NCBI GenBank assembly: GCA_963756875.1
Contig: CAVWPA010000003.1
Span: 608,001-672,000 of the forward strand
Origin: an uncultured Verrucomicrobiae bacterium
GTDB taxonomy: Bacteria > Verrucomicrobiota > Verrucomicrobiia > Chthoniobacterales > UBA10450
Direction of reading: 5' to 3'
Length of the DNA stretch: 64,000 nt
The notes under the pieces were generated by a model. The model did no database searches and was not told the DNA's origin. It worked only from the letters and a program-made list of their open reading frames with translations. Below are positions 1 to 64,000 of this stretch, piece after piece (the stretch's first letter is position 1; each line of letters opens with the position of its first letter). Made by a program: the position numbers and the translations under genes.

Positions 1-12
1 AGATTTTCTGAA

Positions 13-49
13 TTGAGCGTTGGGCGTTGGACGTTCGGCGTTGGACGTT
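13..49. repeat. Heptamer tandem repeat (TTGAGCG/TTGGGCG/TTGGACG/TTCGGCG)
   Basis: Five degenerate 7-bp units; reverse complement of the AACGCCG-type runs near 18763, 20851 and 55269. Confidence 0.8.
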
Positions 50-73
50 TGCTTTCAAAGGAGCGCAATTAAC

Positions 74-1027
74 ATGAGTGAATCCGCAACAGCTACACCA
101 ACCGCCACTCCGGCATCGGAGCCGCGCGAAAAATTAACCAAAAAAGCGATAACGGCCGATCATCCCACCTGGTGCCCCGGTTGTGGAGATTTCGCCGTCC
201 TGGCCTCCTATTACAAAGTCCTCGAGAAACGCCAGATCGAGCACGAAAAGATCGTCACCCTGGCCGGGATCGGTTGTTCCTCGCGGTTTCCCTATTTCGT
301 CAACGGCTTCGGCGCGCACTTCATTCACGGCCGCGCCGTTCCGCTGGCCAGTGGGATCAGTCTGGCCCGGCCCGATCTGAACGTGTTCCTGTTCGGCGGC
401 GACGGCGACGGCTTCTCCATTGGCGGCAACCATCTCAATCACGGCGCGCGCAAGAACATCAACATGGTCTACTTCATCATGGACAACTTCGTCTATGGCC
501 TGACCAAGAAACAGACCTCGCCCACGTCGCCCATCGGGTTCAAGAGCAAGACCGATCCCACCGGCGCCATCGATCAACCGGTCAACCCGATGAAACAGCT
601 GATCGCGGCCGGGGCGACATTCATCGCCCGGACGCACGCCGCGCAGGTCAACCACATGATCCAGATGATCGAGCGCGCCATGGACCATCCCGGGTTCAGC
701 GTCATCGAATGTTTGAGTGAATGCGTCGAATTTTATCCCGGCGCATTCGACCCGGCCAACCCGCGCAAAGGCGGCGCGTTCGAGCTGATCCAGGAAAAGA
801 AATACGACAACACCCCCGAAGACGAGCTCCGCCACGACGTCACGGATGAATTAGCAGCCTACAAACTCGCCCAACTCCCATTCCCCGGCGTGTTCGGAGT
901 GTTTTATCAAAACGACAGGCCGACCAAAAACGCACTCGAGAAAAAGTGGATCGAAAGTTCGCGCGAGAAGACCGGCAACGCCTCGGATCTCCAATTACTG
1001 CAAAAAACGTTCGATCGCCTGAAGTAA
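74..1027 (+). CDS. korB: 2-oxoacid:ferredoxin oxidoreductase beta subunit
   Basis: WCPGCG, GIGCSS, HGR and GDGDG TPP-binding motifs, YGLTKKQTSPT; ATG at 74 preferred over TTG at 20. Confidence 0.9.
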   Translation: MSESATATPTATPASEPREKLTKKAITADHPTWCPGCGDFAVLASYYKVLEKRQIEHEKIVTLAGIGCSSRFPYFVNGFGAHFIHGRAVPLASGISLARPDLNVFLFGGDGDGFSIGGNHLNHGARKNINMVYFIMDNFVYGLTKKQTSPTSPIGFKSKTDPTGAIDQPVNPMKQLIAAGATFIARTHAAQVNHMIQMIERAMDHPGFSVIECLSECVEFYPGAFDPANPRKGGAFELIQEKKYDNTPEDELRHDVTDELAAYKLAQLPFPGVFGVFYQNDRPTKNALEKKWIESSREKTGNASDLQLLQKTFDRLK

Positions 1028-1182
1028 GATCGAACGTCAATCCGACTCTCAACAACCTGTCGCGCCGGAGCCAGAAAGGCGGATCAACTATCAACACTCA
1101 ACTTTCAGACTGACCGCATGAAGTGACTGGGGAGCGGTCGCCGCGGCGACCTGTCTTGGCGTCCTCGCCGAACACCCTCTTC

Positions 1183-1206
1183 TGTAGCGGCAGCCGTGTC
1201 GGCTGC
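1183..1206 (+). repeat. GTAG-type REP copy
   Basis: TGTAGCGGCAGCCGTGTCGGCTGC, 1 mismatch to 61840-61863; a further inverted copy lies at 19008-19031. Confidence 0.75.
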
Positions 1207-1282
1207 AACCGTACCAGCCTAAAAGTCTGTTAACGGATAACAATTAACTTCTAACCGATAACTCCGCGCAGGCCCCCGCGGT

Positions 1283-2839
1283 TCAGACTCCGGGAACGAC
1301 CGTAGTCTCTTCCATTTCCTCAGGCGTTATCTCGGCCTTGTCGGTGATCAGCTTGCGCAGGAACGGAATGAGCAGGACGAGCGCGATGCCGACCACGAGG
1401 CTGCCCGCGCCGAGTGCGCCGAAGAGCTTCGCATACTCAGGGTTGGTCACGATCGCCGTGGTGCCCTTCGGCTCGGGGATCATGCCCGAGAAGTCGCCCG
1501 CGAAGAGTGACGCGAGGCCTGTCATCAGCATCCAGCTGCCCATCATTATCCCCTGATACTGCTTCGGCGCGAGCTTGCCGATCATCGCGTATCCGATCGG
1601 AGAGATGAGCAACTCGCCGATGCTCTGCAGCACATAACTCATGAACAACCACACGAACGCGCTCTTGCCGTCAACGCCGGCCAGCTTGATGCCTACCGGG
1701 AGAATGAGAAAGCCCAGCGCCATCAAGGTCAGCGACGTTGCAAACTGCTTCGGGATGTCGATCCTCCATCCGCGCGCGCGCATCCGGGTAAACAACGCCG
1801 CGAGAATTGGTCCGCCGACCACGATGCAGACGGTGTTGATGTTCTGAATCCACTGCGGCTGAATTCTTACCTTGCCGATCATCAGGTTGACGTTGTGGAC
1901 CGCGAACAGCATCAGGCCGCTCGGTGCCATTTGATACAGCGACCAGAACGCCAGCGAGCCGGTGGTCAGAATCAGATACGCCGTCATGTTCCGCCGCTCT
2001 CGGCGATCCGGGTGGCGGACCGTGAGATAGATGAGCGTCAGCGCGACCGCGCCGCAGATCCCCTTGACGAGCGTCTCGGTCCCGCCGGGCCTCTGGAGCA
2101 AGAACCACACGACCGGTATGAGACCGAGGAGAATGCCGATGCCGGCGAGCAGGCGCAGCCGGAATTGCTTCGACGTCGCCTCGAGTAGTGGCGTGTTGCG
2201 GTCGGCCAGCGTCTTCCACGAAAACAGGGCGAGGATGATGGAGACGAAGTTGCCGAGCGTCGCGAAGATGAAAAGGCTTGCGTAGCTCTCGGTCCCCTGG
2301 AAGTAACCGGCGACAGCGAACCCGACGAAGAACCCGACGTTCATGCCGGCGTAGTTCCAGAGGAAAGCACCTTCGCGGCGCGGGTCCTCCGAGGTAAAGC
2401 GCTGCGTCAGCATCATGTTGATGCAGGTGACGTTCAGGCCGCTGCCGGTGAGGAAAAAGGCGAGGCCGATGTAGAACATCGCCGCCGTGCCGACCGCAAT
2501 GCACCCGCAACCGATGACCTGCACCGCCATGCCCCCGACGAAGAGATTCCGGTTCGAGAGAAAACGCCCGCCCAGGTAACCGCCGAAGAGATGCAGACCG
2601 TAGTTGAAAGCGCCGAACACGCCCATCAACGCGGTTGCCAGCTTCACCGAGAGCTGCAGATGCTTCGTCGCGTAGAGGACCAGCGTCGAATAAAGGACGG
2701 CGAAGCCGAGCGTCGCGAAGATCTGAATAAAGAACAGCACAGCCGTTCCCTCCGGAGCCGCGGCGAACCGGCGTTTGATAAAATTGACGGGGTTCGTCCG
2801 CCCGCGAACCTCGCCCTCCGGGTGACCTTTAGTTGTCAT
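1283..2839 (-). CDS. POT/PTR family proton-dependent oligopeptide transporter (MFS)
   Basis: Many TM segments, DPRREGAF..YAGMNVG and SIGELLISPIG motifs. Confidence 0.9.
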   Translation of the reverse strand: MTTKGHPEGEVRGRTNPVNFIKRRFAAAPEGTAVLFFIQIFATLGFAVLYSTLVLYATKHLQLSVKLATALMGVFGAFNYGLHLFGGYLGGRFLSNRNLFVGGMAVQVIGCGCIAVGTAAMFYIGLAFFLTGSGLNVTCINMMLTQRFTSEDPRREGAFLWNYAGMNVGFFVGFAVAGYFQGTESYASLFIFATLGNFVSIILALFSWKTLADRNTPLLEATSKQFRLRLLAGIGILLGLIPVVWFLLQRPGGTETLVKGICGAVALTLIYLTVRHPDRRERRNMTAYLILTTGSLAFWSLYQMAPSGLMLFAVHNVNLMIGKVRIQPQWIQNINTVCIVVGGPILAALFTRMRARGWRIDIPKQFATSLTLMALGFLILPVGIKLAGVDGKSAFVWLFMSYVLQSIGELLISPIGYAMIGKLAPKQYQGIMMGSWMLMTGLASLFAGDFSGMIPEPKGTTAIVTNPEYAKLFGALGAGSLVVGIALVLLIPFLRKLITDKAEITPEEMEETTVVPGV

Positions 2840-3042
2840 CTACCCGAGCGCTCCCGCTTGAACTCGTGTTCATCCGGCCGCCATTTGGACTGCGACCCCG
2901 AACAATGTCAAGACCTCCGACGGAACGTGTCGACTGGTAAGCTCACTCGATCCTCGATTCCGTAGAGGGCGTGGCTCAAAGTTGAGGGTTGTCGTTTTTT
3001 TTGCCATTAGTCGCCGAGAGCTGTCTTGACTGTAATTATCAC

Positions 3043-3082
3043 TTGATATGTGAACGCTGTTTAGTATAATGAACAGCGTTTA
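3043..3082 (+). promoter_or_regulatory. Sigma70 promoter overlapped by two TetR-type operator boxes
   Basis: TTGATA (3043)-16 bp-TATAAT (3065); TGAACgctGTTTA (3051-3063) and TGAACagcGTTTA (3070-3082) flank the -10. Confidence 0.75.
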
Positions 3083-3705
3083 TGAAAGCGAGAGCGAGAC
3101 GACAACGTTACCGGCAGGAGATGCGCTCTGAAATCCTGAACGCAGCCCGGGAAATCTTCGTGCGGAGTGGCCTCGAAGGATTTTCCATGCGAACCCTCGC
3201 CCGCTCCGTCGGCTATTCGCCCGCCGCGATTTATCTGCACTTTAAGAGCAAAGAAGAGCTCTTCGACATCCTGGTCGAGGAAAGCTTCGTCTCATTGTAC
3301 GATGCGCTTGGTATCTTGCTAAAAGAACGAGGCAAGGATCCGGTGCGGCAATTGAAGCGCGGGTTGCGGCTCTATGTGGAATGGGGATTGAAACAACCCA
3401 GCGCCTACCAAATCGCTTTCATCATCCGAAATCCTGCGAAGAAGCCGTACCGGACTCATCGCGCATTCGATCTTGCCCGCGCCCTGGTGAAACTTTGCCT
3501 GGGCAGATCCAAGGCAGCCGAGCACGAATTGGAATTGCGTACCCAGGCGCTGTGGGCCGCCACGCACGGCATCACCTCTCTTCTCATACAGAGATCCTCT
3601 TTTCCCTGGGTCTCGAAGCAACGCCTGATCGATCAGGTAATCGACAGCGCCGTGCAAGGGGCAATCGCTCCAATGAAGCGACGAAAATTAAACGGGAAAA
3701 ATTAG
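3082..3705 (+). CDS. TetR/AcrR family transcriptional regulator
   Basis: N-terminal HTH ILNAAREIF..SMRTLA..VGYSPAAIYLHFKSKEEL; C-terminal WAATHG. Confidence 0.92.
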   Translation: MKARARRQRYRQEMRSEILNAAREIFVRSGLEGFSMRTLARSVGYSPAAIYLHFKSKEELFDILVEESFVSLYDALGILLKERGKDPVRQLKRGLRLYVEWGLKQPSAYQIAFIIRNPAKKPYRTHRAFDLARALVKLCLGRSKAAEHELELRTQALWAATHGITSLLIQRSSFPWVSKQRLIDQVIDSAVQGAIAPMKRRKLNGKN

Positions 3706-3715
3706 GAGGGCACCT

Positions 3716-5239
3716 ATGCAAACAAAATTCGAAACCCCTGCAAAAAAATCCGAGGCAGCGCGAGCTGGATCCTGGATTCCTTTAGTTGTCGCGATTGTTC
3801 TTCTGCCATTTGCCAACGGAGCAAACGCCATCGCGCTGGCCGCATGGTTGGCGCCGCTCTTTTTGCTGCGATTTGCTCGAAGGCAGAGGATCATTGTCGG
3901 TATTCCCTTTGTTCTGGCCGTGCAAGTTGCCGCGCTCGCGTTCCAGTATCGCGGAATGGTGCCGTTTCCGACGGCTCTCTACGTGGCCGTGATGGTCTTT
4001 TATGGGCTGTGTTTCACTCTGCCCTATCTGGGCGACCGTCTCCTGGCGCGCCGGCTCTCCGTCTTTTCGGGCACGCTCGTTTTCCCGCTGATCTGGACAA
4101 CAATAGAATATCTCCTGTCTTTTGGACCGTTCGGAAGCTGGTTTGCGACGGCCTATTCGCAGTACGGTAACCTGGCACTGCTCCAAATGCTTTCGGTCAC
4201 CGGCCTCTGGGGTGTCACATTCCTGATCGGATGGACGGCCGCGACGGGAAATGCGTTGTGGGAAGAGTGGGCCACTGCGCGACGCGTCCCGCGGGTTGCG
4301 ATATGGTGCGCTTTGCTTGTCATCATCACGATGCTCGCGGGTGGTGCGCGTCTTGCCCTCTTCCCACCTGGAGGAGAAACCGTCCGGGTGGCCACCCTTT
4401 CACGGATCGAGGGCAAATTGCATCCTGATCCGAAAGTCGTCGGGCGCATGTTCCACCACGAACCACTCACCCCTGAAGAAATTGCGACGATTCGGCAAAA
4501 CTCCGCTGCGATTGACAACGACTTGTTGAAGCGAAGCGAGGGCGAAGCAAAAGCTGGGGCCCGCATCATTTTCTGGGGTGAGGCGAATGCACCGGTGCTG
4601 AAGGAGGATGAGAACGATCTGATCCGGCGTGGCGGGATCCTGGCGAAGCGCGATGGCGTGTATCTCGGAATAACGCTTGCCAGCTGGCATCTGGAAACAA
4701 CGCCGTCTCTCGAAAACAAGATCGTTCTCATTCAACCCGATGGCAGTCCTGCTTGGGAATTTTTTAAAGCCCATCCGGTGCCAGGTGGGGAAGCGGCGAT
4801 CTCCATTCGGGGCGATGGAAAGTTACGCGCACTTGATACTCCCTACGGGCGGCTGAGTTCGGTAATCTGTTTCGACGCCGATTTTCCTCAGCTCCTCGGA
4901 CAGGCGGGACGACTGGGAACCGACATAATGCTCGATCCGTCTAACGATTGGAAAGCGATCGACCCGTGGCATACGAGGATGGCTAGTTTTCGAGCAATCG
5001 AACAGGGGTTCAACCTCGTCCGGCACACGAGCCAGGGTCTCTCTGCCGCTTTCGACTACCAAGGTCGACAGCTGGCATCGATGGATCACTACCACACCAC
5101 CGATCACGTCCTCGTAGCACAGGTTCCAACTCGCGGAACGCGGACTCTCTACGCGCTGATTGGAGACTGGTTTGCCTGGGCTTGCCTGGTTGGGCTAACA
5201 GGTCTGGTCATCTTGGGAGCAAAAAATCGCGCTCTCTGA
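3716..5239 (+). CDS. Apolipoprotein N-acyltransferase-like carbon-nitrogen hydrolase
   Basis: N-terminal TM bundle; nitrilase E-K-C triad (WGEAN, FFKAHPVPGGE, ICFDADFP); RBS AGGAGG. Confidence 0.85.
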   Translation: MQTKFETPAKKSEAARAGSWIPLVVAIVLLPFANGANAIALAAWLAPLFLLRFARRQRIIVGIPFVLAVQVAALAFQYRGMVPFPTALYVAVMVFYGLCFTLPYLGDRLLARRLSVFSGTLVFPLIWTTIEYLLSFGPFGSWFATAYSQYGNLALLQMLSVTGLWGVTFLIGWTAATGNALWEEWATARRVPRVAIWCALLVIITMLAGGARLALFPPGGETVRVATLSRIEGKLHPDPKVVGRMFHHEPLTPEEIATIRQNSAAIDNDLLKRSEGEAKAGARIIFWGEANAPVLKEDENDLIRRGGILAKRDGVYLGITLASWHLETTPSLENKIVLIQPDGSPAWEFFKAHPVPGGEAAISIRGDGKLRALDTPYGRLSSVICFDADFPQLLGQAGRLGTDIMLDPSNDWKAIDPWHTRMASFRAIEQGFNLVRHTSQGLSAAFDYQGRQLASMDHYHTTDHVLVAQVPTRGTRTLYALIGDWFAWACLVGLTGLVILGAKNRAL

Positions 5240-5309
5240 CCTCCGACCGCTGACCTCTGCTTCCGCTCGCCACCTCATGCAATGTCAACCCGCTTTTGGT
5301 TCCAAGCCG

Positions 5310-6333
5310 TTAGACCACGACTTGCGCGTCGGAGGCTTGAAAGGTGGATGAAGGAACGTGCGAGTTGCAGTGGGTCACAATTCCGCACCATTTCATCGCG
5401 CAAATGATCCAATAAGGAAGTGTCTACCTCCCACCACCGCAGACCACTACGCGCGAGACGCGGATAATTGTGATGATTTTCGTGCCATTCACCGGCGAGG
5501 AGTCCGTAAAAGATTTGATTCACCGGATGTCCGTGTTTGCCGGTGGCGCCATGCATCGCGCTGTGACCGCGGTAATTAAAATCACGCAGGAGAAACACAC
5601 AGAAAAACACGCCCGAAATCCACGCCCATACTCCCCACCATCCGGCCACGGCGAAGGCAAGCCCGCCCCAGAATAAATGCGCGAACACGGCGCGAGCGAG
5701 ATAGATCCAGACGTTTTCGATCGAACCCGTGCGTCGATATTGTTCGTGCGAACTGCTGATGATCCCGATGTGTCCAAGGCTTTTCGCCAGCCGGTCAAAC
5801 TCGGCCGCGGTGAGGTTGCGATTTGTTTTCTGTTGCGTTTCGGTCGCGAGATAACTGCCGAGCCATCCGAGGTGCGGCCCGTACGGATCGCCCGGATCAT
5901 CCGGTTTCGCGTGATGAAGTCGATGAGGGATCACGTAGCTCTCCTCGCGAAAAGGAATCGGGTTCGTCCACAGGAAAAATCGCGCGCACCAGATGCTGCG
6001 GAACTTGAATGCCTGATGCGAACAGAAGCGGTGAAACCAAAGCGTATTGTAAATGGTTCCGACGAAGCTCGAGATCAGCAGGACCGCAGCGATGGAAGCG
6101 ATGGAAAAATGAGAAATAATTAGAAACCAGACAAACACCCCGAAACTCGCCAGGTGATAAAGCAGGTAGAGCGCGGGAATCAGGCGCGTTCGATCTTTCC
6201 AAAAACTGATCGCATCGAGCAACTCAGCCAGCACCTGCCGGGTCGTGGGCGTTTTGGGTGCCGGGCCTGGATGCCCGTAGGTCGGTTCGTCCAGGATCGC
6301 CTGTCGGTAAGTGGGATGTGCGTTCTCGCTCAA
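5310..6333 (-). CDS. Acyl-CoA/acyl-lipid desaturase, apparent +1 frameshift near 5421
   Basis: His boxes HRFCSH, HRLHH and HENHH; removing one base after WWEVD gives LPYWIICAMKWCGIV, the expected C-terminus, with stop at 5310. Confidence 0.85.
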
Positions 6334-6791
6334 GATCGGGCCGCGTCAGCTAATAATAGACCACGTATGGAATGCGGTGGCCAGCCTCACCGGGGCTGCA
6401 GATGCTTCGTCGCTTACGGGATCAGCGTTGAGTAAAGAACGGCGAAACCTCCGTCCTCTGACCTCGCTCCCTGCTCCCTGCTCCGTGCTCCCGCCCGCCG
6501 CCCCCAGCAATGTCAGGCGGTTCGCAGGGTGCGAACTTTACGGCAGCGTTGGCAAGGAGCCAACTTTACGGCTGGACGGGGACGTGCTGGGGAGGGAGGC
6601 CGGGCACCGAATTGGGGAATTGCGGGAGGCCGCGAGCATTGTTTGCGAGCCGGTCTAGGGAAGCCGGCGACGCGGTTTGGGAAACCGAGCCGCTCTCTGT
6701 CCTCCGACCTCCTTGGGATCGAATGAAATGGGGTCGTGTCCCTCCTTCGCTTCCGGCACCTTTTTTGCTCGATTTTCCGCTGTAAAAAGCG

Positions 6792-6819
6792 CTGACACGG
6801 TCTACAAATTGCCTATACT
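6792..6819 (+). promoter_or_regulatory. Putative sigma70 promoter
   Basis: CTGACA-16 bp-TATACT just upstream of ATG 6831. Confidence 0.55.
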
Positions 6820-6830
6820 ATTAATGAGAC

Positions 6831-7031
6831 ATGTCGAATAAACAGTTTTGGACGAAAACAAACGCAGCCGTGCTAAAGGCAGTCCGATTATCGAAAGGAA
6901 AGGGCGACAGCGCTCTCCGACGGGACTGGAAATTGAAGCAGGTTTCGAGAAGTGGATCGCATTCGCACGTCAGCATCTCGGACGTTCGTACTCTTGGGAC
7001 GGGCCTTTCACGAACGATCTCGACCGAGTAA
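6831..7031 (+). CDS. Small basic ORF overlapping the kinase gene, possible partner or antitoxin
   Basis: ATG directly downstream of the promoter; 66 aa; no recognisable motif. Confidence 0.3.
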   Translation: MSNKQFWTKTNAAVLKAVRLSKGKGDSALRRDWKLKQVSRSGSHSHVSISDVRTLGTGLSRTISTE

Positions 7032-7576
7032 ACGCCATCGATACTGAAACGGCGTTACTCCTCAAGATAGCGCCAGACTGGAGCGCGGAGGCATTCTACT
7101 CAGCTTGCACGGCGGCCAATCCCGACGTGACGAAAGGGTCGGAGCATTATGTAACGCGCTATCAAGACGGACTGTCTCCGCGCGTAGTGAAAGCTTCCAT
7201 CCCAGGGAAGTATGGGCGGCACGAGTATTCTCCGAGTCTGTACCTAAACTCTTGGCGACTGTTTCAACGATTCTTGCCGGCACTTGCGATTCGCGTCCAT
7301 GGCGTCCTCGTGCAGCCGGTAGCAGGGAAAGATACACCGTTGCCAAGCGTAGTCACCAGCATGCAGTACATCGAGGGCGGTCATCCGAAACCCCAGCAGA
7401 TTGCGGCGTACATGAAATCCCGCGGGTGGTTGGAATACACCGACCAAAGTGAAACGCAAGATTACGTTCAGAGACAGTCGCGTCAGATCATAAGGGATGC
7501 GCACCCGGGCAACTGGATTAAGCAGCGCGGAACTGCTGAGTTGATGCCAGTCGACATCAGCATCGAGCAGTTTTGA
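6848..7576 (+). CDS. Atypical Ser/Thr/Tyr kinase, polyvalent-protein (Kinase-PolyVal-like) type
   Basis: GSEHYV loop, VVK lysine, [14 protein letters not shown], catalytic RDAHPGN, PVD; start uncertain. Confidence 0.7.
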
Positions 7577-7595
7577 GGCTCAATGTCCACCACGT

Positions 7596-7708
<113 letters not shown>

Positions 7709-7734
7709 CTTCCGTCCATTCGTCAGCGGAGACT

Positions 7735-7762
7735 TGTCAAGATTTGTTGACTGACCCCAATT
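7735..7762 (+). repeat. Left inverted repeat of the MTase-ParB-HD cassette
   Basis: TGTCAAGATTTGTTGACTGACCCCAATT; its reverse complement matches 11667-11695 with 1 mismatch and 1 extra base. Confidence 0.88.
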
Positions 7763-7789
7763 CCAATTCATTTCGCTCCCATTCGGCAT

Positions 7790-9374
7790 CTAAAGCCCAG
7801 CAGAACTGACGTAATCGATCGCGAACTTTGTATCGGACGCCCGATTGATCCACTGCAAGACGCTTTCGTATCTCCGCAATTTTGGCCGGCCAGTACCGCA
7901 GTGGTACGCGGGGCAAACACACTGTAGCGGTGACAGCCCCTGTAACAGAATTGACGGCAATTCCCTCGAGAACGCCGGCTCGAGGAAATTCAGAGCACGT
8001 AATGTCGCGCCGGTCATCTTGTAACGCGTCAGTAAACATCAGGGTCGCCGCGTAGGGCAACTGTTCAAACGGGATAGATGGGATGCCGTTGCTGCACAGG
8101 GTGTCGCGCGTGTGTTGATCGTGAAACATCATACTCAGTGCGGCGATGATGCATGCCTTGAGTGAAATCTCTGGATCATAAAGCTCGTGCTTGGCTGCTC
8201 TGTCGCGGCGACACCGAGTGATGAGATACAGGCCAGAAATCAAACTATGACCACACCGCCGGCCGTCAAAATATGCTCTTCGGAGCGCAGGGTCGAAACT
8301 AGCGACCACATCATCACCAAAGCCGGCCGGTCGCCACGCGTCGCTGACCCGCGTGAAAAGCTTGACCAAGTCTTCTCTCGCCTCGAGGAACTCGGTGTGC
8401 CACGCGTTGTTAATCGCGTTGAGAACTATGGATGGAACGTCATTTGACTGGTCGCTTCTGTTCTGGCTGCCGATGCTAAAAGCGAAAGTGCGCCAAAAAT
8501 CTTCACCCATGTAACCTGGGTCGTGGAACATGCACGTCAACGACCACAAGCTCTCCCACAAATGCAGCTTAGAAATCCGTTTTGGATCAGCAATATAGCG
8601 GTCGGGCAGTTCGGTTCGGGCTCGATGCTCGAGCATGCCGCCGAGCACTAGGAATCCGTTGAGTAGATTGTTGAAAGTGTGGAAAAAATGATCTCGTGCG
8701 CCTTCGTTTGCGCCAGCACGTTCCCAATCTTGAAGAGTCTGAAACAAGCCGATAGGAAAGAACAAGCGGCGATCTCCGCTTCGGATCTCCCTGGCGAGCG
8801 TGATTAGCAGATCAGATTCATCGTCGTAGGAAGGTAGAGACCGCAGTAGCGGAGTGTAGCGACGGTCTAACAGCTCAAATCGGCGCATTAAATAGGGGCT
8901 GAATCCCCGAACGTTTAACAATGCCTTACGCGTTGCCGCAGGGATGTGGCCACGTTCCAAAGCACCCCGCCGTAACTTGGGCATCGCGTAATCCGGCGGC
9001 CAAACGCGAAGCAGACCCTCCGAGGTCTCGAGAAGCAGTCCGAAGCCGAGCTTGTAACATTCCTCTGCGACCGCTTCCGCGATGTCGGTTGCGGAGACTT
9101 CGGGTGAATCCGTCGCGACGATTACTGCCGAAATCCGTTTCGCCGCTGTGAGTTGCTTGTGCGCACTCCGAACCCAATCAGGAATGCGCGGGAGACCCAG
9201 TGCATAAACAAGGTGATAGTGTCGGCCGTCCGCCAAACAAAGGTCTGGGCCGAAGCTCAATTTTTTCTTTAGCAGCCGCTTTTTATTGATCTCCCCAAAC
9301 GAAATCTCGCGAAGAACCCTGTCGCGACGCAAAGCGGCCTTTATTCCTTGCGCTGTAGCGCGAGTAAATCGCAT
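7790..9374 (-). CDS. HD-superfamily phosphohydrolase with a possible degenerate REase-fold N-terminal domain; apparent frameshift near 7871
   Basis: [41 protein letters not shown]; removing one A gives the C-terminus [28 protein letters not shown] (the uncorrected ORF runs into the IR to 7737). Confidence 0.7.
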
Positions 9375-9383
9375 GAAATCGAT

Positions 9384-10457
9384 TTAGAAGGTTTCTCGCG
9401 AAGCGCGCGCTGCCCGAATGAGCTCGTCTAAGGCCCGGCGAAACTTATCAATCATCTTCTTCTTGGCCGCCGACGAGCCCTTGGCTTCGGTAATGTATCT
9501 CGACTCGTATTGGTCGAGGGTACGCGTAAGCGCGACAATCGCTGCTATGACGCGCTGTGGTTTTGCTGGGCGCTCTTCCAGAAGCTCTGGTAACTGGGTC
9601 GTAATTTCCGCCTTAGCGTCTTCGAATTGAAAATCCTTTCTATTAACCAAATCTTTGAAAAGATTGAGCGCGGTCTTCTTCTTCGAGCCGTCCAGCGCTC
9701 GAGAGAACAGCGGCGACACGCTACGTATCTGTTCTCTACTAGTGAGTGTGCCGGTCTCTATTCCGCCAATAGTCTTGTCCAACGGTACTCGCCGCACCTG
9801 ATTCGCAGTTGTGTCGACGGCCTTGTTGCCATTGAAGTAGTTTGGGAAGGCTTCGACTGCAGGCTCGATAATACTCGCCTCTATGGCCAAGATGTACGAA
9901 TAAACATTCCGCGATGGCTCGCGTTCATCGAAACGAAAGATTTCATCCTTCAATTGCTTCGGCCAGGAGAGCACGTGTACTTTATCTTTTGCCGTAACCA
10001 GTGACATGTTCGTCTCTTCCGCGAGCTTGGCTGCCCATTCCGCTTTTTGTGCAAGCCTGAGGCCTCTATCAAGCTCGGGATAGGCTTCCACGAGCGAACG
10101 ACACTGCGCCATCGGCCCCCACTGCTCGCGGGTCATATGCAGATGAAACATTAGCTTGCGAACATCCGCCGTTACTCCACGCCCCTCCAGAATGTGAACA
10201 GGCACCATGTCCAACGCTAGCTCGCGAGCTGCCCAATACCGTCTCTCCCCATCAACCAGCTCATATTTGATCTCACCAGCTGTCCTGGACAGATCGCGAA
10301 TAACCAAAGGGACGAGGATGCCAACACGATTGATCGAGGCAACGAGTCGCTCGAAACTTTCGTTCCGGTCAATCGCCCCCCTAGGATTGTGGTCGCTAGG
10401 CCTGATTTCTTTCAGGCGGATGCGTTTTACGCGACTTGCGAATTGAGAAGTATCCAT
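9384..10457 (-). CDS. ParB/Srx N-terminal domain protein
   Basis: NPRG, LVASI..VGILVPLVIR, YELVDGERRYWA (intact arginine patch); helical C-terminus; no parA nearby. Confidence 0.88.
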   Translation of the reverse strand: MDTSQFASRVKRIRLKEIRPSDHNPRGAIDRNESFERLVASINRVGILVPLVIRDLSRTAGEIKYELVDGERRYWAARELALDMVPVHILEGRGVTADVRKLMFHLHMTREQWGPMAQCRSLVEAYPELDRGLRLAQKAEWAAKLAEETNMSLVTAKDKVHVLSWPKQLKDEIFRFDEREPSRNVYSYILAIEASIIEPAVEAFPNYFNGNKAVDTTANQVRRVPLDKTIGGIETGTLTSREQIRSVSPLFSRALDGSKKKTALNLFKDLVNRKDFQFEDAKAEITTQLPELLEERPAKPQRVIAAIVALTRTLDQYESRYITEAKGSSAAKKKMIDKFRRALDELIRAARASRETF

Positions 10458-10463
10458 AAGCAG

Positions 10464-11606
10464 TTACCGCTTCGTTGTCATAATCAGGATAGTTTCTGAA
10501 GTGCTGCCTCGGCACGCGCGCCTTACTCGGCGTGCAGTGGGAATTGTGTCCTTGTAGGTTGCACGCACCTGGTATCCACCGATCTCATTCACCGCGATTT
10601 GAGCGAGCGCATGTGCCAAGGGCTCCCCATAGGCAGTGCTCAATACGTCACCGACCACCAACACGCATCGTCCTCCGGGTTTCAAAATTTGCCGCCACAG
10701 AGTCAAACACTTGCGCATGAGCTCGAAAAACTGTGTTTCGGTGGGAGAGACCTGTGCATCAAGTTCGTCTGGATCGTCGACACCGAGAAACCAGAGGCGC
10801 ATGCGATTGTCGCGGCCGTAGTCGAGCTGGCGCATATACGGCGGACTAGTGATTATCGCGTCGACCGGATCCGCGGGGCGAAATAGCTCTGCGTTCCTCA
10901 AAAAGCATTGCCGCTGGATCGAAAAGTCCACGTTTGGGATGCGTTTGAGCGCACGCCCCACCTTCGCTTCGAGACGGCCTGCAACCGCGCGGTACCGATA
11001 CAACTCGGGGAATACGTCGACCGGAAAGCGACTGAGTCGCAAGTAGGGAACAGCGTGACTGCTTGGAAACGACAGAAAACCCGGCCTCTGATGATGCAGA
11101 ATACCGAGAAGGCACGCTAACAAGAATCGTTCGCTGCGCCGCGCTAGCACGGCGCGCCAAGCGAGAATCTCTTGCAATGTTTTCCGATGGAAAAACGCAC
11201 GTATCCATTTCGGCACTACAGATAAATCAATCGATGGCATCGTCCGCACGGCGGCTTCGGCGGCACGCTGCAAACGGTGCAACGCGTCGTCTTGCGAAAT
11301 CAATGGGAAGAGTTTTGCGCGAGTGAGAAGGGATGCGTATGGACTTAGATCATTTGCGATGACGTTGCGGCCGGCAATCCAAGACTCCAACGCGATGGTT
11401 CCGCAACCAGCGAATGGATCGTAGACGCAGTTTCCCGCTCTGGTGCAATGGCGAACGAGAGCATTCGCCATCGTTGATTTAATCTTTCCTATGTATGGCG
11501 ACAACTGGTGGAGAGTCGTCTCCTGATGCACTGCGCTCCCGGCCCAGTCGCAAGTCACACCATTCAGTCGCAGATGGCTATTCCGATTCATGACTACGGC
11601 GGACAT
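10464..11606 (-). CDS. Site-specific DNA amino-methyltransferase, likely N4-cytosine, alpha-type motif order
   Basis: H...PYIGK, motif I DPFAGCGT, NDLSPYA, catalytic IITSPPY, LKPGG. Confidence 0.88.
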   Translation of the reverse strand: MSAVVMNRNSHLRLNGVTCDWAGSAVHQETTLHQLSPYIGKIKSTMANALVRHCTRAGNCVYDPFAGCGTIALESWIAGRNVIANDLSPYASLLTRAKLFPLISQDDALHRLQRAAEAAVRTMPSIDLSVVPKWIRAFFHRKTLQEILAWRAVLARRSERFLLACLLGILHHQRPGFLSFPSSHAVPYLRLSRFPVDVFPELYRYRAVAGRLEAKVGRALKRIPNVDFSIQRQCFLRNAELFRPADPVDAIITSPPYMRQLDYGRDNRMRLWFLGVDDPDELDAQVSPTETQFFELMRKCLTLWRQILKPGGRCVLVVGDVLSTAYGEPLAHALAQIAVNEIGGYQVRATYKDTIPTARRVRRACRGSTSETILIMTTKR

Positions 11607-11666
11607 CCCGGCACAGTATCAACGCGAGATAGATTCGTCGACTTCTTAAAGAAAACGGGGTCAGAC

Positions 11667-11695
11667 AATTGGGGTTCAGGCAACAAATCTTGACA
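11667..11695 (-). repeat. Right inverted repeat of the MTase-ParB-HD cassette
   Basis: AATTGGGGTTCAGGCAACAAATCTTGACA; a partial extra GGGGTCAG lies at 11657. Confidence 0.88.
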
Positions 11696-11908
11696 CCGTG
11701 GGTTCCTGAAGCTTAGCACTCTATCGGCCGCTCACTGATTCACCTTGTCCCCGACAATCATCCGGAGAGCTTCTGGATTTGGCTGACGGAAGCGGCTCCA
11801 GTAAGGATCCAAGGAGCGATCGCCAGAATCTTATCTGATTTTTCCAAATTGTGTTTGGCGCAGCCGCCTTCGTTCAGACTACGGCCAGCCAGGGAGCAAT
11901 CGCGGGGA

Positions 11909-13898
11909 TCAAATCTGGGGAATTCCGAGTCCTCTAAGATAATTGAATGTCGAATCATAAAAAGTAGGGGATCGCGTCGGATCAGCGACTTCGCCAGGCG
12001 GCACGAACACGACCATTCCTTGGCGCGCACGTGTAAGCAAGACGCGGTAAGCATTGCGGAGATACACCCGGTTGTCGGCATTCGCGATGTTGCACCAACG
12101 ATCCCCTCGGAAATCGTGATAATTCCAGTCCGCACCGTTAAAGCGAAAGTCACCGCACCACGCGACGCAGACCCAATCAAGTTCCAATCCTTGCACTTGA
12201 AATTCAGTCGCAGCGTCTTCGAGATAATAACTCGACCGCGTGTCGTCTCTGCCATTCAAAAAATAGTGTACCGGGTCAACTGAGACGCGGATGTCGATTG
12301 CGTGCGGCTTCAGTCGCATCGCTTTTGATGAGGCGACCAAGCCGTAGCGCTCCGTTCCTCGCGCGCGATCGCGAACCCATTGTTTCGCCGCATTCAGATC
12401 ACGCGTGATTGCGATCGGATATCTCGCGGCCAATTCTCCGAATGCGCGCTTCGCCTGTTCTTCGTCGCAATCGAGAAGCGCTTTGACGAATGCAGAAACA
12501 TTTTCCGCGCGAAACGATCGCATGGAGACTGCGAGATGCAGCGCGTCGTCGAACTTGGTGCGCGGACGCTCGCGCACGATCTCCAGGCGCTCGACCGGTC
12601 GCATACTCGCTGTCTGTGAGCCGTGACGAAATGAACATCTCCCATGCAGGAAAACTTCGATTCACTGCTTGGAGCCACGCATCAATACCCGGCTTCACCT
12701 GTATTAATCTCCTGGCCGCCACCAACAAGGCATACGATTACCGCCCAATCCTTGTGTCTATCCATGTATGAGATCAGAAACTCTGGCTCCGAATGAGAGA
12801 ACCCAGCGGCCGTTTCTTCGCGCAGCATGAAGTTGGCGGTCTGCCTAAGATTCCAAGCGCGTTGCGCCTCATCGAAAATAACAACGTGCTCATCCGGCGG
12901 ACCGAGATCGATCAGCGCATCGTCGCGGAAATGGTGAACGTTTTGAATAAACGACTTGATCGCGTTCTCCAACTTTTCCTTTTCGCGCCTTCTCGCCGTG
13001 TTGCTTCCGACGCGCGACTTCGTCACGCGTTAGCGCTTCACGAAGAACGGCAACCAATGGGCCATTGCCAGACAGAAAAACAGCATGAGTTGGCTCGATC
13101 CTCTTCACGCCGCGTCGCAAGATTCAGCCCGACTAAAGTTTTTCCTGCTCCGGGCACGCCAGTCATAAACAAATTCGCTTTAGCGCCCTTTAGCATGAGC
13201 TTCATCGACGAGTTCTTCAATTCGTCGCGAGGTAACGTGCAGATTCTGCGCGCCGGCGTCGAACCGCGCGATCGCTTCGACCGAATGTGCGCATACAGCG
13301 CGCGCGCAGCTTCGATGATCGTGGGCGTCGGATGATACGACGCTCGCGACCACGCTTCTGCATTCGACGGCGATGCCACTAATTCTCGCTAAGCGCAGCG
13401 TCGAGCGCGCTGCGAAAGTGTTCGGGATCGACGACAATCGGCCGGTAAAGTTTGTCGGCGTCTGGCATCAACTCGATCTGAGGACATTCGTTGCTTCTGT
13501 TGGGTCAGAATGGGAATGATTGAAGCATCGTGACTTGCCTCATGAAAATTCTTTAGGTCCAGCCCGTAATCCCAAACCTGATCGATCGCCGCACGATCAA
13601 ACGTTTTCTCGCCGACTTTGAATTCGATTGCGAAGACCACTGGCCCAATCACAAGAACGACGTCGATCCGCCGTCCCATTCGCGGAATGTTGAACTCGAA
13701 GAAGATCGAACCCGCAAAGGCCAATGAGTTGCGGGCGAAGAAACTCGATCTGCGCGAGCCACGCGTCAGCGTTGCGTTGGAATCAAAGTCGAACTCGCAG
13801 AATTAGTTGTAAGCTGGCCCAGACAATTTCGGGGGTCGCGTGGAGCAAAGTCTGCAGTCGAAGCGCCGTACCAGAATCGCAAGAGACGAAGACCGCAT
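11909..13898 (-). pseudogene. DUF2075 (Schlafen group 3-like) helicase with N-terminal PD-(D/E)XK-like domain, multiply frameshifted
   Basis: Fragments in several frames: [62 protein letters not shown]; real decay cannot be told from sequencing error. Confidence 0.8.
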
Positions 13899-14009
13899 CA
13901 ATGTGGTGGTGATTTGTCCTTCCACATCTAAATGCTAGCCACCGCGCTGCGATTCGACGAGAAAAGACTTGGCATTCGCCGCGAACCTGGCCAGGTAATT
14001 ATGCCCATC

Positions 14010-14251
14010 ATGGGCAAAGATTTCATTTCAAACTGGACAGTGTGGATCTCGGACAGGTGCTCGACGGGTTGCGATGTCGGCAACAATCGTGGGCGAATAC
14101 TGCGATTTACCTGCGTGACGAATATTTCCCTGATGATTCGTTCGTATGCGAAGAATGCAGTGACACCAATGAAGCGCAAAAGATCGCAAACATGTATCAG
14201 CGGATCATTACGACAATTGAAAATCAGATCGCCCAACAACGTGGTCAATAG
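14010..14251 (+). CDS. Small acidic hypothetical protein with CEEC motif; apparent -1 error in a T run near 14026
   Basis: Restoring one T gives MGKDFIFKLDSVDLGQVLDGLRCR...FVCEECSD...ENQIAQQRGQ*. Confidence 0.55.
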
Positions 14252-14390
14252 AACCGCGTTCGATCCCGCTGATGTACGTGCGGTCGAGCTCCGCTTTTTC
14301 CGCCAGAGCTTCCTGCGACAGCCCGGCCGCGTCACGGCGGCGGCGAACGTTTAATCCGAATCGGGTGAGAGTGTGGTGTCGATGCGACAT
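14208..14390 (-). pseudogene. Truncated XRE HTH protein, R-M controller (C protein)-like
   Basis: FGLNVRRRR..GLSQEALAEKAELDRTYISGIERG; homology stops near 14252, at the stop codon of the convergent ORF. Confidence 0.75.
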
Positions 14391-14407
14391 GCACACACTT
14401 CACCTGA

Positions 14408-14442
14408 ATGTTGCCTTTCAATCCACGGACTATAAGTCACAT
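14408..14442 (-). promoter_or_regulatory. C-box operator of an R-M controller gene
   Basis: Minus strand ATGTGACTTATAGTCCGTGGATTGAAAGGCAACAT: GACT-TAT-AGTC box, 17 nt upstream of the HTH ATG. Confidence 0.8.
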
Positions 14443-14761
14443 CAATATCGCTCGAAGACGGAGCGACAAAGCTTGTTGCCCCTGCGGTTCTTTGCCGCCC
14501 CGAAGTTTATTCCTTTCTGGAGCGCAGACTGACTGAACAGTGACAAGTGACCCGCCACGGCGGGTTCGTCTGAACGGGAACATGTGACCCGCCTACGCGA
14601 ATACTACGGCGCGGCAAGCGAGTGGCGAGAGGGCACATAGCTCATGATGTCGTCGATTTCCACAATATTGATCTTGAATTTCGCCTATATCGGGGAGGTC
14701 GAGCCCAGTCAGGCCGATTTATTCCTTGCATGCATGGCACGCACCGGGCTTACTTAGGGGC

Positions 14762-14929
14762 ATGGTCGCCATAATCGCCAAGCGTAGCGTTGCAGAAGTC
14801 CGAAAGGAAGTCCGAGCCATCAGGAAAGCCGGGGACGAAATCAACAAGTCGGCGAAATCAGCGCGCGCATTTCTGCGCAAAAACGGCTTCATTACCAAGG
14901 ACAATAAAGTCAGCAGGCAATATCGGTAG
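14762..14929 (+). CDS. Small basic protein, putative antitoxin
   Basis: 55 aa, ends 8 bp before the ART-like gene; SARAFLRKNGFITKDNKVSRQYR. Confidence 0.6.
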   Translation: MVAIIAKRSVAEVRKEVRAIRKAGDEINKSAKSARAFLRKNGFITKDNKVSRQYR

Positions 14930-14937
14930 CCCGGTCA

Positions 14938-15534
14938 ATGTTTGCCACATCGTTCGTTCTTGGCTATCACGGCTGCGAACGAAAAGTTGGTGAGACCATT
15001 CTGGCCGGCAAAGACCACGTCACGCTTAGCGAGAACGTCTACGATTGGCTCGGCCACGGCGCGTATTTTTGGGAGAACAGCGCAAAACGCGCGAAGGATT
15101 GGGCCGACTTTCTAACGAAACACCCGCCGGAACCGGATAAGAAAATAACCGATCCTTTCGTCGTCGGTGCGATCATTGATCTCGGCGATTGTCTCGATCT
15201 GACCGACGCAGGCTCACTGGAGATCATTCGCGCTGGTTACGATGAGTTCCGCCGAACCATGGAGCAGGCTGGTGCTCCCATGCCGAAAAATGAGCCGGCA
15301 CTCCGCGGCGACGTCGATCTTGTGAAACGCCACCTCGATTGTGCTGTAGTTAATTTTGTCCATCTGCTGCGTGAACGAGAGAAGAATCCGTTTGACACAG
15401 TCCGCGGAATTTTCACCGAAGGTGGTGAGCTCTATCCCGGCGCAAAGATCATGGCTAAAACGCATGTGCAGGTATGCGTTCGCAATCCCAAGAAGAGCAT
15501 CAAAGGCTATTTTCGCCCTCTGGCCCAGAACTAG
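14938..15534 (+). CDS. ADP-ribosyltransferase-fold-like protein, putative toxin
   Basis: GYHG, DWLGHGAYFWE..RA..WA, terminal HVQVCVRN; H-Y-Q pattern of the HYE ART fold (inference). Confidence 0.6.
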   Translation: MFATSFVLGYHGCERKVGETILAGKDHVTLSENVYDWLGHGAYFWENSAKRAKDWADFLTKHPPEPDKKITDPFVVGAIIDLGDCLDLTDAGSLEIIRAGYDEFRRTMEQAGAPMPKNEPALRGDVDLVKRHLDCAVVNFVHLLREREKNPFDTVRGIFTEGGELYPGAKIMAKTHVQVCVRNPKKSIKGYFRPLAQN

Positions 15535-15650
15535 CCAACCGACCGCCAGGTCATAAGAAGTTGGGTCAAATCTCAACTCCGAAAGCATTCGCGAGCAGGT
15601 TATTTAACATTCTTGTTCCCGGATCCTTGTAGCTTTGACCAACCGGTTCG

Positions 15651-17552
15651 TTAGGGAGACGGGATGTTCTGCTGCAGGAGCTCGAGTTCGTGCCAGCGCG
15701 CGTAGAGGTGCGCGACTTTGTCGCGCGCGGTTTTCAGTTGAGTTTCTAAATCGAAGATCTCCGCGCGCGGGTTCGCGTAGAAATCCGGCGCGGCAAATGC
15801 CGCTTCCAGGTCCGATACTTCGCGCTCCGCGGCAAGAATGTTCGCCTCCATCGATTCCCATTCGCGCTCTTCTTTCCATTTGAGCCTGGCCGGTTTCCCT
15901 TTGCCCCGCCTAGGCGGGGCGGCGACGACAACTGGCGGGCGATTTGAATCGCGAGTCGGAGCGAGCAGGGCTCGTCGTTCCAGGTAGTAATCGTAGTTCC
16001 CGACGCTGTACGCGACGCGGCCTTCCCCTTCGAAAGCGAGGATCGAGGTGCACACGCGATTCAGGAAATAGCGATCGTGACTGACCACGATGACGCAGCC
16101 GCCAAAGGCGACGAGCGCTTCCTCGAGCAAGCGCAACGTGCCGAGATCGAGATCGTTGGTCGGTTCGTCGAGCATCAAAACGTTGCCGCCGCGCTTCAGG
16201 ATTTTGGCGAGCAGCACCCTGCTGCGTTCGCCACCGCTGAGCTGCGAGATCCTGGTGTTGATCCGGTCTTCGCTGAAAAGAAATCGCCGCAGATAGGCGC
16301 GCAAGGTGATGCTTTGCTCGCCAAGGGTAACGTGTTCACCGCCGGTGCCGACTTCTTCCCAAACCGTTTTCGCGTCGTTGAGCAGAAGCCGATTTTGATC
16401 GACGTAATTGATCTCGGTCCGAGCGCCGATCTCCACTTCACCACTCGCCACGGGCAGTTCCTGCAGAATGACTTTAAGGAGCGAGGATTTGCCGAGTCCG
16501 TTACGGCCGACAACACCCAGGCGTTCGCCGGCTGTGAGATTGAGATTCACGTGCTCAAAGAGGGTGCGTCCACCCAGCTCCACGCTGACGTCGGTCAATT
16601 CGATGATGCGATTCGCAAGCTTCGGCGGCGTGGGGATAATCAACTCGACGTCGAGCTCCGCTTCCGGCGCTTCCTGCGCAGCCATCTCGAAATAACGTTC
16701 CACGCGGTCCACCGATTTCGTCCGGCGCGCCCGGGGCGCTTTTCTGACCCATTGCAGTTCCCGTTTTAAAAACTTCTGCCGTTTATGTTCCTGCATTTCC
16801 TCCACCGCTTTTCGCTGGACGCGCGCGAGCAGGTAATCGGTGTAGTTGCCGTCGTAACTGGTGAACTCGCCGCGCGACAGCTCGACGATCCGCGTGGCCA
16901 CCCGATCGAGAAAATAGCGATCGTGCGTGACGAACAAACAGGTGCCGGCATAACGAGCGAGAAAATCCTCCAGCCATTCGATCGAGCCGGTATCGAGATG
17001 GTTGGTCGGTTCGTCGAGAATCAGAAAATCGGGACGGGCGAGCAGCGCCCGGCAAAGTGCGACGCGGCGTTTTTCCCCGCCGGAAAGCGTGCCCACGACG
17101 CGATCCGGTTCCGGCGCGTGCAGATTCGTGATGAGCGACTTGATCCGGTGTTCCAAATTCCAACCGTCGGCGTGGATAATCTTGTCGAGGAGCGTGGCGC
17201 TGAGCGGGCTGTCACCCGGGACGCGTTCGTATTCGGCAATGAGGTCGAGAATCCGCTGTGCGCCGCTGAGAATGTTGGCATGGACGGTGGCTGCATCGTC
17301 CAGGCCGGAAACTTGCGGCATATAGCCGGTGACGAGATCGCGCCGGCATGAGAATTCACCGGAATCGGGTTGGGCCACGCCGGCCGCGATCTGGAGGAAG
17401 GTCGATTTGCCAGAGCCGTTGCGGCCGACGAGCCCAATGTGTTCGCCCTCCATGAAGGCAATCGTCGCGCCGTTGAGAACGACCTGATGGCCGTATTTGA
17501 CGGAAAGGTTGTTCGCGCTCGCGATGACTGTGCCTGCCGAGGTTTCTGCCAT
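15651..17552 (-). CDS. uup: ABC-F family ATPase (Uup-like)
   Basis: Two ABC domains (GRNGSGKST, LSGGE, LDEPTN), no TM segments, C-terminal coiled coil. Confidence 0.88.
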   Translation of the reverse strand: MAETSAGTVIASANNLSVKYGHQVVLNGATIAFMEGEHIGLVGRNGSGKSTFLQIAAGVAQPDSGEFSCRRDLVTGYMPQVSGLDDAATVHANILSGAQRILDLIAEYERVPGDSPLSATLLDKIIHADGWNLEHRIKSLITNLHAPEPDRVVGTLSGGEKRRVALCRALLARPDFLILDEPTNHLDTGSIEWLEDFLARYAGTCLFVTHDRYFLDRVATRIVELSRGEFTSYDGNYTDYLLARVQRKAVEEMQEHKRQKFLKRELQWVRKAPRARRTKSVDRVERYFEMAAQEAPEAELDVELIIPTPPKLANRIIELTDVSVELGGRTLFEHVNLNLTAGERLGVVGRNGLGKSSLLKVILQELPVASGEVEIGARTEINYVDQNRLLLNDAKTVWEEVGTGGEHVTLGEQSITLRAYLRRFLFSEDRINTRISQLSGGERSRVLLAKILKRGGNVLMLDEPTNDLDLGTLRLLEEALVAFGGCVIVVSHDRYFLNRVCTSILAFEGEGRVAYSVGNYDYYLERRALLAPTRDSNRPPVVVAAPPRRGKGKPARLKWKEEREWESMEANILAAEREVSDLEAAFAAPDFYANPRAEIFDLETQLKTARDKVAHLYARWHELELLQQNIPSP

Positions 17553-17630
17553 GGGGAACGTTGAACGTCGGGTGAGTAACCCGCCTCCGCAAGGCTACTC
17601 CGAAAGCGGGGGAGGGAATGGAAAGAATTC

Positions 17631-17654
17631 GGGGTCAAATCTAAATATTTGACA
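17631..17654 (+). repeat. Solo GGGGTCA-N10-YTTGACA element, same architecture as the cassette IRs
   Basis: GGGGTCAAATCTAAATATTTGACA. Confidence 0.55.
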
Positions 17655-17701
17655 TTCTTAGTTGCGGTTCCTTTCCCGCTTCGAAGTTCATAAGCGCAGC
17701 G

Positions 17702-18444
17702 TCACCAGGGAATTACTTTTCGATCTCTCCAGAACTTGCCTGTTTCACTCTGCGGTGCTTCGCAAGCCAACCACACGATTCCCGAGGCCCCTTCTGCAAC
17801 CGAACGCGTCGCATTAGCTCCACCCATATCGGTTCTCACCCAGCCGGGACAGACGGAGTTCACCGCGAACTTCGGTAGCGCCGCGGCCAGTTGCGATGTG
17901 ACGCCGTTCAGGGTTGTCTTCGAAATGCAGTAGGCGGGGCCCATCCGTCGGCGCCGTCGGCAAGTTGGCCGCCGCCGCTCGATACATTTACGATCCGCGG
18001 TTGGTCGCTCTTCTCTAGCAACGGCACGAACGCCTGCGCCACCAAAAGCGGCCCCAAGGAGTTTGTCCGCAGCGTCGTTTCAAATGTCTCGGACGAAATC
18101 TTGAGCACCTCTTTATCTTCATCCAGGAGGATGCCGGCATTGTTAACCAACGTGTCGAGATGATCTGCCTGGCGCGCGAATTCTTCCGCTGCGCGTTGGA
18201 TACTGTCGATGTCGGTGATGTCGATCTGTAAGAAGGTAACAGTACCGTCGTTTTTTTCTTCAATCGCCCGGCCGGCTTCGGCCTCGCCTTCCTTTCGAAG
18301 TTTCTCCGCAGCCGCCAGTCCGGCATCGGACTTGCGCGCGCCGATGAAGACGTGGAAATTTCGCCGCGCGAGCTGGCGGGCGACTTCAAAGCCGATCCCT
18401 TTGTTGGCGCCGGTGACCAGCGCGATGCGTTGATTTCTGTTCAT
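17702..18444 (-). CDS. SDR family oxidoreductase, apparent frameshift near 17935
   Basis: TGANKGIG, NNAG, VSSGGG; YCISK and CPGWVRTDMGG continue in another frame. Confidence 0.88.
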
Positions 18445-18627
18445 CTGGAAACTTACCGCAGGTTACGCGGATGAAAACGGATGCTGTTCGTCACGTTGTT
18501 GCAGCTTAAAGTTCGTGATCGCGAGGGCGCGATCACCAGCACGCGAGGCGCGTGCGCTCCCCGGCCCGATCCCTTTATTTGCGCCGGTGACGAGCGCGAT
18601 CCTTCTTTTCGTATGGTTCATAATAGC

Positions 18628-19060
18628 AATGCTGGATACTGGATTCTAGATGCTGGATACCTGATTGGGAAACGAGGATCGCAGGGCAAGGGGCGGCGCG
18701 ACGCGCCGTTATCAGTTAATTGTTATTGGTTGTCAGGGAAGGACGAAGGATGGAGCAAAAGCAAACGCCGAACGCTCAACGCCGAACGCCCAACGTCGAA
18801 GTCAGAAGTCGGAAGTCAGAGGAAGCGAAGAGCCAAGAGGTAAGGGCAAAGGGGTAAGGGCTAAGCGGACGGAGCAGAAGGCGGACGGGGAAAACGCCGA
18901 ACGCCCAACGTCGAACGCCGAATGTCGAAGTCAGAAGTCGGAAGTCAGGGGAGGCGAAGAGGTAAGGGCGAAGGGGTAAGGGCAAAGAGGTAAGGGCTAA
19001 GGGTGGCGCACCCGACACGTCTGCCGCTACAGAAGGCAGAAAACGCCGAACGCCGAAAGC
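18628..19060. repeat. Mosaic of heptamer runs, including two related blocks of about 110-130 bp
   Basis: ATGCTGG, AACGCCG, GAAGTCA and GTAAGGG units; block 18763-18865 repeated at 18892-19000. Confidence 0.8.
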
Positions 19061-19584
19061 TTTCGCCCGCCCGTTATCGGCGGTGGTTTTGCAAGCGCGC
19101 CAAGAGACGCTCAGGAATAGGCAATTTTTGCAAAGCCGCACACCGTTTGCGCTGCTTAGATTAGAGGTAACAAAAACTCGAAAGCCGCTTTATCACATGC
19201 CTAAAGCTTAATATTTTCTTTCGGTAGCTTTTTGGAGCGGGGTCAGCACGCTGGCCCCGCTTTTTCGTACGGGAATCCGGTGGAAGCTGCCAGCTTCCCG
19301 GGATCCGGACTCAATAAATGGTCGGGGCGTGGAGGGGCACGGAAAGCGAAGGGCCAAGAGCCAAGAGCCGAGAGGTAAGGGCAAAGGGAACGGACGTCAG
19401 AGGTCTTCGGCAGGGGCGCCGAAGGTCCGAGCCGGAAGGGCATCTCGGCAGGCTGCCGAGCTCAACAGGCTGGCAGCCTGTGCTCCCCAGAGCGGAGATC
19501 GGAGATCATGATCACGAGCATGAGCATGAGCATGAGTAAGAGAAAGCGGTGGAGCATCTAGCATCGAGTATCCAGCATCCAGAA

Positions 19585-20640
19585 TCAGCGACCGTATTTC
19601 TGGACCAGGTGGTCGATGTAGGCGCTGTATTTCTCGGCGAGCGGGGCGCTTTCGATGAAGAGAATGTTCTCGGCGTTGAATTCGGCGCTCCGGGAGAAGT
19701 TATAGGAGCCGGTGATCACGGTGTCGTCGATTATCAGAACTTTGTTGTGCATGAAATCGTGGTGCCCGGTCGGCGTGTACGGGGTCGAGTTTTTTCCAAC
19801 CAGGCCCGCGCGCGTGATGATCTCTTTTAACGCGCCGATCTTCCAACGGTTCGACGGCACTTCCTGCCACTGCGGGTACACCTCGGCCATTTGCGTGCGA
19901 TCGTAGATCCCATCAATCGTGACCCGGCCCGCGCGCAACAAATTAAGCAGCCCGCCGATGAGCGTGCCGGAGTTGATTAACAAGCTACAGATGCGGACAC
20001 GATGCTGTGCCGCCCGAACGCGTTTCGAGATTTCGGTATCGATTTCGTACCCGCAGCCCGGCGAAAACATGACGCGCGTTTCGGCCGGTTGACCGGAATA
20101 GATCAGCGACACGGGCTCGGTATGAATCTGGCCGGTGTTATCGAAGTTTTCTTTTTCCCAAAGCTCTTCGAACTCTTCCGCGTAGTAACCGGCCAGCGGC
20201 GCTGAATCGATCTCGACGATGTTGTTCTCCATCAGAGTAAATGCGTCGTCGGTCATGTTGGTCGAGCCGGTCCAGATCGATTGGCGATCGCGCAGGATGA
20301 ATTTGCTGTGCATCAGTTTCATGCCGGCAATGGGACGCGAGGGATAGCCCAACGATTGGACAAAGGCGCTGGTGCCGGACGGGGCCGGGTCCTGACCGCC
20401 GGCGACATTTGGTTGAATCGGTTTGTCGCCGTCGTAGCAGAAACGGATCCGCACGCCGGCGTCCGCGCGTTCGCGCAACGCGGAGCTTAACGATGTTTTC
20501 AACGGATCGCTGAACCGCATGTCGTAAACGGCAATATCGAGAGATTCTTTCGCGGCGCGTATAAACGCGGTCAGCCGCGCCATGATGGCGTCGGCGGATT
20601 GTTCGCCCTGAGCGAGAAAGAAAACCGAAAGAGTATCCAC
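19585..20640 (-). CDS. Phospholipase D-like protein with two HKD motifs
   Basis: MHSKFILRD..WTGSTN and MHNKVLIID..TGSYNFS. Confidence 0.9.
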   Translation of the reverse strand: MDTLSVFFLAQGEQSADAIMARLTAFIRAAKESLDIAVYDMRFSDPLKTSLSSALRERADAGVRIRFCYDGDKPIQPNVAGGQDPAPSGTSAFVQSLGYPSRPIAGMKLMHSKFILRDRQSIWTGSTNMTDDAFTLMENNIVEIDSAPLAGYYAEEFEELWEKENFDNTGQIHTEPVSLIYSGQPAETRVMFSPGCGYEIDTEISKRVRAAQHRVRICSLLINSGTLIGGLLNLLRAGRVTIDGIYDRTQMAEVYPQWQEVPSNRWKIGALKEIITRAGLVGKNSTPYTPTGHHDFMHNKVLIIDDTVITGSYNFSRSAEFNAENILFIESAPLAEKYSAYIDHLVQKYGR

Positions 20641-20826
20641 GGGGGAAAGCAGAAATCAGAAAGGGCGAAGAGCAAAGTGGTAAGAGGTAAGGGCAGGGAG
20701 GACGGAAGCCAGATTTCGGAGTTCGGGCAAAGCGTGAATCTTACACGTTCACTTTCACTTACTCCGCTTTATTTGTGTTTCCACGGACCTACGAAAGTGC
20801 ATGTGAAAGTGAAAGAGCATGATTGA

Positions 20827-20913
20827 AGAGGACAGAGGACAGAGGACAGAAAACGCCGAACGCTCAACGCCGAACGTCCAACGCCGAACAGCGAATAACT
20901 GACAACAGATAAC
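20827..20913. repeat. Heptamer runs (AGGACAG, AACGCCG)
   Basis: Directly visible. Confidence 0.8.
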
Positions 20914-20934
20914 GCCAGGTGAGCTGGCGGCCGA

Positions 20935-21300
20935 TCAGTTCCTTGCGGACTCGGCGGCGGATTTGGCCAGGACCTTCTGGCTCCAGTCTGCGCGCAAGAC
21001 TTTCATCTCTGCGTTGAGCGCGTTCATTCGCGCCGTAACGCCTTTGTATTTTTTGGTGACACCCAAGACCGTTCTGGTGACCGCGCCCTGACTGACGAGG
21101 CTCTGGAGTTTTTCATACGTGCGCAGGCGCAGCATCTCTTCCCCGCCGCTGGCGGCATTCCGTTCCCGGAGATTGAGGAGGATGATGTCGAACAAGCCTT
21201 TGAATTCGAACGAGGCCCTGGAAGAGAGGACGGCTACCAACTCTTCGGTGATGTTGTCGGGCATCCGACGTGAAAAGGAGACGCGAGAAGACTTGGACAT
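20935..21300 (-). CDS. Hypothetical protein, possibly winged-helix-like
   Basis: 121-aa ORF with a protein-like sequence (GGEEMLRLRTYEKLQSLV) between repeat blocks. Confidence 0.7.
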   Translation of the reverse strand: MSKSSRVSFSRRMPDNITEELVAVLSSRASFEFKGLFDIILLNLRERNAASGGEEMLRLRTYEKLQSLVSQGAVTRTVLGVTKKYKGVTARMNALNAEMKVLRADWSQKVLAKSAAESARN

Positions 21301-21345
21301 TTCATACTATAGCCGAGATTTGGGAAATTGCGAGCGAGGGCGGGG

Positions 21346-21470
21346 AAGGGCCAAGGGCCAAGGGCCAAGAGGTAAGGGGCAAGGGCTAAGGGCTAAGGGC
21401 TAAGGGCCAAGGGCTAAGGGGCAAGGGCAAGGAACAGAGAACAGAGAACAGAGAACAGAGAACAGAGAAA
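21346..21470. repeat. Heptamer runs AAGGGC(C/T) then AGAACAG
   Basis: Directly visible. Confidence 0.95.
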
Positions 21471-21473
21471 TGG

Positions 21474-22862
21474 TCACGCTTCATCCGCGATGACGAAGAA
21501 GCCGGTTTCGCCGCCGCCGGATGTGACGTTGACGATCGGTGAATCGGAGAGGCGAACCATGGCGCCGCAAACTGTTCCCCGAAAGAGGAAGGGGTTGGTG
21601 TCCACGAACATCGGCCGCAGGCTCCAGTCGGTTTCACTGAAGACGGGAAAGTGTTCCGGCTGCAGATCGATTGCGTCCTGCACGATGTAATCGGCGGAAA
21701 GCGCGGCGGCGATGGCGTCGTCCCACGCACGCTGGTCCAGTCGCGTCCCAATGTGCACGCCGTGGCCGCCGTAATCGTCGTTCGGCTTGAGCACAAGACT
21801 TTCCCGGTTTTTGCGAATGAACTGGAGCAGCTCGATGGAACGTCCGTTGCGTGTGGTGCGCCGGTCTCTCACCCGCCGCGTCCACGGCACGCAACGCCGG
21901 ATTGCTTCGTTCTCGCTTTGTGTGAACCAGTGTTGGTTTTCTTCATCCGTCAGGATTTCGAAGCTGGCCTTCTTGTGCATGATCTTGCACCGGAACGGAT
22001 TCACGAGGCAGACATCGTGATTCATGTAAGCGCGGAGGAGCGGGTGCTTCTCATCGAACCGGCTGAGGAATTCGTGGATGAGGACTCGTTTGTAAACGAG
22101 ATTTATTTCAAAGTCACCAGATCGCAGCTTCCCGTCCCGGTAATCAAGGTCGTCCGGCGAACAGATCAGCGTGCGAACGCCGCGCGCGGCGAAATGATCT
22201 CGCAACAGAACAAATTCGTTCGAAGTCGGGAGATTTTTCCAATCGAGAATGGCAATATTCGGCGCATCGCTAATGCCGCTCCATTCGGCGTAAGTCGCCA
22301 GCAGGGTTTCGAGTAATCGGTCGACGGCGGAGAACTGCCGCAGGCGGTACCGTTCTGCAAGCATCGTCATTGCCGGAAGCCCAAACAGAAGGCGATTCAG
22401 GCCTTCCTGGTCCGAAAGACTGGAAGGGTTTTCCGCGTTGTATTCAACGAACTTGATTTCGTCTCCGTGCACAAAACTGTCGAGGCGCGTTGTAATAGCG
22501 GCGCTTGAAAATCCCGGATCGACCAGCGCGAGTTTGATTTCGGTATCGGTGAGACCAAGCCGAGTCATCAATTCCGGAGATTGCACCGCCGCCGCGGCGA
22601 TTTTTTCCTGGGCGCTGACAATCGACTCCGCACTTTGGGTCAGCGAATGAAATTGCGTTTCGTCGAGCAGGTGTGGTCTTAGGGCAACGCCAATCGGCCG
22701 TTCGCCGTAAACGAGGCGGTTTGCGCGCATGGCATCGCGCAGCTTTTCGAAGACTTCGGCCGACAGCGCTTGATCTGCCGCGAGTAATTCGTGGTATTCG
22801 TCGATGGCCCTTTTCCGCAGCGGCTGGCCGGATGATTTGCGCTTTTTCAGGAAAGTTTTCAT
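21474..22862 (-). CDS. Circularly permuted ATP-grasp / glutathionylspermidine synthase-like ligase
   Basis: RLD, KFVEYNAENP, VYKRV, LVLKPNDDYGGHGV, NVTSGGG. Confidence 0.8.
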   Translation of the reverse strand: MKTFLKKRKSSGQPLRKRAIDEYHELLAADQALSAEVFEKLRDAMRANRLVYGERPIGVALRPHLLDETQFHSLTQSAESIVSAQEKIAAAAVQSPELMTRLGLTDTEIKLALVDPGFSSAAITTRLDSFVHGDEIKFVEYNAENPSSLSDQEGLNRLLFGLPAMTMLAERYRLRQFSAVDRLLETLLATYAEWSGISDAPNIAILDWKNLPTSNEFVLLRDHFAARGVRTLICSPDDLDYRDGKLRSGDFEINLVYKRVLIHEFLSRFDEKHPLLRAYMNHDVCLVNPFRCKIMHKKASFEILTDEENQHWFTQSENEAIRRCVPWTRRVRDRRTTRNGRSIELLQFIRKNRESLVLKPNDDYGGHGVHIGTRLDQRAWDDAIAAALSADYIVQDAIDLQPEHFPVFSETDWSLRPMFVDTNPFLFRGTVCGAMVRLSDSPIVNVTSGGGETGFFVIADEA

Positions 22863-23100
22863 CCTTGAATCGGAAGTCTAAATTCCGCCAGGGGCGGGAG
22901 ACAAGGCCGGAGGGGGAGGCGGGAAACGGCGATACTAGATACTAGATTCTGGATGCTGGATGCTGGGGGACGCATCATTAATCTTACACATTCACTTACT
23001 CTTGCTCTGATCGAGGAGAGGTGCATGTGCAAGTGAAAGAGCAGGATTAAAGTTCAGAGCCGGAGGACAGACGCCGCAGCGCGGCTTCCCTACCTCCTGT

Positions 23101-23670
23101 TCAGGCTTTTTCGTAGATTCCGACAAAAACGGTTTTCCAGGTGCGACCGTTGTCGGATGAGATGTCCCATTGCTGTTTGACTTTTCCGTCCGGCAACGGT
23201 GTCCAGGTAACGCGATTCAGTTGCGTTTCCTTTGCGGTTTTGGTCACGCCGCTCAAGACCATGGCTTTGCCTTCCAGGCCGCCCTGCAAATGGAGGATCG
23301 TTCCGTCACCGCCGACCCAATCCTGGTGCCATTTTTTGTCGGCGGGATCGTAGTAATTGATGCTCATGCCGGTCTTCCCGTGCGCGGATTTCCATTGTTC
23401 GCGGATGGCGCAGCCTTCGGATGCGCGGCTGATTTCGCTGGTGCCGACTTGTTTGCCCTTGGGGCCGATAACGTTCCAATGGCCTAACCAAAAGTCGAAC
23501 TGCCGAAATTCAGGCGCCGTGCACGCCGGTGGTGGAGGAGAAGCGCTTGGAGTGTTGTTGTTGTCCGGCTTCGGTGCGGGTGTCGGTGAAGCGGCCCAGG
23601 ACAAGGGGATTAATGCGAATGCGGCAATGATCAGCGCGGTGATTTTCGTGAAGGGAGTCAATCGGTGCAT
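23101..23670 (-). CDS. Secreted hypothetical protein (DUF1579-like beta-barrel)
   Basis: Signal peptide, Pro-rich linker, RQFDFWLGHW, S.DNGRTW. Confidence 0.75.
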   Translation of the reverse strand: MHRLTPFTKITALIIAAFALIPLSWAASPTPAPKPDNNNTPSASPPPPACTAPEFRQFDFWLGHWNVIGPKGKQVGTSEISRASEGCAIREQWKSAHGKTGMSINYYDPADKKWHQDWVGGDGTILHLQGGLEGKAMVLSGVTKTAKETQLNRVTWTPLPDGKVKQQWDISSDNGRTWKTVFVGIYEKA

Positions 23671-24046
23671 GTCTAAACACTTATCATAAAAAACTTGTGT
23701 GTGCCGAGGCACCTTGGCCGCCGGAGGTCGAAGGGCAGAGGTCGGCGTCTACAGCCATCAGGGGGAAAGAGGCCAGGGGTAAGAGCGGCCCGGCGACTGA
23801 GCGCCGTGGCTACAAGACTTGGAGTTTGAGGTTTGAAGTTTCCCCGGGGTTTGGATCTTTGGAACTTGGGATTTTACGTCGGCTCCCGCCGCGGCCGGCA
23901 GGCTGTAGGGTCTCGCCCCACCGGTGAAGAGTCAGTGCGCGGGGATGCTTGCTTTAGATCGGGTTTGTCTCCTATTCTCCAATACCTTCGGGCGATCGAC
24001 TACCCCGCCACGAGGAACTTGTCCGAGAATTCCAAAGGCACTGTTG

Positions 24047-25846
24047 ATGGCGGAACCCGATAGTAAGAAACAATCGAAGCCGGGACGACCGATCGGCCCA
24101 TTCAGGCTGTGGTTATTGGCCGTTGTGGTCGGGATTGTGTCGGGCCTTGGTGCCGCGGCTTTTAGGGGACTGATCGCGCTGTTTCATAACCTGTTTTTCC
24201 TCGGAAAGCTGTCGATCTTCTATGACGCCAATGCGCACACGGCGGCCGGCCCGTGGGGTGCATGGATCATTGCGGCACCGATTGTTGGCGCGCTTGGCGT
24301 TGCGTTTCTCGTACAGACATTCGCCCCGGAGGCCAAAGGCCATGGCGTCCCGGAAGTGATGGACGCCATCTATTATAGCAAGGGAATTATCCGGCCCGTG
24401 GTCGCTGTGATCAAAGCACTGGCCTCGGCGATTTCCATCGGCACCGGCGGGTCGGTGGGACGCGAAGGTCCGATCATCCAGATCGCTTCGGCGTTTGGGT
24501 CCACGATTGGGCAATGGCTGCGGATCCCTGCCTGGCAGCGGGTGACGTTGATCGCTGCTGGAGCGGGCGGTGGGATTGCCGCGACGTTCAACACGCCGAT
24601 CGGCGGAATTCTGTTCGCGGCGGAAATCATGTTACACGAAGTCAGCGTCTGGACGCTGGTGCCTGTGGCGATCTCCACGGCAACCGCGACTTACGTGGGT
24701 CGTCTGTTTTTCGGCGCTAATCCTTCGTTCGTAATTCCGGCGTTTCAGGAATCGTTTTATCACGCGACCAATCCCATAGTGCTCCTTTCGTATGTGGGTC
24801 TGGCAGCTCTGGTGGGTTGCGCCGCGGCATTGTTCATCAAGTCGATTTACGCGTTTGAGGATTTTTTCGAGCAGAAGATCCGCGGGAGCTATTACGTTCG
24901 CCATGCGTTGGGAATGGCTCTCGTGGGCGTGATGATGTATCTCCTGATGCAACGCTGGGGGCATTACTATATTCAAGGGATCGGTTACTCGACAGTGCAG
25001 GATATTCTGTCGGGTGTGCTGGCGGCGTCTTTGCCGCTGGCGCTGCTGTTCGTATTGAAGCTGGTGGCCACGTCGCTGACGCTGGGTTCCGGCGGATCGG
25101 GCGGTATTTTTTCTCCGTCGTTATATCTGGGAGCGACCCTGGGGGCGACGTATGGCACGGTGTTGGGCAAGCTTTTTCCCGGGCTGCTGATTAGCCCGCC
25201 GGCGTTTGCGGTTGCAGGCATGGCGGGAATGGTCGGCGGCGCAACCGGAGCGGCCATCACCGCGATTGTGATGATTTTCGAAATGACCCGCGACTACGGC
25301 GTGATCGTACCGATGACCATTACCGTGGCGATCAGTTATGGAGTGCGGAAGGTCCTGCTGAAGGAGAGCATCTACACGTTAAAGCTGTCGCGACGCGGTC
25401 ATTACATGCCCGAGGCGCTCCAGACGAATTTTCAACACATGCGACTGGCGAGAGACTTGAAGAACAACGTGGTGGCGCTTGTGCCGGCGACCTCAACTTT
25501 AGACCAGTTGCGACAAAAACTGGCCGAGCCGGGCGCGATTCCGTTGTTCGTCATTGAAGACGACGGCAAGGTCCGGGGAGTGCTGACCGAAGAGATGGCT
25601 TACCGGGCGATGCGCAATCAGCCGCAAACGGCGACATTGGGCGACGTGGCAAACACGAATTACGACGTGATCAGCGAAAACACCACGTTGTTCGAAATTG
25701 TCACCCGAATGCACACCAACCGGACGGATGTTTTCCTGGTCTCCGCGAATTTGGCGGTAAATTCCGCCAGGGAAATCGGCGGCTGGATTTCCAAGGACCG
25801 AATCGCGCATTCGATGGCCGAGGGGATCGGATTATTCACGGATTAA
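24047..25846 (+). CDS. ClC chloride channel/antiporter with C-terminal CBS domains
   Basis: GHGVPE, GREGP, FNTPIGG and GGIFSP motifs. Confidence 0.92.
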   Translation: MAEPDSKKQSKPGRPIGPFRLWLLAVVVGIVSGLGAAAFRGLIALFHNLFFLGKLSIFYDANAHTAAGPWGAWIIAAPIVGALGVAFLVQTFAPEAKGHGVPEVMDAIYYSKGIIRPVVAVIKALASAISIGTGGSVGREGPIIQIASAFGSTIGQWLRIPAWQRVTLIAAGAGGGIAATFNTPIGGILFAAEIMLHEVSVWTLVPVAISTATATYVGRLFFGANPSFVIPAFQESFYHATNPIVLLSYVGLAALVGCAAALFIKSIYAFEDFFEQKIRGSYYVRHALGMALVGVMMYLLMQRWGHYYIQGIGYSTVQDILSGVLAASLPLALLFVLKLVATSLTLGSGGSGGIFSPSLYLGATLGATYGTVLGKLFPGLLISPPAFAVAGMAGMVGGATGAAITAIVMIFEMTRDYGVIVPMTITVAISYGVRKVLLKESIYTLKLSRRGHYMPEALQTNFQHMRLARDLKNNVVALVPATSTLDQLRQKLAEPGAIPLFVIEDDGKVRGVLTEEMAYRAMRNQPQTATLGDVANTNYDVISENTTLFEIVTRMHTNRTDVFLVSANLAVNSAREIGGWISKDRIAHSMAEGIGLFTD

Positions 25847-25873
25847 CTTGCCGCTACAGCGCGGATTCTCACC

Positions 25874-26590
25874 TTGCGTGCGACCAAATTTGAGTTTGAA
25901 CGGCGTTTTTGGATCATCTTCGCCATTTACCTGGCAGGATTTTCGCTTTTCGCCTTCGACCACACCGGGTTCGTTGCAGGGCTGCGGCACTTGATCGCGC
26001 CGTCGATTGCTCCGTACACTTTGCAGGCGGCAATGTTCAGCCATGTCGTGATCGGGGTGGGCGCGTTGCTTGTTTTTCTCGCGGCTGCTTTGCGCACCTG
26101 GGGCGCTGCTTATCTGCGCACCGATGTCGTGCACGATAAATCTCAACATTCAGAGGCGCTCGTGGCCGATGGTCCGTTTCGCTATGTCCGAAACCCGCTT
26201 TATTTTGCAAACCTGCCGATGGCCGCCGGGATTGGCGTCCTGGCCAGCCGCCTGGGATGGCTTTTCCTGATAGCGGCGAGCTGGCTTTTCGTTTACCGGC
26301 TGATTTTTCGCGAGGAAGAAGCGCTTCGACAAAGCCAGGGCGAGTGGTATCGCGCCTACCTAAAAGCAGTCCCGCGTTTCTGGCCGTCGGCCTCGCCCTG
26401 CGTTCCGCCGGGGAATCGTTCGCCTTTGTGGGGCCAGGCCGTGGCAGGTGAATCCTTCATCTGGATCTTCGGCATCGCCGAACTCTACGCGGCCATCACT
26501 TTGAACATGAAAATTGCGGGATTCGTGTTCGTTCTGGGATTTGTCGCTCATTTCCTGGTTATCCCTCTTATGCGAAAGAGGAAGCGGTAA
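25874..26590 (+). CDS. Isoprenylcysteine carboxyl methyltransferase (ICMT/PEMT) family membrane protein
   Basis: LVADGPFRYVRNPLY, REEEAL, Y..Y...VPRF. Confidence 0.85.
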   Translation: MRATKFEFERRFWIIFAIYLAGFSLFAFDHTGFVAGLRHLIAPSIAPYTLQAAMFSHVVIGVGALLVFLAAALRTWGAAYLRTDVVHDKSQHSEALVADGPFRYVRNPLYFANLPMAAGIGVLASRLGWLFLIAASWLFVYRLIFREEEALRQSQGEWYRAYLKAVPRFWPSASPCVPPGNRSPLWGQAVAGESFIWIFGIAELYAAITLNMKIAGFVFVLGFVAHFLVIPLMRKRKR

Positions 26591-26686
26591 GAGCAAAGAG
26601 GAAAGGGCCAGGGGCTGGCGGAGCAGGGGTCGGAGGTCAGAAGTCTCTGCTCTGACTTCGATGTTCGACGTTTCTGTACCCGGGAA

Positions 26687-27385
26687 TCACCTGGCTTTCG
26701 CCCGTGTATAATTGATCTCCATTGTCTTCACTTCCTTGCCGCCGTGGTTCTCGTACCACTCCAGCGTGTGATGATCCTTATCGGCGATCTTTAACACTTC
26801 GCGAACTTTCGCGATGATTCCAGGCATCGGTTCGATTTCGGCATCGTAGGTGAATGTCTTTGTCGCCGGGTTGTAGTTGCCTTCCGAAAATTCAATGCCC
26901 GTGCCCATATTGTCGATCCACGCCTCTACGAACCTTTTTTTCACGTTGTCGTAGCCGTCGATCCCCATGCCTTTGAATGGCACCTCTTTCATCTTGCCGT
27001 CCGCGCCGGGCATTTTCATTTTTCCGCTGACGTTGGTGATGAAGTAACGCCCATCCATGATGGGCTTGATCGTCGCGGTGCCGTTTGATTCTTCCGGTTT
27101 GGCATTCGGGTCGTGGCTCATCCAAAATTTGATGGTGTAAATCCAGTTGCCGGCGAGATCTGCGAGCAGCTTGTGATTTTCGTTCAACTTCGACAGGTCC
27201 ATCATTTGCCTCATCATTTCGGCTTCGTTCGGCGTCCCGGCCGGGGCGGCAACCGGGCTGGTGGCGACGATCGGCGAAGTGGCAGCGCCACGCGACGAGT
27301 TCCCCGGACTTGGTTGCTGGGCGAACAAGGAAATGCTGATCGATCCGGCTGCAAAAACAGTCGTTAGGAAAAGGAAAATCTTCAT
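26687..27385 (-). CDS. DUF1579 family secreted protein
   Basis: Signal peptide, H..L..LAGNW, F.G.G..GYDN, WIDNMGTG. Confidence 0.8.
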   Translation of the reverse strand: MKIFLFLTTVFAAGSISISLFAQQPSPGNSSRGAATSPIVATSPVAAPAGTPNEAEMMRQMMDLSKLNENHKLLADLAGNWIYTIKFWMSHDPNAKPEESNGTATIKPIMDGRYFITNVSGKMKMPGADGKMKEVPFKGMGIDGYDNVKKRFVEAWIDNMGTGIEFSEGNYNPATKTFTYDAEIEPMPGIIAKVREVLKIADKDHHTLEWYENHGGKEVKTMEINYTRAKAR

Positions 27386-27563
27386 GGCGCCGATTGTTCT
27401 AAAGAGCAGCAAAAATGGAAGGAGAAAGTGGGAATGGCGTCAACCGATAACCGGTAACTAACAGTCGACCGCGTTGGCGCGGGTCGTCTGCGCAATATGT
27501 GCACAGCAAAACGCAACCGGTGTACATCGACTTCGCATAAGGGCAGCTACGTTCTTGGTAATT

Positions 27564-30500
27564 GTGAACGCAAAGAGTAAGACGAGAATTGGCAGATCAA
27601 ACGGCAAAAATTCGCGGGCCAATCCCGCCCCTGATTTCAAACACGAGCGCCGGCCGGTTTCGGGGGATATCCCGACGACCGGTCATAAGACAGTGGATGC
27701 AAACGAGGCCGTCGCGCGCGTCGCCTACGCGCTGAACGAAGTGATTGCGATTTATCCGATCACGCCGGCGTCGCCGATGGGCGAATGGGCGGACGCATGG
27801 GCGGCGAACGGAGTGAAAAATTTATGGGAAACAGTGCCGTACGTGGTGGAGATGCAAAGCGAGGGGGGCGCGGCAGGCGCCATTCATGGCGCGCTCCAGA
27901 CGGGGGCGTTGAGCACAACGTTTACCGCGTCGCAGGGGTTGCTTTTGATGATCCCGAACATGTACAAAATCGCGGGCGAGCTTACGCCGACCGTTTTTCA
28001 CATTGCAGCGCGATCGGTTGCAGGGCAGGCGCTTTCCATATTTGGCGATCACAGCGACGTGATGGCGGCGCGCGCCACCGGGTTTGCGATGCTCTGCTCG
28101 TGTTCCGTGCAGGAAGCGCAGGACATGGCGCTGATCGCGCACGCGGCCACGCTCGAATCGCGCATTCCGTTTTTGCATTTCTTCGACGGATTCCGGACGT
28201 CGCACGAAATCTCGAAGATCGATGTGCTGGCGGACGATGTATTACGCGAGATGATCGATGAAACGCGTATCCTGGAACATCGTGCCCGCGCGCTGTCGCC
28301 CGATCATCCGGTGGTCCGCGGCACGGCGCAAAACCCGGACGTTTTCTTCCAGGCGCGCGAGACGGTGAACCCGTTTTATGCCGCTTGCCCGGAGATTGTT
28401 CAGCGGACGATGGACCGTTTCGCGGAGTTGACGAAGCGGCGTTACAGCTTGTTCGAGTATCACGGCGCGCCCGATGCCAGACGCGTGATTGTGTTGATGG
28501 GGTCCGGCTGCGAAGCCGCGCATGAGACGGTCGATTTTCTCAATCGGCAAAAGGAGAAAGTCGGTGTGCTCAAGGTCAGGCTCTACCGGCCGTTCGATGC
28601 GAAAAGCTTCGTTAAAGCGCTGCCGAAAACCGTGCGTAAAATTGCCGTTTTGGACCGCACGAAAGAGCCCGGCTCCAGCGGCGAGCCGCTTTATCTCGAC
28701 TGCGTGAATGCGCTTTACGAGCAAGGGCGCGACGAAATGCGGGCGGTCGGCGGGCGTTACGGACTTTCCTCGAAAGAATTCACGCCGGCGATGGTGAAGG
28801 CGATTTTCGACAATCTTGCCCAACCTTCGCCGAAAAATCATTTCACCATCGGTATCAATGACGACGTTTCGCATAGCAGCATCGATTTCGATCCCAACTT
28901 TTCGATCGAGGCGGGCGATGTGGTGCGGGCGCAATTCTTTGGGCTCGGATCGGACGGCACGGTCGGCGCGAACAAGGAGTCGATCAAGATTATCGGCGAA
29001 AACACGGATTACTTCGCGCAAGGCTATTTCGTTTACGATTCGAAGAAATCGGGGGCCATAACCATCTCGCACCTGCGGTTCGGGCCGCGGCCGATTCGAT
29101 CGACGTATCTAATCACGAGCGCGAATTTCATCGGGTGTCATCAACCGTTCCTCCTGGAGCGGTTTGATGTTTTCAAGGACCTCGCGCCGCAGGGGACAAT
29201 CTTGTTGAACTCGCCATTTGGTGCCGACCAGATTTGGAAACATCTTCCGGAAAACGCGCAGCGCCGCCTCATCGAGCAACGGGCGCGCTTCTTTGTGATC
29301 GACGCCAACAAGGTGGCGCGCGAGTCGGGAATGGGCGGGCGGATCAACACGGTCATGCAGACATGTTTTTTCGCGATCTCCGGCGTGCTGCCGCGCGAGC
29401 GAGCAATCGCAGCAATCAAGGATTCGATCGAAAAAACTTATGGGAAAAAAGGTGAAGAGATCGTGAAGAGAAATCTCCATGCAGTGGACGAGGCGCTGGC
29501 ACACCTGCACGAAGTGGAAGTTTCGGGAAAGATGGTGACCGCCGAGCCCGGGCACAATGGCCAGCTTCAAGGTGCGCCCCCGTTTGTGCGAAATGTGCTC
29601 GGCGAAATCATGGCCGGCCTCGGCGATCGCGTGCCGGTGAGCGCATTGCCTAACGACGGAACCTTTCCTACCGGCACCGCGCAATGGGAAAAACGAAACC
29701 TGGCACTGGAAGTGCCGGTTTGGGACCCCGCGGTCTGCATTCAGTGCGGCAAATGCGTAATGGTCTGCCCGCATGCGGTGATTCGCAGCAAAGTTTACGA
29801 AGCGGCTGTTCTCCCCAGCGCGCCCGCGTCGTTCAAATCGCATGATGCGCGGTTGCCGGAATGGAAAGAGCTCAAGTACACGTTGCAGGTATCGGCTGAA
29901 GATTGCACGGGGTGTGGGATTTGCGTCGATGTTTGCCCGGCCCGGAACAAATCGGAGGCGCGGTTTAAAGCGATCAACATGCAGCCGCAGGCGCCGTTGC
30001 GTGAAGCCGAGCGCGCGAACTGGAACTTTTTCCTTTCCATTCCGGAGATGGACCGCAGCCGTGTTGCGCTGAAGAGCGTGCGTGAAATGCAGGTGGAACA
30101 GCCGCTCTTCGAGTTCTCGGGTGCGTGCGCGGGTTGCGGCGAGACGCCGTACATTAAATTACTGACGCAACTTTTCGGCGACCGGCTGGTGATCGCGAAT
30201 GCCACCGGTTGCTCGTCCATTTACGGCGGCAACCTGCCGACCACGCCATATGCGAAAAACGCCGATGGCCGCGGCCCGGCGTGGGCGAACTCGCTTTTTG
30301 AAGACAACGCGGAGTTCGGTCTCGGGTTCCGTGTTTCGATCGACAAACAACAGGAGTTCGCCGGCGAATTGCTTCAGCGGCTCAGCCCGCAGGTAGGCCG
30401 GGCGCTGGCAACTGAAATTCTGAATGCACGGCAGCGTGATGAGGCGGACATTTTCGATCAGCGTGCGCGGGTCGCGGAACTAAAGCACAGGCTCGAATCG

Positions 30501-31223
30501 CTGGATGGACCATATGTGAAACGTTTGCAGGCTTTGGCCGACATGTTTGTGCGCAAGAGCGTTTGGATTGTCGGCGGCGACGGCTGGGGCTACGACATTG
30601 GTTACGGCGGGCTCGATCACGTGCTGGCGAGCGGGCACAACGTGAAAGTGTTGCTGCTCGACACGGAGGTCTATTCCAACACCGGCGGGCAATGCTCCAA
30701 ATCGACGCCGCGCGCTGCGGTTGCCAAGTTTGCGTCCGGCGGCAAACGCGGACCCAAGAAGGACCTCGGACTGATGGCGATGAGTTACGGGACGATCTAT
30801 GTCGCGTCGGTGGCGATGGGGGCAAAGGATGAGCACACGTTGAAGGCGTTCCTGGAAGCCGAAGCCTATGATGGTCCCGCTATCATCATCGCGTACAGCC
30901 ATTGCATTGCGCACGGAATCAACATGACGACCGCGATGCAAAATCAAAAGGCGGCCGTGAACTCGGCGCAATGGCTTCTTTATCGGTACAACCCGGAGCG
31001 CGCGGCGATGGGCGACAACCCGCTTCAACTCGATTCCGCACCGGCCAGGATGAAAGTGGAGGATTATTTCAAGCTCGAGAACCGGTTTCGGATGCTGGGC
31101 AAGACACACCCGGCAGCCGCAAAAGAGCTGGCAAAGCGCGCGCAGGTGGACGCGAGCACTCGCCGCGAACTTTATGAATATCTCGCGGCCCGCAAATTTA
31201 CCACGGAGAAACCAACGTCATGA
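27564..31223 (+). CDS. nifJ: Pyruvate:ferredoxin (flavodoxin) oxidoreductase
   Basis: IYPITP, EMQSEGGAAG, two CxxCxxCxxxCP clusters, GACAGCGE, GDGWGYDIG; start uncertain (GTG 27564). Confidence 0.95.
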   Translation: MNAKSKTRIGRSNGKNSRANPAPDFKHERRPVSGDIPTTGHKTVDANEAVARVAYALNEVIAIYPITPASPMGEWADAWAANGVKNLWETVPYVVEMQSEGGAAGAIHGALQTGALSTTFTASQGLLLMIPNMYKIAGELTPTVFHIAARSVAGQALSIFGDHSDVMAARATGFAMLCSCSVQEAQDMALIAHAATLESRIPFLHFFDGFRTSHEISKIDVLADDVLREMIDETRILEHRARALSPDHPVVRGTAQNPDVFFQARETVNPFYAACPEIVQRTMDRFAELTKRRYSLFEYHGAPDARRVIVLMGSGCEAAHETVDFLNRQKEKVGVLKVRLYRPFDAKSFVKALPKTVRKIAVLDRTKEPGSSGEPLYLDCVNALYEQGRDEMRAVGGRYGLSSKEFTPAMVKAIFDNLAQPSPKNHFTIGINDDVSHSSIDFDPNFSIEAGDVVRAQFFGLGSDGTVGANKESIKIIGENTDYFAQGYFVYDSKKSGAITISHLRFGPRPIRSTYLITSANFIGCHQPFLLERFDVFKDLAPQGTILLNSPFGADQIWKHLPENAQRRLIEQRARFFVIDANKVARESGMGGRINTVMQTCFFAISGVLPRERAIAAIKDSIEKTYGKKGEEIVKRNLHAVDEALAHLHEVEVSGKMVTAEPGHNGQLQGAPPFVRNVLGEIMAGLGDRVPVSALPNDGTFPTGTAQWEKRNLALEVPVWDPAVCIQCGKCVMVCPHAVIRSKVYEAAVLPSAPASFKSHDARLPEWKELKYTLQVSAEDCTGCGICVDVCPARNKSEARFKAINMQPQAPLREAERANWNFFLSIPEMDRSRVALKSVREMQVEQPLFEFSGACAGCGETPYIKLLTQLFGDRLVIANATGCSSIYGGNLPTTPYAKNADGRGPAWANSLFEDNAEFGLGFRVSIDKQQEFAGELLQRLSPQVGRALATEILNARQRDEADIFDQRARVAELKHRLESLDGPYVKRLQALADMFVRKSVWIVGGDGWGYDIGYGGLDHVLASGHNVKVLLLDTEVYSNTGGQCSKSTPRAAVAKFASGGKRGPKKDLGLMAMSYGTIYVASVAMGAKDEHTLKAFLEAEAYDGPAIIIAYSHCIAHGINMTTAMQNQKAAVNSAQWLLYRYNPERAAMGDNPLQLDSAPARMKVEDYFKLENRFRMLGKTHPAAAKELAKRAQVDASTRRELYEYLAARKFTTEKPTS

Positions 31224-32221
31224 AACTGCGAACCACCTATCTTGGATTGAAGTTGCGGACGCCTCTCGTGCCGTCTGCATCGCCTCTTTCGGAACATCTC
31301 GACAATATCAAGCGAATGGAAGACGCGGGCGCGTCGGCCGTGGTCTTCCATTCGCTTTTCGAAGAACAACTGCGCCGCGAGCGTCACGAGTTGGAACATT
31401 ATCTCGATCAAGGAACGGAATCCTACGCCGAAGCGCTCAGTTATTTCCCGGAGCCACTCGAGTTCAAAGTGGGGCCGGAAGCTTATCTCGAACACATCGC
31501 GAAGGCGAAAGCCGCGGTCGACATCCCGATCATTGGCAGCCTCAATGGGACGACGTTTGGCGGCTGGATGAAGTATGCCCGGCAAATCGAAGAGGCGGGC
31601 GCGGATGCTCTGGAGCTGAACATTTATAACGTGCCCAGCGATCCCGACACGACCGCCGAAGATATTGAAAACGGTTACCTGACGATTCTCGCATCGGTGA
31701 GAGCGCAATTGAAGATTCCGGTAGCGATGAAACTAAGCCCGTTTTTCACAAATCTCGCGCGTTTCGCACGGAGCCTCGACCGGCAGGGGGTCAACGGGCT
31801 CGTGCTCTTCAACCGGTTTTATCAACCGGACATCGAAATCGAGACGCTGGAGGTCAGCCCGAACGTGCTTCTGAGCACACCGATGGCGATGCGTTTACCG
31901 ATGCGATGGATTGCGCTTCTGTACAGCCGGATTAACGCAAGTCTTGCGGCGACCAGCGGAATTCATCGCGCCACGGACGCGCTGAAAATGCTAATGGCCG
32001 GTGCTGACGTGACGATGCTCTGTTCGGTGTTGTTGCGGCGCGGAATCGATCATATTCGAGTGATCGAACGCGAAATGCTGGAGTGGATGGAGGAACACGA
32101 ATACGAGTCGGTAGAACAACTCAAAGGCAGCATGAGCCAGAAGAATTGTCCCGACCCGGCCGCATTTGAGCGCGCGCAGTATATGCGGGCGCTTTCCACC
32201 TATCCCGTGGCGGACGTGTAG
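31220..32221 (+). CDS. Dihydroorotate dehydrogenase-like protein
   Basis: LELN, KLSPFF, LFNRFYQPD; overlaps the nifJ stop (ATGA). Confidence 0.88.
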   Translation: MKLRTTYLGLKLRTPLVPSASPLSEHLDNIKRMEDAGASAVVFHSLFEEQLRRERHELEHYLDQGTESYAEALSYFPEPLEFKVGPEAYLEHIAKAKAAVDIPIIGSLNGTTFGGWMKYARQIEEAGADALELNIYNVPSDPDTTAEDIENGYLTILASVRAQLKIPVAMKLSPFFTNLARFARSLDRQGVNGLVLFNRFYQPDIEIETLEVSPNVLLSTPMAMRLPMRWIALLYSRINASLAATSGIHRATDALKMLMAGADVTMLCSVLLRRGIDHIRVIEREMLEWMEEHEYESVEQLKGSMSQKNCPDPAAFERAQYMRALSTYPVADV

Positions 32222-32282
32222 GGGAAGGCCTCAAAACAGAGGTTACGGATAACTGATAACGGCCTGCGTCTGCGCGGCCCGC

Positions 32283-33260
32283 CTACCAGCCGAGGACCTT
32301 GGCGAAGACGAGCGGGGCGACGATTGTGGCGTCGGATTCGATGATGTATTTCGGGGTATCGACGTTCAGTTTTCCCCAGGTGATTTTTTCGTTAGGCACG
32401 GCGCCGGAATACGATCCGAAGCTGGTGGTGGAATCGCTGATCTGGCAGAAATAACCCCACTCGGGAACGAGTGTACGGACCACATCCTGATTGAGCATGG
32501 GCACGACGCAGATCGGGAAATCGCCTGCGATTCCGCCGCCGATCTGGAAAAATCCGATGGAGGAACCAGCTGACGCGCGGCGATACCAATCCGCCAATTC
32601 GATCATGTATTCGATTCCGGAACGCACGGTATGAATGTCGCCGATCTCCCCTGTAATGCAGCGGGCGGCATAGATATTTCCCAGGGTTGAATCTTCCCAC
32701 CCGGGAACGAACAACGGAAGATTCTTATGGGCGGCGGCGATCATCCAACTGTCCGCCGGATCGATTTCATAGAATTTCTTAAGCGGACATTCCCGCAGGA
32801 TCTTGAAAAGAAATTCGTGCGGGAAAAAGTGTTCCTTCTTTTTTGAGGCGGCGATCCATTCGTCGATGACTACCTTCTCGATCCGGCGAATTGCTTCTTC
32901 CTCCGGGATGCAGGTGTCGGTGACCCGGTTCAAATGACGAGCGAGGAGTTCTTTCTCCTGCTGCGGGCTCAGCTCCCGATAATTTGGAATGCGCTCGTAT
33001 TTGCTGCGCGCGACGAGATTAAAAAGATCTTCTTCCAGGTTCGCGCCGGTGCAGGCGATGGCATGGACTTTGTCCTGCCGGATCATTTCCGCGAGCGACA
33101 CACCCAATTCGGCCGTGCTCATCGCGCCGGCAAGCGTGATCATCATTTTTCCGCCATGATCGAGATGGGCAATGTAGGCATCCGCGGCATCCTTGACCAC
33201 GGCGGCGTTAAAGTGCCGGTAATGGCGGTCAATGAATTGACTGATGCTGCCTGACTTCAT
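32283..33260 (-). CDS. Deoxyhypusine synthase family protein
   Basis: GAMSTAE, TGANLEED, IGGG, GSYSGAVPNEKITWGK, SDATIVAP. Confidence 0.9.
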   Translation of the reverse strand: MKSGSISQFIDRHYRHFNAAVVKDAADAYIAHLDHGGKMMITLAGAMSTAELGVSLAEMIRQDKVHAIACTGANLEEDLFNLVARSKYERIPNYRELSPQQEKELLARHLNRVTDTCIPEEEAIRRIEKVVIDEWIAASKKKEHFFPHEFLFKILRECPLKKFYEIDPADSWMIAAAHKNLPLFVPGWEDSTLGNIYAARCITGEIGDIHTVRSGIEYMIELADWYRRASAGSSIGFFQIGGGIAGDFPICVVPMLNQDVVRTLVPEWGYFCQISDSTTSFGSYSGAVPNEKITWGKLNVDTPKYIIESDATIVAPLVFAKVLGW

Positions 33261-33341
33261 TGATCCACTTTTCCTATCTGCGTTGCTCGCTGTCGATGCA
33301 AAAATTTTATGAATCGGGAGCCGAAGTCCAGTCGTCGATTT

Positions 33342-34892
33342 TTACGGGAGGGCGGCGAGAATTCGTGCGGTTAATGTTCCCGGCAGGATCCCCAGGAAAA
33401 GAACCAGAAGCACCAGAGCAGACAGCGTGACTCGTTGGAGGAAATCTCCGGACATTGAGCGATCGGGCGGTCGAGCTGTTGATGGTGCCGGCTTGTCCAC
33501 AAAGATCACTTTTAGCACCATCAGGTAATAATAGAGCGAGACGAAGCTGCCAAAGAGGGCGATTGCCACGAGCCAGAGCAGGCCGTGGTTTCCTCCGGCC
33601 CGCAACGCCGCGCTGAACAGGTAGAATTTGCCGAAAAAGCCGGGCAGCGGAGGCATACCGGCGAGCGACAACATGAAAACCGTCATGCACCCCGCAGCCA
33701 GGCCGGATCCCCGTCGCGACGAGAGGCCGGCAAAGTCTTTGAGGTCATCGCCCCCAGTTTCGCGGCGCACGATCGCGACAACGCTGAATGCGCCGATGAG
33801 TGTGACCGCGTAGACGGTTGTGTAAAACAAGGTCGCAGAGAATCCGGTGCGCCCTCCGGCGACCAGGCCAAGCAATGTGTAACCGCCGTGGGCGACCGCG
33901 GAGTAGGCCAGCAGGCGGCGCACATTCGACTGGACGAGAGCGACGAAATTGCCAACGAGGATCGACAATGCCGCCAGCACGGCGAGCACCGGCGACCAGC
34001 CGGCAGCCATTGCATGCCACGCAGCGCTGCCATGAACCGGCCCAAAGCCGACCAGCACGATTTTTCCGAGCACAACGAATGAAGCGACCTTTGAGCCGGA
34101 GGCGATGAATGCCGCGCTTGAGATGGGCGCACCCTGATAAACATCCGGCGCCCAAAGATGAAACGGCGCGGCTGCGATCTTGAATGAGAACCCGACGAGA
34201 GTCATCACGATCCCCACGGCGAGCAGCGGCGGGAGGGAGCTGGTCGTCAACGCCTGTGCGATCGCGGCCAGGCCGACTGTCCCGGACATTCCATAGACAA
34301 AACTGATTCCAAAAAGTGTGAACGCGCTTGCCGTGCTGCCGAACAGAAAATATTTCAGACCCGCCTCTGCGGAACGCAGATCGGTTTTGTCGAACGCGGC
34401 CATCACGTACAGCGAGAGGCCGAGAAGCTCGAGACCGATAAAGATCATTAGCAAATTTTCGCTCCCCACGAGAAGGAGCAGCCCGAGTGTCGCGAGCAAC
34501 AGGATGGCCAGATATTCGCCCTGGTTCCGTAATGGTTTTCCCGATTGCGTCAGCAATACGGTGAAAAAGGCGAGCCCAAGACAGATGACTTTGAACAGCG
34601 AATTCAACGGCGAAATTACAAGCATCCCGCCGAAGAGCGTTGCGTTTTTCGGTAACATGAACACGGCGCCAATGGCGACGATGAGTCCGAGCGCGGCGAC
34701 AAACGAACAAAACGCAGCCGCTTGCTCGCGAACATCATTTGGGGTCCCGTTGGCAGATCCGCCTGGTTTTGCAGGCGACACGCCAGCCTTCGTTCTTCGA
34801 CCGCCCGCCAGCCCAATAGCGAGAACGACGAGTGCCGTCACAACGACGATCGCTTCCGGCGACGCGAGCTTAAGAAGTTCGAGATAGGACAT
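33342..34892 (-). CDS. nuoN: NADH-quinone oxidoreductase subunit N
   Basis: EAGLKYF, FKIAAAPFHLWAPDVYQGAP, RLLAYS, GFFGKF. Confidence 0.92.
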   Translation of the reverse strand: MSYLELLKLASPEAIVVVTALVVLAIGLAGGRRTKAGVSPAKPGGSANGTPNDVREQAAAFCSFVAALGLIVAIGAVFMLPKNATLFGGMLVISPLNSLFKVICLGLAFFTVLLTQSGKPLRNQGEYLAILLLATLGLLLLVGSENLLMIFIGLELLGLSLYVMAAFDKTDLRSAEAGLKYFLFGSTASAFTLFGISFVYGMSGTVGLAAIAQALTTSSLPPLLAVGIVMTLVGFSFKIAAAPFHLWAPDVYQGAPISSAAFIASGSKVASFVVLGKIVLVGFGPVHGSAAWHAMAAGWSPVLAVLAALSILVGNFVALVQSNVRRLLAYSAVAHGGYTLLGLVAGGRTGFSATLFYTTVYAVTLIGAFSVVAIVRRETGGDDLKDFAGLSSRRGSGLAAGCMTVFMLSLAGMPPLPGFFGKFYLFSAALRAGGNHGLLWLVAIALFGSFVSLYYYLMVLKVIFVDKPAPSTARPPDRSMSGDFLQRVTLSALVLLVLFLGILPGTLTARILAALP

Positions 34893-34909
34893 TGTTACAG
34901 CGTTAGATC

Positions 34910-36376
34910 TCAAGGTTTCAGAAAGCGCATCGCCTCAACCGCGGGTTGAATACGATCGAGTAGAAGTCTCGGGTAAAGCCCGATGGCGAGTGTTGCGAAC
35001 ATGAGCAGGCAGGCGCCGCACTTTTCCGCAATTGTGATCGGCGGGAGATTGTGGGGCGGGGGAGATTCAGCTGTTGATGTCGCGCTGCTTTCACCGAAAA
35101 ACGATTGTTTGAGCGCGCGCAGGGTAAACGCCGCCACCAGAACCATGCCGGCGCCCGTAATCCACACTGCGACGGGATAGGTTTTCCACACACCGAGCAG
35201 GATGGTGATTTCGGCCGCGAACCCGCTGAATCCCGGAATGCCGATCGATGCGGCGCATGCGATGACAAATGTGAACGCCGCAAACGGCAGCGCGCGCCCC
35301 AGATTCATACCCGAAAGATCGCTGAGCTCGCGCGTGTGGGTGCGGCGATAGATCATGCGCCCGGCAACGGCGAAGAGCAGGGCGGCAATCACGCCATGCG
35401 AAAACATTTGCAGCACCGCGCCCGACACACCGAGCACGTTGGCCGTTGCCAGTCCGAGTAGGACGAAACCCATGTGGCTGACGCTTGAATAACCAATGAC
35501 GAATTTCAGATCGCGTTGGCGCAACGCGACGGCCGCAGCATACAGAATTCCAATGACGGCGAGGACGGCGATCCATTTGCTCCACATGTGAAAGCCTTGC
35601 GGAAACAGATTCATGGCAACGCGCAGGCCGGCGTAGGCACCGAGTTTCATCACAATGCCTGCGAGCAGCATCGAACCTGCGGTCGGCGCGGCGACGTGAC
35701 CGGTTGGCGCCCAGGTGTGCAGCGGCCAGACGCCGGCGAGAACGGCGAACCCAAGAAACAAGAGTGGGAACGCCCAGGCCTGCAGTTGCGGCCCGAATTG
35801 AATTTGGGTGAGCTGATTCAGGTCAAGCGAGCCGGCCGTCACATACGTCACGAGAATTCCGAAGAAAACCAGCGCGCCGCCGAAAAAAGAATAAAGCGTC
35901 AGTTTCATCGCGCCGTACTCCTTGTTGGTGGATCCCCAGATGGCGATGAGGAAATACTTGGGAACGATTACCAATTCGTAGAACGCGAACAGGAGGAAGA
36001 GATCGGCGCTGAGAAATACGCCGTATGAGCCGCCGACTACCAGGAGCAGCCAAAAGAAAAATTGATTTTGGCGATCTTCGACGTCCCAGGAAAAGAGCAC
36101 CGAGCTGACCGCGGCGATGCCGGTGACAAGGACCATCGTGAGGCTGACGCCATCGAACGCCAGATGAAAATTCGCCCCGAGCGCCGGCACCCATGGCACG
36201 CTTACGATCGTGGTGAAATGCGCAAGATCGGCGATCGGTATTCGAAACAGCGCGATGAGTCCGAGGACAAAGCCGGCGATCGTCGTGGCCAGCGCGATCC
36301 AGCGTGAAAGAACGCGCGGCATGAACAGCAGCAGGATCGCCCCGCCAAACGTAATGTAAATCGTCCAGGCGATCAT
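34910..36376 (-). CDS. nuoM: NADH-quinone oxidoreductase subunit M, second copy
   Basis: [36 protein letters not shown]. Confidence 0.88.
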
Positions 36377-36927
36377 TGATGATTCCGTGTGCTGTAACGC
36401 GCGGATCTTTCACGAGCGTGAAACCCTATCTCGCGTCGCGGCTTCTCCGGCGGCAACATCAATTGCCGGATCGCTTCGATGATCGCGCCAATCTCTTGGT
36501 CGTGTTTGCCGACACGCCTTCGCAGTTCCTCAAATTTTTGCGCTAGTTCCCGGTTGGTCTCGAGCATTCCGCGCAACTTTACGAAGGCGCGCATGATGGC
36601 GATGTTTACCTTTATTGCGCGCTTACTGTTAAGAACGCTGGATAACATCGCTACGCCCTGTTCCGTAAATGCATAGGGAAAATGCCGACGACCACCGCGC
36701 TTTTTTGATATTCCAGATTGGAATCTCAAAGCTTTCGCCTCGTCGACAGTAAGTTGAAACATGAAATCCGAGGGAAATCGCTCAGCATTGCGCCTGGCCG
36801 CCTTATTCAGATTCCCTGTCGTTACGCCATAAAGCTCGGCAAGATCGGAATCGAGCAGGACTTTCTGGCCGCGTATCCATCGTATCGCCTGCATTACACT
36901 ACTGGCAGGGACAATTTCTTGTTTCAT
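36373..36927 (-). CDS. ORF6N domain DNA-binding protein
   Basis: [49 protein letters not shown] tail. Confidence 0.92.
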
Positions 36928-36940
36928 GGGAATGCAACTG

Positions 36941-38416
36941 TCACGTAAACAGATGCGCCATTTGCGCGACGGTTGTGTTAAAGATGTTCAAGATGAATTG
37001 CGGGGCGATGCCGATGGCAAACATGAGCAGCGTCACCGGTACGACGACGAATTTCTCGCTTCGGCGAATTTCCGGAAACGCGCTGCAACTTTGCGTGAGA
37101 GGACCGCTGAAGAGCGCCTGCATTGCACGCATGAATGTGATCGCGGTAAATAACAGGCCGAGCACGGCAATCGCTGTAAAGGAGGCGGCGATAGAAAAGG
37201 ATCCCTTAAAGATGAGAAATTCGCCGATGAATCCGTTCAGGCCCGGCAGACCGAGCGATGAGAACATGGCGACACTCATCCAGCCGCAGAGCAACGGCGT
37301 GCGTTGCATTAGTCCGCCAAAATTGTCAATACCGCGCAGGCCGCGCCGTTGTTCGAGCAGACCGACGTAGTAGAACAACGCTGCCGCGGTGATGCCGTGA
37401 TTGAAAATTTGCATGAACACGCCGCTCAATGCCGCCTGAGTGTCGATCCCGGCGGCGACAACGGGCGTTGCGCCGACTGCGAAGAGACCGAGCATGCAAT
37501 AGCCGAGATGGTTCACTGACAGGTAGGCGACCATCCGTTTCAGATCGGATTGGGCCCACGCGGCCAGTGAGGAAAACACAATCGAGCACACGGCAAGACC
37601 AAGCAGCCACGGGCCCGCAATTTTGAGTTCGTTAGGGAAAAGTGGAAGTAACAGGCGCGCGAAACCGTAGACGCCCATCTTTGAAAGAACGCCCGTCAAT
37701 ACCATGGAGACGCCGGTGGGCGCCGTTTCGTACGCGTCCGGCAACCAGGTATGAAATGGAAACAGCGGCACCTTGACCGCCAGCCCAAGGAAGATTCCCG
37801 CAAAGGCGAACCAGACGAGTTTGCCGGGGATCAGGCCATGTTTTCCAAGACCAGCGAGCGTGGCGAAATCGAACGTGCCTCGGGCGAAATAGATTCCCAG
37901 GAACGCGAGCAGCATGGCGACGCTGCCGAGAAAAGTGTAAACAAAAAACTTTGTGGCGGCGCGATCCCGGTTTTCGCCGCCCCAGATTTTGATGAGCAAA
38001 AACGCAGGGATCAGGCTCATCTCGTAAAACAAAAACCAAAGAATGAAATTCTGTGCGGTGAACGTTCCGTAGAGCGCCGACTGCGTGATCAGCATCAGCG
38101 CGCAGAAACCGCGATTCGATCGTTGCGCGAAGAACGCGAACGGAATGACCAGCGACGTCAGCAAAACGAGCAACAGGCTCAAGCCGTCGACTCCGACGAG
38201 ATATTCGGCGCCGATCGCAGGAATCCATGCGTGGCGTTCGACGGCCTGAAGACCGGTCGCGTGCAGGTCGAATTTTTGCCAGAGCATTAAGGCGTAGAAC
38301 GCCGACAGCGCGTTGAAAAGAAGAGCGACGGTGCGCGCGTTCTTCGGCCGCCCCACGTAGAGCGCCAATACGCCGACGAGCGGAATAATGATCAGCGCTG
38401 TGATCAAGCCAACCAT
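36941..38416 (-). CDS. nuoM: NADH-quinone oxidoreductase subunit M
   Basis: [33 protein letters not shown]. Confidence 0.9.
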
Positions 38417-40377
38417 GCGTAAAGAAGCAATAGCGCGAGCATGCCAACCGCGATGACAGCGAGATAAATCTGGATTTGCCCGGAATGCAGCGCCGAGACG
38501 ACACGCCCCAGACCGCGGGCGCCGACGGTGGTCTCATCCACTCCGGCGTTGATGCCGCGCTCGTCAAAGTTCGCGGTGAAAATTCCAAGAAGCTGTCCCA
38601 GCCCGCCGACTGCGCGGACCAGGCCGTCCCAGACGTAGCGATCCATCCAGTCGGCCAATCGAGAAAGCATTCTGCAGAACGCGATGATGGTTCCGGCGTA
38701 GAGTTCGTCGAGCCACATTCTGTTTTCGAGAAAGCGAAACAGGCCGGGTTGTGCCCGGGCAAGGGGGTCGATCTCGCCGGCGTTTCGGTAGATGAAAACG
38801 CCGATGCAAATGCTTCCGACGACGAGCACCAGGGAAACGAGGATCATCGGTTGGAATACGCGCGCGAAGTCGAAGTGCGGCGTTTCTCCGATCAGATAAT
38901 CGTGCAGCCACGGCCACGCCGGCGTGAGCACAAAGCTGAGGAGAACGGTGCAAACCGCCAGCACGATCAACGGTCTGGTCATGACCGGCGGACTTTCATG
39001 CGCATGCTCGGAAGCGGACCGCCTGTTTCCGAAGAAGACGTACATCACCTGTCGCGTCATATAGAGCGCGGTGAGAATGACGCCTACGATCATGAGATAG
39101 TGCGGCACAGAGGAACTCGGCCAACGCGCGGTGAAATGCAGGATTTCTTCCTTCGTCCAACCTCCTGAAAAAAAGAGCGGCATACCACTAAGGCTCAGCA
39201 TACCGACGGCGTATGTAAGAAAGGTGACCGGCATGAGCTTCCGCAGGCCGCCCATCTTGCGAATGTCCTGTTCGTGATGGCAGCCCTGGATGACCGATCC
39301 GGCTCCAAGGAAGAGCAGGGCTTTGAAAAAGCCGTGCGCAAGCAGATGCATGATTCCGGCCGCAACGCCGCCCACGCCTAACGAGACCATCATCAATCCC
39401 AATTGCGAAATCGTTGAGTAAGCCAGAATGCGTTTGATGTCCGGTTGCGCGAGCGCAATCAGGGCCGACATCAGCGCGGTGATTACGCCGATCCATACAA
39501 CCACCGTGAGCGATGGCGTGACGCCGTTTATTGCGCCCAGGGAAAAAAGCGGATAGACGCGCGCGACCAAAAACACACCTGCCGCAACCATGGTCGCCGC
39601 GTGGATCAACGCGCTGACCGGCGTGGGACCTTCCATTGCGTCCGGTAGCCACACGTGAAGCGGAAATTGGCCGGACTTCCCAGCCGCGCCGCAGAAAATC
39701 AGGAGCGCGATGAACGTGGCGCCGGCGCCAAGCGCCGTCAGGGCCGTATTTTCGAGACAGCCGTTTCCGGAATCGTAGAAAAGCAGTGTGCCGCTCCGAC
39801 TGTAGAGCCAAAGCATGCCGAGAAAAAATCCGAGATCGCCGATGCGTGTGGTGATGAACGCTTTCTTTGCCGCAGCCGCAGCGCTCGGCCGGTCGATCCA
39901 AAATCCGATGAGCAGATAGGAAGCGAGTCCGACCAGTTCCCAGCAGACAAAAAGAAACAGCAGGCTGTTTGCAATGACCACGCCAAGCATCGCAGCGGAA
40001 AAGAACGAAAGGTACGCAAAGAAACGGGTGAAGTTTTTGTCCTCCGCCATGTAGCCGATGCTGAAAACGAAAATGCAAAGGCCGACCAGCGTGATCATGA
40101 CCAGCATTGCGGCAGCGAGCGGATCGAGCACCCAGCCAATCCGCAACGCGTGTTCGCCAAACGTGAACCAGGTAAAATTCCGCACCGCACGGAAGCCAGG
40201 CGTTTGCATCGCGGTCACAAACGCGAAGATCGACAATGCCAGCGCAATAAGCTGTCCGATGATTGCGAAGGCTGCGGCGCTGCGTCGTTGCGAATTAGGG
40301 AAGCTCAGAATCAGGAACGCGATAGCCAGCGGCACGGCCGGAATCAGGCCCAGATTGATTACGATCCAACTGTTCAT
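38404..40377 (-). CDS. nuoL: NADH-quinone oxidoreductase subunit L with extended lateral helix
   Basis: WELVG..SYLLIGFW, KSGQFPLHVWLPDAMEGPTPVSALIH, HGFFKALLFL; duplicated 26-aa segment at the C-terminus. Confidence 0.93.
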   Translation of the reverse strand: MNSWIVINLGLIPAVPLAIAFLILSFPNSQRRSAAAFAIIGQLIALALSIFAFVTAMQTPGFRAVRNFTWFTFGEHALRIGWVLDPLAAAMLVMITLVGLCIFVFSIGYMAEDKNFTRFFAYLSFFSAAMLGVVIANSLLFLFVCWELVGLASYLLIGFWIDRPSAAAAAKKAFITTRIGDLGFFLGMLWLYSRSGTLLFYDSGNGCLENTALTALGAGATFIALLIFCGAAGKSGQFPLHVWLPDAMEGPTPVSALIHAATMVAAGVFLVARVYPLFSLGAINGVTPSLTVVVWIGVITALMSALIALAQPDIKRILAYSTISQLGLMMVSLGVGGVAAGIMHLLAHGFFKALLFLGAGSVIQGCHHEQDIRKMGGLRKLMPVTFLTYAVGMLSLSGMPLFFSGGWTKEEILHFTARWPSSSVPHYLMIVGVILTALYMTRQVMYVFFGNRRSASEHAHESPPVMTRPLIVLAVCTVLLSFVLTPAWPWLHDYLIGETPHFDFARVFQPMILVSLVLVVGSICIGVFIYRNAGEIDPLARAQPGLFRFLENRMWLDELYAGTIIAFCRMLSRLADWMDRYVWDGLVRAVGGLGQLLGIFTANFDERGINAGVDETTVGARGLGRVVSALHSGQIQIYLAVIAVGMLALLLLYAWLA

Positions 40378-40528
40378 GCTTTTGCAGACAGAAAACGTCC
40401 AACGCGCCTGCGCCGAGCTGTAGCCCCCCAGGCTTTTAACTCCCAAAGCTTTCGCGAGCGGGCTGCCCAGCACTTTATGTCCAAATCAAGGAAGACTCTG
40501 GCTCGTGATCGGTGGCCTTGAATCATAA

Positions 40529-40843
40529 TCATCCTTTGAGCTGGTCGAACTGCTCGACGTTGGTGGTTCGATAATGGCGATAAACAGCAATGACCAACGC
40601 GAGTCCAACGGCGACTTCGGCGGCGGAGATGGCGATGGAAAAGATGGCAATCATGACGCCGACGGGTGGTTGCGGTTGCGAGCCGAAGCGCCAGAAGGCG
40701 ATGAAATTGAGGTTGGCCGCGGCGAGCATCAGCTCGATGCCGATGAGAATGAAGATCGCGCTGCGCCGGCTAAGTGCGGCGAGCAAGCCGGTGCAAAACA
40801 GTGCCGCGGAAACGATGAGAAACATCTGAAGGGTGGGTGTCAT
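40529..40843 (-). CDS. nuoK: NADH-quinone oxidoreductase subunit K
   Basis: IELMLAAANLNF, AAEVAVGLAL. Confidence 0.92.
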   Translation of the reverse strand: MTPTLQMFLIVSAALFCTGLLAALSRRSAIFILIGIELMLAAANLNFIAFWRFGSQPQPPVGVMIAIFSIAISAAEVAVGLALVIAVYRHYRTTNVEQFDQLKG

Positions 40844-40863
40844 CGCGCGGGGCCCGTCTGGAT

Positions 40864-41009
40864 TGGGGAGCGCACGCGCCTCGCGTGCTCTTTCCGACGC
40901 CTCGCCGGAAAGCTTGGCCCGAACGCCGAAAACGAGATTGATCCGTCCCCGACAAAGTTCGCGATCGCGAGGGCGCGATCGCCGGCACGCGAGGCGCGTG
41001 CGCTCCCCA
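40864..41009. repeat. REPIN-like element (25-bp perfect inverted repeats) between nuoJ and nuoK
   Basis: TGGGGAGCGCACGCGCCTCGCGTGC ... GCACGCGAGGCGCGTGCGCTCCCCA; the right half recurs at 18508-18562. Confidence 0.9.
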
Positions 41010-41033
41010 GACGAAGAATTGCGCTTCGCAGCG

Positions 41034-41516
41034 TCATTGCCTGTCCTCCATGACCAGGACCAACGCTCCAATTAACGCCGCGGTGAGCAGCACACCGACG
41101 CATTGAAGCGGCCAGACGTAATTTGTCATCAACGCTTCTCCGATTCGTTTCACCGTGAGCGGCGGGATTGGCGACGCGAGGATAATAGACGACTGCGTTT
41201 TGAGGATGGCCCAAAGCAAGCCGCCGAACACCACGACGGCGACTACGCCGCCGCCCCAGTTGAATCCATGATCCTTTTCCGCGTCGTGACGGGTCAGCAA
41301 AATCGTGAAGACGATCAACACGGCGACGGCGCCGACATAAATAAAGACCTGGACCAATCCGACGAACTCCGCGCCAAGCAAAAAGAAAAATGCCGCCAGT
41401 CCGACAAACACGATGACGAGGCTTAGAGCCGCGTGCATGAGTTTTCGCAGGACGGCTGCGGCCAGCGCCCCGGCAAGGGTGATGCTGGCGATGAAGATGA
41501 AAGCGATGCCGTTCAT
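41034..41516 (-). CDS. nuoJ: NADH-quinone oxidoreductase subunit J
   Basis: LGAEFV..VQVFIYVGAVAVLIVF. Confidence 0.9.
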   Translation of the reverse strand: MNGIAFIFIASITLAGALAAAVLRKLMHAALSLVIVFVGLAAFFFLLGAEFVGLVQVFIYVGAVAVLIVFTILLTRHDAEKDHGFNWGGGVVAVVVFGGLLWAILKTQSSIILASPIPPLTVKRIGEALMTNYVWPLQCVGVLLTAALIGALVLVMEDRQ

Positions 41517-42700
41517 TCGGCGAAGCGATAGGTGCGCGGCGCAAATTTTTTTCGCGTATCGAGAAGCAGCGACAAGGCGACATAAACAATAACGATCACG
41601 GCGAGCGACCAAAGCCATCCTGCAAGCCCGCGTCCCTGATAATACCAGACGGCGGCTGCGATGACGCAAGTGAACGCCATCGGCAGCATGAATTTCCAGG
41701 CGAAATTCATCATTTGATCAACGCGCATGCGGGGCAACGTTCCGCGAAGCCAGATATAAACGAACAAAAGCACGCTGAGCTTCGCGAAGAACCAGACGTA
41801 GGAAGGAATAAACTCGAGCACGCGAATCGGCGCGTGCCAGCCGCCAAGAAACAGCGTCACGCCAAGGCCGCTGACAGCGAACATTCCCAGGTATTCCGCC
41901 ATGAAGAATGTGGCGTACTTGAATCCTGAATATTCGGTCATATGGCCCGCGACGATTTCCGATTCACCCTCCGGCACATCGAACGGAGTCCGGTTCGATT
42001 CGACCAGACCGGAAACGAAAAACAGAATGAAACCGGCTGCACCCCAGGGAGTCAAAACGAACCAATGTGGCAGAAATCCAAACTTGTAGCCATTTTGCGC
42101 CGCCACAATTGCGTTGGGGGTGAGCGAGCCGACCACCATGACGACAGGCAGCACTGTGATGATGAGCGGTAACTCGTAGCTGATCATCTGGGCGATCGCG
42201 CGCATCGCGCCCAGCATCGAAAACTTGTTGTTACTTCCCCATCCGGCCATGAAGACAGTGAGTTCCGTTGCCGATCCGACAGCGAAGAAAAAAAGGATGC
42301 CTCCGTCAATTGTGAACGGGGTCATGTTTCGTCCATACGGAATGATGCCGAGCGTAAGAATTGCCGTGGCAGCAATTAAAACCGGTGCGAGAAAGTGCAC
42401 AATCTTGTCGGCGCGCGCCGGCACGACGTCTTCCTTGATCAGCATCTTGATGCCGTCGGCGATCGGCTGGAAAAGCCCGAACGGTCCGACGCGATTCGGG
42501 CCGTAGCGGTTTTGTATGCGTCCGAGAATTTTGCGCTCCATGACGGACATGAGTGCAAAGAGAGTAAGGAAAACGCCGAGCACCGTTCCAATGTTGATCA
42601 GGCTCGAGGCGATCTGGAGTACCCAATCGGGCGCGCCCGCCAGCCAGGAAAGCAACCACTCCTTCAGGTAAACGAAGATTTGATCAACAGAAGGGCGCAT
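41513..42700 (-). CDS. nuoH: NADH-quinone oxidoreductase subunit H
   Basis: ERK..GRIQNRYGPNRVG, QPIADG.K, RTPFD.PEGESE. Confidence 0.95.
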   Translation of the reverse strand: MRPSVDQIFVYLKEWLLSWLAGAPDWVLQIASSLINIGTVLGVFLTLFALMSVMERKILGRIQNRYGPNRVGPFGLFQPIADGIKMLIKEDVVPARADKIVHFLAPVLIAATAILTLGIIPYGRNMTPFTIDGGILFFFAVGSATELTVFMAGWGSNNKFSMLGAMRAIAQMISYELPLIITVLPVVMVVGSLTPNAIVAAQNGYKFGFLPHWFVLTPWGAAGFILFFVSGLVESNRTPFDVPEGESEIVAGHMTEYSGFKYATFFMAEYLGMFAVSGLGVTLFLGGWHAPIRVLEFIPSYVWFFAKLSVLLFVYIWLRGTLPRMRVDQMMNFAWKFMLPMAFTCVIAAAVWYYQGRGLAGWLWSLAVIVIVYVALSLLLDTRKKFAPRTYRFAE

Positions 42701-42758
42701 GAAGCCAAACTAAAAATTCAGGTCGAAATACGTTAAAGCATTGCCGAAGAGCTTTTTT

Positions 42759-42805
42759 GTCATGTCGGGCGAAATCGAGATTCCTCGACTCCGTTCGGAA
42801 TGACA
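42759..42805. repeat. TGTCAT/CGTC-type REP hairpin
   Basis: TGTCATGTCGGGCG...GAGATTCCTCGACTCCGTTCGGAATGACA; related copy at 61915-61943. Confidence 0.65.
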
Positions 42806-42860
42806 AGCTTTTCGGCGGCGCCGTGTTGAAAAATCGTATTGTGTGATCTCATCTGCCAAA

Positions 42861-43757
42861 TCAGATGTGGTTGCTGGAATGTTTGTGTCGATCCATAAAG
42901 GTGAGCTCGGCGATTCCGGATTTGTCCAGTTCGCCAAGGCCTTCCGCAATCATACGGTCGTATTGTTCCTTTGTGGCTCGCGCAAGCGGAAGATCGAGCC
43001 CGGCTCCGCGCGCCAGTTCGAGGGCGATGCCGCTGTCCTTGGCTGCATGCGCCGCAGAGAAGAAACAGGCGTGGTCGCGGTTTTGCATGTCTTCGCCGTC
43101 TGTCTGAAGAACGCGCGAAGCGGCGCCGGTTTGCGAAAAAACTTCGCGTAACGTCTTTAGATCGAGGCCGAGGGCAGATCCCAGACCAAGTCCCTCAGCC
43201 AATCCGGCGGTATTGATGTTCATGACCATGTTGACGAGCGCTTTTACTTTCGCCGCCTCGCCGGCCTTGCCGATGAAACGCACGGTCGAGCCCAGTTCCT
43301 TCAAAATCGGCTCGGCTTTACGAAACGCTTCTTCTTTTCCGCCGCACATCAAATAAAGCGACCCTTCCCGCGCCTGAGTGATGCTCGATGCCATGCAGGC
43401 TTCGAGCGACAGCGCGCCCGCTTTTTGCGCCAGTTTTTCAACTTCAACGTGCATCTGCGGTGAAATCGTTGCGCAGTTGATGAAAAGTTTGCCACGCGCG
43501 TTGACGAGCAGATTGTCGCCGGCCCCGGCAAAAATCTCGCGCATTGCACCGTCATCGGTCACGACGGTGAAGATCACGTCCGCGCTCGCGGTTACTTCCG
43601 ACAAATCCTGACAGGCGGCACAACCAAGTTCCTCGGCCAGCGCGGTCGCCGACGGACGATTTTTATCGTACACGGCGGTGACGCCAAATTTTCGATCTTT
43701 CAATCGACGAGCCATGTTCGCGCCCATTCGTCCGACTCCGACAAAACCGACGTTCAT
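42861..43757 (-). CDS. NAD(P)-dependent oxidoreductase, beta-hydroxyacid dehydrogenase family
   Basis: GFVGVGRMGANMA, KVKALVN, AAKD. Confidence 0.9.
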   Translation of the reverse strand: MNVGFVGVGRMGANMARRLKDRKFGVTAVYDKNRPSATALAEELGCAACQDLSEVTASADVIFTVVTDDGAMREIFAGAGDNLLVNARGKLFINCATISPQMHVEVEKLAQKAGALSLEACMASSITQAREGSLYLMCGGKEEAFRKAEPILKELGSTVRFIGKAGEAAKVKALVNMVMNINTAGLAEGLGLGSALGLDLKTLREVFSQTGAASRVLQTDGEDMQNRDHACFFSAAHAAKDSGIALELARGAGLDLPLARATKEQYDRMIAEGLGELDKSGIAELTFMDRHKHSSNHI

Positions 43758-43772
43758 ATAAAGTAGCGCGAA

Positions 43773-44591
43773 TTACACTTTCCCGGCGAAGAAGGGATTG
43801 TGCGCCTTCTCCTCCCGGACGGTCGTCATCGGACCGTGCCCCGGGCAAATGACAGTTTCGTCCCGAAGGGTCAGAATTTGTTCCAGGTTATTTCGAACAG
43901 CGTCTTCGTAGGAAACATTTCCGCCTCCCATGGAGCCGGCAAAAAGCGAGTCGCCCACGATCGCCACGGGGCGCGCCAAGCCCGTCACCACATAGGTCAT
44001 TCCACCAGGCGAATGTCCCCAGGTCAGCCTCGTCTCGATCTTGAGCTTGCCGAGACTAAGATGTTTGCCTTCCTCGATCGGTTCGGCGCCTGGCACGGAT
44101 TCGCGCGCCGGCGTCGAAACACGCGCGCCGGTTCTTTTCTGTAACCGCGACAAATCGGCTATGTGGTCGGGATGGGCATGCGTGAGTAAAATCAATTTCA
44201 AATTCAGTTTTTCCTTTTCCGCGAGCTGTAACATCTCGGATGCATCCGCGCCGGTATCGAACGCAACGGTCTGGCGGGTCGCCGGGTCCCAGACGAGATA
44301 GGAGTTCACCGTCATGCCGTGATAGTGAGTGGTGAATTGCGCGAGGCCATCGATCTTTTCGGGCTTTGCGGGTTGCCAGGTCCCTGTGGCGAGGTCGCAC
44401 AAAGCGCGCGCCGCCAGGCCAAGAGCGGGAGCGATGCGCATCAGGGCCAGCTCGTCATACTCACCGGCCCGCAGCTTGCGAATGGTCTGGGAACTCACGC
44501 GGGCCTTTTCGGCCAGCTCAGTATCAGAAACGCGCAAACCAGCCTGCGCTTTGCCGATTACGTCTGCGAAATTGTCTTCCAGGGGAATCAT
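43773..44591 (-). CDS. MBL-fold hydrolase (glyoxalase II-like) with N-terminal HTH-like segment
   Basis: THAHPDH, GHSPG, GDSLFAGS, PGHGP. Confidence 0.9.
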   Translation of the reverse strand: MIPLEDNFADVIGKAQAGLRVSDTELAEKARVSSQTIRKLRAGEYDELALMRIAPALGLAARALCDLATGTWQPAKPEKIDGLAQFTTHYHGMTVNSYLVWDPATRQTVAFDTGADASEMLQLAEKEKLNLKLILLTHAHPDHIADLSRLQKRTGARVSTPARESVPGAEPIEEGKHLSLGKLKIETRLTWGHSPGGMTYVVTGLARPVAIVGDSLFAGSMGGGNVSYEDAVRNNLEQILTLRDETVICPGHGPMTTVREEKAHNPFFAGKV

Positions 44592-44594
44592 TCG

Positions 44595-45260
44595 TTAGGC
44601 ATTGGCTGGATCGGGCACGAAGCTGGCTTTCAGGTCCTGGATTCGTTCCCGGGCGATCGCTGCGAACTGAGCCGCAACATCGGTCAGAGAAAACGATCTG
44701 CCAGCTTCTTTTTCCATCGAAGTCATTGCAACATTGGTGAGGCCACACGGAACGATAAAGTTAAATGGCGAGAGGTCGCCGCCGACATTCAGCGCAAAAC
44801 CGTGCATGGTGATCCAGTGACGCACGCCGACCCCGATCGATGCGATCTTGCGTCGCTCAATCCAAACGCCGGTCATACCGTCGCGTCGTGTCGCGCGGAT
44901 CTCATGTGCCGCCAGAAATTCAATGAGGAGTTGCTCGAGCCAGCGCAAATAGCGGTGCAAATCCTGGCCGCAGCGGCGCAGGTCGAGAATCGGGTACCCC
45001 ATCAACTGGCCGGGGCCGTGGTACGTTGCCTGGCCGCCGCGATTGATCTCAAAAAGCGGATGCGGCAGATGCGCCGCGCCGAGCAGGCTGGATTGGTCCG
45101 GGTTGCGGCCGATGGTGTAAACCGGTTCGTGCTCGAGCAGGAGCAGTTCGTCGCCTAACGAACGATCTGCGTGTTTGCGCGCCATGATCTCCTCTTGCAG
45201 AGCGAGCGCGTCGGTAAATGGCATTCGTCCCAGCCAGCGCACGGTGAAATCGGAATTCAT
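44595..45260 (-). CDS. lipB: Octanoyltransferase
   Basis: LEHEPVYT, RGGQATYHGPGQ, KIASIG, HGFALN, PCG. Confidence 0.95.
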   Translation of the reverse strand: MNSDFTVRWLGRMPFTDALALQEEIMARKHADRSLGDELLLLEHEPVYTIGRNPDQSSLLGAAHLPHPLFEINRGGQATYHGPGQLMGYPILDLRRCGQDLHRYLRWLEQLLIEFLAAHEIRATRRDGMTGVWIERRKIASIGVGVRHWITMHGFALNVGGDLSPFNFIVPCGLTNVAMTSMEKEAGRSFSLTDVAAQFAAIARERIQDLKASFVPDPANA

Positions 45261-45760
45261 ATCCGGGCTCCTTCCGGCATTCCGGCCCGAACACTTTCCT
45301 GCGCACGCACGTGCGTCAGCCCGATCGCGAGCGCATCGGCTGCGTCCGGATTGGGCGTTTCAGTCAATCCGAGCAGCGCCCGCACCATGAATGCGACCTG
45401 GTTCTTCCCCGCGGTGCCGCGGCCGACGGTGGCTTGCTTGATTCGTTTCGGCGCGTATTCGAAAACAGGCAAGCCGTTTTCCGCCGCGGTGAGAATGGCC
45501 GCGCCGCGCGCTGCGCCAAGCAAAATCGCAGTCTTGTGGCTCTGCACGTAAATAACCGATTCCAGCGCGCAGCAATCCGGCCCGTGCTCGCGGATTAATT
45601 CAGAAAGCCTGTCGCGGATGGCAACGAGGCACGATGATGATCGCAGCGAGCCTGCATTGTGGATCGTGCCGAAATAGAGTGCGCGCGCCTTGCCGTTGTT
45701 TGCATCGATGATCGCGACGCCGGTGTTTCGCAAAGAGGCATCGATGGCCAGAACGCGCAT
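45257..45760 (-). CDS. ruvC: Holliday junction resolvase
   Basis: LAID.S, ALE, IKQATVG.G.A.K.QV, DAADALA. Confidence 0.93.
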   Translation of the reverse strand: MRVLAIDASLRNTGVAIIDANNGKARALYFGTIHNAGSLRSSSCLVAIRDRLSELIREHGPDCCALESVIYVQSHKTAILLGAARGAAILTAAENGLPVFEYAPKRIKQATVGRGTAGKNQVAFMVRALLGLTETPNPDAADALAIGLTHVRAQESVRAGMPEGARI

Positions 45761-45852
45761 AATCGTTGTCCGTAAGGTTAAGATCGACCGGCAGTCATTC
45801 AAGACGCAATCGACAAGCCTCGTTTCCGGGGCTTAGTTTGCCATAAGCATCG

Positions 45853-46555
45853 ATGAAAGAGACTCCGCGTTGTGTTTGCCAGGTCTGCAAAAAACCGAAG
45901 TCGCCACAGGACGGCAGAATCGCGGAATTGATTCGACCATCCCTTCTCGAATTCATCAAGAAGCAGGTCCCTGAATGGGACGACAAGGGCTTTATCTGCC
46001 TGGAGTGTCTCGGCAAATTCCGAAAGGATTACGTCAAGGAAACGCTTGAGCAAGAGATTGGTGAGCTTTCCGCGCTCGATAACGAAGTCATCGAAAGTTT
46101 GCAGCAGCACGAGATCCTTTCCGAAAACATCAGCAAGCAGTTCGAGAAGAAGCTGACTTTTGGCGAGCGGCTTTCGGACCGAATCGCCGAATTCGGCGGA
46201 AGCTGGCGATTCATCATTTTGTTCGGAACCGTTCTGATGATCTGGATCCTTGCGAACGCCATCTTTCTCGCCAATCGCGGATTCGATCCCTATCCATTCA
46301 TTCTGCTTAATCTCATCCTCTCCTGCCTTGCGGCGATCCAGGCGCCGATCATCATGATGAGTCAGAATCGTGCCGAATCGCGCGATCGATTGCGCGCGGA
46401 GAACGACTACAAGGTCAACCTCAAAGCAGAACTGGAAATCCGGCATCTGCACGAGAAGATCGACCATCTATTGCGCCGGCAGGTACAATCGGTTGTTCGA
46501 GATTCAGCAGATTCAAATCGAGCTTCTCGAGGAACTCGGCCGCAAGCGCGGGTAA
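45853..46555 (+). CDS. DUF1003 membrane protein, apparent +1 frameshift near 46483
   Basis: FDPYPFILLNL, QAPIIMMSQNR; the expected tail RLFEIQQIQIELL is in the next frame. Confidence 0.88.
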
Positions 46556-46706
46556 CAGGCCAGAGATCCAAATTTTGGTCGCAGCCACACTCGAAAACGC
46601 GCGCCAGAACTTGACTGCTTAAAGCAGTCAAGTCTAACGAGTGCTTCCGGGGTTGAATGCCAGGGCGCCTGGTGGATAGATCGCAGGCTGCGGGGGCTCT
46701 GTTGGC

Positions 46707-49271
46707 TTAACGGCCTTCCGTCTCGCCATCGACAGCCTGCGTGGCGAGCACGCAGCGGAAACCGTAAATCACATCGCGCTCGCTGCGATCGACCACGTTG
46801 CGATAAGAGGATTGCATCTCCAGGCGATTGCTCGTGGCCCAGGAACCGCCGCGCAGCACTCCCCAGTCACGGCCAGTAGTGCTGGTGTTTCCTTTGTAGG
46901 CTTCGGCGCACCATTCCCACACGTTTCCGCCCATGTCGTAAACGCCCGGCGCGTTCGGCTTGAAACTTCCGGCCGGCGCTGTTTGCGGAAAACCATCGTT
47001 ATAACCTTCAATCGCGCTCGCGCCACGCCGTTTTGCGCTTTGGTCGGCGTAATTGCCCGCGCCGCGGGGAGGCGGCCATTGTTTTCCCCACGGAAACTCA
47101 TTGCGGATCTTGCCATCGCGCGCTTCCGGGGTCGCGCCGGTTTCTTTAGGCAAGCCGGCCGCGGCGCTCCATTCGCGGTCGGTCGGGAGCCGATAAATCT
47201 GCCGGTCTTCCAAGAGATTTTCGTCGCGCTCCTTTTCGGTTAACCATTTGCAAAAGGCGTTTGCGTCGAACCAATTCACTTTTACCACGGGGTGAAGCGG
47301 TGTTTGCTGAAAATCGGGAGGTTCGTAATGGCGACCGGTGGCATTGCAAAATGTTTCGTAATCCTGGACCCGCGTTTCCCAAACCGAGATGCGAATATGA
47401 TCCAGCGGCACGAATTTCATGCCGAGCGAGTTCGTCCAGGGCTGGCCCGGCTCCGGCCCCAGGCTTTTTTCCAGGCGGGCGGCGAGAAAGGCCTGCTGTT
47501 GCGCCTCGACTTTGCCCGTTACCGAAGCCGATTTGAATCCGCTCAAACGCAGTTCGTAAGTTACCGGCCCCGGTTTTACTTCGGCGATGACCAGAGGCGT
47601 TTGACCCAGATCCCGCCCGTTCGCGATCACAGTTGCGCCGCCTGGCGCGCTCGTAATTTTCACGCTGCCATTTGCGAACACAAAATGCGCGGAGTTCTCG
47701 TGCTGCGCCTGGACCACAATCGATCGATGCTCCTCGGGCCAGCCCTTCATTCGCGCAATGAGTTCGTGAGGACGAGCGGGAATTTCCAGGCGCAGCGGCG
47801 TTTGCCCCCGGGGACTCCCATCGACAATTATTTCTGCGCTGGCCGGCTCGCTGGTGACCTTCACGACTCCATTCAAAAATGCGAACGATCTTCGCGCCGT
47901 CTGGCCGCGTTCGATCTCGACGATCTCGCGCATTTCCCAGTCGCCGCGCTTTGCGACCACTGAGTATTTGCCCGTCGGCAAATCTCCCAGAGTCGCGGGC
48001 GTAGTTCCGTCGCGCGACAGGCGGCCATCGTCGCTGCGCAGAGAAAATTTCGCGCCGGCCGGGTCGGATCGTACCTCAAGCGTGCCCTTGCTGCGTATCA
48101 AATGAAACATTGGGAATTCGGCCGAATGCCGCGTTCCGAAATCGACAATCGTTTCGACCGGGTCGTAGCCGGGGTTCATGATCCGCAATCTGTATTTGCG
48201 CGGTTCGAGGTCGCTGAAGGTCGCCGGGCTTTTTTCAACATGGTCGCCCAGGAGCACGAGCGCAGCGGGCGGATCGGTTCGGATTGTCGTCTGCAGATGC
48301 AGATCGCCAGTCGGCGGAGATGTGCGGGACCACCAAAAGATAAATCCTCCTCCGAGGGCGAGAAAAACCAGCAGTGCGACGAGCACGCGCTTCACCGGCG
48401 ATCTGGTTCCCACCGGGCGATCGCCGCGTTTCAACGCGGCGAGGTCCGCGTGCATGTTTGCCGCCGACACATACCGCTTGCGCGGCTCGTTGGCGCACGC
48501 TTTCACAAGCACGTCGTTCAATTGCAACAGCTGCTGCTTGTCCGGCCGCTGACTCAATTGCGAGTCGATCTCTGGGAAATCGAGCCGATCTTTCCCCGTG
48601 CTGATTTCGTAAATGACTTTGCCGAGGCTGAAAATATCCGCTTGCGGTGTGCCTGGTCCCTCGGGTGGAACGTAGCCCTCGGTTCCAACGAACGAACGCT
48701 GTCCGGTCGCAGCAACCAGGCCGATGTCGGCCAGTTTAGGCACACCGTCGATGAGAATGATATTCGACGGCTTAATGTCGCGGTGGGTGAGTCCGCACGC
48801 GTGCAAGGCTCCCAGCGCTTCGCTTAAAGAAAGGCCAAGCTGAATCGATTCGGCAGCAGACAGACATTTTTGGTGTTCCAGATCGCTTTTCAACGTGCGC
48901 GGTTCGTATTTGGCGACGTCGATTTTGCGGCCGGCGAGATGGTCGTCGGCCAGTTCCATAATGTAATAAAGGTAATCGTTTGTGCGGCCGACATGGAGAA
49001 TGTCCACGAAACCGGCATGCGCGCGCGAGATTGGCTCGAACGCGGACATGCCCTGAAATTCGCGCTGAAAAGCGCGTTCGCTTTCGAACGTGGTCCGATA
49101 AACAACTTTCACCGCGCGAAACGCGCCGGTCAGACTCTTCGCCAGCCAGATCTCACCATAAGCGCCGCGCCCGATCACGCGCAGTACCTCGTGATCGGGA
49201 ACAACCGGAACCTTTACCGAAACTTCGTCAGGAATGAGCGCAATTTTACACGGATCGGCAAGGTGAGGCAA
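46707..49271 (-). CDS. Membrane Ser/Thr kinase with PEGA repeats and FGE-sulfatase (SUMF1) domain
   Basis: IGRGAYG, HRDIKPSN, DIG, TM helix, repeated S.P.GA units, YDMGGNVWEW, GFRCV. Confidence 0.9.
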   Translation of the reverse strand: MPHLADPCKIALIPDEVSVKVPVVPDHEVLRVIGRGAYGEIWLAKSLTGAFRAVKVVYRTTFESERAFQREFQGMSAFEPISRAHAGFVDILHVGRTNDYLYYIMELADDHLAGRKIDVAKYEPRTLKSDLEHQKCLSAAESIQLGLSLSEALGALHACGLTHRDIKPSNIILIDGVPKLADIGLVAATGQRSFVGTEGYVPPEGPGTPQADIFSLGKVIYEISTGKDRLDFPEIDSQLSQRPDKQQLLQLNDVLVKACANEPRKRYVSAANMHADLAALKRGDRPVGTRSPVKRVLVALLVFLALGGGFIFWWSRTSPPTGDLHLQTTIRTDPPAALVLLGDHVEKSPATFSDLEPRKYRLRIMNPGYDPVETIVDFGTRHSAEFPMFHLIRSKGTLEVRSDPAGAKFSLRSDDGRLSRDGTTPATLGDLPTGKYSVVAKRGDWEMREIVEIERGQTARRSFAFLNGVVKVTSEPASAEIIVDGSPRGQTPLRLEIPARPHELIARMKGWPEEHRSIVVQAQHENSAHFVFANGSVKITSAPGGATVIANGRDLGQTPLVIAEVKPGPVTYELRLSGFKSASVTGKVEAQQQAFLAARLEKSLGPEPGQPWTNSLGMKFVPLDHIRISVWETRVQDYETFCNATGRHYEPPDFQQTPLHPVVKVNWFDANAFCKWLTEKERDENLLEDRQIYRLPTDREWSAAAGLPKETGATPEARDGKIRNEFPWGKQWPPPRGAGNYADQSAKRRGASAIEGYNDGFPQTAPAGSFKPNAPGVYDMGGNVWEWCAEAYKGNTSTTGRDWGVLRGGSWATSNRLEMQSSYRNVVDRSERDVIYGFRCVLATQAVDGETEGR

Positions 49272-49289
49272 TTCCGGGCGGGCAGTGCG

Positions 49290-49910
49290 CTACACGGAGA
49301 TCTTCTCCAGCGCCTTGATCTCCTTCTTGAGCATTGCCGAGACACGGTGCCGGGCGAGGTAAACCTGGCCTATGCTGACTCTTAGCTGCTCGGCCACTTT
49401 CTGCGCGGGCCATTCCTTACGTACATAACAATCGAAGATTTGGAATTGTTTCGGGTCGACTTTCTTTTTAACCCGGGTCACGGCCGCCCCGAGCAGATTT
49501 TCCTGCCATTCCTTTTCCCAGAGAGCGTCCAGATCGACTCCGTGCGGGTCGGCCACGCGTTCTATCGTCGCCGTTGCTCGATCGTCCGCCGAGCGGGGAA
49601 ATTTACGGTTGCCCGGTTCGCGTTTACGAAATTGATCGGCAATTCGCCAGCGCGTGATTTGCAGGAGCCAGCCCTTGAAGGAGCCGATCGCGGGATCGTA
49701 TTTCAACTTATCGATCTTCTTTGCTACGGTGATGATGGTTTCCTGCACGACTTCCTGCGCTTCGGCATCGATCAGGCCCGATCTGCGCGCCGCGGAATAA
49801 ATCAGTTTCCAGTAGGTATCGAAAAATTCCTGCCAGCGCTTGCGGTCTTCCCAATCAGCCAGGCGTTCGACCAGGCTGCGGCGCGTTGCCAGTAATCCTG
49901 CGCTCTTCAT
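49290..49910 (-). CDS. ECF sigma-70 factor, upstream of the kinase
   Basis: W.EF...Y..LIY, A.EVVQET, region 4 VAEQL..S..QVYLA.HR. Confidence 0.9.
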   Translation of the reverse strand: MKSAGLLATRRSLVERLADWEDRKRWQEFFDTYWKLIYSAARRSGLIDAEAQEVVQETIITVAKKIDKLKYDPAIGSFKGWLLQITRWRIADQFRKREPGNRKFPRSADDRATATIERVADPHGVDLDALWEKEWQENLLGAAVTRVKKKVDPKQFQIFDCYVRKEWPAQKVAEQLRVSIGQVYLARHRVSAMLKKEIKALEKISV

Positions 49911-50074
49911 ATCGATCTACTTAACGTAACCGCGGCGGGAGTGAAAGTAATGATCCGCCAAACACGCCAAATGCCGCCGAAAGAAGGCTGTTGTTGTGTC
50001 ATTTGCCGTATGAGAAGGCCTGGCGGGACGTCGGCGGTAGTGTTCGCTGATTGTCAGTCCCCGGGGAAATACTG

Positions 50075-50130
50075 CCCTCACCTGGCGCTTCGCGTCCTCC
50101 TCTCCCTGAGGGAGAGGACCGAGGTGAGGG
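50075..50130. repeat. REP-like palindrome CCCTCACC...CTCTCCC..GGGAGAGG...GGTGAGGG
   Basis: Nested hairpins directly visible. Confidence 0.65.
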
Positions 50131-50237
50131 CCAGTCATGTGCAACTGACTATTGACCAACACTACCGACCTCGGCTTGCGATTCGTTTCGGCATTGAACG
50201 TTAAGCGTTTAACGGAGAGATTCGGCGGGCGCCAAAC

Positions 50238-50942
50238 ATGTCCACACCAAACGCGCCGGTCTCAATCATTGTCCCGACCCTGAACGAGGCGGAGAATATC
50301 ACGCCGCTGGTGTCGCACATTGTCGCGACCGGCGTCCCGTTTCACGAAATCCTTTTTTTGGATGGCGCTTCCACCGACGGGACCCAGGATCTCGTCAGGG
50401 CGCTTGCGGCAAATCATCCGATTCGGTTGATCGAGCAGGAGCCGGGCGAGCCGGGACTGGCCGCAGCGATCATGCAGGGGGCGCGCGCCGCAACCGGGGA
50501 GATTCTGGTGGTAATGGATGCGGACCTGAGCCATCCGCCGGAACGCATCAATGATTTGCTGGCGCCGATTGCGGCGGGAATGGCGGATATGGCCATCGGA
50601 AGCCGATACGTAGCCGGCGGATCGACGCCCGGCTGGCCGCTCTGGCGGCGAATGTTGTCACGAATTGCGTCGGCGTTTGCCTGGCCGCTCACTGGAGTTC
50701 GCGATTCGATGTGCGGATTTTTCGTCATCGCACGGGCTCGATTGTTGGAAATCGCGCCCCCAACCAGCGGCTTCAAGATTGTCTTTGAAACAATCGTGCG
50801 CGGTCGCGATTTGCGTGTTCGGGAAATCCCAATCGCCTTCCGCGATCGTGCGCGCGGCCAATCCAAGATGTCGTTTGGCGTTGCGCTGAAGTTTTTTTTG
50901 AGATGGTTACTTGCGATCGTTCAGCATCCGTTTCGAAGATGA
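50238..50942 (+). CDS. Polyprenol-phosphate mannosyltransferase (GT2)
   Basis: IIVPTLNEAEN, MDADLSHPP, GSRY, F.DR..G.SK. Confidence 0.88.
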   Translation: MSTPNAPVSIIVPTLNEAENITPLVSHIVATGVPFHEILFLDGASTDGTQDLVRALAANHPIRLIEQEPGEPGLAAAIMQGARAATGEILVVMDADLSHPPERINDLLAPIAAGMADMAIGSRYVAGGSTPGWPLWRRMLSRIASAFAWPLTGVRDSMCGFFVIARARLLEIAPPTSGFKIVFETIVRGRDLRVREIPIAFRDRARGQSKMSFGVALKFFLRWLLAIVQHPFRR

Positions 50943-50946
50943 AGGA

Positions 50947-51075
50947 AAGCTCCAAATTCCAAGCTCCAACATCCAGAGAAATCCCAGGCTCCAATATTCA
51001 AAATGGCACGCATTGCCCTATTGGAGTTTGATGATTGAAGCTTCTTTGGGGCTTGGATGTTGGAATTTGGAGCTT
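50947..51075. repeat. Heptamer-built long inverted repeat between convergent genes, possible bidirectional terminator
   Basis: AAGCTCCAAATTCCAA ... TTGGAATTTGGAGCTT (16-bp perfect ends). Confidence 0.8.
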
Positions 51076-52532
51076 TACACGGCGGGCCGTGCCTTGTGCC
51101 AATCGGTGCTCTGCTCGTAAGCGTGCGCGATTTGAAAGATGCGCGCTTCGTCGAGCGCGTTGCCCAGCAATTGCAGACCAATTGGCAACTGCAAGCCATC
51201 GACCGTAGCGAAGCCGCACGGCACGCTGATTCCACAGATGCCGGCGAGGTTCGCGGGGCTGGTGAAAATGTCCGCCAGATACATTTGCAACGGATCGTCC
51301 GTGCGTTCGCCAAGCTTAAACGCCGGCACGGGCGACGTCGGCGAGATAAGCGCGTCCACTTTCTCAAATGCGTTCGCAAAATCCTGCCGCATCAGTTCGC
51401 GCACCTTTTGCGCGCGTAAATAATAGGCATCGTAATAGCCGGAGCTCAGGACGTACGTGCCAAGAATGATCCGGCGTTTCACCTCCTGACCAAAACCCTG
51501 GCCGCGCGTCCGGCCGTAATGATCGAGCAGATCACGTGGATTTTCCGCGCGATAGCCGTAGCGCACGCCATCGAAGCGCGCCAGATTCGCCGAAGCTTCC
51601 GCCGTTGCCAGAAAATAATAAACAGCGATCCCATATTCCGTGTGCGGCAGGCTCACATCGACAATCTCTGCGCCTAACGAATGCAGATTTTTTACCGCTG
51701 CATCGATCGCGCTTTTTACCTGCGGATCGGTCCCTTCCACCATGTATTCCTTTGGCAAACCAAGGCGAACGCCTTTCAACTCCCTGCCAAGCGCCGCGGT
51801 GTAATCGGGCACCGGCTCGTTTAACGAGGTCGAGTCTTTTGGATCGTGCCCGGCCAGCGCATTCATGATCAACGCAGCGTCTCGTACCGTTTTTGTAAGC
51901 GGCCCGACTTGATCCAGCGACGAGGCGAATGCCGTGACGCCAAATCGCGAGACGCGGCCGTAAGTTGGTTTCAGGCCGACAACGCCGGATAGGGCGGCTG
52001 GCTGGCGGATCGATCCTCCCGTGTCGGTGCCGAGCGCGCCAAATGCGGCATCGGCAGCGACGGCAGCGGCCGAGCCGCCGCTCGAACCGCCCGGCACGCG
52101 TGAGAGGTCCCACGGATTGCGCGCGGGTTTGACGCTCGAATTCTCAGTGGACGACCCCATCGCAAATTCGTCCATGTTTGTTTTGCCGAAAGGGACCGCT
52201 CCTGCGGCGCGTAATTTACGGATCACGGTCGCATCGTAAGGCGCGCGGTATCGCTGCAGGATTTTCGATCCGCATGTGCACGGCTGGCCCATGACGTTGA
52301 TGATGTCCTTGATCGCAATCGGCACGCCGCCCAATGGAAGTTCGACATCTGTTTTTTCGGCTTCTTTCGCGGCAGCTTCAAAATCAATCGAAAGATACGC
52401 GCCGATCTTTGGATCAACTTCTTCGACGCGGGTCCGCAGCGATTCAAGCGCGTCGCGCGGCGAAACTTCGCGGCGACGAAGCAAGCCCTGCAGATCGGCG
52501 ATGGTGAGCGCCGGCAAATCAGGCCGGCTCAT
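51075..52532 (-). CDS. gatA: Glu/Asp-tRNA amidotransferase subunit A
   Basis: [40 protein letters not shown]. Confidence 0.96.
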
Positions 52533-52819
52533 TCGACGACTTTGGTGACGATGAAAAGATTGTTGGCCTTCTGCGGAGCATTGCTTAACGCCTGTTCGGC
52601 CGTGAACCAGTCACGCGGCTCGTCTTCGCGGAAGACATTGAACACCGGGATGGCGTGAGCGGCGGCTTCCACGTGGCTCACATCGACCTGGCGCAATTTC
52701 TCGGCATATTTCAAAATGTCGCCGAGTTGCTTCTGGAACAGCCGGGTTTCTTCGCTGCTCAGGTTCATGCGTGCCAGTTTCGCCACGTAGCCGACATCGA
52801 TCTCGCTTGCTTCCGCCAT
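52529..52819 (-). CDS. gatC: Glu/Asp-tRNA amidotransferase subunit C
   Basis: VAKLARM, FRED, NAP; overlaps the gatA start. Confidence 0.92.
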
Positions 52820-52831
52820 TGCTTTCCCGAT

Positions 52832-53197
52832 CTAAAATTGCAAATGGCTCACCAGCCAGATCACTGCTGCCGCCAGAGCGATTACCAGCATTAAAAACAC
52901 AATGCGACCCTCGCGCCGTTCTTTTCGAAGCGAGCCGCGTGGCCGGATAGTCCCTCCGTCGGCCCCGTAGCGTTTGTCCTGCAACGCGACCGAAACGTCG
53001 AGGCGGCTGCCACCTTCACTCGCGCGCATCAGTAACTCTTCACGCTGTCGGCGTTCCACTTCTTCGGCCACGCGTGGCGCATCCGCGATCATGCGCTCCA
53101 GCTTTTTCATCTGCTCGCGCAGCTCCGATTCCTGGCGGGCCAGTTGTTGCTTGGTTTGATCGAGTGTGGTGGCCGATTTAATCGAACGACGAAGCAT
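52832..53197 (-). CDS. Hypothetical coiled-coil protein with C-terminal TM helix
   Basis: Operon position and composition. Confidence 0.75.
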   Translation of the reverse strand: MLRRSIKSATTLDQTKQQLARQESELREQMKKLERMIADAPRVAEEVERRQREELLMRASEGGSRLDVSVALQDKRYGADGGTIRPRGSLRKERREGRIVFLMLVIALAAAVIWLVSHLQF

Positions 53198-53203
53198 GAG
53201 GCA

Positions 53204-53830
53204 TCACCGCGTGGACGACCCCATCCAAAGCAAAAAGAAAAGCGCGAGCAATCCAAAAATGATCAGGGGCAGGCTGAAGGCGAATCCGATCTGCATCCAT
53301 TGCGCGAACGAGCGCCCGCCGTTGAGCTCTGACATGTCGGTCGCGACGTCCGGCAGCGCATCTTCGCCGGCGTTACTGCCGGTCGCTTGCAGGCGACTGC
53401 GTTGCTGGCTGTATTCGGTGCGCGCGCCCTCTACGGTGCTGAGCGCGCGGCTCAATTCCTTATGCAACTCCGCCGGGTTCCAACTCTTGGGATCGATCCC
53501 TTCGATTAACCCCAGATGTTGCGCAAAACTCTCCCGCATCGCCCGCAACTGCTCGAGCCGGGTCTGCGTTTCGTGCGCTTCGCGTTCCAGCACGACGAGC
53601 GACCGTGTCAGCTTGTCGGTCATCTCCGCCCGGCCGCGTTCGAGTTCTTCCTGGCGGCGACTCAACTCCTCCAGCTCGCGTTTTTGTTTTTCGATCTGTT
53701 CCTGCTGGCGCTTGAGCTGAAGCAGTTGCTCCTGCGCTTTCTGCACTTGCGAATCAAGAAGCTCGGGTGAGAGCGGGTCTTCTTCGCTTAATTCCAGCAT
53801 CTGTTCAATCGGTCGAACTTTTTCCGGCAT
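53204..53830 (-). CDS. Hypothetical coiled-coil protein with C-terminal TM helix
   Basis: Q/E-rich heptads, hydrophobic tail; start chosen at MPEKV. Confidence 0.75.
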   Translation of the reverse strand: MPEKVRPIEQMLELSEEDPLSPELLDSQVQKAQEQLLQLKRQQEQIEKQKRELEELSRRQEELERGRAEMTDKLTRSLVVLEREAHETQTRLEQLRAMRESFAQHLGLIEGIDPKSWNPAELHKELSRALSTVEGARTEYSQQRSRLQATGSNAGEDALPDVATDMSELNGGRSFAQWMQIGFAFSLPLIIFGLLALFFLLWMGSSTR

Positions 53831-54026
53831 AGCAAATTTTTTCACTTCGGCGACCTCTGCTTCATGGCGCGCAAATCGCAACTGCCGCCACATTAATGAG
53901 AGCCCTGCAGATTTCCACATTCTTTTTTGGAAAGCACCAGGCACCAAGCTTCAATGTGACTTCGCGCATCCTGTTTGGATATTGACGTTTGGGATTTCCC
54001 TGAGGTTTGGGAATTGGGTTTTCGCG

Positions 54027-55258
54027 TCAGCGTCCCGGCATCATCTCGAACAGCGCGCCCTTAAAATATTCCGTTTCCGGCAATGTCGGGAGCACGGGAT
54101 GATCAGCCGCCTGTTCGAACCGGCGCAATCTTCGCGCCGAGCGTCGTGCATCGACCAAAGCGTCTGCAATGGTTTGGGCAAAAGCCGATTCGCTGACGTG
54201 GTGCGAACAGGAGAATGTCGCCAGGATCCCGTTTTTCGACAAAATTTTGAAGGCGCGCACATGCAACTCGCGATAACCGCGCAGCGCGTCGCGCAATCCA
54301 CCTTTGGTTTTCGTAAACGACGGGGGATCGAGAACGATCAAATCGTATTGGCCCTCCGCTCTCTCGGCCGCGCGCAGGAACTGAAAAACATCCTGCTCTT
54401 TCCAGTCCACGCCGAGTCGATTTAGCGCCGCATTTTGTCTTGCGGCGTTGATGTTCTCCGCATTCTCTTCCACGGCGGTGACCTCCGCCGCTCCCGCCTT
54501 CGCGCACATTAGCGCGAAAGCTCCCTGGTTTGTGAAGCAATCAAGCACGCGGCGACCGGTCGCGTACTGCGCGACGATTTCGTAGTTTTGTTTCTGATCG
54601 AGATAGAAACCAGTCTTCTGCGCGTGCAAAAGATCCGCCGCGAATTTCAAGCCATTGATCTCGATTTCGATTTTGCCGTCGGAGTCGCCGCGCAAAATCC
54701 CGGTCCGCAGCTCTAATCCTTCCGCTTTGCGAACAGGTGCGTCGTTGCGTTCGATGATTGTGGCATGCGCTTCTCTCCGAGCCGCAGGCTCGGACGAGCC
54801 GGAGGCCAGCGCATGATTCATTAGCTGGAAGCCGATGCCACTTTCAATCGCGTCCGCGATCAGGTTTTTTCGCATGTCCATCGCCAGAGTGAGCGTCTGC
54901 AAAACAAAGTGGTCGCCGTACCGGTCGACAATCACGCCGGGCAAACCGTCACTCTCGCTCCACACCACGCGGCAAAGGCGAGGATCGACCCCGCGGCGTT
55001 GCCGATATTCGGTGGCTTGCGCGATTCGACGCGTGAAAAAATCAAGGTCGAGCTCCTGCTTCCGGCGGGAAAATCGCCGGGCCACGATTTGCGACCGGGA
55101 ATTATAAATCGCGCTGCCGATCAAATGGTCCTTGCCGTCCTTGAGCGAAATCACGTCGCCATCCTGTGGTTTGCCGAAGACTTTCAGCACCTCGCTCGAG
55201 AAAACCCAGTCGTGTCCGTGAAGGATGCGCGCGCGAGGTTTATGACGAGGCCGGCCAT
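54027..55258 (-). CDS. RlmI-family SAM-dependent rRNA methyltransferase; apparent -1 error near the start; contains a REP-derived insertion
   Basis: GHDWVF, SESDGLPG.IVDRY, KTGFYLDQ, VLDPPSF, TFSCS; MAGLVI joins KPRARI if one A is restored. Confidence 0.88.
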
Positions 55259-55323
55259 GGAAGGCAGAGAACGTCGAACGCCCAACCCCCAACGTCCAAC
55301 GCTCAAATTAGATTCAAAGAAAT

Positions 55324-55384
55324 TGTAGGGCGGGCGCATCGCCTGCCGTTTTTGCGGTTGGCAAGCGGAGCGCTTGCCCTGCAA
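55324..55384. repeat. GTAG-type REP doublet
   Basis: TGTAGGGCGGGCGCATCGCCTGCC ... GGCAAGCGGAGCGCTTGCCCTGCA. Confidence 0.7.
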
Positions 55385-55411
55385 CAGCAAATCGGCGTCA
55401 TGAGTTGTATC

Positions 55412-56305
55412 ATGCAAACCTCGCCTCAATCCTCAATCGATCTTCCCGGGATCAAAAAACTGCGCAGCGGGAAAGTCCGCGAAGTTTTCGATCTCGGTGA
55501 AACGCTACTTTTCGTTGTCACAGACCGTCTGTCGGCTTTCGACGTCATTTTACCGGATCCAATTCCGCAGAAGGGCGCTGTCCTGAACCAGCTTTCCGCG
55601 TTTTGGTTTAAACGCTTTCACCAGATCGACAATCACTTCATTACCGCGGATTTTGGCGAGTTTCCGAAAAATCTGCAGCCGTTTCGCGAGCAACTGGCGG
55701 GCCGATCGATGATTGTCCGCAAGACCAAACCGTTGCCGGTGGAATGCGTGGTGCGCGGTTATCTCGCCGGGTCGGGCTGGAAGGAATACCAGGAATCGCA
55801 GATCGTTTGTGGCGAAAAATTGCCGCCGGGTCTCAAGCTAGCCTCCCAACTGCCCCGGCCGATCTTTACGCCGGCGACAAAAAGCGAATCAGGCCACGAT
55901 CTCAACATCGATATGCAGGAATGCAGGCGAATGTTGGGCGACGAGATCGCCGGCCGGGCCAAGGAGCTTAGTCTGAAGATCTATTCCGAGGGCCGCGAGC
56001 ACGCGGCGAAGTGCGGCATCATCGTCGCGGACACGAAATTCGAATTTGGGACCCTGGACGGCAAACTGCTTTTGATCGACGAATGCTTGACGCCCGATTC
56101 GTCGCGATTCTGGCCGCGGAGCGAGTACGTGGTTGGCAAGAGTCCGCCGAGTTTCGACAAGCAATTCGTGCGCGATTATTTGGAGACGCTCGATTGGGAC
56201 AAGACGCCGCCGGGGCCGAAATTGCCGGGCGACGTTATCGCGCGCACCGCGGCAAAGTACGTCGAAGCATTCGAGCGGTTGACTGGGGAAAAGTTGAAAT
56301 CTTGA
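55412..56305 (+). CDS. purC: SAICAR synthetase
   Basis: SGKVRE, TDRLSAFD, ECVVRGYLAGSG, ADTKFEFG, TPDSSRFW, DKQFVRD. Confidence 0.96.
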   Translation: MQTSPQSSIDLPGIKKLRSGKVREVFDLGETLLFVVTDRLSAFDVILPDPIPQKGAVLNQLSAFWFKRFHQIDNHFITADFGEFPKNLQPFREQLAGRSMIVRKTKPLPVECVVRGYLAGSGWKEYQESQIVCGEKLPPGLKLASQLPRPIFTPATKSESGHDLNIDMQECRRMLGDEIAGRAKELSLKIYSEGREHAAKCGIIVADTKFEFGTLDGKLLLIDECLTPDSSRFWPRSEYVVGKSPPSFDKQFVRDYLETLDWDKTPPGPKLPGDVIARTAAKYVEAFERLTGEKLKS

Positions 56306-56364
56306 TTTGGAGGGATACGCGCTGTCGTGTCCCAAATATTTGGGCGCCGATGGCGCCCTCCAGT

Positions 56365-57351
56365 TTATTTTCCCAACAACTCGCTCACCATCGATTTTTC
56401 TTCCCTCAGCTCGGCGATCGACTTGTCGATTTTGTCACGACTGAAATCGTTAAGAGGAAGTTTCTGCACGATCTCGCATTTGCCGCCACGCACCCGGACA
56501 GGGAACGACGAGATCAAACCGGCGTCGGCGTTGTAACTTCCGTCGGAACAAAGGGCCACGCTGTGCCAATCCGTGCCCGGCGTGTCATTAGTCAGAAAGC
56601 GCACCGTATCGACGATCGCGTTCGCCGCCGAGCCGGCCGAAGAAAGTCCGCGTGCCTTGATCACCGCAGCGCCGCGCTGTTGCACCGTGGCGATGAATTC
56701 TTCCTGCAGCCATTTTTCGTCGCCGATCACTTCGCTGGCGGGGCGGTTGTCGATGCGCGCGTTGTAAAAATCCGGATATTGCGTGGCGGAATGATTTCCC
56801 CAGATGGTCATGTTGGTGACGCGGGTAATCTCGACTCCGGCCTTGTGTGCAAGCTGCGCGCGGGCGCGGTTTTCATCGAGCCGCGTCATTGCAAACCAGC
56901 GGTCAGGCGGGACCTCTTTTGCATTGCTCATCGCGATGAGGCAATTGGTGTTGCACGGATTCCCGATCACCAGCACGCGCACGTCGGCTGCCGCGTTTCG
57001 CTCAATGGCCTGTCCCTGCCCGATGAAAATTTTGCCGTTCACTCCGAGCAAGTCTTTGCGCTCCATACCCGCCTTGCGCGGGATGCTGCCGACGAGCAGC
57101 GCCCAATTCACATCGCGAAATCCTTCATCGAGATCGGCGGTAGGGACGATGGATTCCAACAACGGAAACGCGCAATCGTGCAGTTCCATGACCACGCCGT
57201 CGAGCGCGCCGAGCACGCTCGGAATTTCGATCAAATGCAAGGCAATCGGCTGGTCTTCTCCAAACATTTGACCCGACGCAACGCGAAAAAGAAGCGAGTA
57301 ACCGATCTGTCCGGCGGCCCCGGTGATAGCGACTTTAAGTGGAGACTTCAT
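56365..57351 (-). CDS. mdh: Malate dehydrogenase
   Basis: [39 protein letters not shown]. Confidence 0.96.
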
Positions 57352-57381
57352 GATTCAATTAGCCACGGATGCCACGGTGAG

Positions 57382-57485
57382 CAATGACGAAGCACGAATG
57401 ACGAATGCGGAAGGAAGCTCGAATGCTCAAATGCCGAAGCTCACCAAACTCGAAATCGTCATTGGACATTCGACATTCGTCATTA
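57382..57485. repeat. Inverted heptamer (AATGACG / CGTCATT) element
   Basis: AATGACGAAGCACGAATGACG ... CGTCATTGGACATTCGACATTCGTCATT. Confidence 0.7.
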
Positions 57486-59183
57486 TTACGTTCGTCCGGT
57501 TTTCTCGAGTAACTCCCGTATCAAACTCATCCGCTTCCGCTCTTTCGGACTGGAGCGCAATTCCGCGATGGTGCGTTGCATCCGATGGGTCCAATTGAAA
57601 CTGGCCGCCGTTCCCGGAATGTTGAAACGATACTTGCGCGCGAGCAGGTCGGTGATCAGAACGATCGCGATCCAGGATTCGCTCTTGAAGAGGCCCTCCA
57701 TCATTGCCGGGTAAAAATCTCTTTCGAAATCGATCGGTTCGCTCGGAGGCGTAAAACCGGCGAACCGCGCGATCTTCTCCAGCTCGGAACGGGCCTGGTC
57801 GGAAGTCGAGGTCGGATGAATGAATCCCTCCTCCCATAGCGCACGCATCGGCTTGTGATCGTGCGTCGCATAGGTTGCGACGGAAAGCCGCTCGTACTCG
57901 TTACCCGGCGTGACGCGGTGGTGATAATATTCCCATTGTGGGATCTTGAACCCTGCGATGCCTAACGAACGCAAATTCGGCCGGACGTAATCGGGCACCG
58001 TGCCCAGGTCCTCACCAATCACGCGTTCGGCGCCTGCTTCATCCAAGACAATCCGCAAATATTCCTCACCGTCCCGGCGGTTGGCATCGCAATTTTCCGG
58101 GGCGGAATCGTCGCGTGGCGCGAAGTGTGGCGCGCGCCCGCCGGTTCGCTCCAGCATCTGGTTCCAGTCGAGCGGCAGGAACTCTTTGTTGTGCTGTGGC
58201 CGCCATGGAAATGCGTAGATGCGATAAAAGCCAAGGACGTGATCGATGCGAAACAGATGAAACATTCGCCGCACTCCCCGAACACGGCGCCGCCACCAAT
58301 CGAAGTTGCGCTCGCGCATCACGTCCCAGCGATAAAGCGGGATTCCCCAGTTTTGTCCCCATTTTTGCGTGAACGCATCATCCTTGAAATACGCTTCCGG
58401 AGGCGCGCCGCCGCACCAATCCAGGGCGAACTCATCGCGATGCGCAAAAACGTCCGCGCTGCAATAACTCACGCCAAACGGAATGTCCCCCATGAGGGCC
58501 ACTTCGCGTTCTTCGGCATAAGATTTAACCGCGCGCCATTGTTCGTGCGCGATCCATTGAACATATCGGAAGAAATTCTCGCGTTGAGAAAATGCCGCTG
58601 CTTTGTCGGGCGGCTGCTGATTTAGCCACGTGCGCGCCGTTTCGGGGTGCCGCAGATGCGCCGGCCATTTGTCCCATGCTTCGCGCTCGGCGTTTTCCTC
58701 CATGAGGCCGCGGAAAAACGCATACTCATCGAGCCAATCCGATTCCGCCGTGCAAAAGTCTCGAAATGCTGATCTGCGATGTTCGCCCGCGTTCGCCAGG
58801 AAATGCGCAAACGCCTTCTCCAGAAGACGTCGCTTAATTTTTTTGACCCGCCGATAGCGGACCATGCCATGCCGCAATCGCGTGAGATCGACGCCGGCCA
58901 TCACGGCATCGAAATCTTCGCGCGTTAAATCTTCCGGGGAGCCGGGCGCGAGATGCAATGTAGTCGGTTCGACCGCCGTCGAGCTGATCGCGTTGTATGG
59001 ACTGTTATCGCCGCCGGTTTCATTGATCGGCAGGAGCTCCACGAGTTTGAAACCGCCCTCCGCGGCCCAATCGACGAACTCACGCAGGGCCGCGACGTCG
59101 CCGATACCGAGGTCGTTCTCGCCGCGCAAACCAAAAAGCGGCGCGAGAATCCCGGCGATCTTCTTTTCGGGCGATAGCTCCAT
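57486..59183 (-). CDS. malQ: 4-alpha-glucanotransferase (GH77)
   Basis: SPY, GDIPFGV, GQNWGIP, RIDHVLG, GEDLG, THD, NIPGT. Confidence 0.92.
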   Translation of the reverse strand: MELSPEKKIAGILAPLFGLRGENDLGIGDVAALREFVDWAAEGGFKLVELLPINETGGDNSPYNAISSTAVEPTTLHLAPGSPEDLTREDFDAVMAGVDLTRLRHGMVRYRRVKKIKRRLLEKAFAHFLANAGEHRRSAFRDFCTAESDWLDEYAFFRGLMEENAEREAWDKWPAHLRHPETARTWLNQQPPDKAAAFSQRENFFRYVQWIAHEQWRAVKSYAEEREVALMGDIPFGVSYCSADVFAHRDEFALDWCGGAPPEAYFKDDAFTQKWGQNWGIPLYRWDVMRERNFDWWRRRVRGVRRMFHLFRIDHVLGFYRIYAFPWRPQHNKEFLPLDWNQMLERTGGRAPHFAPRDDSAPENCDANRRDGEEYLRIVLDEAGAERVIGEDLGTVPDYVRPNLRSLGIAGFKIPQWEYYHHRVTPGNEYERLSVATYATHDHKPMRALWEEGFIHPTSTSDQARSELEKIARFAGFTPPSEPIDFERDFYPAMMEGLFKSESWIAIVLITDLLARKYRFNIPGTAASFNWTHRMQRTIAELRSSPKERKRMSLIRELLEKTGRT

Positions 59184-59195
59184 TAGTTTTCCTTA

Positions 59196-59652
59196 GCCAC
59201 AGATGGACACAGATGAAACACCGATCAGAAGACGAGGCGTTTAAATTCTACTTTTGTTCGTCCGAAGTTAATGAGAAGGCCGAGTTTCATGCCCGTTGCT
59301 TTAAGTTCATTGACAAGTTGAGCCTCGTCATGCTTGTCGTTCTGCGGAGCGATTTTGATTTCGATCAAGACGCAGTCTTCAATGATCAGGTCAGCGTCAT
59401 ATTCTCCGACGATCGTATCTTTGTAGCGAACAGTGATCCGCTTTTCTAACTCCGCTCGAAAAATACGCCGGACCAGCTCGACTTGAAGTGCGCGGTGATA
59501 AACGCGCTCCAAAAAACCGTAACCCAGATGATTATAGACTTCGAAAGAAGCTCCAATGATTGCTTCCGTAACTTCCTTGTGCGGAAACGGTGTTTCACCT
59601 TCAAGTCCGACTTCAAGCATTTTATCCGTGTAGATCTGTGTTTATCTGTGGC
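59196..59652. mobile_element. GxxExxY gene cassette bounded by inverted 10-bp-periodic repeats
   Basis: GCCACAGATGGACACAGATGAAACACCGAT (59196-59225) versus ATCCGTGTAGATCTGTGTTTATCTGTGGC (59624-59652). Confidence 0.6.
59225..59620 (-). CDS. GxxExxY protein (PD-(D/E)XK fold)
   Basis: LGYGFLERVY, ADLIIE..VLIEIK, GLLINFG. Confidence 0.92.
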   Translation of the reverse strand: MLEVGLEGETPFPHKEVTEAIIGASFEVYNHLGYGFLERVYHRALQVELVRRIFRAELEKRITVRYKDTIVGEYDADLIIEDCVLIEIKIAPQNDKHDEAQLVNELKATGMKLGLLINFGRTKVEFKRLVF

Positions 59653-59660
59653 GTAAGAAA

Positions 59661-61724
59661 TCAGCTTCTCTTTACTTGCCAGTCTTCAAGCAAATTGACC
59701 GGAATCTCTTTCAGAAATCGCGAGGGCCGCTGGAAGACATCGCCGTAACCGCCGCCGAGACGCATGTGGGGGAAAGCGAGATAGAGCTCGTCGCGCGCGC
59801 GCGTCACCGCCACGTAAAACAATCGTCGTTCTTCTTCCAGCGCCTCGCGCGTGTCGAGCGAACGCGCGCTCGGAAACATTCCGTCAGTCAACCAGATCAC
59901 GAAGACAGCGCGGAACTCCAGGCCTTTCGCCTGATGGACCGACGAGAGGTTGACCGCTTCCTTGTCGGCCCCCTGGTTCGGCGCGGCTTCGGCATCCACA
60001 TTGCTGATCAGCGCCAATTGCGACAGAAACTCGTTCAGATCCTTGAATTGTCGCGCAAACGCGGCGAGCTGATTCAAATCTTCCCGGCGCAATTCGTAGT
60101 TCGTGAAATTTACCTTCGCATAATCGTCGTACATCGCTTCGACCACGGATGTAATCATGGCGGAGGGCGGATTGGGTAGTCCGCCCGGCGCAATCTCGTC
60201 GAGCGTATAAGCCAGTTGCTCCCACGATTTTTTCGAGCGCGCGCTCACGCTCATGGCGCGCAAACGTTTGCCAAAGTTGTAGTCCCGGCTTGTCGGGATG
60301 ACCCCGGTGGGTGATGCGGCATTTTCGGTACCGCGGTCGGCGACCGCGGCTACAGGGACGGGCAGCGATTTCTCCCAGGCGTTCCAGAGGTTATCGGCAC
60401 TGCGATTGCCGATGCCGGGCAACAACTTCACCATCCGCCTGAAAGCGACTTCGTCGCGCGGGTTTGCCACGAACCGTAGGAATGCGGTGACGTCTTTAAT
60501 GTGGGCCTGCTCGAAAAAGCGGATGCCGCTGGTGATCTGATACGGAATACCGCGCCGCGACAATTCCAACTGCAACTCGATGGCGTGAAAATGCGCCCGA
60601 TAAAGCACGGCAATATCCCGGAGATCGACGTCCTCATCGCGCAGCTCCAGGATCCGTTGCGCCACGAATTGTGCCTGCTCCATTCCGTCGTTCAACGCCA
60701 CCAGCGCCGGCTTTACCGCCTGCGAAGTGCGCGTGGGCGCGAGATTCTTTCGAAATTGCTCCACGTTTGCCGCGATGGCCGCGTTTGCCACCTCGAGGAT
60801 CTCCGGCACGCTCCGGTAATTCAGCTCGATCTTAAAAACCCGCGCATCCGGATAACGCTTTGGGAATTCGAGAATGTTCTTAAAATTGGCGCCGCGCCAC
60901 GAGTAGATCGACTGCGCGTCGTCGCCCACAACCATGACGTTGCGATGATCGCGCGCCAGTGTGTCGATCAGGTCTGCCTGGATTTTGTTGGTGTCCTGGT
61001 ATTCATCGACCAGAATGAATTGAAATTGCCGGCGATAAGATTCCGCGATGTCCTCGTTCTGCCGCAACATCAACAGCGTTTTCTCGAGCAGATCGTCGAA
61101 ATCCATCGAGTTGGTGGCCTTTTTCCTTTTCTCGTACCGGGCGTGCACATCCTTGATCCTGTCGAGCAACGCCAGGAAGTAGGGAAACTTTCCGGCGAGC
61201 AATTCTTCCATCGGCGTTTCGGTGTTGACGACGAAACTGAAGATTTCCGCCAGCACATCGCCTTTCGGAAAACGTATTTCCTTCGGATCGATCCCGGCGC
61301 CGGCCACGACCGTGTTGATCAAATCTTTCTGGTCTTCGCGGTCCATGATGGTGAATGCGCTGTTGTAACCAAGGGCGCTGCCGTGACGGCGCAGCATCCG
61401 GTTGCCGATGGAATGGAAGGTGCCGCCCCAAATGCCGCTGGCATCGACCGGCAACAGATTTGCCACGCGATCGAGCATCTGCCGCGCTGCCTTATTGGTA
61501 AACGTGAGCAGCAAAATATTTCGCGGATCGATTCCGTTCTCGAGTAAATAGGCAACGCGATAAGTGAGGGTGCGCGTTTTGCCCGAGCCGGCGCCGGCGA
61601 TGACAAGCAACGGTCCCGGTCCAGCCGTTACCGCCGCCAGTTGCTGCTCATTCAGCTCTGCCGAGTAATCGATGTGGATCGATGTCGATCGTGGTGTGCG
61701 TTGTAGCGTGTATTGGCGAGACAT
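59661..61724 (-). CDS. UvrD/PcrA ATP-dependent DNA helicase; contains a REP-derived insertion
   Basis: AGAGSGKT, VDEYQD, VGDDAQSIY.WRGA, NYRS, HQAKGLEF, YVAVTRA. Confidence 0.95.
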   Translation of the reverse strand: MSRQYTLQRTPRSTSIHIDYSAELNEQQLAAVTAGPGPLLVIAGAGSGKTRTLTYRVAYLLENGIDPRNILLLTFTNKAARQMLDRVANLLPVDASGIWGGTFHSIGNRMLRRHGSALGYNSAFTIMDREDQKDLINTVVAGAGIDPKEIRFPKGDVLAEIFSFVVNTETPMEELLAGKFPYFLALLDRIKDVHARYEKRKKATNSMDFDDLLEKTLLMLRQNEDIAESYRRQFQFILVDEYQDTNKIQADLIDTLARDHRNVMVVGDDAQSIYSWRGANFKNILEFPKRYPDARVFKIELNYRSVPEILEVANAAIAANVEQFRKNLAPTRTSQAVKPALVALNDGMEQAQFVAQRILELRDEDVDLRDIAVLYRAHFHAIELQLELSRRGIPYQITSGIRFFEQAHIKDVTAFLRFVANPRDEVAFRRMVKLLPGIGNRSADNLWNAWEKSLPVPVAAVADRGTENAASPTGVIPTSRDYNFGKRLRAMSVSARSKKSWEQLAYTLDEIAPGGLPNPPSAMITSVVEAMYDDYAKVNFTNYELRREDLNQLAAFARQFKDLNEFLSQLALISNVDAEAAPNQGADKEAVNLSSVHQAKGLEFRAVFVIWLTDGMFPSARSLDTREALEEERRLFYVAVTRARDELYLAFPHMRLGGGYGDVFQRPSRFLKEIPVNLLEDWQVKRS

Positions 61725-61839
61725 GAGACGCGATAGGGTGGGTCGGCCTACGCTGCTTGCACGGCAACATCTCTTCAACGGAAATCTGGTTAAAGAACCC
61801 GGTCGGGTCAGTGAAAAGCCTGGGCGAAGCTGCAACTCC

Positions 61840-61897
61840 TGTAGAGGCAGCCGTGTCGGCTGCGTTGCTTTTTGCAGGCGACACGGCTGCCTCTACA
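61840..61897. repeat. GTAG-type REP doublet (REPIN)
   Basis: TGTAGAGGCAGCCGTGTCGGCTGC ... GCAGGCGACACGGCTGCCTCTACA. Confidence 0.88.
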
Positions 61898-61949
61898 GGG
61901 GGAGAGTACAATGAGAGATGTCTCGACTTCGCTCGACATGACAGAAATG

Positions 61950-64000
61950 CTACCGCACCGTAACCGTGCACGTGCCGGCGCGGCCGCGATCGTCCAGCGC
62001 GGTCAATTCGTAATCGCCCGGCGTCGCTTTCCATGAAAGCACTTCACGCGGCTCCGCTTTCCCGATGAACGTCTTGTCTGCGAACCAATAAACCTCGCGC
62101 ACACCCGGATCCACGCCGGCTCGCAAAGGAATCGATTCTGCCGATGCCAGCAGAATCCTGCTGCCGTTGTCCGGCGACGTGATCCGTGGCGCGCTGCCAC
62201 CGAGCGAAACGACTGATGTCCCGGGAAGAAACGGCGGGGGCGATTTTCTCGGCATTCCCGCTTTCTCGAAAAGAGCGCGCAGATCATCCGGCCAAAATTC
62301 GTAAACTTCGTGACGCACCGGACGCGTTCCATCGTCGTTTGGCAAACGCAGCCCGGTTGCCGCATCGACGATTATGTCACGGTGCACGTCGCAAATTTTT
62401 ATCGGTGAAACTCCGGGAATGAACCAACCTTCGACACGGTCCGGGCAGTTCGGTCCAGGCAGGTCGCCGGACACGGCGCAAAATTCGACGCGCTTTAGAT
62501 TTGCGCCGGGCGGCGGAAGATGCGGCTGAGCGGGCTCGGGCCAGGTCGTTCGCAGGCTGTCGATGATTTGAAACAAGAGCGGCCCGGCAGCACTGCGTCC
62601 GACAAATGCCGGGTTCGGGCGTCCGTCAAAATTGCCAATCCAGACGCCGAGCACGTAGTGATCGAAAATCGCAATCGACCAGGCGTCATGAAACCCGCAC
62701 GACGTTCCCGTTTTCCAATAAACCGGCTGCCCGCCGGCGTCCACGCAGTTGGTCCCCGGGCGCGGGACGTTGCCGAGCATTTCGAGCGTTAGAAACGAAG
62801 TTTCAGGCGAAAGAACGCGCCGGCCCTTGGCGAGAATCGGATCGGTTGAAGTGTGGCGCAGCGGGCGCAGCTCGCCGTTATTTGCGAGCGCGGCATACAA
62901 CCGCACCAGATCCTGCATCGACACCTCCGCGTCGCCGAGCGGCAGGGCCAGTCCGTAGAACGATTCCGGATGCGGCAAGGGTGCGCCCGCGCCCTTGAGG
63001 AATTGATAGAGGGTGGGGTGCGACAGTTCCGATGCCAGCTCGACTGCCGGAACATTTCTACTGCGAGCCAACGCATCGCTGGCGCGAATCGGTCCGACAA
63101 ATCCGCGATCGAAGTTTTCCGGATTGTACCCTCCGAAATTGCGCGGCGCATCCGTGAGGATCGACAACGGATGAATCAATCCCTGCTCCATCGCCAGCGC
63201 ATAAACGAAAGGCTTCAGTGTCGATCCGGGCGAACGTGGACTGCGCGTGCCATCGACCTGGCCGTTGATCTCGACGCTGCTGAAATCGGCCGATCCGACC
63301 TGAGCAAGCACGTCCATTGTGCGCGTATCGATTAGTAGCGCTGCGGCATTTTGAATTCCGCGATTCCGATTTGTCGCCACGTAATCCGCCACTCGTCGCT
63401 CGATGAGCCGCTCTTTTTCCAGGTCGAGCGTGGTCACGATTTGATCGCGCCCCTTCGCGTTCTCCAGGACCTGCTGCACGAAATGTGGAGCAAGAAATCT
63501 TTGGCGAGCCTGCACGCGCGCACGGAATTCTCTGGGAGAAAACTGCGCGTTGTCGTCAATCCCGGTTCGGTCGTACCAGTTATTTTGCGCAGCGTCCACC
63601 GAGCGATTATTGCGGCCGGCGAACAACGCGCGCCGCGCCGGGCTCTGCGGAATGACGCTCAACGCCACCGATTCCAGTCCGGTCAATCGCGCAGCCGGCT
63701 TGTCGAAATAAATCTGGCTGGCTGCGCCGATGCCTTCGATGTTTCGGCCATACGGCGCGAGATTGAGATACGCCTCGAGAATTTGGGCCTTCGAATAATG
63801 CCGTTCCAGTTCGAGTGCGCGAACAATTTGATTCAGTTTGCCGGTCATTGTTCGCGTCTGTAGATGAAAACGCAGCCGCGCGAGTTGCATCGTGATGGTC
63901 GATCCGCCGCTGCAGATGCGATGAAAGCGCACGAGATCGAGCAGCGACCGGCCGAGCGCGACCGGATTTACGCCGGGATGACGTTCATAATATTTATCTT
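61950..64000 (-). CDS. pbpC: Penicillin-binding protein 1C, 5' end outside the window
   Basis: GGSTITMQLAR, YLNLAPYG.N, PGSTLKPF, SRN, KTGT, C-terminal Ig-like domain; frame open to the window edge. Confidence 0.92.
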   Translation of the reverse strand, partial: DKYYERHPGVNPVALGRSLLDLVRFHRICSGGSTITMQLARLRFHLQTRTMTGKLNQIVRALELERHYSKAQILEAYLNLAPYGRNIEGIGAASQIYFDKPAARLTGLESVALSVIPQSPARRALFAGRNNRSVDAAQNNWYDRTGIDDNAQFSPREFRARVQARQRFLAPHFVQQVLENAKGRDQIVTTLDLEKERLIERRVADYVATNRNRGIQNAAALLIDTRTMDVLAQVGSADFSSVEINGQVDGTRSPRSPGSTLKPFVYALAMEQGLIHPLSILTDAPRNFGGYNPENFDRGFVGPIRASDALARSRNVPAVELASELSHPTLYQFLKGAGAPLPHPESFYGLALPLGDAEVSMQDLVRLYAALANNGELRPLRHTSTDPILAKGRRVLSPETSFLTLEMLGNVPRPGTNCVDAGGQPVYWKTGTSCGFHDAWSIAIFDHYVLGVWIGNFDGRPNPAFVGRSAAGPLLFQIIDSLRTTWPEPAQPHLPPPGANLKRVEFCAVSGDLPGPNCPDRVEGWFIPGVSPIKICDVHRDIIVDAATGLRLPNDDGTRPVRHEVYEFWPDDLRALFEKAGMPRKSPPPFLPGTSVVSLGGSAPRITSPDNGSRILLASAESIPLRAGVDPGVREVYWFADKTFIGKAEPREVLSWKATPGDYELTALDDRGRAGTCTVTVR

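Follow-up and report, generated by a model that had tools for sequence, protein, structure and literature searches.

One critical question raised by this locus is what a DNA methyltransferase (MTase), a ParB-type protein and a protein joining a nuclease fold to an HD domain might accomplish together. The window, i.e., the whole 64,000-nucleotide stretch of DNA from an uncultured Verrucomicrobiae bacterium that was analyzed, carries them as three tightly packed minus-strand ORFs (Table 1), with spacers of 6 bp (10458-10463, MTase/ParB) and 9 bp (9375-9383, ParB/HD). The original prediction had described a candidate defense system of three co-oriented genes with gaps of these sizes, and the ORF list agrees. 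The span assigned to it (7735..11695) does contain the genes, but its upper end runs approximately 90 bp beyond the MTase start codon. Every motif quoted at that time is found in the three translations, and these are not chance occurrences: 38/38 aligned homologs keep the HD-type residues unchanged, and other genomes show the same gene order.

Table 1. Features of the MTase-ParB-HD locus in the window.
Feature	Position	Strand	Size or extent	Basis
DNA methyltransferase	10464..11606	-	380 aa	Pfam, PADLOC
ParB-type nucleotide-switch protein	9384..10457	-	357 aa	Pfam, NCBIfam, AF2 model
Third gene, nuclease-fold/HD protein	7737..9374	-	545 aa ORF as read	AF2 model
Restriction-endonuclease-fold N-domain of third protein	8970..9374	-	residues ~1-135	VIA-align
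HD-superfamily metal-hydrolase domain of third protein	7995..8807	-	residues ~190-460	VIA-align, alignment
Frameshift site and displaced conserved C-terminal coding segment	7790..7871	-	extra base ~7871	

The MTase possesses the sequences DPFAGCGT (residues 63-70) and TSPPY (residues 252-256), that is, the SAM-binding motif I followed by the catalytic motif IV, an order permuted with respect to that of the Pfam PF01555 profile. Matches were obtained to the Pfam families N6_N4_Mtase (PF01555; 2.1e-12) and PF01170 (3.9e-09), and to the PADLOC models MTase_II (PDLC03325; 9.1e-25) and, more weakly, mad2 (1.7e-07). SPPY, previously proposed as a feature of the enzyme family, is retained in all 10 aligned members and also in the enzymes of loci L016 and L017. 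The protein is an SPPY-type, probably N4-cytosine, MTase. A motif I together with a (D/N/S)PP(Y/F) motif IV is what a Type II restriction-modification (R-M) methylase displays; as had been noted originally, no standard restriction endonuclease accompanies it, at least among the 21 neighboring ORFs (window 1-22862) that a Pfam scan covered.

The ParB protein begins with a ParB/Srx domain, continues with a helical domain of the HTH type and ends in a long C-terminal helix. The first of these contains the NPR and DGERRxxAA boxes (DGERR = residues 69-73), with N24, R26, D69, G70, R72 and R73 invariant in 40/40 sequences. It matches Pfam ParB_N (5.5e-14) and the NCBIfam models Noc (1.8e-13) and parB_part (4.6e-13), with scores far under the equivalog cut-offs of the latter database (for Noc, 50 bits vs 315); the weak PADLOC match of this protein (P0002) is to the MTase_II model only (1.2e-05). 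Foldseek comparison of the AF2 model (pLDDT 90.1) revealed Noc (7nfu; 1.7e-07), ParB-CDP (6sdk) and KorB-CTP (8qa8) as the top matches, with alignments of 196-289 columns, while in VIA KorB-CTP aligned with Z 11.6 and the N-domain of pNOB8 ParB with Z 10.6 (212 residues). The N-domain, HTH and C-terminal dimerization element of a ParB-CTPase clamp are all present in the AF2 model, and the protein models as a full CTP-clamp architecture like that of Noc, ParB and KorB, although we infer dimerization from the long terminal helix alone. ParB-fold proteins bind NTPs, and sequence or AlphaFold3 models at present cannot tell which NTP a ParB fold binds (PMC12704722). The claim of an intact DGERR ParB without parA nearby holds. 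The ParB_N domain and GERR box of a ParABS system are there, and a Pfam scan of the 21 neighboring ORFs (window 1-22862) revealed no ParA/CbiA-type ATPase; nor do any of the 13 genome loci described below share a ParA gene. The cassette protein resembles ParB/Spo0J, Noc and KorB in its NTP-binding N-domain (NPR, GERRxxAA), HTH-type domain and C-terminal helix, but it has no ParA or partition context, its partner is an HD protein, and its clamp is a predicted one.

The third protein has a nuclease-fold N-domain, then an HD-superfamily domain, and closes with a small domain at its C-terminus. It has 120 homologous clusters, of which none bears a functional name (the named ones being "hypothetical protein"), and 416 representatives at E<=1e-3. 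No Pfam or NCBIfam family matches it at E<=1, HD and restriction-endonuclease models included; its family profile finds no PDB sequence even at E<=10, Foldseek gives no match at E<=1e-3, and the sole PADLOC match (P0003) is BrxA at 0.0015, not a real one. Assignment of the domains draws on the AF2 model (pLDDT 87.4, pTM 0.87) and the alignment, which bear out the earlier suggestion of HD motifs joined to a restriction-endonuclease-like fold without (D/E)xK. By VIA-align the N-domain is closest to PaqCI (8em1; Z 8.1, rmsd 3.3, 119 aligned), followed by SdaI (2ixs; Z 7.4), NucS-type 2vld (Z 7.0) and AF1548 (1y88; Z 6.8), and the Atlas structure rows for homolog P0030 indicate an Mrr_cat-like fold, under the threshold of the tool. 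Of the catalytic positions, D/E occurs at position 44 in 25/38 sequences and E116 in 31/38, whereas K118 is found in 1/38; the fold is present without the intact PD-(D/E)XK of a Type II endonuclease, and is probably non-catalytic. The N-domain is also the fastest-evolving part of the cassette, with pairwise identities of 21-65% vs 36-72% for the HD part.

The HD domain presents a different picture. The motifs RDHFFH (227-232), FHDPGY (283-288), GHS (375-377), MFHD (416-419) and DALQDDRR (449-456) supply the metal-ligand residues H229/H232, H284-D285, H376 and H418-D419, which are identical in 38/38 sequences, and a last block with D449 in 37/38, D453 in 36/38 and D454 in 37/38. The H...HD...H...HD...D pattern is equally invariant in the distant subfamily A2 (31 sequences). 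Conserved metal ligands on an all-helical HD fold place the domain in the HD superfamily and, since these residues are fully conserved, it is likely catalytic. VIA-align ranks GppA (6pbz; Z 11.2), PPX (3rf0; Z 11.1), YhaM (9h3f; Z 10.7) and PDE7A (Z 9.9) above HD-GYP (4r8z; Z 7.4) and SAMHD1 (7ujn, Z 7.3; SAMHD1 entries, Z 7.3-6.5). What the cassette protein shares with these phosphohydrolases (GppA/PPX C-domain, YhaM, PDEs, HD-GYP, SAMHD1) is the fold, at Z 11.2-7.3, and the invariant H...HD...H...HD...D; the nuclease-fold fusion and the ParB pairing belong to the cassette and not to those families. HD domains also hydrolyze nucleotides, and it is for this reason that nuclease activity of the HD protein is something we infer.

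A nucleotide-depleting effector, as originally proposed, is not favored, since SAMHD1 (Z 7.3) resembles the domain less than GppA/PPX, YhaM and PDE (Z 9-11) do, and since the domain is joined to a DNA-enzyme fold. The same evidence bears upon abortive infection, in which detection of unmethylated DNA or of lost methylation by the ParB protein and nuclease fold would set the HD domain to draining the nucleotide pool or removing a nucleotide signal, leaving nucleic acid uncut. Among the best fold matches are GppA/PPX C-domains, cyclic-nucleotide phosphodiesterases, HD-GYP and SpoT, which all act upon nucleotides, along with SAMHD1 at Z 7.3, and NTP binding by ParB-fold proteins (PMC12704722) would suit such a scheme. 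We nevertheless consider it quite unlikely: beyond the DNA-enzyme fusion and the lower rank of the SAMHD1-type matches, no PADLOC dGTPase or other effector model matches the HD protein, and the exchangeable DNA MTases described next point to DNA as the target.

The MTase-ParB-HD arrangement, in the same order and on the same strand, occurs in 11/13 GTDB-species loci from the Acidobacteriota, Verrucomicrobiota and Bacteroidota, an MTase homolog lying directly upstream of ParB in 11/13. This confirms a real cassette whose co-occurrence is conserved in other genomes. If the different methylase family of locus L013 is counted, 12/13 genomes keep the cassette order amid unrelated flanks; MTase, ParB and HD are the only families that loci have in common with one another. 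In L013 the slot holds a canonical PF01555 (DPPF) MTase, while its HD protein nests beside that of L005 in the tree, and the MTases of the window type (P0001) fall into two subgroups that do not track the ParB/HD tree. A sister clade keeps the ParB-HD pair with the modification enzyme downstream. Here the slot is mostly filled by a radical SAM enzyme of ~367 aa, B12-like (cobalamin-type) and with an invariant CxxxCxxC, or else by a P0001-like MTase (L015-L017) or a D12 Dam-class MTase (L021); the window form by comparison has an ordinary DNA MTase upstream in place of the radical SAM enzyme. In all, at least three unrelated MTase families plus the radical SAM enzyme occupy the modification slot. 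Among metagenome loci with at least 600 bp of upstream sequence, ParB lies directly upstream of HD in 62/64, and the pairing is near-obligate. Because the sister clade keeps this pair while the methylase is swapped, the conserved core is ParB plus HD and the DNA-modifying enzyme is exchangeable. That other families of DNA MTase can take its place fits a self-marking role for the MTase, as first suggested. No extra divergence of ParB or the HD domain accompanies the exchange, and a model with ParB or the nuclease fold as reader of the sequence targeted by the MTase itself therefore gains no support. The search for a protein fusing ParB or the MTase to HD gave none, which weighs lightly against a restriction-modification-like reading. 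The cassette was present in 0/40 relatives and 0/400 sampled genomes of the phylum, the source genome (G000) excepted; its distribution is patchy, and it is rare and horizontally mobile.

The near-obligate pairing also bears on the role of the ParB protein. The locus could represent a Type II-like R-M pair (MTase and HD nuclease) in which ParB is a controller akin to KorB or a C-protein, repressing or timing a dangerous HD gene, and no sensor of foreign DNA. ParB is always the gene immediately ahead of HD, its product models nearest to Noc, ParB and KorB with the HTH domain included, and KorB is itself a ParB-CTPase clamp which represses transcription (PMC11790492). Yet if ParB only regulated, its persistence in 62/64 loci of very divergent cassettes while the modification enzyme is swapped would be unexpected; its NTP-binding box is invariant in 40/40 sequences, and neither the window cassette nor its upstream region showed an evident conserved operator-like palindrome. 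On balance we regard this explanation as unlikely.

The window copy itself may be decaying, or be partly disabled, since a +1 frameshift (Table 1) lies near the 3′-end of its HD gene and a shattered PDC-S41 gene (pseudogene) adjoins the cassette. The last ~44 codons of the HD ORF are outside the family frame, and the protein diverges from all relatives after "...WPAKIAE." The displaced tail (7790-7870) is still open with its own stop (7790-7792); it reads [26 protein letters not shown], matching the family consensus, and profile A1, run against the genome, matched it separately in a different frame as a second match (profile positions 502-530, E 1.2e-05). The 545-aa length of the ORF (about 530 aa in the original prediction) is due solely to the frameshift, which replaces the conserved C-terminus. 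Three further copies (L003, L010 and L011) are broken. The frameshifted third gene had escaped the original prediction, as had the conserved ParB-HD core and the exchangeable modification enzyme, radical SAM included.

Defense genes are found beside some copies: the PDC-S41 pseudogene in the window, an HEC-06/Orf5 fragment in L013, and Mrr, TIR, HNH and Cas1 genes adjoining sister-clade copies. PADLOC models match only 7/74 flanking ORFs of L001-L013 at E<=1e-5, with several of the matches generic, and the defense-island association in the window's clade is weak. For many copies of the sister clade the neighbors are housekeeping genes (such as enolase, alanine racemase, RpoD, MetK and PntAB). 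The trio might alternatively be a maintenance remnant of a plasmid, phage or ICE, in which a ParB gene for partition or regulation is left with a passenger gene and an orphan anti-restriction methylase; ParB-MTase fusions and neighbors are indeed described as common in phages and plasmids (PMC12704722). We judge this very improbable, given that searches of 72,556 plasmid records, 50,697 phage records and IMG/VR gave no match to the HD protein, that the surroundings of the window trio revealed no ParA, integrase, tRNA or phage genes, and that the flanks differ at every locus.

The housekeeping surroundings of many sister-clade copies and the weak PADLOC association of the flanks lend themselves to another proposal, namely a non-immune module for DNA modification or processing, in which ParB and HD would help to install, read, edit or remove a base modification produced by the MTase or radical SAM enzyme. 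The ParB-superfamily proteins DpdB and DndB provide a precedent, being described as working within modification machineries in an assisting or regulating capacity (PMC12839542, PMC10853773). Against this stand at least three unrelated MTase families and a radical SAM enzyme in one slot, which are hard to fit to a single biosynthetic pathway, as well as the patchy cross-phylum distribution and frequent decay of copies. To our knowledge, moreover, ordinary N6/N4 DNA MTases require no helper. Such a module seems improbable to us.

How, then, does the cassette relate to known systems? The statement that the trio is unnamed among defense systems is upheld: neither the ParB nor the third protein has a PADLOC model, and a canonical GERR-type ParB is combined with an HD protein in no named system (PADLOC v2.0.0, literature). 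With classical R-M (Type II/III logic), BREX, DISARM and MADS it shares an MTase in an operon with nuclease- or phosphoesterase-fold proteins, and with R-M-like systems in general the character of a selfish, horizontally mobile cassette with an exchangeable MTase. Unlike classical R-M, it has no recognized endonuclease family, and its nuclease fold is without the (D/E)xK lysine. The companions that define BREX, DISARM and MADS (PglZ/BrxC, DrmA/B and mad1-8, respectively) were not matched, the MTase giving only generic matches. Menshen (NsnABC), GmrSD, SspE, DndB and DpdB offer a parallel in that a ParB-superfamily NTP-binding, DNA-binding protein is the proposed DNA sensor handing over to a separate effector. 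Menshen is defined by a ParB-DUF262 (DGxQR) sensor, the ABC ATPase NsnB and the inPIN-nuclease NsnC, and in such defense systems inactive restriction-endonuclease folds are described as acting as DNA binders (PMC12065111). These systems nevertheless belong to the DUF262 (DGxQR) or DndB branch, whereas the cassette ParB is of the GERR clamp branch, and none of their PADLOC models matches P0002 or P0003. The window trio has DGERR rather than DGxQR and no ATPase gene, and gives no PADLOC Menshen match. Dpd and Dnd are further distinguished by TGT (DpdA) or DndACDE, for which no gene was detected among the neighboring ORFs scanned with Pfam or PADLOC.

Taken as a whole, the trio is best explained as one representative of a previously undescribed cassette, horizontally mobile and restriction-modification-like, to which we assign a probability of roughly 0.5. 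In such a cassette the MTase would mark host DNA, while the ParB protein would load on unmarked incoming DNA via its HTH domain, either by itself or with specificity provided by the MTase or nuclease-fold domain. ParB would then close as an NTP-gated clamp and recruit or license the HD protein, the HD center of which would cut or degrade the DNA, with the nuclease-fold domain presumably keeping the HD protein in place upon it. A more tentative proposal, and one with the odds against it, is that the cassette represents a new class of modification-dependent immunity, wherein an NTP-gated ParB sliding clamp senses or transduces the presence of unmarked DNA and the effector is an HD enzyme held on DNA by a dead restriction-endonuclease fold, the core being combined with ordinary m4C/m6A methylases or, in the equivalent slot, a cobalamin-type radical SAM enzyme. 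If this is true, the sister cassettes would be the first R-M-like systems to mark self DNA by radical SAM chemistry.

The trio comprises genes for a DNA methyltransferase (P0001, 380 aa), a ParB protein (P0002, 357 aa) and a nuclease-fold/HD protein (P0003, 545 aa as read; hereafter the HD protein). The genes share one orientation and are separated by gaps of 6 and 9 bp, as stated in the original prediction of a defense system, and every motif quoted there was found in the translations of the three ORFs. The prediction also noted that a parA gene and a standard restriction endonuclease were lacking; neither ParA nor a recognized restriction enzyme is present among the 21 ORFs neighboring the trio. 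NCBIfam contains no match for the third protein, and the ParB score falls far under the equivalog cut-offs. The methylase alone was recognized by PADLOC v2.0.0, which calls it a generic Type II MTase; matches of ParB to the MTase_II model (1.2e-05) and of the third protein to BrxA (0.0015) were taken as spurious, and nothing else was returned for these two proteins. The cassette and its upstream region possess no sigma-70-like sites and no notable palindrome, and terminator-like matches there are near the shuffled expectation. No tRNA gene is found in the first 30 kb of the window.

Table. Features of the window and of related loci (window positions unless a locus is named)
Feature	Position	Strand	Details
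DNA methyltransferase ORF	10464-11606	minus	Pfam N6_N4 DNA methylase, 2.1e-12
ParB ORF	9384-10457	minus	Pfam ParB N-terminal domain, 5.5e-14
HD protein ORF	7737-9374	minus	Pfam: no match at E<=1
Heptamer tandem repeat ACTTTCT	7597-7708		Perfect period, 16 copies, 89% matches; ~30 bp past the stop of the HD ORF
PDC-S41 pseudogene	11909-13724	minus	Profile of 657 aa; at least 3 ORF pieces (profile positions 58-159, 293-395, 431-652)
Two-domain PLD-like protein	19585-20640	minus	PLDc_2 4e-34; weak PADLOC DrmC 1.7e-09, MkoB 7.5e-08
Low-G+C segment	7001-15000		52-56% vs 57-61% in most flanking kilobases
Cassette in L010	L010: 450-8095		Insertion of ~1.3 kb separating MTase and ParB; HD gene in two fragments
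HD gene in L011	L011: 6893-8553		Split, two ORFs
Dam-class methylase	L021: 7033-7926		PADLOC PD-Lambda-5_B model, 8.1e-75
Radical SAM gene (example)	L042: 2830-3930
Radical SAM gene (example)	L025: 7413-8519

A scan covering each GTDB species with a single genome revealed 13 loci (L001-L013) in MAGs of Acidobacteriota, Verrucomicrobiota and Bacteroidota. By tblastn and local HMMs, MTase-ParB-HD occurs in the same order and on the same strand in 11 of these, confirming that the genes co-occur in other genomes. In L013 the methylase slot is filled by a different, canonical PF01555 enzyme (DPPF), and L003, a remnant, has no MTase and keeps only truncated ParB and HD genes. In L008 and L009 all three ORFs are unbroken. 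Apart from the trio, no gene is common to the 13 loci. The P0001-type methylases form two subgroups (~55-70% identity within, 40-46% between) that are discordant with the ParB/HD tree; the ParB and HD proteins of L005 group with those of L006-L009 and L013, and its methylase belongs to the other subgroup. The cassette has a sparse, patchy distribution: it was not found in 40 relatives, 24 of them from the same family, or in 400 genomes sampled across the phylum. No relatives of the HD protein were found in IMG/VR viral contigs, PLSDB plasmids or INPHARED phages, and it is highly improbable that the cassette is the remnant of a mobile element.

Known roles of ParB-CTPase switches lie in chromosome segregation, nucleoid occlusion and the silencing of plasmid genes. 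In 40/40 ParB sequences of the cassette, residues N24, R26, D69, G70, R72 and R73 are invariant; they belong to the NPR and DGERRxxAA boxes. Foldseek aligned the AlphaFold2 model (pLDDT 90.1) with Noc (E 1.7e-07), ParB-CDP, ParB-CTPgammaS and KorB-CTP over ~200-290 alignment columns, and VIA-align matched it to KorB-CTP (Z 11.6), the pNOB8 ParB N-domain (Z 10.6 over 212 residues) and PadC (Z 10.2). Together, the conserved boxes and structural matches argue that ParB, as modeled, has the whole architecture of a nucleotide-gated DNA clamp, beyond an Srx-like fold. A survey of ParB folds states that the bound nucleotide is not predictable from sequence (PMC12704722). Such a clamp would serve the cassette as sensor or transducer; that ParB is a mere controller seems unlikely. 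Complex prediction for ParB and the HD protein gave a score of 0.00, which counts neither for nor against binding.

At 90% identity the P0003 family comprises 120 clusters; none carries a Pfam domain or a functional name, and those that are named are all "hypothetical protein". It is sizeable, its 38-member profile retrieving 416 representatives (counted at 50% clustering) at E<=1e-3, and 72 at E<=1e-30, among 1.84 billion proteins. The family profile matched no PDB sequence at E<=10, and for the homologue P0030 ESM Atlas returned only unnamed clusters, one with PF01966 in 16% of its members, scored under the threshold of that tool. AlphaFold2, run on the alignment, gave a confident model with a pLDDT of 87.4 and a pTM of 0.87. 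Folds were assigned by VIA-align against 48,161 chains, a comparison in which helical folds can reach middling Z by chance: residues ~190-528 belong to the HD superfamily (GppA Z 11.2, PPX 11.1, YhaM 10.7 and, lower, PDE7A 9.9, HD-GYP 7.4, SAMHD1 7.3), and residues 1-130 to the restriction-endonuclease fold (PaqCI Z 8.1, rmsd 3.3, 119 residues; SdaI 7.4, a NucS-type repair nuclease 7.0, AF1548 6.8). Foldseek with the whole model gave nothing at E<=1e-3, its weak top rows being PPX/GppA and phosphodiesterases. We accept the HD assignment because all top rows are of the HD superfamily and the ligand residues fit.

Which of the two domains is catalytic may be judged from conservation. The HD residues H229, H232, H284-D285, H376 and H418-D419 are identical in 38/38 family sequences, with D449 and D454 each in 37/38 and D453 in 36/38. 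Within the nuclease fold, position 44 is D/E in just 25/38 and E116 is kept in 31/38, and the lysine of (D/E)xK, already reported missing in the original prediction, is found in one. This pattern points to the HD center as the likely seat of catalysis; the nuclease fold is probably a non-catalytic module binding DNA or a partner. This N-terminal domain is the fastest-evolving part of the cassette (pairwise identity 21-65% vs 36-72% in the HD part). The HD center would act as a nuclease; that it is instead a nucleotide hydrolase in an abortive-infection scheme is quite unlikely. No fused forms of the HD protein (955-2725 aa) were found, which is weak evidence.

Profile searches further revealed distant P0003 relatives of ~500 aa with the same HD pattern, in which H223, H226, H271-D272, H371, H413, D444 and R451 are invariant in 31 sequences, and 80 metagenome loci were fetched for them. 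The HD gene is immediately preceded by a ParB_N gene in 62 of the 64 loci having at least 600 bp upstream; the pair is near-obligate. The downstream partner was scored in 61 loci having at least 600 bp on that side. In 45 an overlapping gene follows, encoding ~367 aa with weak Pfam matches to B12-binding and radical SAM domains; in 5 this gene is convergent, in 3 (L015-L017) a P0001-like SPPY methylase follows, and 8 have neither. Among these 8, L021 has a D12 Dam-class methylase downstream, its ParB and HD proteins matching no PD-Lambda-5 model of PADLOC, and in L082 and L089 PF01555 methylases lie upstream in divergent orientation. A third form of the cassette (L054, L070, L074, L077, L081, L082, L086, L089, L093) encodes a short HD protein of ~370-395 aa that appears to be without most of the nuclease-fold domain; in L081 and L093, which fall outside the 61 loci, PF01555 (DPPF) methylases lie directly upstream of ParB.

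The radical SAM family (L018-L094) has an invariant CxxxCxxC motif (33/33), within an invariant RGCxxxCxFC, no NCBIfam or PADLOC model, and a position always downstream of ParB-HD, taking the place occupied by DNA methylases in the other cassettes. The constant pair is joined by an exchangeable enzyme, which in four sequence families is an ordinary DNA methyltransferase (SPPY type, two DPPF types and Dam class). In a quick maximum-likelihood IQ-TREE run on 65 HD proteins, the window's clade comprises 11 rows (support 100), all with the MTase upstream, and in a wider group of 19 rows MTase-downstream, Dam-class and radical SAM forms are intermingled. The other 46 rows consist of radical SAM forms, contig ends and a single locus, L092, for which no partner was found; L021, L044, L059 and L092 are long, unsure branches.

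We surmise, with a probability of about one half, that the cassette is restriction-modification-like: the exchangeable enzyme would mark DNA, and the ParB-HD module would act upon unmarked DNA. This logic, shared with restriction-modification systems and their relatives, fits because modification enzymes swap around a constant pair, the spread is patchy across phyla with variable flanks, the DNA-fold domain evolves fast, and the HD gene often decays (window, L003, L010, L011). It is weakened by the few PADLOC matches around L001-L013 (any model in 7/74 flanking ORFs, too weak for an argument from defense-island enrichment) and by the many sister-clade copies that sit amid housekeeping genes. 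A non-immune modification or processing module is an unlikely alternative. A further weakness is that the ParB and HD domains show no co-variation with methylase exchange, being no more divergent where the MTase subgroup changes (Spearman 0.23-0.50; L005 vs L006 resembles L006 vs L007). Any sequence specificity would more likely lie with the modification enzyme, as it does in Type I/III systems, than with ParB. A clamp-driven restriction mechanism with radical SAM self-marking in the sister cassettes is a tentative, rather doubtful extension.

The window copy of the HD protein departs from all relatives after residue 501, and the conserved tail (26 residues) is open in another frame one base further on, indicating one extra base at about 7871; this frameshift may have arisen by mutation or in the assembly. 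A broken copy of PDC-S41, a PADLOC candidate single-gene defense system (DUF2075/Schlafen group 3 helicase), sits immediately upstream of the MTase; its breaks look real, since long neighboring genes are intact. The low G+C of the region fits an acquired island with the trio and this remnant. A 28-nt stretch of the ACTTTCT repeat is found once more in the genome (contig C2, ~167252). The PLD-like protein may belong with enzymes of the cardiolipin-synthase type or with nuclease-type PLDs.

The closest kinds of known system are restriction-modification-like systems in logic, ParB-CTPase clamps for ParB and HD phosphohydrolases for the effector domain. Among defense systems, Menshen, GmrSD, SspE and Dnd come nearest through their ParB-superfamily sensors, which belong to another ParB branch and have other partners than those of the cassette (PMC12065111, PMC12839542, PMC10853773). 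The survey of ParB folds covers domain fusions and not a ParB-HD-MTase neighborhood (PMC12704722). No description of a system of ParB_N, HD and MTase or radical SAM was found in searches of full-text articles, main text only, outside subscription journals. The modification-based principle of self versus non-self is known; the partner proteins are wholly new. Standard defense finders miss the P0003 family because it is wholly unannotated and so far confined to uncultured soil and sediment bacteria. If the reading is true, these bacteria would possess a restriction-modification-like system built from parts not previously seen together, and the ParB-CTPase switch would gain a role in discriminating self from foreign DNA. 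The interchange of a methylase and a B12-type radical SAM enzyme in one slot provides a lead that this uncharacterized radical SAM family may modify DNA.

Follow-up and report, generated by a model that had tools for sequence, protein, structure and literature searches.

Do the inverted repeats that bracket a three-gene operon in the genome of an uncultured Verrucomicrobiae bacterium mark the ends of a mobile cassette, or did they come to surround these genes in some other way? We addressed this question in a window of 64,000 nt (GCA_963756875.1 CAVWPA010000003.1:608001-672000), which is the whole stretch of DNA analyzed and to which all window positions are relative. The window's own genome, denoted G000, is available as a 2.69 Mb assembly with a completeness of 87.59%. 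Comparisons were made with metagenome-assembled genomes, comprising a 61-genome set for the repeat scans, and 300 other genomes of the order together with 400 genomes of the phylum for searches with the third gene product, U545.

The inverted repeats around the operon are real. A repeat finder pairs 7735-7758 with 11672-11695 over 24 nt at 92% complementarity, with 3913 nt between them; with the adjoining AATT included, the left arm (TGTCAAGATTTGTTGACTGACCCCAATT, 7735-7762) and the right arm (AATTGGGGTTCAGGCAACAAATCTTGACA, 11667-11695) match at 28 of 29 nt, with one mismatch and one indel, which bears out the 28-29 bp arms of the initial annotation. When the criterion was a non-overlapping inverted pair matching at 22 or more of 24 positions and spaced 100-5000 bp apart, none of 300 dinucleotide shuffles of the segment 5000-14000 reached it, versus one pair observed. 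The repeat, denoted R (GGGGTCAGTCAACAAATCTTGACA), lies on the minus strand at 7758-7735, with AATT extending to 7762, inside a unit that comprises the left arm and its conserved flanks (7718-7786, minus strand). The right arm, on the plus strand, consists of AATT and R with two mismatches and a 1-nt insertion. Both arms carry the head motif GGGGWSAS, as GGGGTCAG in the left arm and as GGGGTTCAG, with one inserted T, in the right, and in both the GGGG head points inward, at the operon.

The immediate surroundings of the arms include further short features. A tandem heptamer array, (CTTTCTA)n, at 7597-7715 adjoins the TTGACA side of the left arm, and other heptamer arrays occupy the equivalent place beside the repeat in two relatives (CTTCTGA in G008, CTCCCAA in G020). 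Immediately before the right arm, a partial copy of the repeat head (GGGGTCAGACAA) is found on the plus strand at 11657-11668, and comparable stuttered heads are also present in other genomes. On the TTGACA side of the right arm, the backbone DNA at 11696-11908 is conserved both in G012:C2, where R accompanies it, and in G010:C124, where R is absent. A role of the arms as promoters or terminators was rejected, given that the segment 7500-12000 contains no sigma-70-like sites and neither arm a terminator-like site.

The three genes between the arms all lie on the minus strand. The first (10464-11606) encodes a DNA methyltransferase (PF01555 N6_N4_Mtase, E 2.1e-12; PADLOC MTase_II, E 9e-25) and the second (9384-10457) a ParB_N-domain protein (PF02195, E 5.5e-14, 52.4 bits against a cut-off of 26.3). 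The third, U545 (7737-9374), is a conserved hypothetical gene for a protein of about 528 aa with H..HD..D-like motifs and a one-base frameshift near codon 500. Its 545-aa frame departs from the homologues at about residue 500, and the homologous C-terminus is encoded in another frame that ends at the native stop, 7790-7792. Comparison of frames and homologues thus upholds the distances first reported, with the left arm 27 bp past the corrected last stop and the right arm 60 bp before the first start (11606). The 120 homologues of U545 are typically 527-545 aa long; no Pfam family matched U545, and its profile gave no match to solved structures at E<=1. The closest relatives by protein, with 83% and 81% identity, are both on short contigs, and the search of the 300 other order genomes and 400 phylum genomes found U545 in none of them, so that the operon, with U545 in G000 only, is foreign to the phylum sample. 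Among 40 metagenome loci with U545 relatives, the order methyltransferase-ParB_N-U545 is kept in 19, and R at up to five mismatches is present in none; the nearest relative in this set is 55% identical in U545, and the 83% and 81% relatives, which might carry R, lie outside the count.

Next to the right arm and its backbone flank lies a decayed PDC-S41/Schlafen-group-3 helicase gene (11909-13715, minus strand), which is split over three frames (PDC-S41, E 1.8e-97, profile positions 431-652 of 657) and, from 11912 on, is about 75% identical at the DNA level to its counterparts in G020 and G001, which are intact or nearly so. The PDC-S41 loci of G001, G020, G003, G048 and G041 share DNA with the window only rightwards from 11912, and an empty-site check at these five loci found no relatives of the left-flank genes. 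One soil-metagenome run contained 8% of the sampled words of the window and yielded a few short contigs, identical over 10231-10747 and 14502-14755, which cover neither arm and contain no joints.

At up to three mismatches, R has only four copies in the 2.69 Mb of G000, arranged as two close inverted pairs, the one in the window and another on contig C2 (160956 and 161916). The initial annotation had conceded that, if the motif were very abundant, such pairing would be expected by chance; it is not abundant, and the same scan uncovered the second pair. The C2 pair is oriented GGGG-out and encloses 936 bp without a transposase gene. This interior has no DNA match in 60 relatives except for the repeats themselves, no transposase trace by tblastn and a weak Pfam match only. 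At the same threshold, R was detected in 15 of the 61 related genomes, with 12-16 copies in G012, G038, G042 and G050, and a reversed-pattern control gave no matches in all 61. In public genomes, 118 stretches contain 150 exact copies, the adjacent pairs being GGGG-out (18), direct (14) and never GGGG-in; the window pair, which is GGGG-in, is unlike all these 32 close pairs. Solo, dimer or clustered copies away from a transposase gene are present both in the relatives and in the public stretches, and the 24-mer is nearly unchanged across families of one verrucomicrobial order. R was rejected as a REP-type hairpin, because neither R nor R' on its own folds better than shuffled sequence (R, -2.2 kcal/mol, z -0.14), so that it is not a REP-type palindrome; an R doublet in G042 forms a long hairpin (-34.2 kcal/mol, z -9.8).

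The initial annotation suspected that the repeat belongs to a RAYT/Y1 (HUH)-type transposase, and the relatives confirm this. There, the 24-mer brackets a Y1_Tnp gene of about 1.0-1.1 kb with its GGGG end outward, and in six genomes (G038, G050, G036, G042, G057 and G021) the transposase match has a copy of R on either side. Of 20 transposase loci that were retrieved, 18 have the gene between inverted repeats, 20-55 nt long, that start with GGGGTC[AG]G; all are GGGG-outward, and their middle varies with lineage. The proteins score 42.7 and 40.2 bits against Pfam Y1_Tnp (cut-off 23), and those flanked by R are 44-50% identical to the query protein from G038. Their translations contain NHFHF or NHYHL, which we take to be the HUH motif, and Y-x-H-L-N-P-V, presumably with the catalytic tyrosine. 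The transposase is multi-copy and often broken, with 2-7 matches in several genomes, up to 7 of them in G021, and internal stops in several.

The expectation of a RAYT-like gene flanked by the repeat, confirmed in relatives, fails in G000. The transposase query gave no match there at E<=1e-20, and tblastn with 20 TIRYT proteins found only a 35-aa C-terminal relic (C3:843244-843348) and no transposase remnants near the arms or near either repeat pair. The six other Y1_Tnp genes of G000 are of a different type of roughly 160 aa and have neither R nor a comparable flanking inverted repeat. As the assembly is 87.59% complete, the cognate transposase could lie in the missing part of the genome.

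Judged from sequence, R is the terminal inverted repeat (TIR) of a RAYT-like Y1/HUH element of the TIRtron/TIRYT kind, and comparison with known systems delimits this assignment. IS200/IS605 elements are characterized by subterminal hairpins and a transposase of about 130-150 aa, and are not known to carry terminal inverted repeats. The present element shares their Y1_Tnp (HUH) catalytic domain but does not belong among them: its ends are 24-28-bp inverted repeats, its proteins have 305-381 aa (228 aa at the frameshifted G021 locus), including a C-terminal extension of about 200 aa, and they reach 20.6 bits against NCBIfam transpos_IS200, below the cut-off of 55. REP and REPIN-RAYT systems were reportedly described by Bertels and Rainey in 2011. 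In a later account (Bertels et al. 2017, PMC5581495), these systems likewise consist of short intergenic repeats tied to a Y1 gene that they flank in inverted orientation, with hairpin doublets, and the RAYT is single-copy and vertically inherited. REP units are short, imperfectly palindromic sequences that, by the rule stated in PMC3733652, are tagged with GTAG or CGTC. Here, in contrast, a single R is no palindrome, has a GGGG head and lacks either tag, the transposase is multi-copy, with internal stops in some cases, and its score against NCBIfam REP_Tyr_transpos is 61.9 bits, below the 80-bit cut-off, which places it outside the REP/REPIN-RAYT systems.

The agreement is with TIRtrons and TIRYTs, which, along with the GGGGWSAS motif, were defined by Di Nocera, De Gregorio & Rocco (2013, BMC Genomics 14:522, PMC3733652). 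As these elements are portrayed in that paper, inverted repeats with a GGGGWSAS head, matched here by GGGGTCAG, enclose a RAYT-like Y1/HUH gene, and solo, dimer and clustered copies are moderately abundant, some genomes having repeats without the gene. The proteins have both the HUH motif and the catalytic tyrosine expected of Y1 transposases, with Pfam Y1_Tnp above cut-off; the inverted pair around a RAYT-like gene is found in relatives (the 18 of 20 loci) and not in G000, and the window holds only orphan copies. The window pair is an ordinary example of known TIRtron-type repeats. The examples described in the paper come from other phyla, and the present family, from a verrucomicrobial order and labeled Chthoniobacterales, adds to these little-studied elements. 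The near-invariance of the 24-nt end repeat across families, set against about 45-50% identity between the transposases of the elements compared, would point to tight protein-DNA recognition.

The locus itself can be followed in family relatives by the conserved genes A (99-1023) and B (1282-2785) and by ABC-F and PLD genes, and the orthology of the arms is drawn from short flanks (17-190 bp) and synteny. In G008, the segment C3:1205225-1205270 is 96% identical to 7718-7763, and the left arm stands 180 bp after gene B, bordered by 17 bp of identical flank and, at its other side, by about 20 bp, past which the DNA is unrelated and lacks the operon. G020 has a degenerate left-arm copy in the same setting, again with the operon absent. 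Alignment shows left-arm similarity in both genomes continuing to TCGGC at about 7786, so the left breakpoint, about 24 bp past the head of the left arm, is common to three genera (G000, G008 and G020), with different DNA beyond it in each. In G019:C6 a copy of R lies 243 bp after the B gene, with no flanks in common in the alignment. G012:C2 contains the right arm and about 190 bp of its flank beside a BglII-like/MT-A70 restriction-modification pair, and G010 has the right-arm flank without R. The content of the locus thus differs, with PDC-S41 in G001 and G020 and the BglII/MT-A70 pair in G012; no sampled genome has both arms around other cargo or abutting. The DNA outside each arm recurs at this locus in G008 and G012, which makes the arms part of the backbone. 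As in defence-island hot spots, the interval from A/B to ABC-F/PLD holds defence-type genes that vary by genus; here, the conserved left boundary is formed not by a core gene's end but by a unit of about 70 bp that bears the repeat.

The arms are probably old solo TIRs of TIRtrons that were resident at a variable locus before the operon landed between them. A TIRtron consists of a RAYT-like Y1/HUH transposase gene (TIRYT) bracketed by GGGGWSAS-headed repeats, and such repeats occur throughout intergenic DNA of the order as solos, hairpin doublets and gene-flanking pairs. Their spread would presumably be due to transposase action on single-stranded DNA, as the family suggests. Both arms would already have been in place at a hot spot for defence genes between conserved genes when a horizontally acquired methylase-ParB_N-U545 operon came to lie between them, its ends about 25-60 bp from the GGGG heads. 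With both arms resident beforehand, the inverted symmetry would be a by-product of two independent old copies facing each other; being leftover TIR copies already at the locus, they would not be the ends of a mobile three-gene cassette. The copies in G000 would be fossils, since the matching transposase is no longer found in this genome. Tidy inverted repeats around a defence operon need not, then, mean a transposon.

The initial annotation instead took R'-operon-R for a non-autonomous cargo cassette that is mobilized in trans, possibly by a RAYT/Y1 (HUH)-type transposase, and it proposed motif abundance, a transposase gene flanked by the repeat, orthologous operons and empty sites as ways to judge this. 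The cassette is already contradicted on three of these criteria, and we consider it very unlikely, even though the repeats are genuine ends of a Y1 transposase element in relatives and tightly bracket an operon foreign to the phylum sample. The G000:C2 pair, with its 936 bp and no transposase gene, also speaks for it, as does G036, where a block R-TIRYT-R'-gene-R stands in place of 81 bp in the congener G001, so that DNA adjoining such elements comes and goes. The polarity is wrong, however: none of the 18 transposase-flanking pairs and none of the 32 close pairs is GGGG-in. The 87.59%-complete G000 has yielded only the relic of a cognate transposase; none of the 40 homologous operon loci, the nearest being 55% identical in U545, carries R; the arms occur with their own flanks and no operon in other genera (G008, G020 in degenerate form, and G012); and neither a second copy of the unit in the 300 order or 400 phylum genomes nor an empty site was found, the single metagenome run being uninformative on the latter. 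The unit lacks the polarity, the matching transposase and the ends travelling with their cargo by which a non-autonomous cargo transposon would be recognized. It is scarcely probable that operon and repeats arrived jointly, the repeats as passengers, from an R-rich donor within the order: G000 has few copies of R (four), whereas R is common in G012, G038, G042 and G050, and GC is slightly lower than in the surroundings from about 7.2 to 15.6 kb, but G008 and G012 have the outer flanks of the arms at the equivalent locus, and none of the 300 other order genomes searched has U545.

The GGGG heads of TIRs already in place might be preferred joining points, through an ancestral TIRYT or recombination at the repeat, so that the head-to-head pair would mark a slot for the insertion and exchange of defence cargo, with the repeats part of the site and not of the cargo. 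We regard this as unlikely, and it is doubtful that TIRtron ends serve as attachment sites, rather than as a vehicle, for defence cargo joined at a fixed 25-60 bp from the heads. G000, G008 and G020 do keep the left arm and about 24 bp past its head and then diverge at one point, the operon takes up nearly the whole interval (leaving 27 and 60 bp to the arms), the defence-type genes at the locus differ between genomes (PDC-S41; BglII/MT-A70), and many genomes have partial, stuttered heads at the GGGG end of the repeat, which suggests breakage and joining there. Yet a common breakpoint can simply mean that a unit of about 70 bp is conserved and the remainder is not; both arms with other cargo, or an empty head-to-head pair, occur in no genome sampled; the indel between G036 and G001 has its boundaries 259 bp before and 32 bp after the repeats, not at them; and a further comparison, at G036:C4, shows an indel that spans the repeats and does not end at them. 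That the 28-bp inverted repeats let the operon flip has hardly any probability: it draws on the inverted geometry and nothing else, no recombinase gene is nearby, the promoter would flip along with the genes, so that inversion would change nothing obvious, and no inverted joints appeared in the one run, which covers little of the window.

Several observations run against the preferred reading of independent resident TIRs. The four copies in 2.69 Mb form two tight inverted pairs, a clustering that is not random and that locus retention explains only partly. The boundaries of the insert lie near both GGGG heads, and the left breakpoint is common to three genera; the repeat heads could take part in DNA joining. 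Also counting against it, the sampled genomes offer no example of the pre-insertion state, the arm orthology is drawn from short flanks in metagenome-assembled genomes, the 83% and 81% U545 relatives might carry R, and a transposase could lie in the missing part of G000. In several genera, a variable defence locus has the same repeat-bearing unit as its boundary; should the repeat heads prove to be joining sites, relics of Y1 transposases would be tied to the way in which defence islands are assembled.

Elsewhere in the window, on the plus strand (17631-17654), lies the Class B unit GGGGTCAAATCTAAATATTTGACA, another variant of this type of end repeat, where a motif scan found the GGGGTCA-N10-YTTGACA architecture that had been pointed out there. 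It is present in 11 of the 61 genomes, with no control matches, and folds at -4.4 kcal/mol (z -3.55); in G021:C1, a copy at 718036-718059 abuts a transposase match (717069-718049).

The inverted arms at 7735-7762 and 11667-11695 are present as the initial annotation had claimed: a repeat search of the window recovers a 24-nt inverted pair, 92% complementary and 3913 nt apart, and when window 5000-14000 was dinucleotide-shuffled 300 times, no shuffle yielded two non-overlapping arms, 100-5000 bp apart, that matched in inverted orientation at 22/24 or better. The arms bracket a minus-strand operon that encodes a DNA methyltransferase (10464-11606, PF01555), a ParB_N protein (9384-10457, PF02195), and U545, a conserved hypothetical protein in a 545-aa frame (7737-9374) with no Pfam family. 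Near residue 500, this frame departs from its homologues, and the homologous C-terminus is found in another frame, with the native stop at 7790-7792; the reported distances of 27 bp (corrected stop to left arm) and 60 bp (right arm to first start) thus hold exactly. A one-base frameshift within 7860-7880 (about codon 500) swaps out the last roughly 27 residues and could reflect either genuine damage to the gene or a mistake in the assembly. No sigma-70-like promoter was predicted over 7500-12000, and GC content dips slightly between about 7.2 and 15.6 kb without an abrupt shift at either arm. In the one public run sharing words with the stretch, the reads leave the arms uncovered and contain no joints in what they cover.

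The 24-mer core of the arms, R (GGGGTCAGTCAACAAATCTTGACA; complement, R'), occurs only four times at ≤3 mismatches in the window's own genome (2.69 Mb in 3 contigs, 87.59% complete), so that the motif is not abundant; two copies are the window pair, and the remaining two lie 936 bp apart on contig C2. We surveyed 61 genomes, this one and 60 from its family and order, the relatives all being metagenome-assembled genomes, with the unpublished G002 and G007 counted in tallies only. R was present in 15/61 and a reversed control pattern in 0/61; conservation ends sharply at the 24-mer boundaries, and the flanks vary from genome to genome. With two positions degenerate and the rest exact, the motif matched 118 stretches in one-genome-per-species public genomes, and among the 80 matches listed, all but three were labelled Verrucomicrobia, Verrucomicrobiae, Chthoniobacterales or subgroups thereof. 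A single R folds no better than shuffles, and a doublet in the relative G042 reaches -34.2 kcal/mol. R acts like a transposon end, unlike a REP palindrome. One Chthoniobacteraceae-labelled genome carries many R-R' doublets with arms only 3-14 bp apart (loci L150, L155, L177, L202, L207, L222 and others), which form near-perfect 50-bp palindromes. The kinship proposed between the arms and the GGGGTCA unit at 17631-17654 holds in the form of a second variant of the same repeat kind, found in 11/61 genomes (control matches, 0) and adjoining a transposase match in G021:C1.

In two relatives, G038 and G021, R and R' lie about 1.1 kb apart and enclose a gene that has the typical features of a Y1/HUH transposase. 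A search with the G038 protein gave a match at E≤1e-20 in 24/61 genomes, including 10 of the 15 R-bearing genomes; the five without a match are the window's own (G000), G004, G008, G012, and G032. Comparison of positions placed R on either side of the transposase gene in six relatives (G038, G050, G036, G042, G057, and G021). Bracketing inverted repeats of 20-55 nt were present at 18 of the 20 transposase loci fetched and not seen at L097 and L098; they start with GGGGTC[AG]G and mostly end with TTGACA, the GGGG end facing outward every time and the middle portion depending on the lineage. The protein matches Pfam Y1_Tnp above the cut-off and NCBIfam REP_Tyr_transpos at 61.9 bits, below the equivalog cut-off of 80. 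In Di Nocera et al. (2013; PMC3733652), TIRtrons are RAYT-like genes with flanking terminal inverted repeats that encode proteins named TIRYTs, GGGGWSAS is common to many of the repeats, and solo, dimer, and clustered copies elsewhere are moderately abundant. The head of the window repeat, GGGGTCAG, matches GGGGWSAS. R thus belongs to the TIRtron kind already described and adds one more example to an element type that is known but little studied, and the RAYT/Y1 partner suspected in the initial annotation proved correct in relatives.

A tblastn search of the window's genome with 20 TIRYT proteins found nothing near either R pair; the sole trace was at C3:843244-843348, where 35 aa of a TIRYT C-terminus survive as a relic next to a variant repeat. 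In this region (C3:843244-843361), the remnant is 83% identical to a G036:C4 protein, and the adjoining variant end repeat, GGGGTCAGAGCTTACTATCGAC, has two further copies elsewhere on C3. The six other Y1_Tnp genes of this genome belong to a different short type, without R-type repeats.

A DNA search of 36 relatives with window 1-20000 identified a conserved frame of genes, namely gene A (99-1023), gene B (1282-2785), an ABC-F gene (15651-17552), an SDR gene, and a PLD gene (from 19585), between which the content varies. Gene B of G008 is followed 180 bp later by the left arm, with 96% identity over window 7718-7763, and the likeness runs about 20 bp past the GGGG head, to about 7786, before unrelated DNA. 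G020 has a degenerate left-arm copy in equivalent surroundings, 1.7 kb ahead of its PDC-S41 gene, and G019:C6 a copy 243 bp past its B gene, with shared flanks absent from the alignment. On the TTGACA side of the left repeat, G000, G008, and G020 each carry a heptamer array with a different heptamer (CTTTCTA at window 7597-7715, CTTCTGA, and CTCCCAA, respectively; fetched loci L078 about 5125-5160 and L138 about 5380-5425). The right arm recurs in G012:C2 with about 190 bp of the window's own flank behind it, beyond which genes for a BglII-like endonuclease and for an MT-A70 methylase take the place of PDC-S41 (L073 6985-8329); G010 has the right-arm flank without R. Judging from short flanks and synteny in metagenome-assembled genomes, each arm thus appears to be a backbone feature common to other genera that lack the operon. 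G000 has CTTTCTA-like runs at four further sites as well. The PDC-S41/Schlafen-type helicase gene of the window (11909-13715) is split over three frames, and is whole or nearly whole at the syntenic locus of G001 and G020. The locus gathers defence genes in several genera.

We regard the arms as probably old resident TIRtron end-repeats, with the operon a later arrival between them. A TIRtron family would have been active in ancestors of this bacterial family, its repeat presumably spreading via the Y1 transposase on single-stranded DNA, as the enzyme family suggests, and leaving solo end-repeats in intergenic DNA, two of them at this hot spot; the G000 lineage would then have lost the enzyme except for the relic, and the methylase-ParB-U545 operon would subsequently have entered between the two resident copies. 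The initial annotation had instead taken the operon for the cargo of R ends moved in trans, which we now consider very improbable. What speaks most strongly against it is that the arms, occupying the syntenic locus in genera without the operon, seem to predate the operon at this site. Their polarity is also wrong: the GGGG ends, which point outward in the mobile unit (18/18 gene-flanking pairs), here point towards the operon (GGGG-in), and of the pairs of adjacent R copies in the 118 public stretches, 18 are GGGG-out, 14 are direct, and none is GGGG-in. Among the R copies of the 61 genomes, GGGG-in pairs occur from about 0.9 kb upward only (the closest, in G036:C3, being 0.94 kb apart) and make up 4/8 adjacent pairs 1.5-10 kb apart, counted by hand, which is the expectation for DNA between two units. 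Furthermore, the enzyme is missing from G000, as far as its incomplete assembly goes, and the operon travels without R. U545 has 120 homologues, mostly of 520-550 aa; 40 metagenome loci, which exclude the nearest operon relatives (81-83%), keep the order methylase-ParB-U545 in 19 cases and ParB-U545 in 10, with U545 alone on short contigs in 4 and weak matches in 7, and R at ≤5 mismatches was found at 0/40, so that these homologous operons lack the repeats. Because U545 was found in G000 only, among 301 genomes of the order and 401 of the phylum, the operon is a foreign arrival there.

A capture slot, in which the repeat heads at this locus are sites of DNA joining for inserts, is unlikely, if less so than the cargo reading. 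Both alternatives are kept alive by the grouping of the four G000 copies into two tight inverted pairs, by insert ends 25-60 bp from both heads, by the one common divergence point past the left head in G000, G008, and G020, and by stuttered partial heads, frequent at the GGGG end, which hint that DNA may be cut and joined there; together, these features make a slot conceivable. DNA adjoining TIRtrons is indeed gained or lost, but with boundaries that do not fall at the repeats: where G036 (L072 2631-5000, G036:C3) has 2.37 kb arranged as R-TIRYT-R'-(PEP-CTERM-like gene)-R, its congener G001 (C14) has 81 bp of other DNA, the limits of this indel lying 259 bp ahead of the repeats and 32 bp beyond them, and a second indel, on G036:C4, spans two repeats and ends elsewhere.

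Several other features of G000 may be recorded besides the arms. The GGGG-outward pair at C2:160956-161939 (L001 10957-11940) has no transposase trace and encloses short frames only, of which one carries a lipoprotein-like signal and another weakly matches DnaJ-like_C11_C; it could be a transposase-less derivative of a TIRtron element. At C2:23183-27811, a Y1_Tnp match falls within a 1542-aa open frame whose start resembles a methionine-synthase-type protein; a housekeeping gene here seems to harbour a transposase-like module within its own reading frame. Other short interspersed repeats of 40-57 bp in the window (5-55, 18508-18564, 18759-18807, 18890-18935, 19445-19491, and 20848-20888), unrelated to R, have dozens of copies over all three contigs and occur also in relatives; these are the genome's own abundant repeat families.
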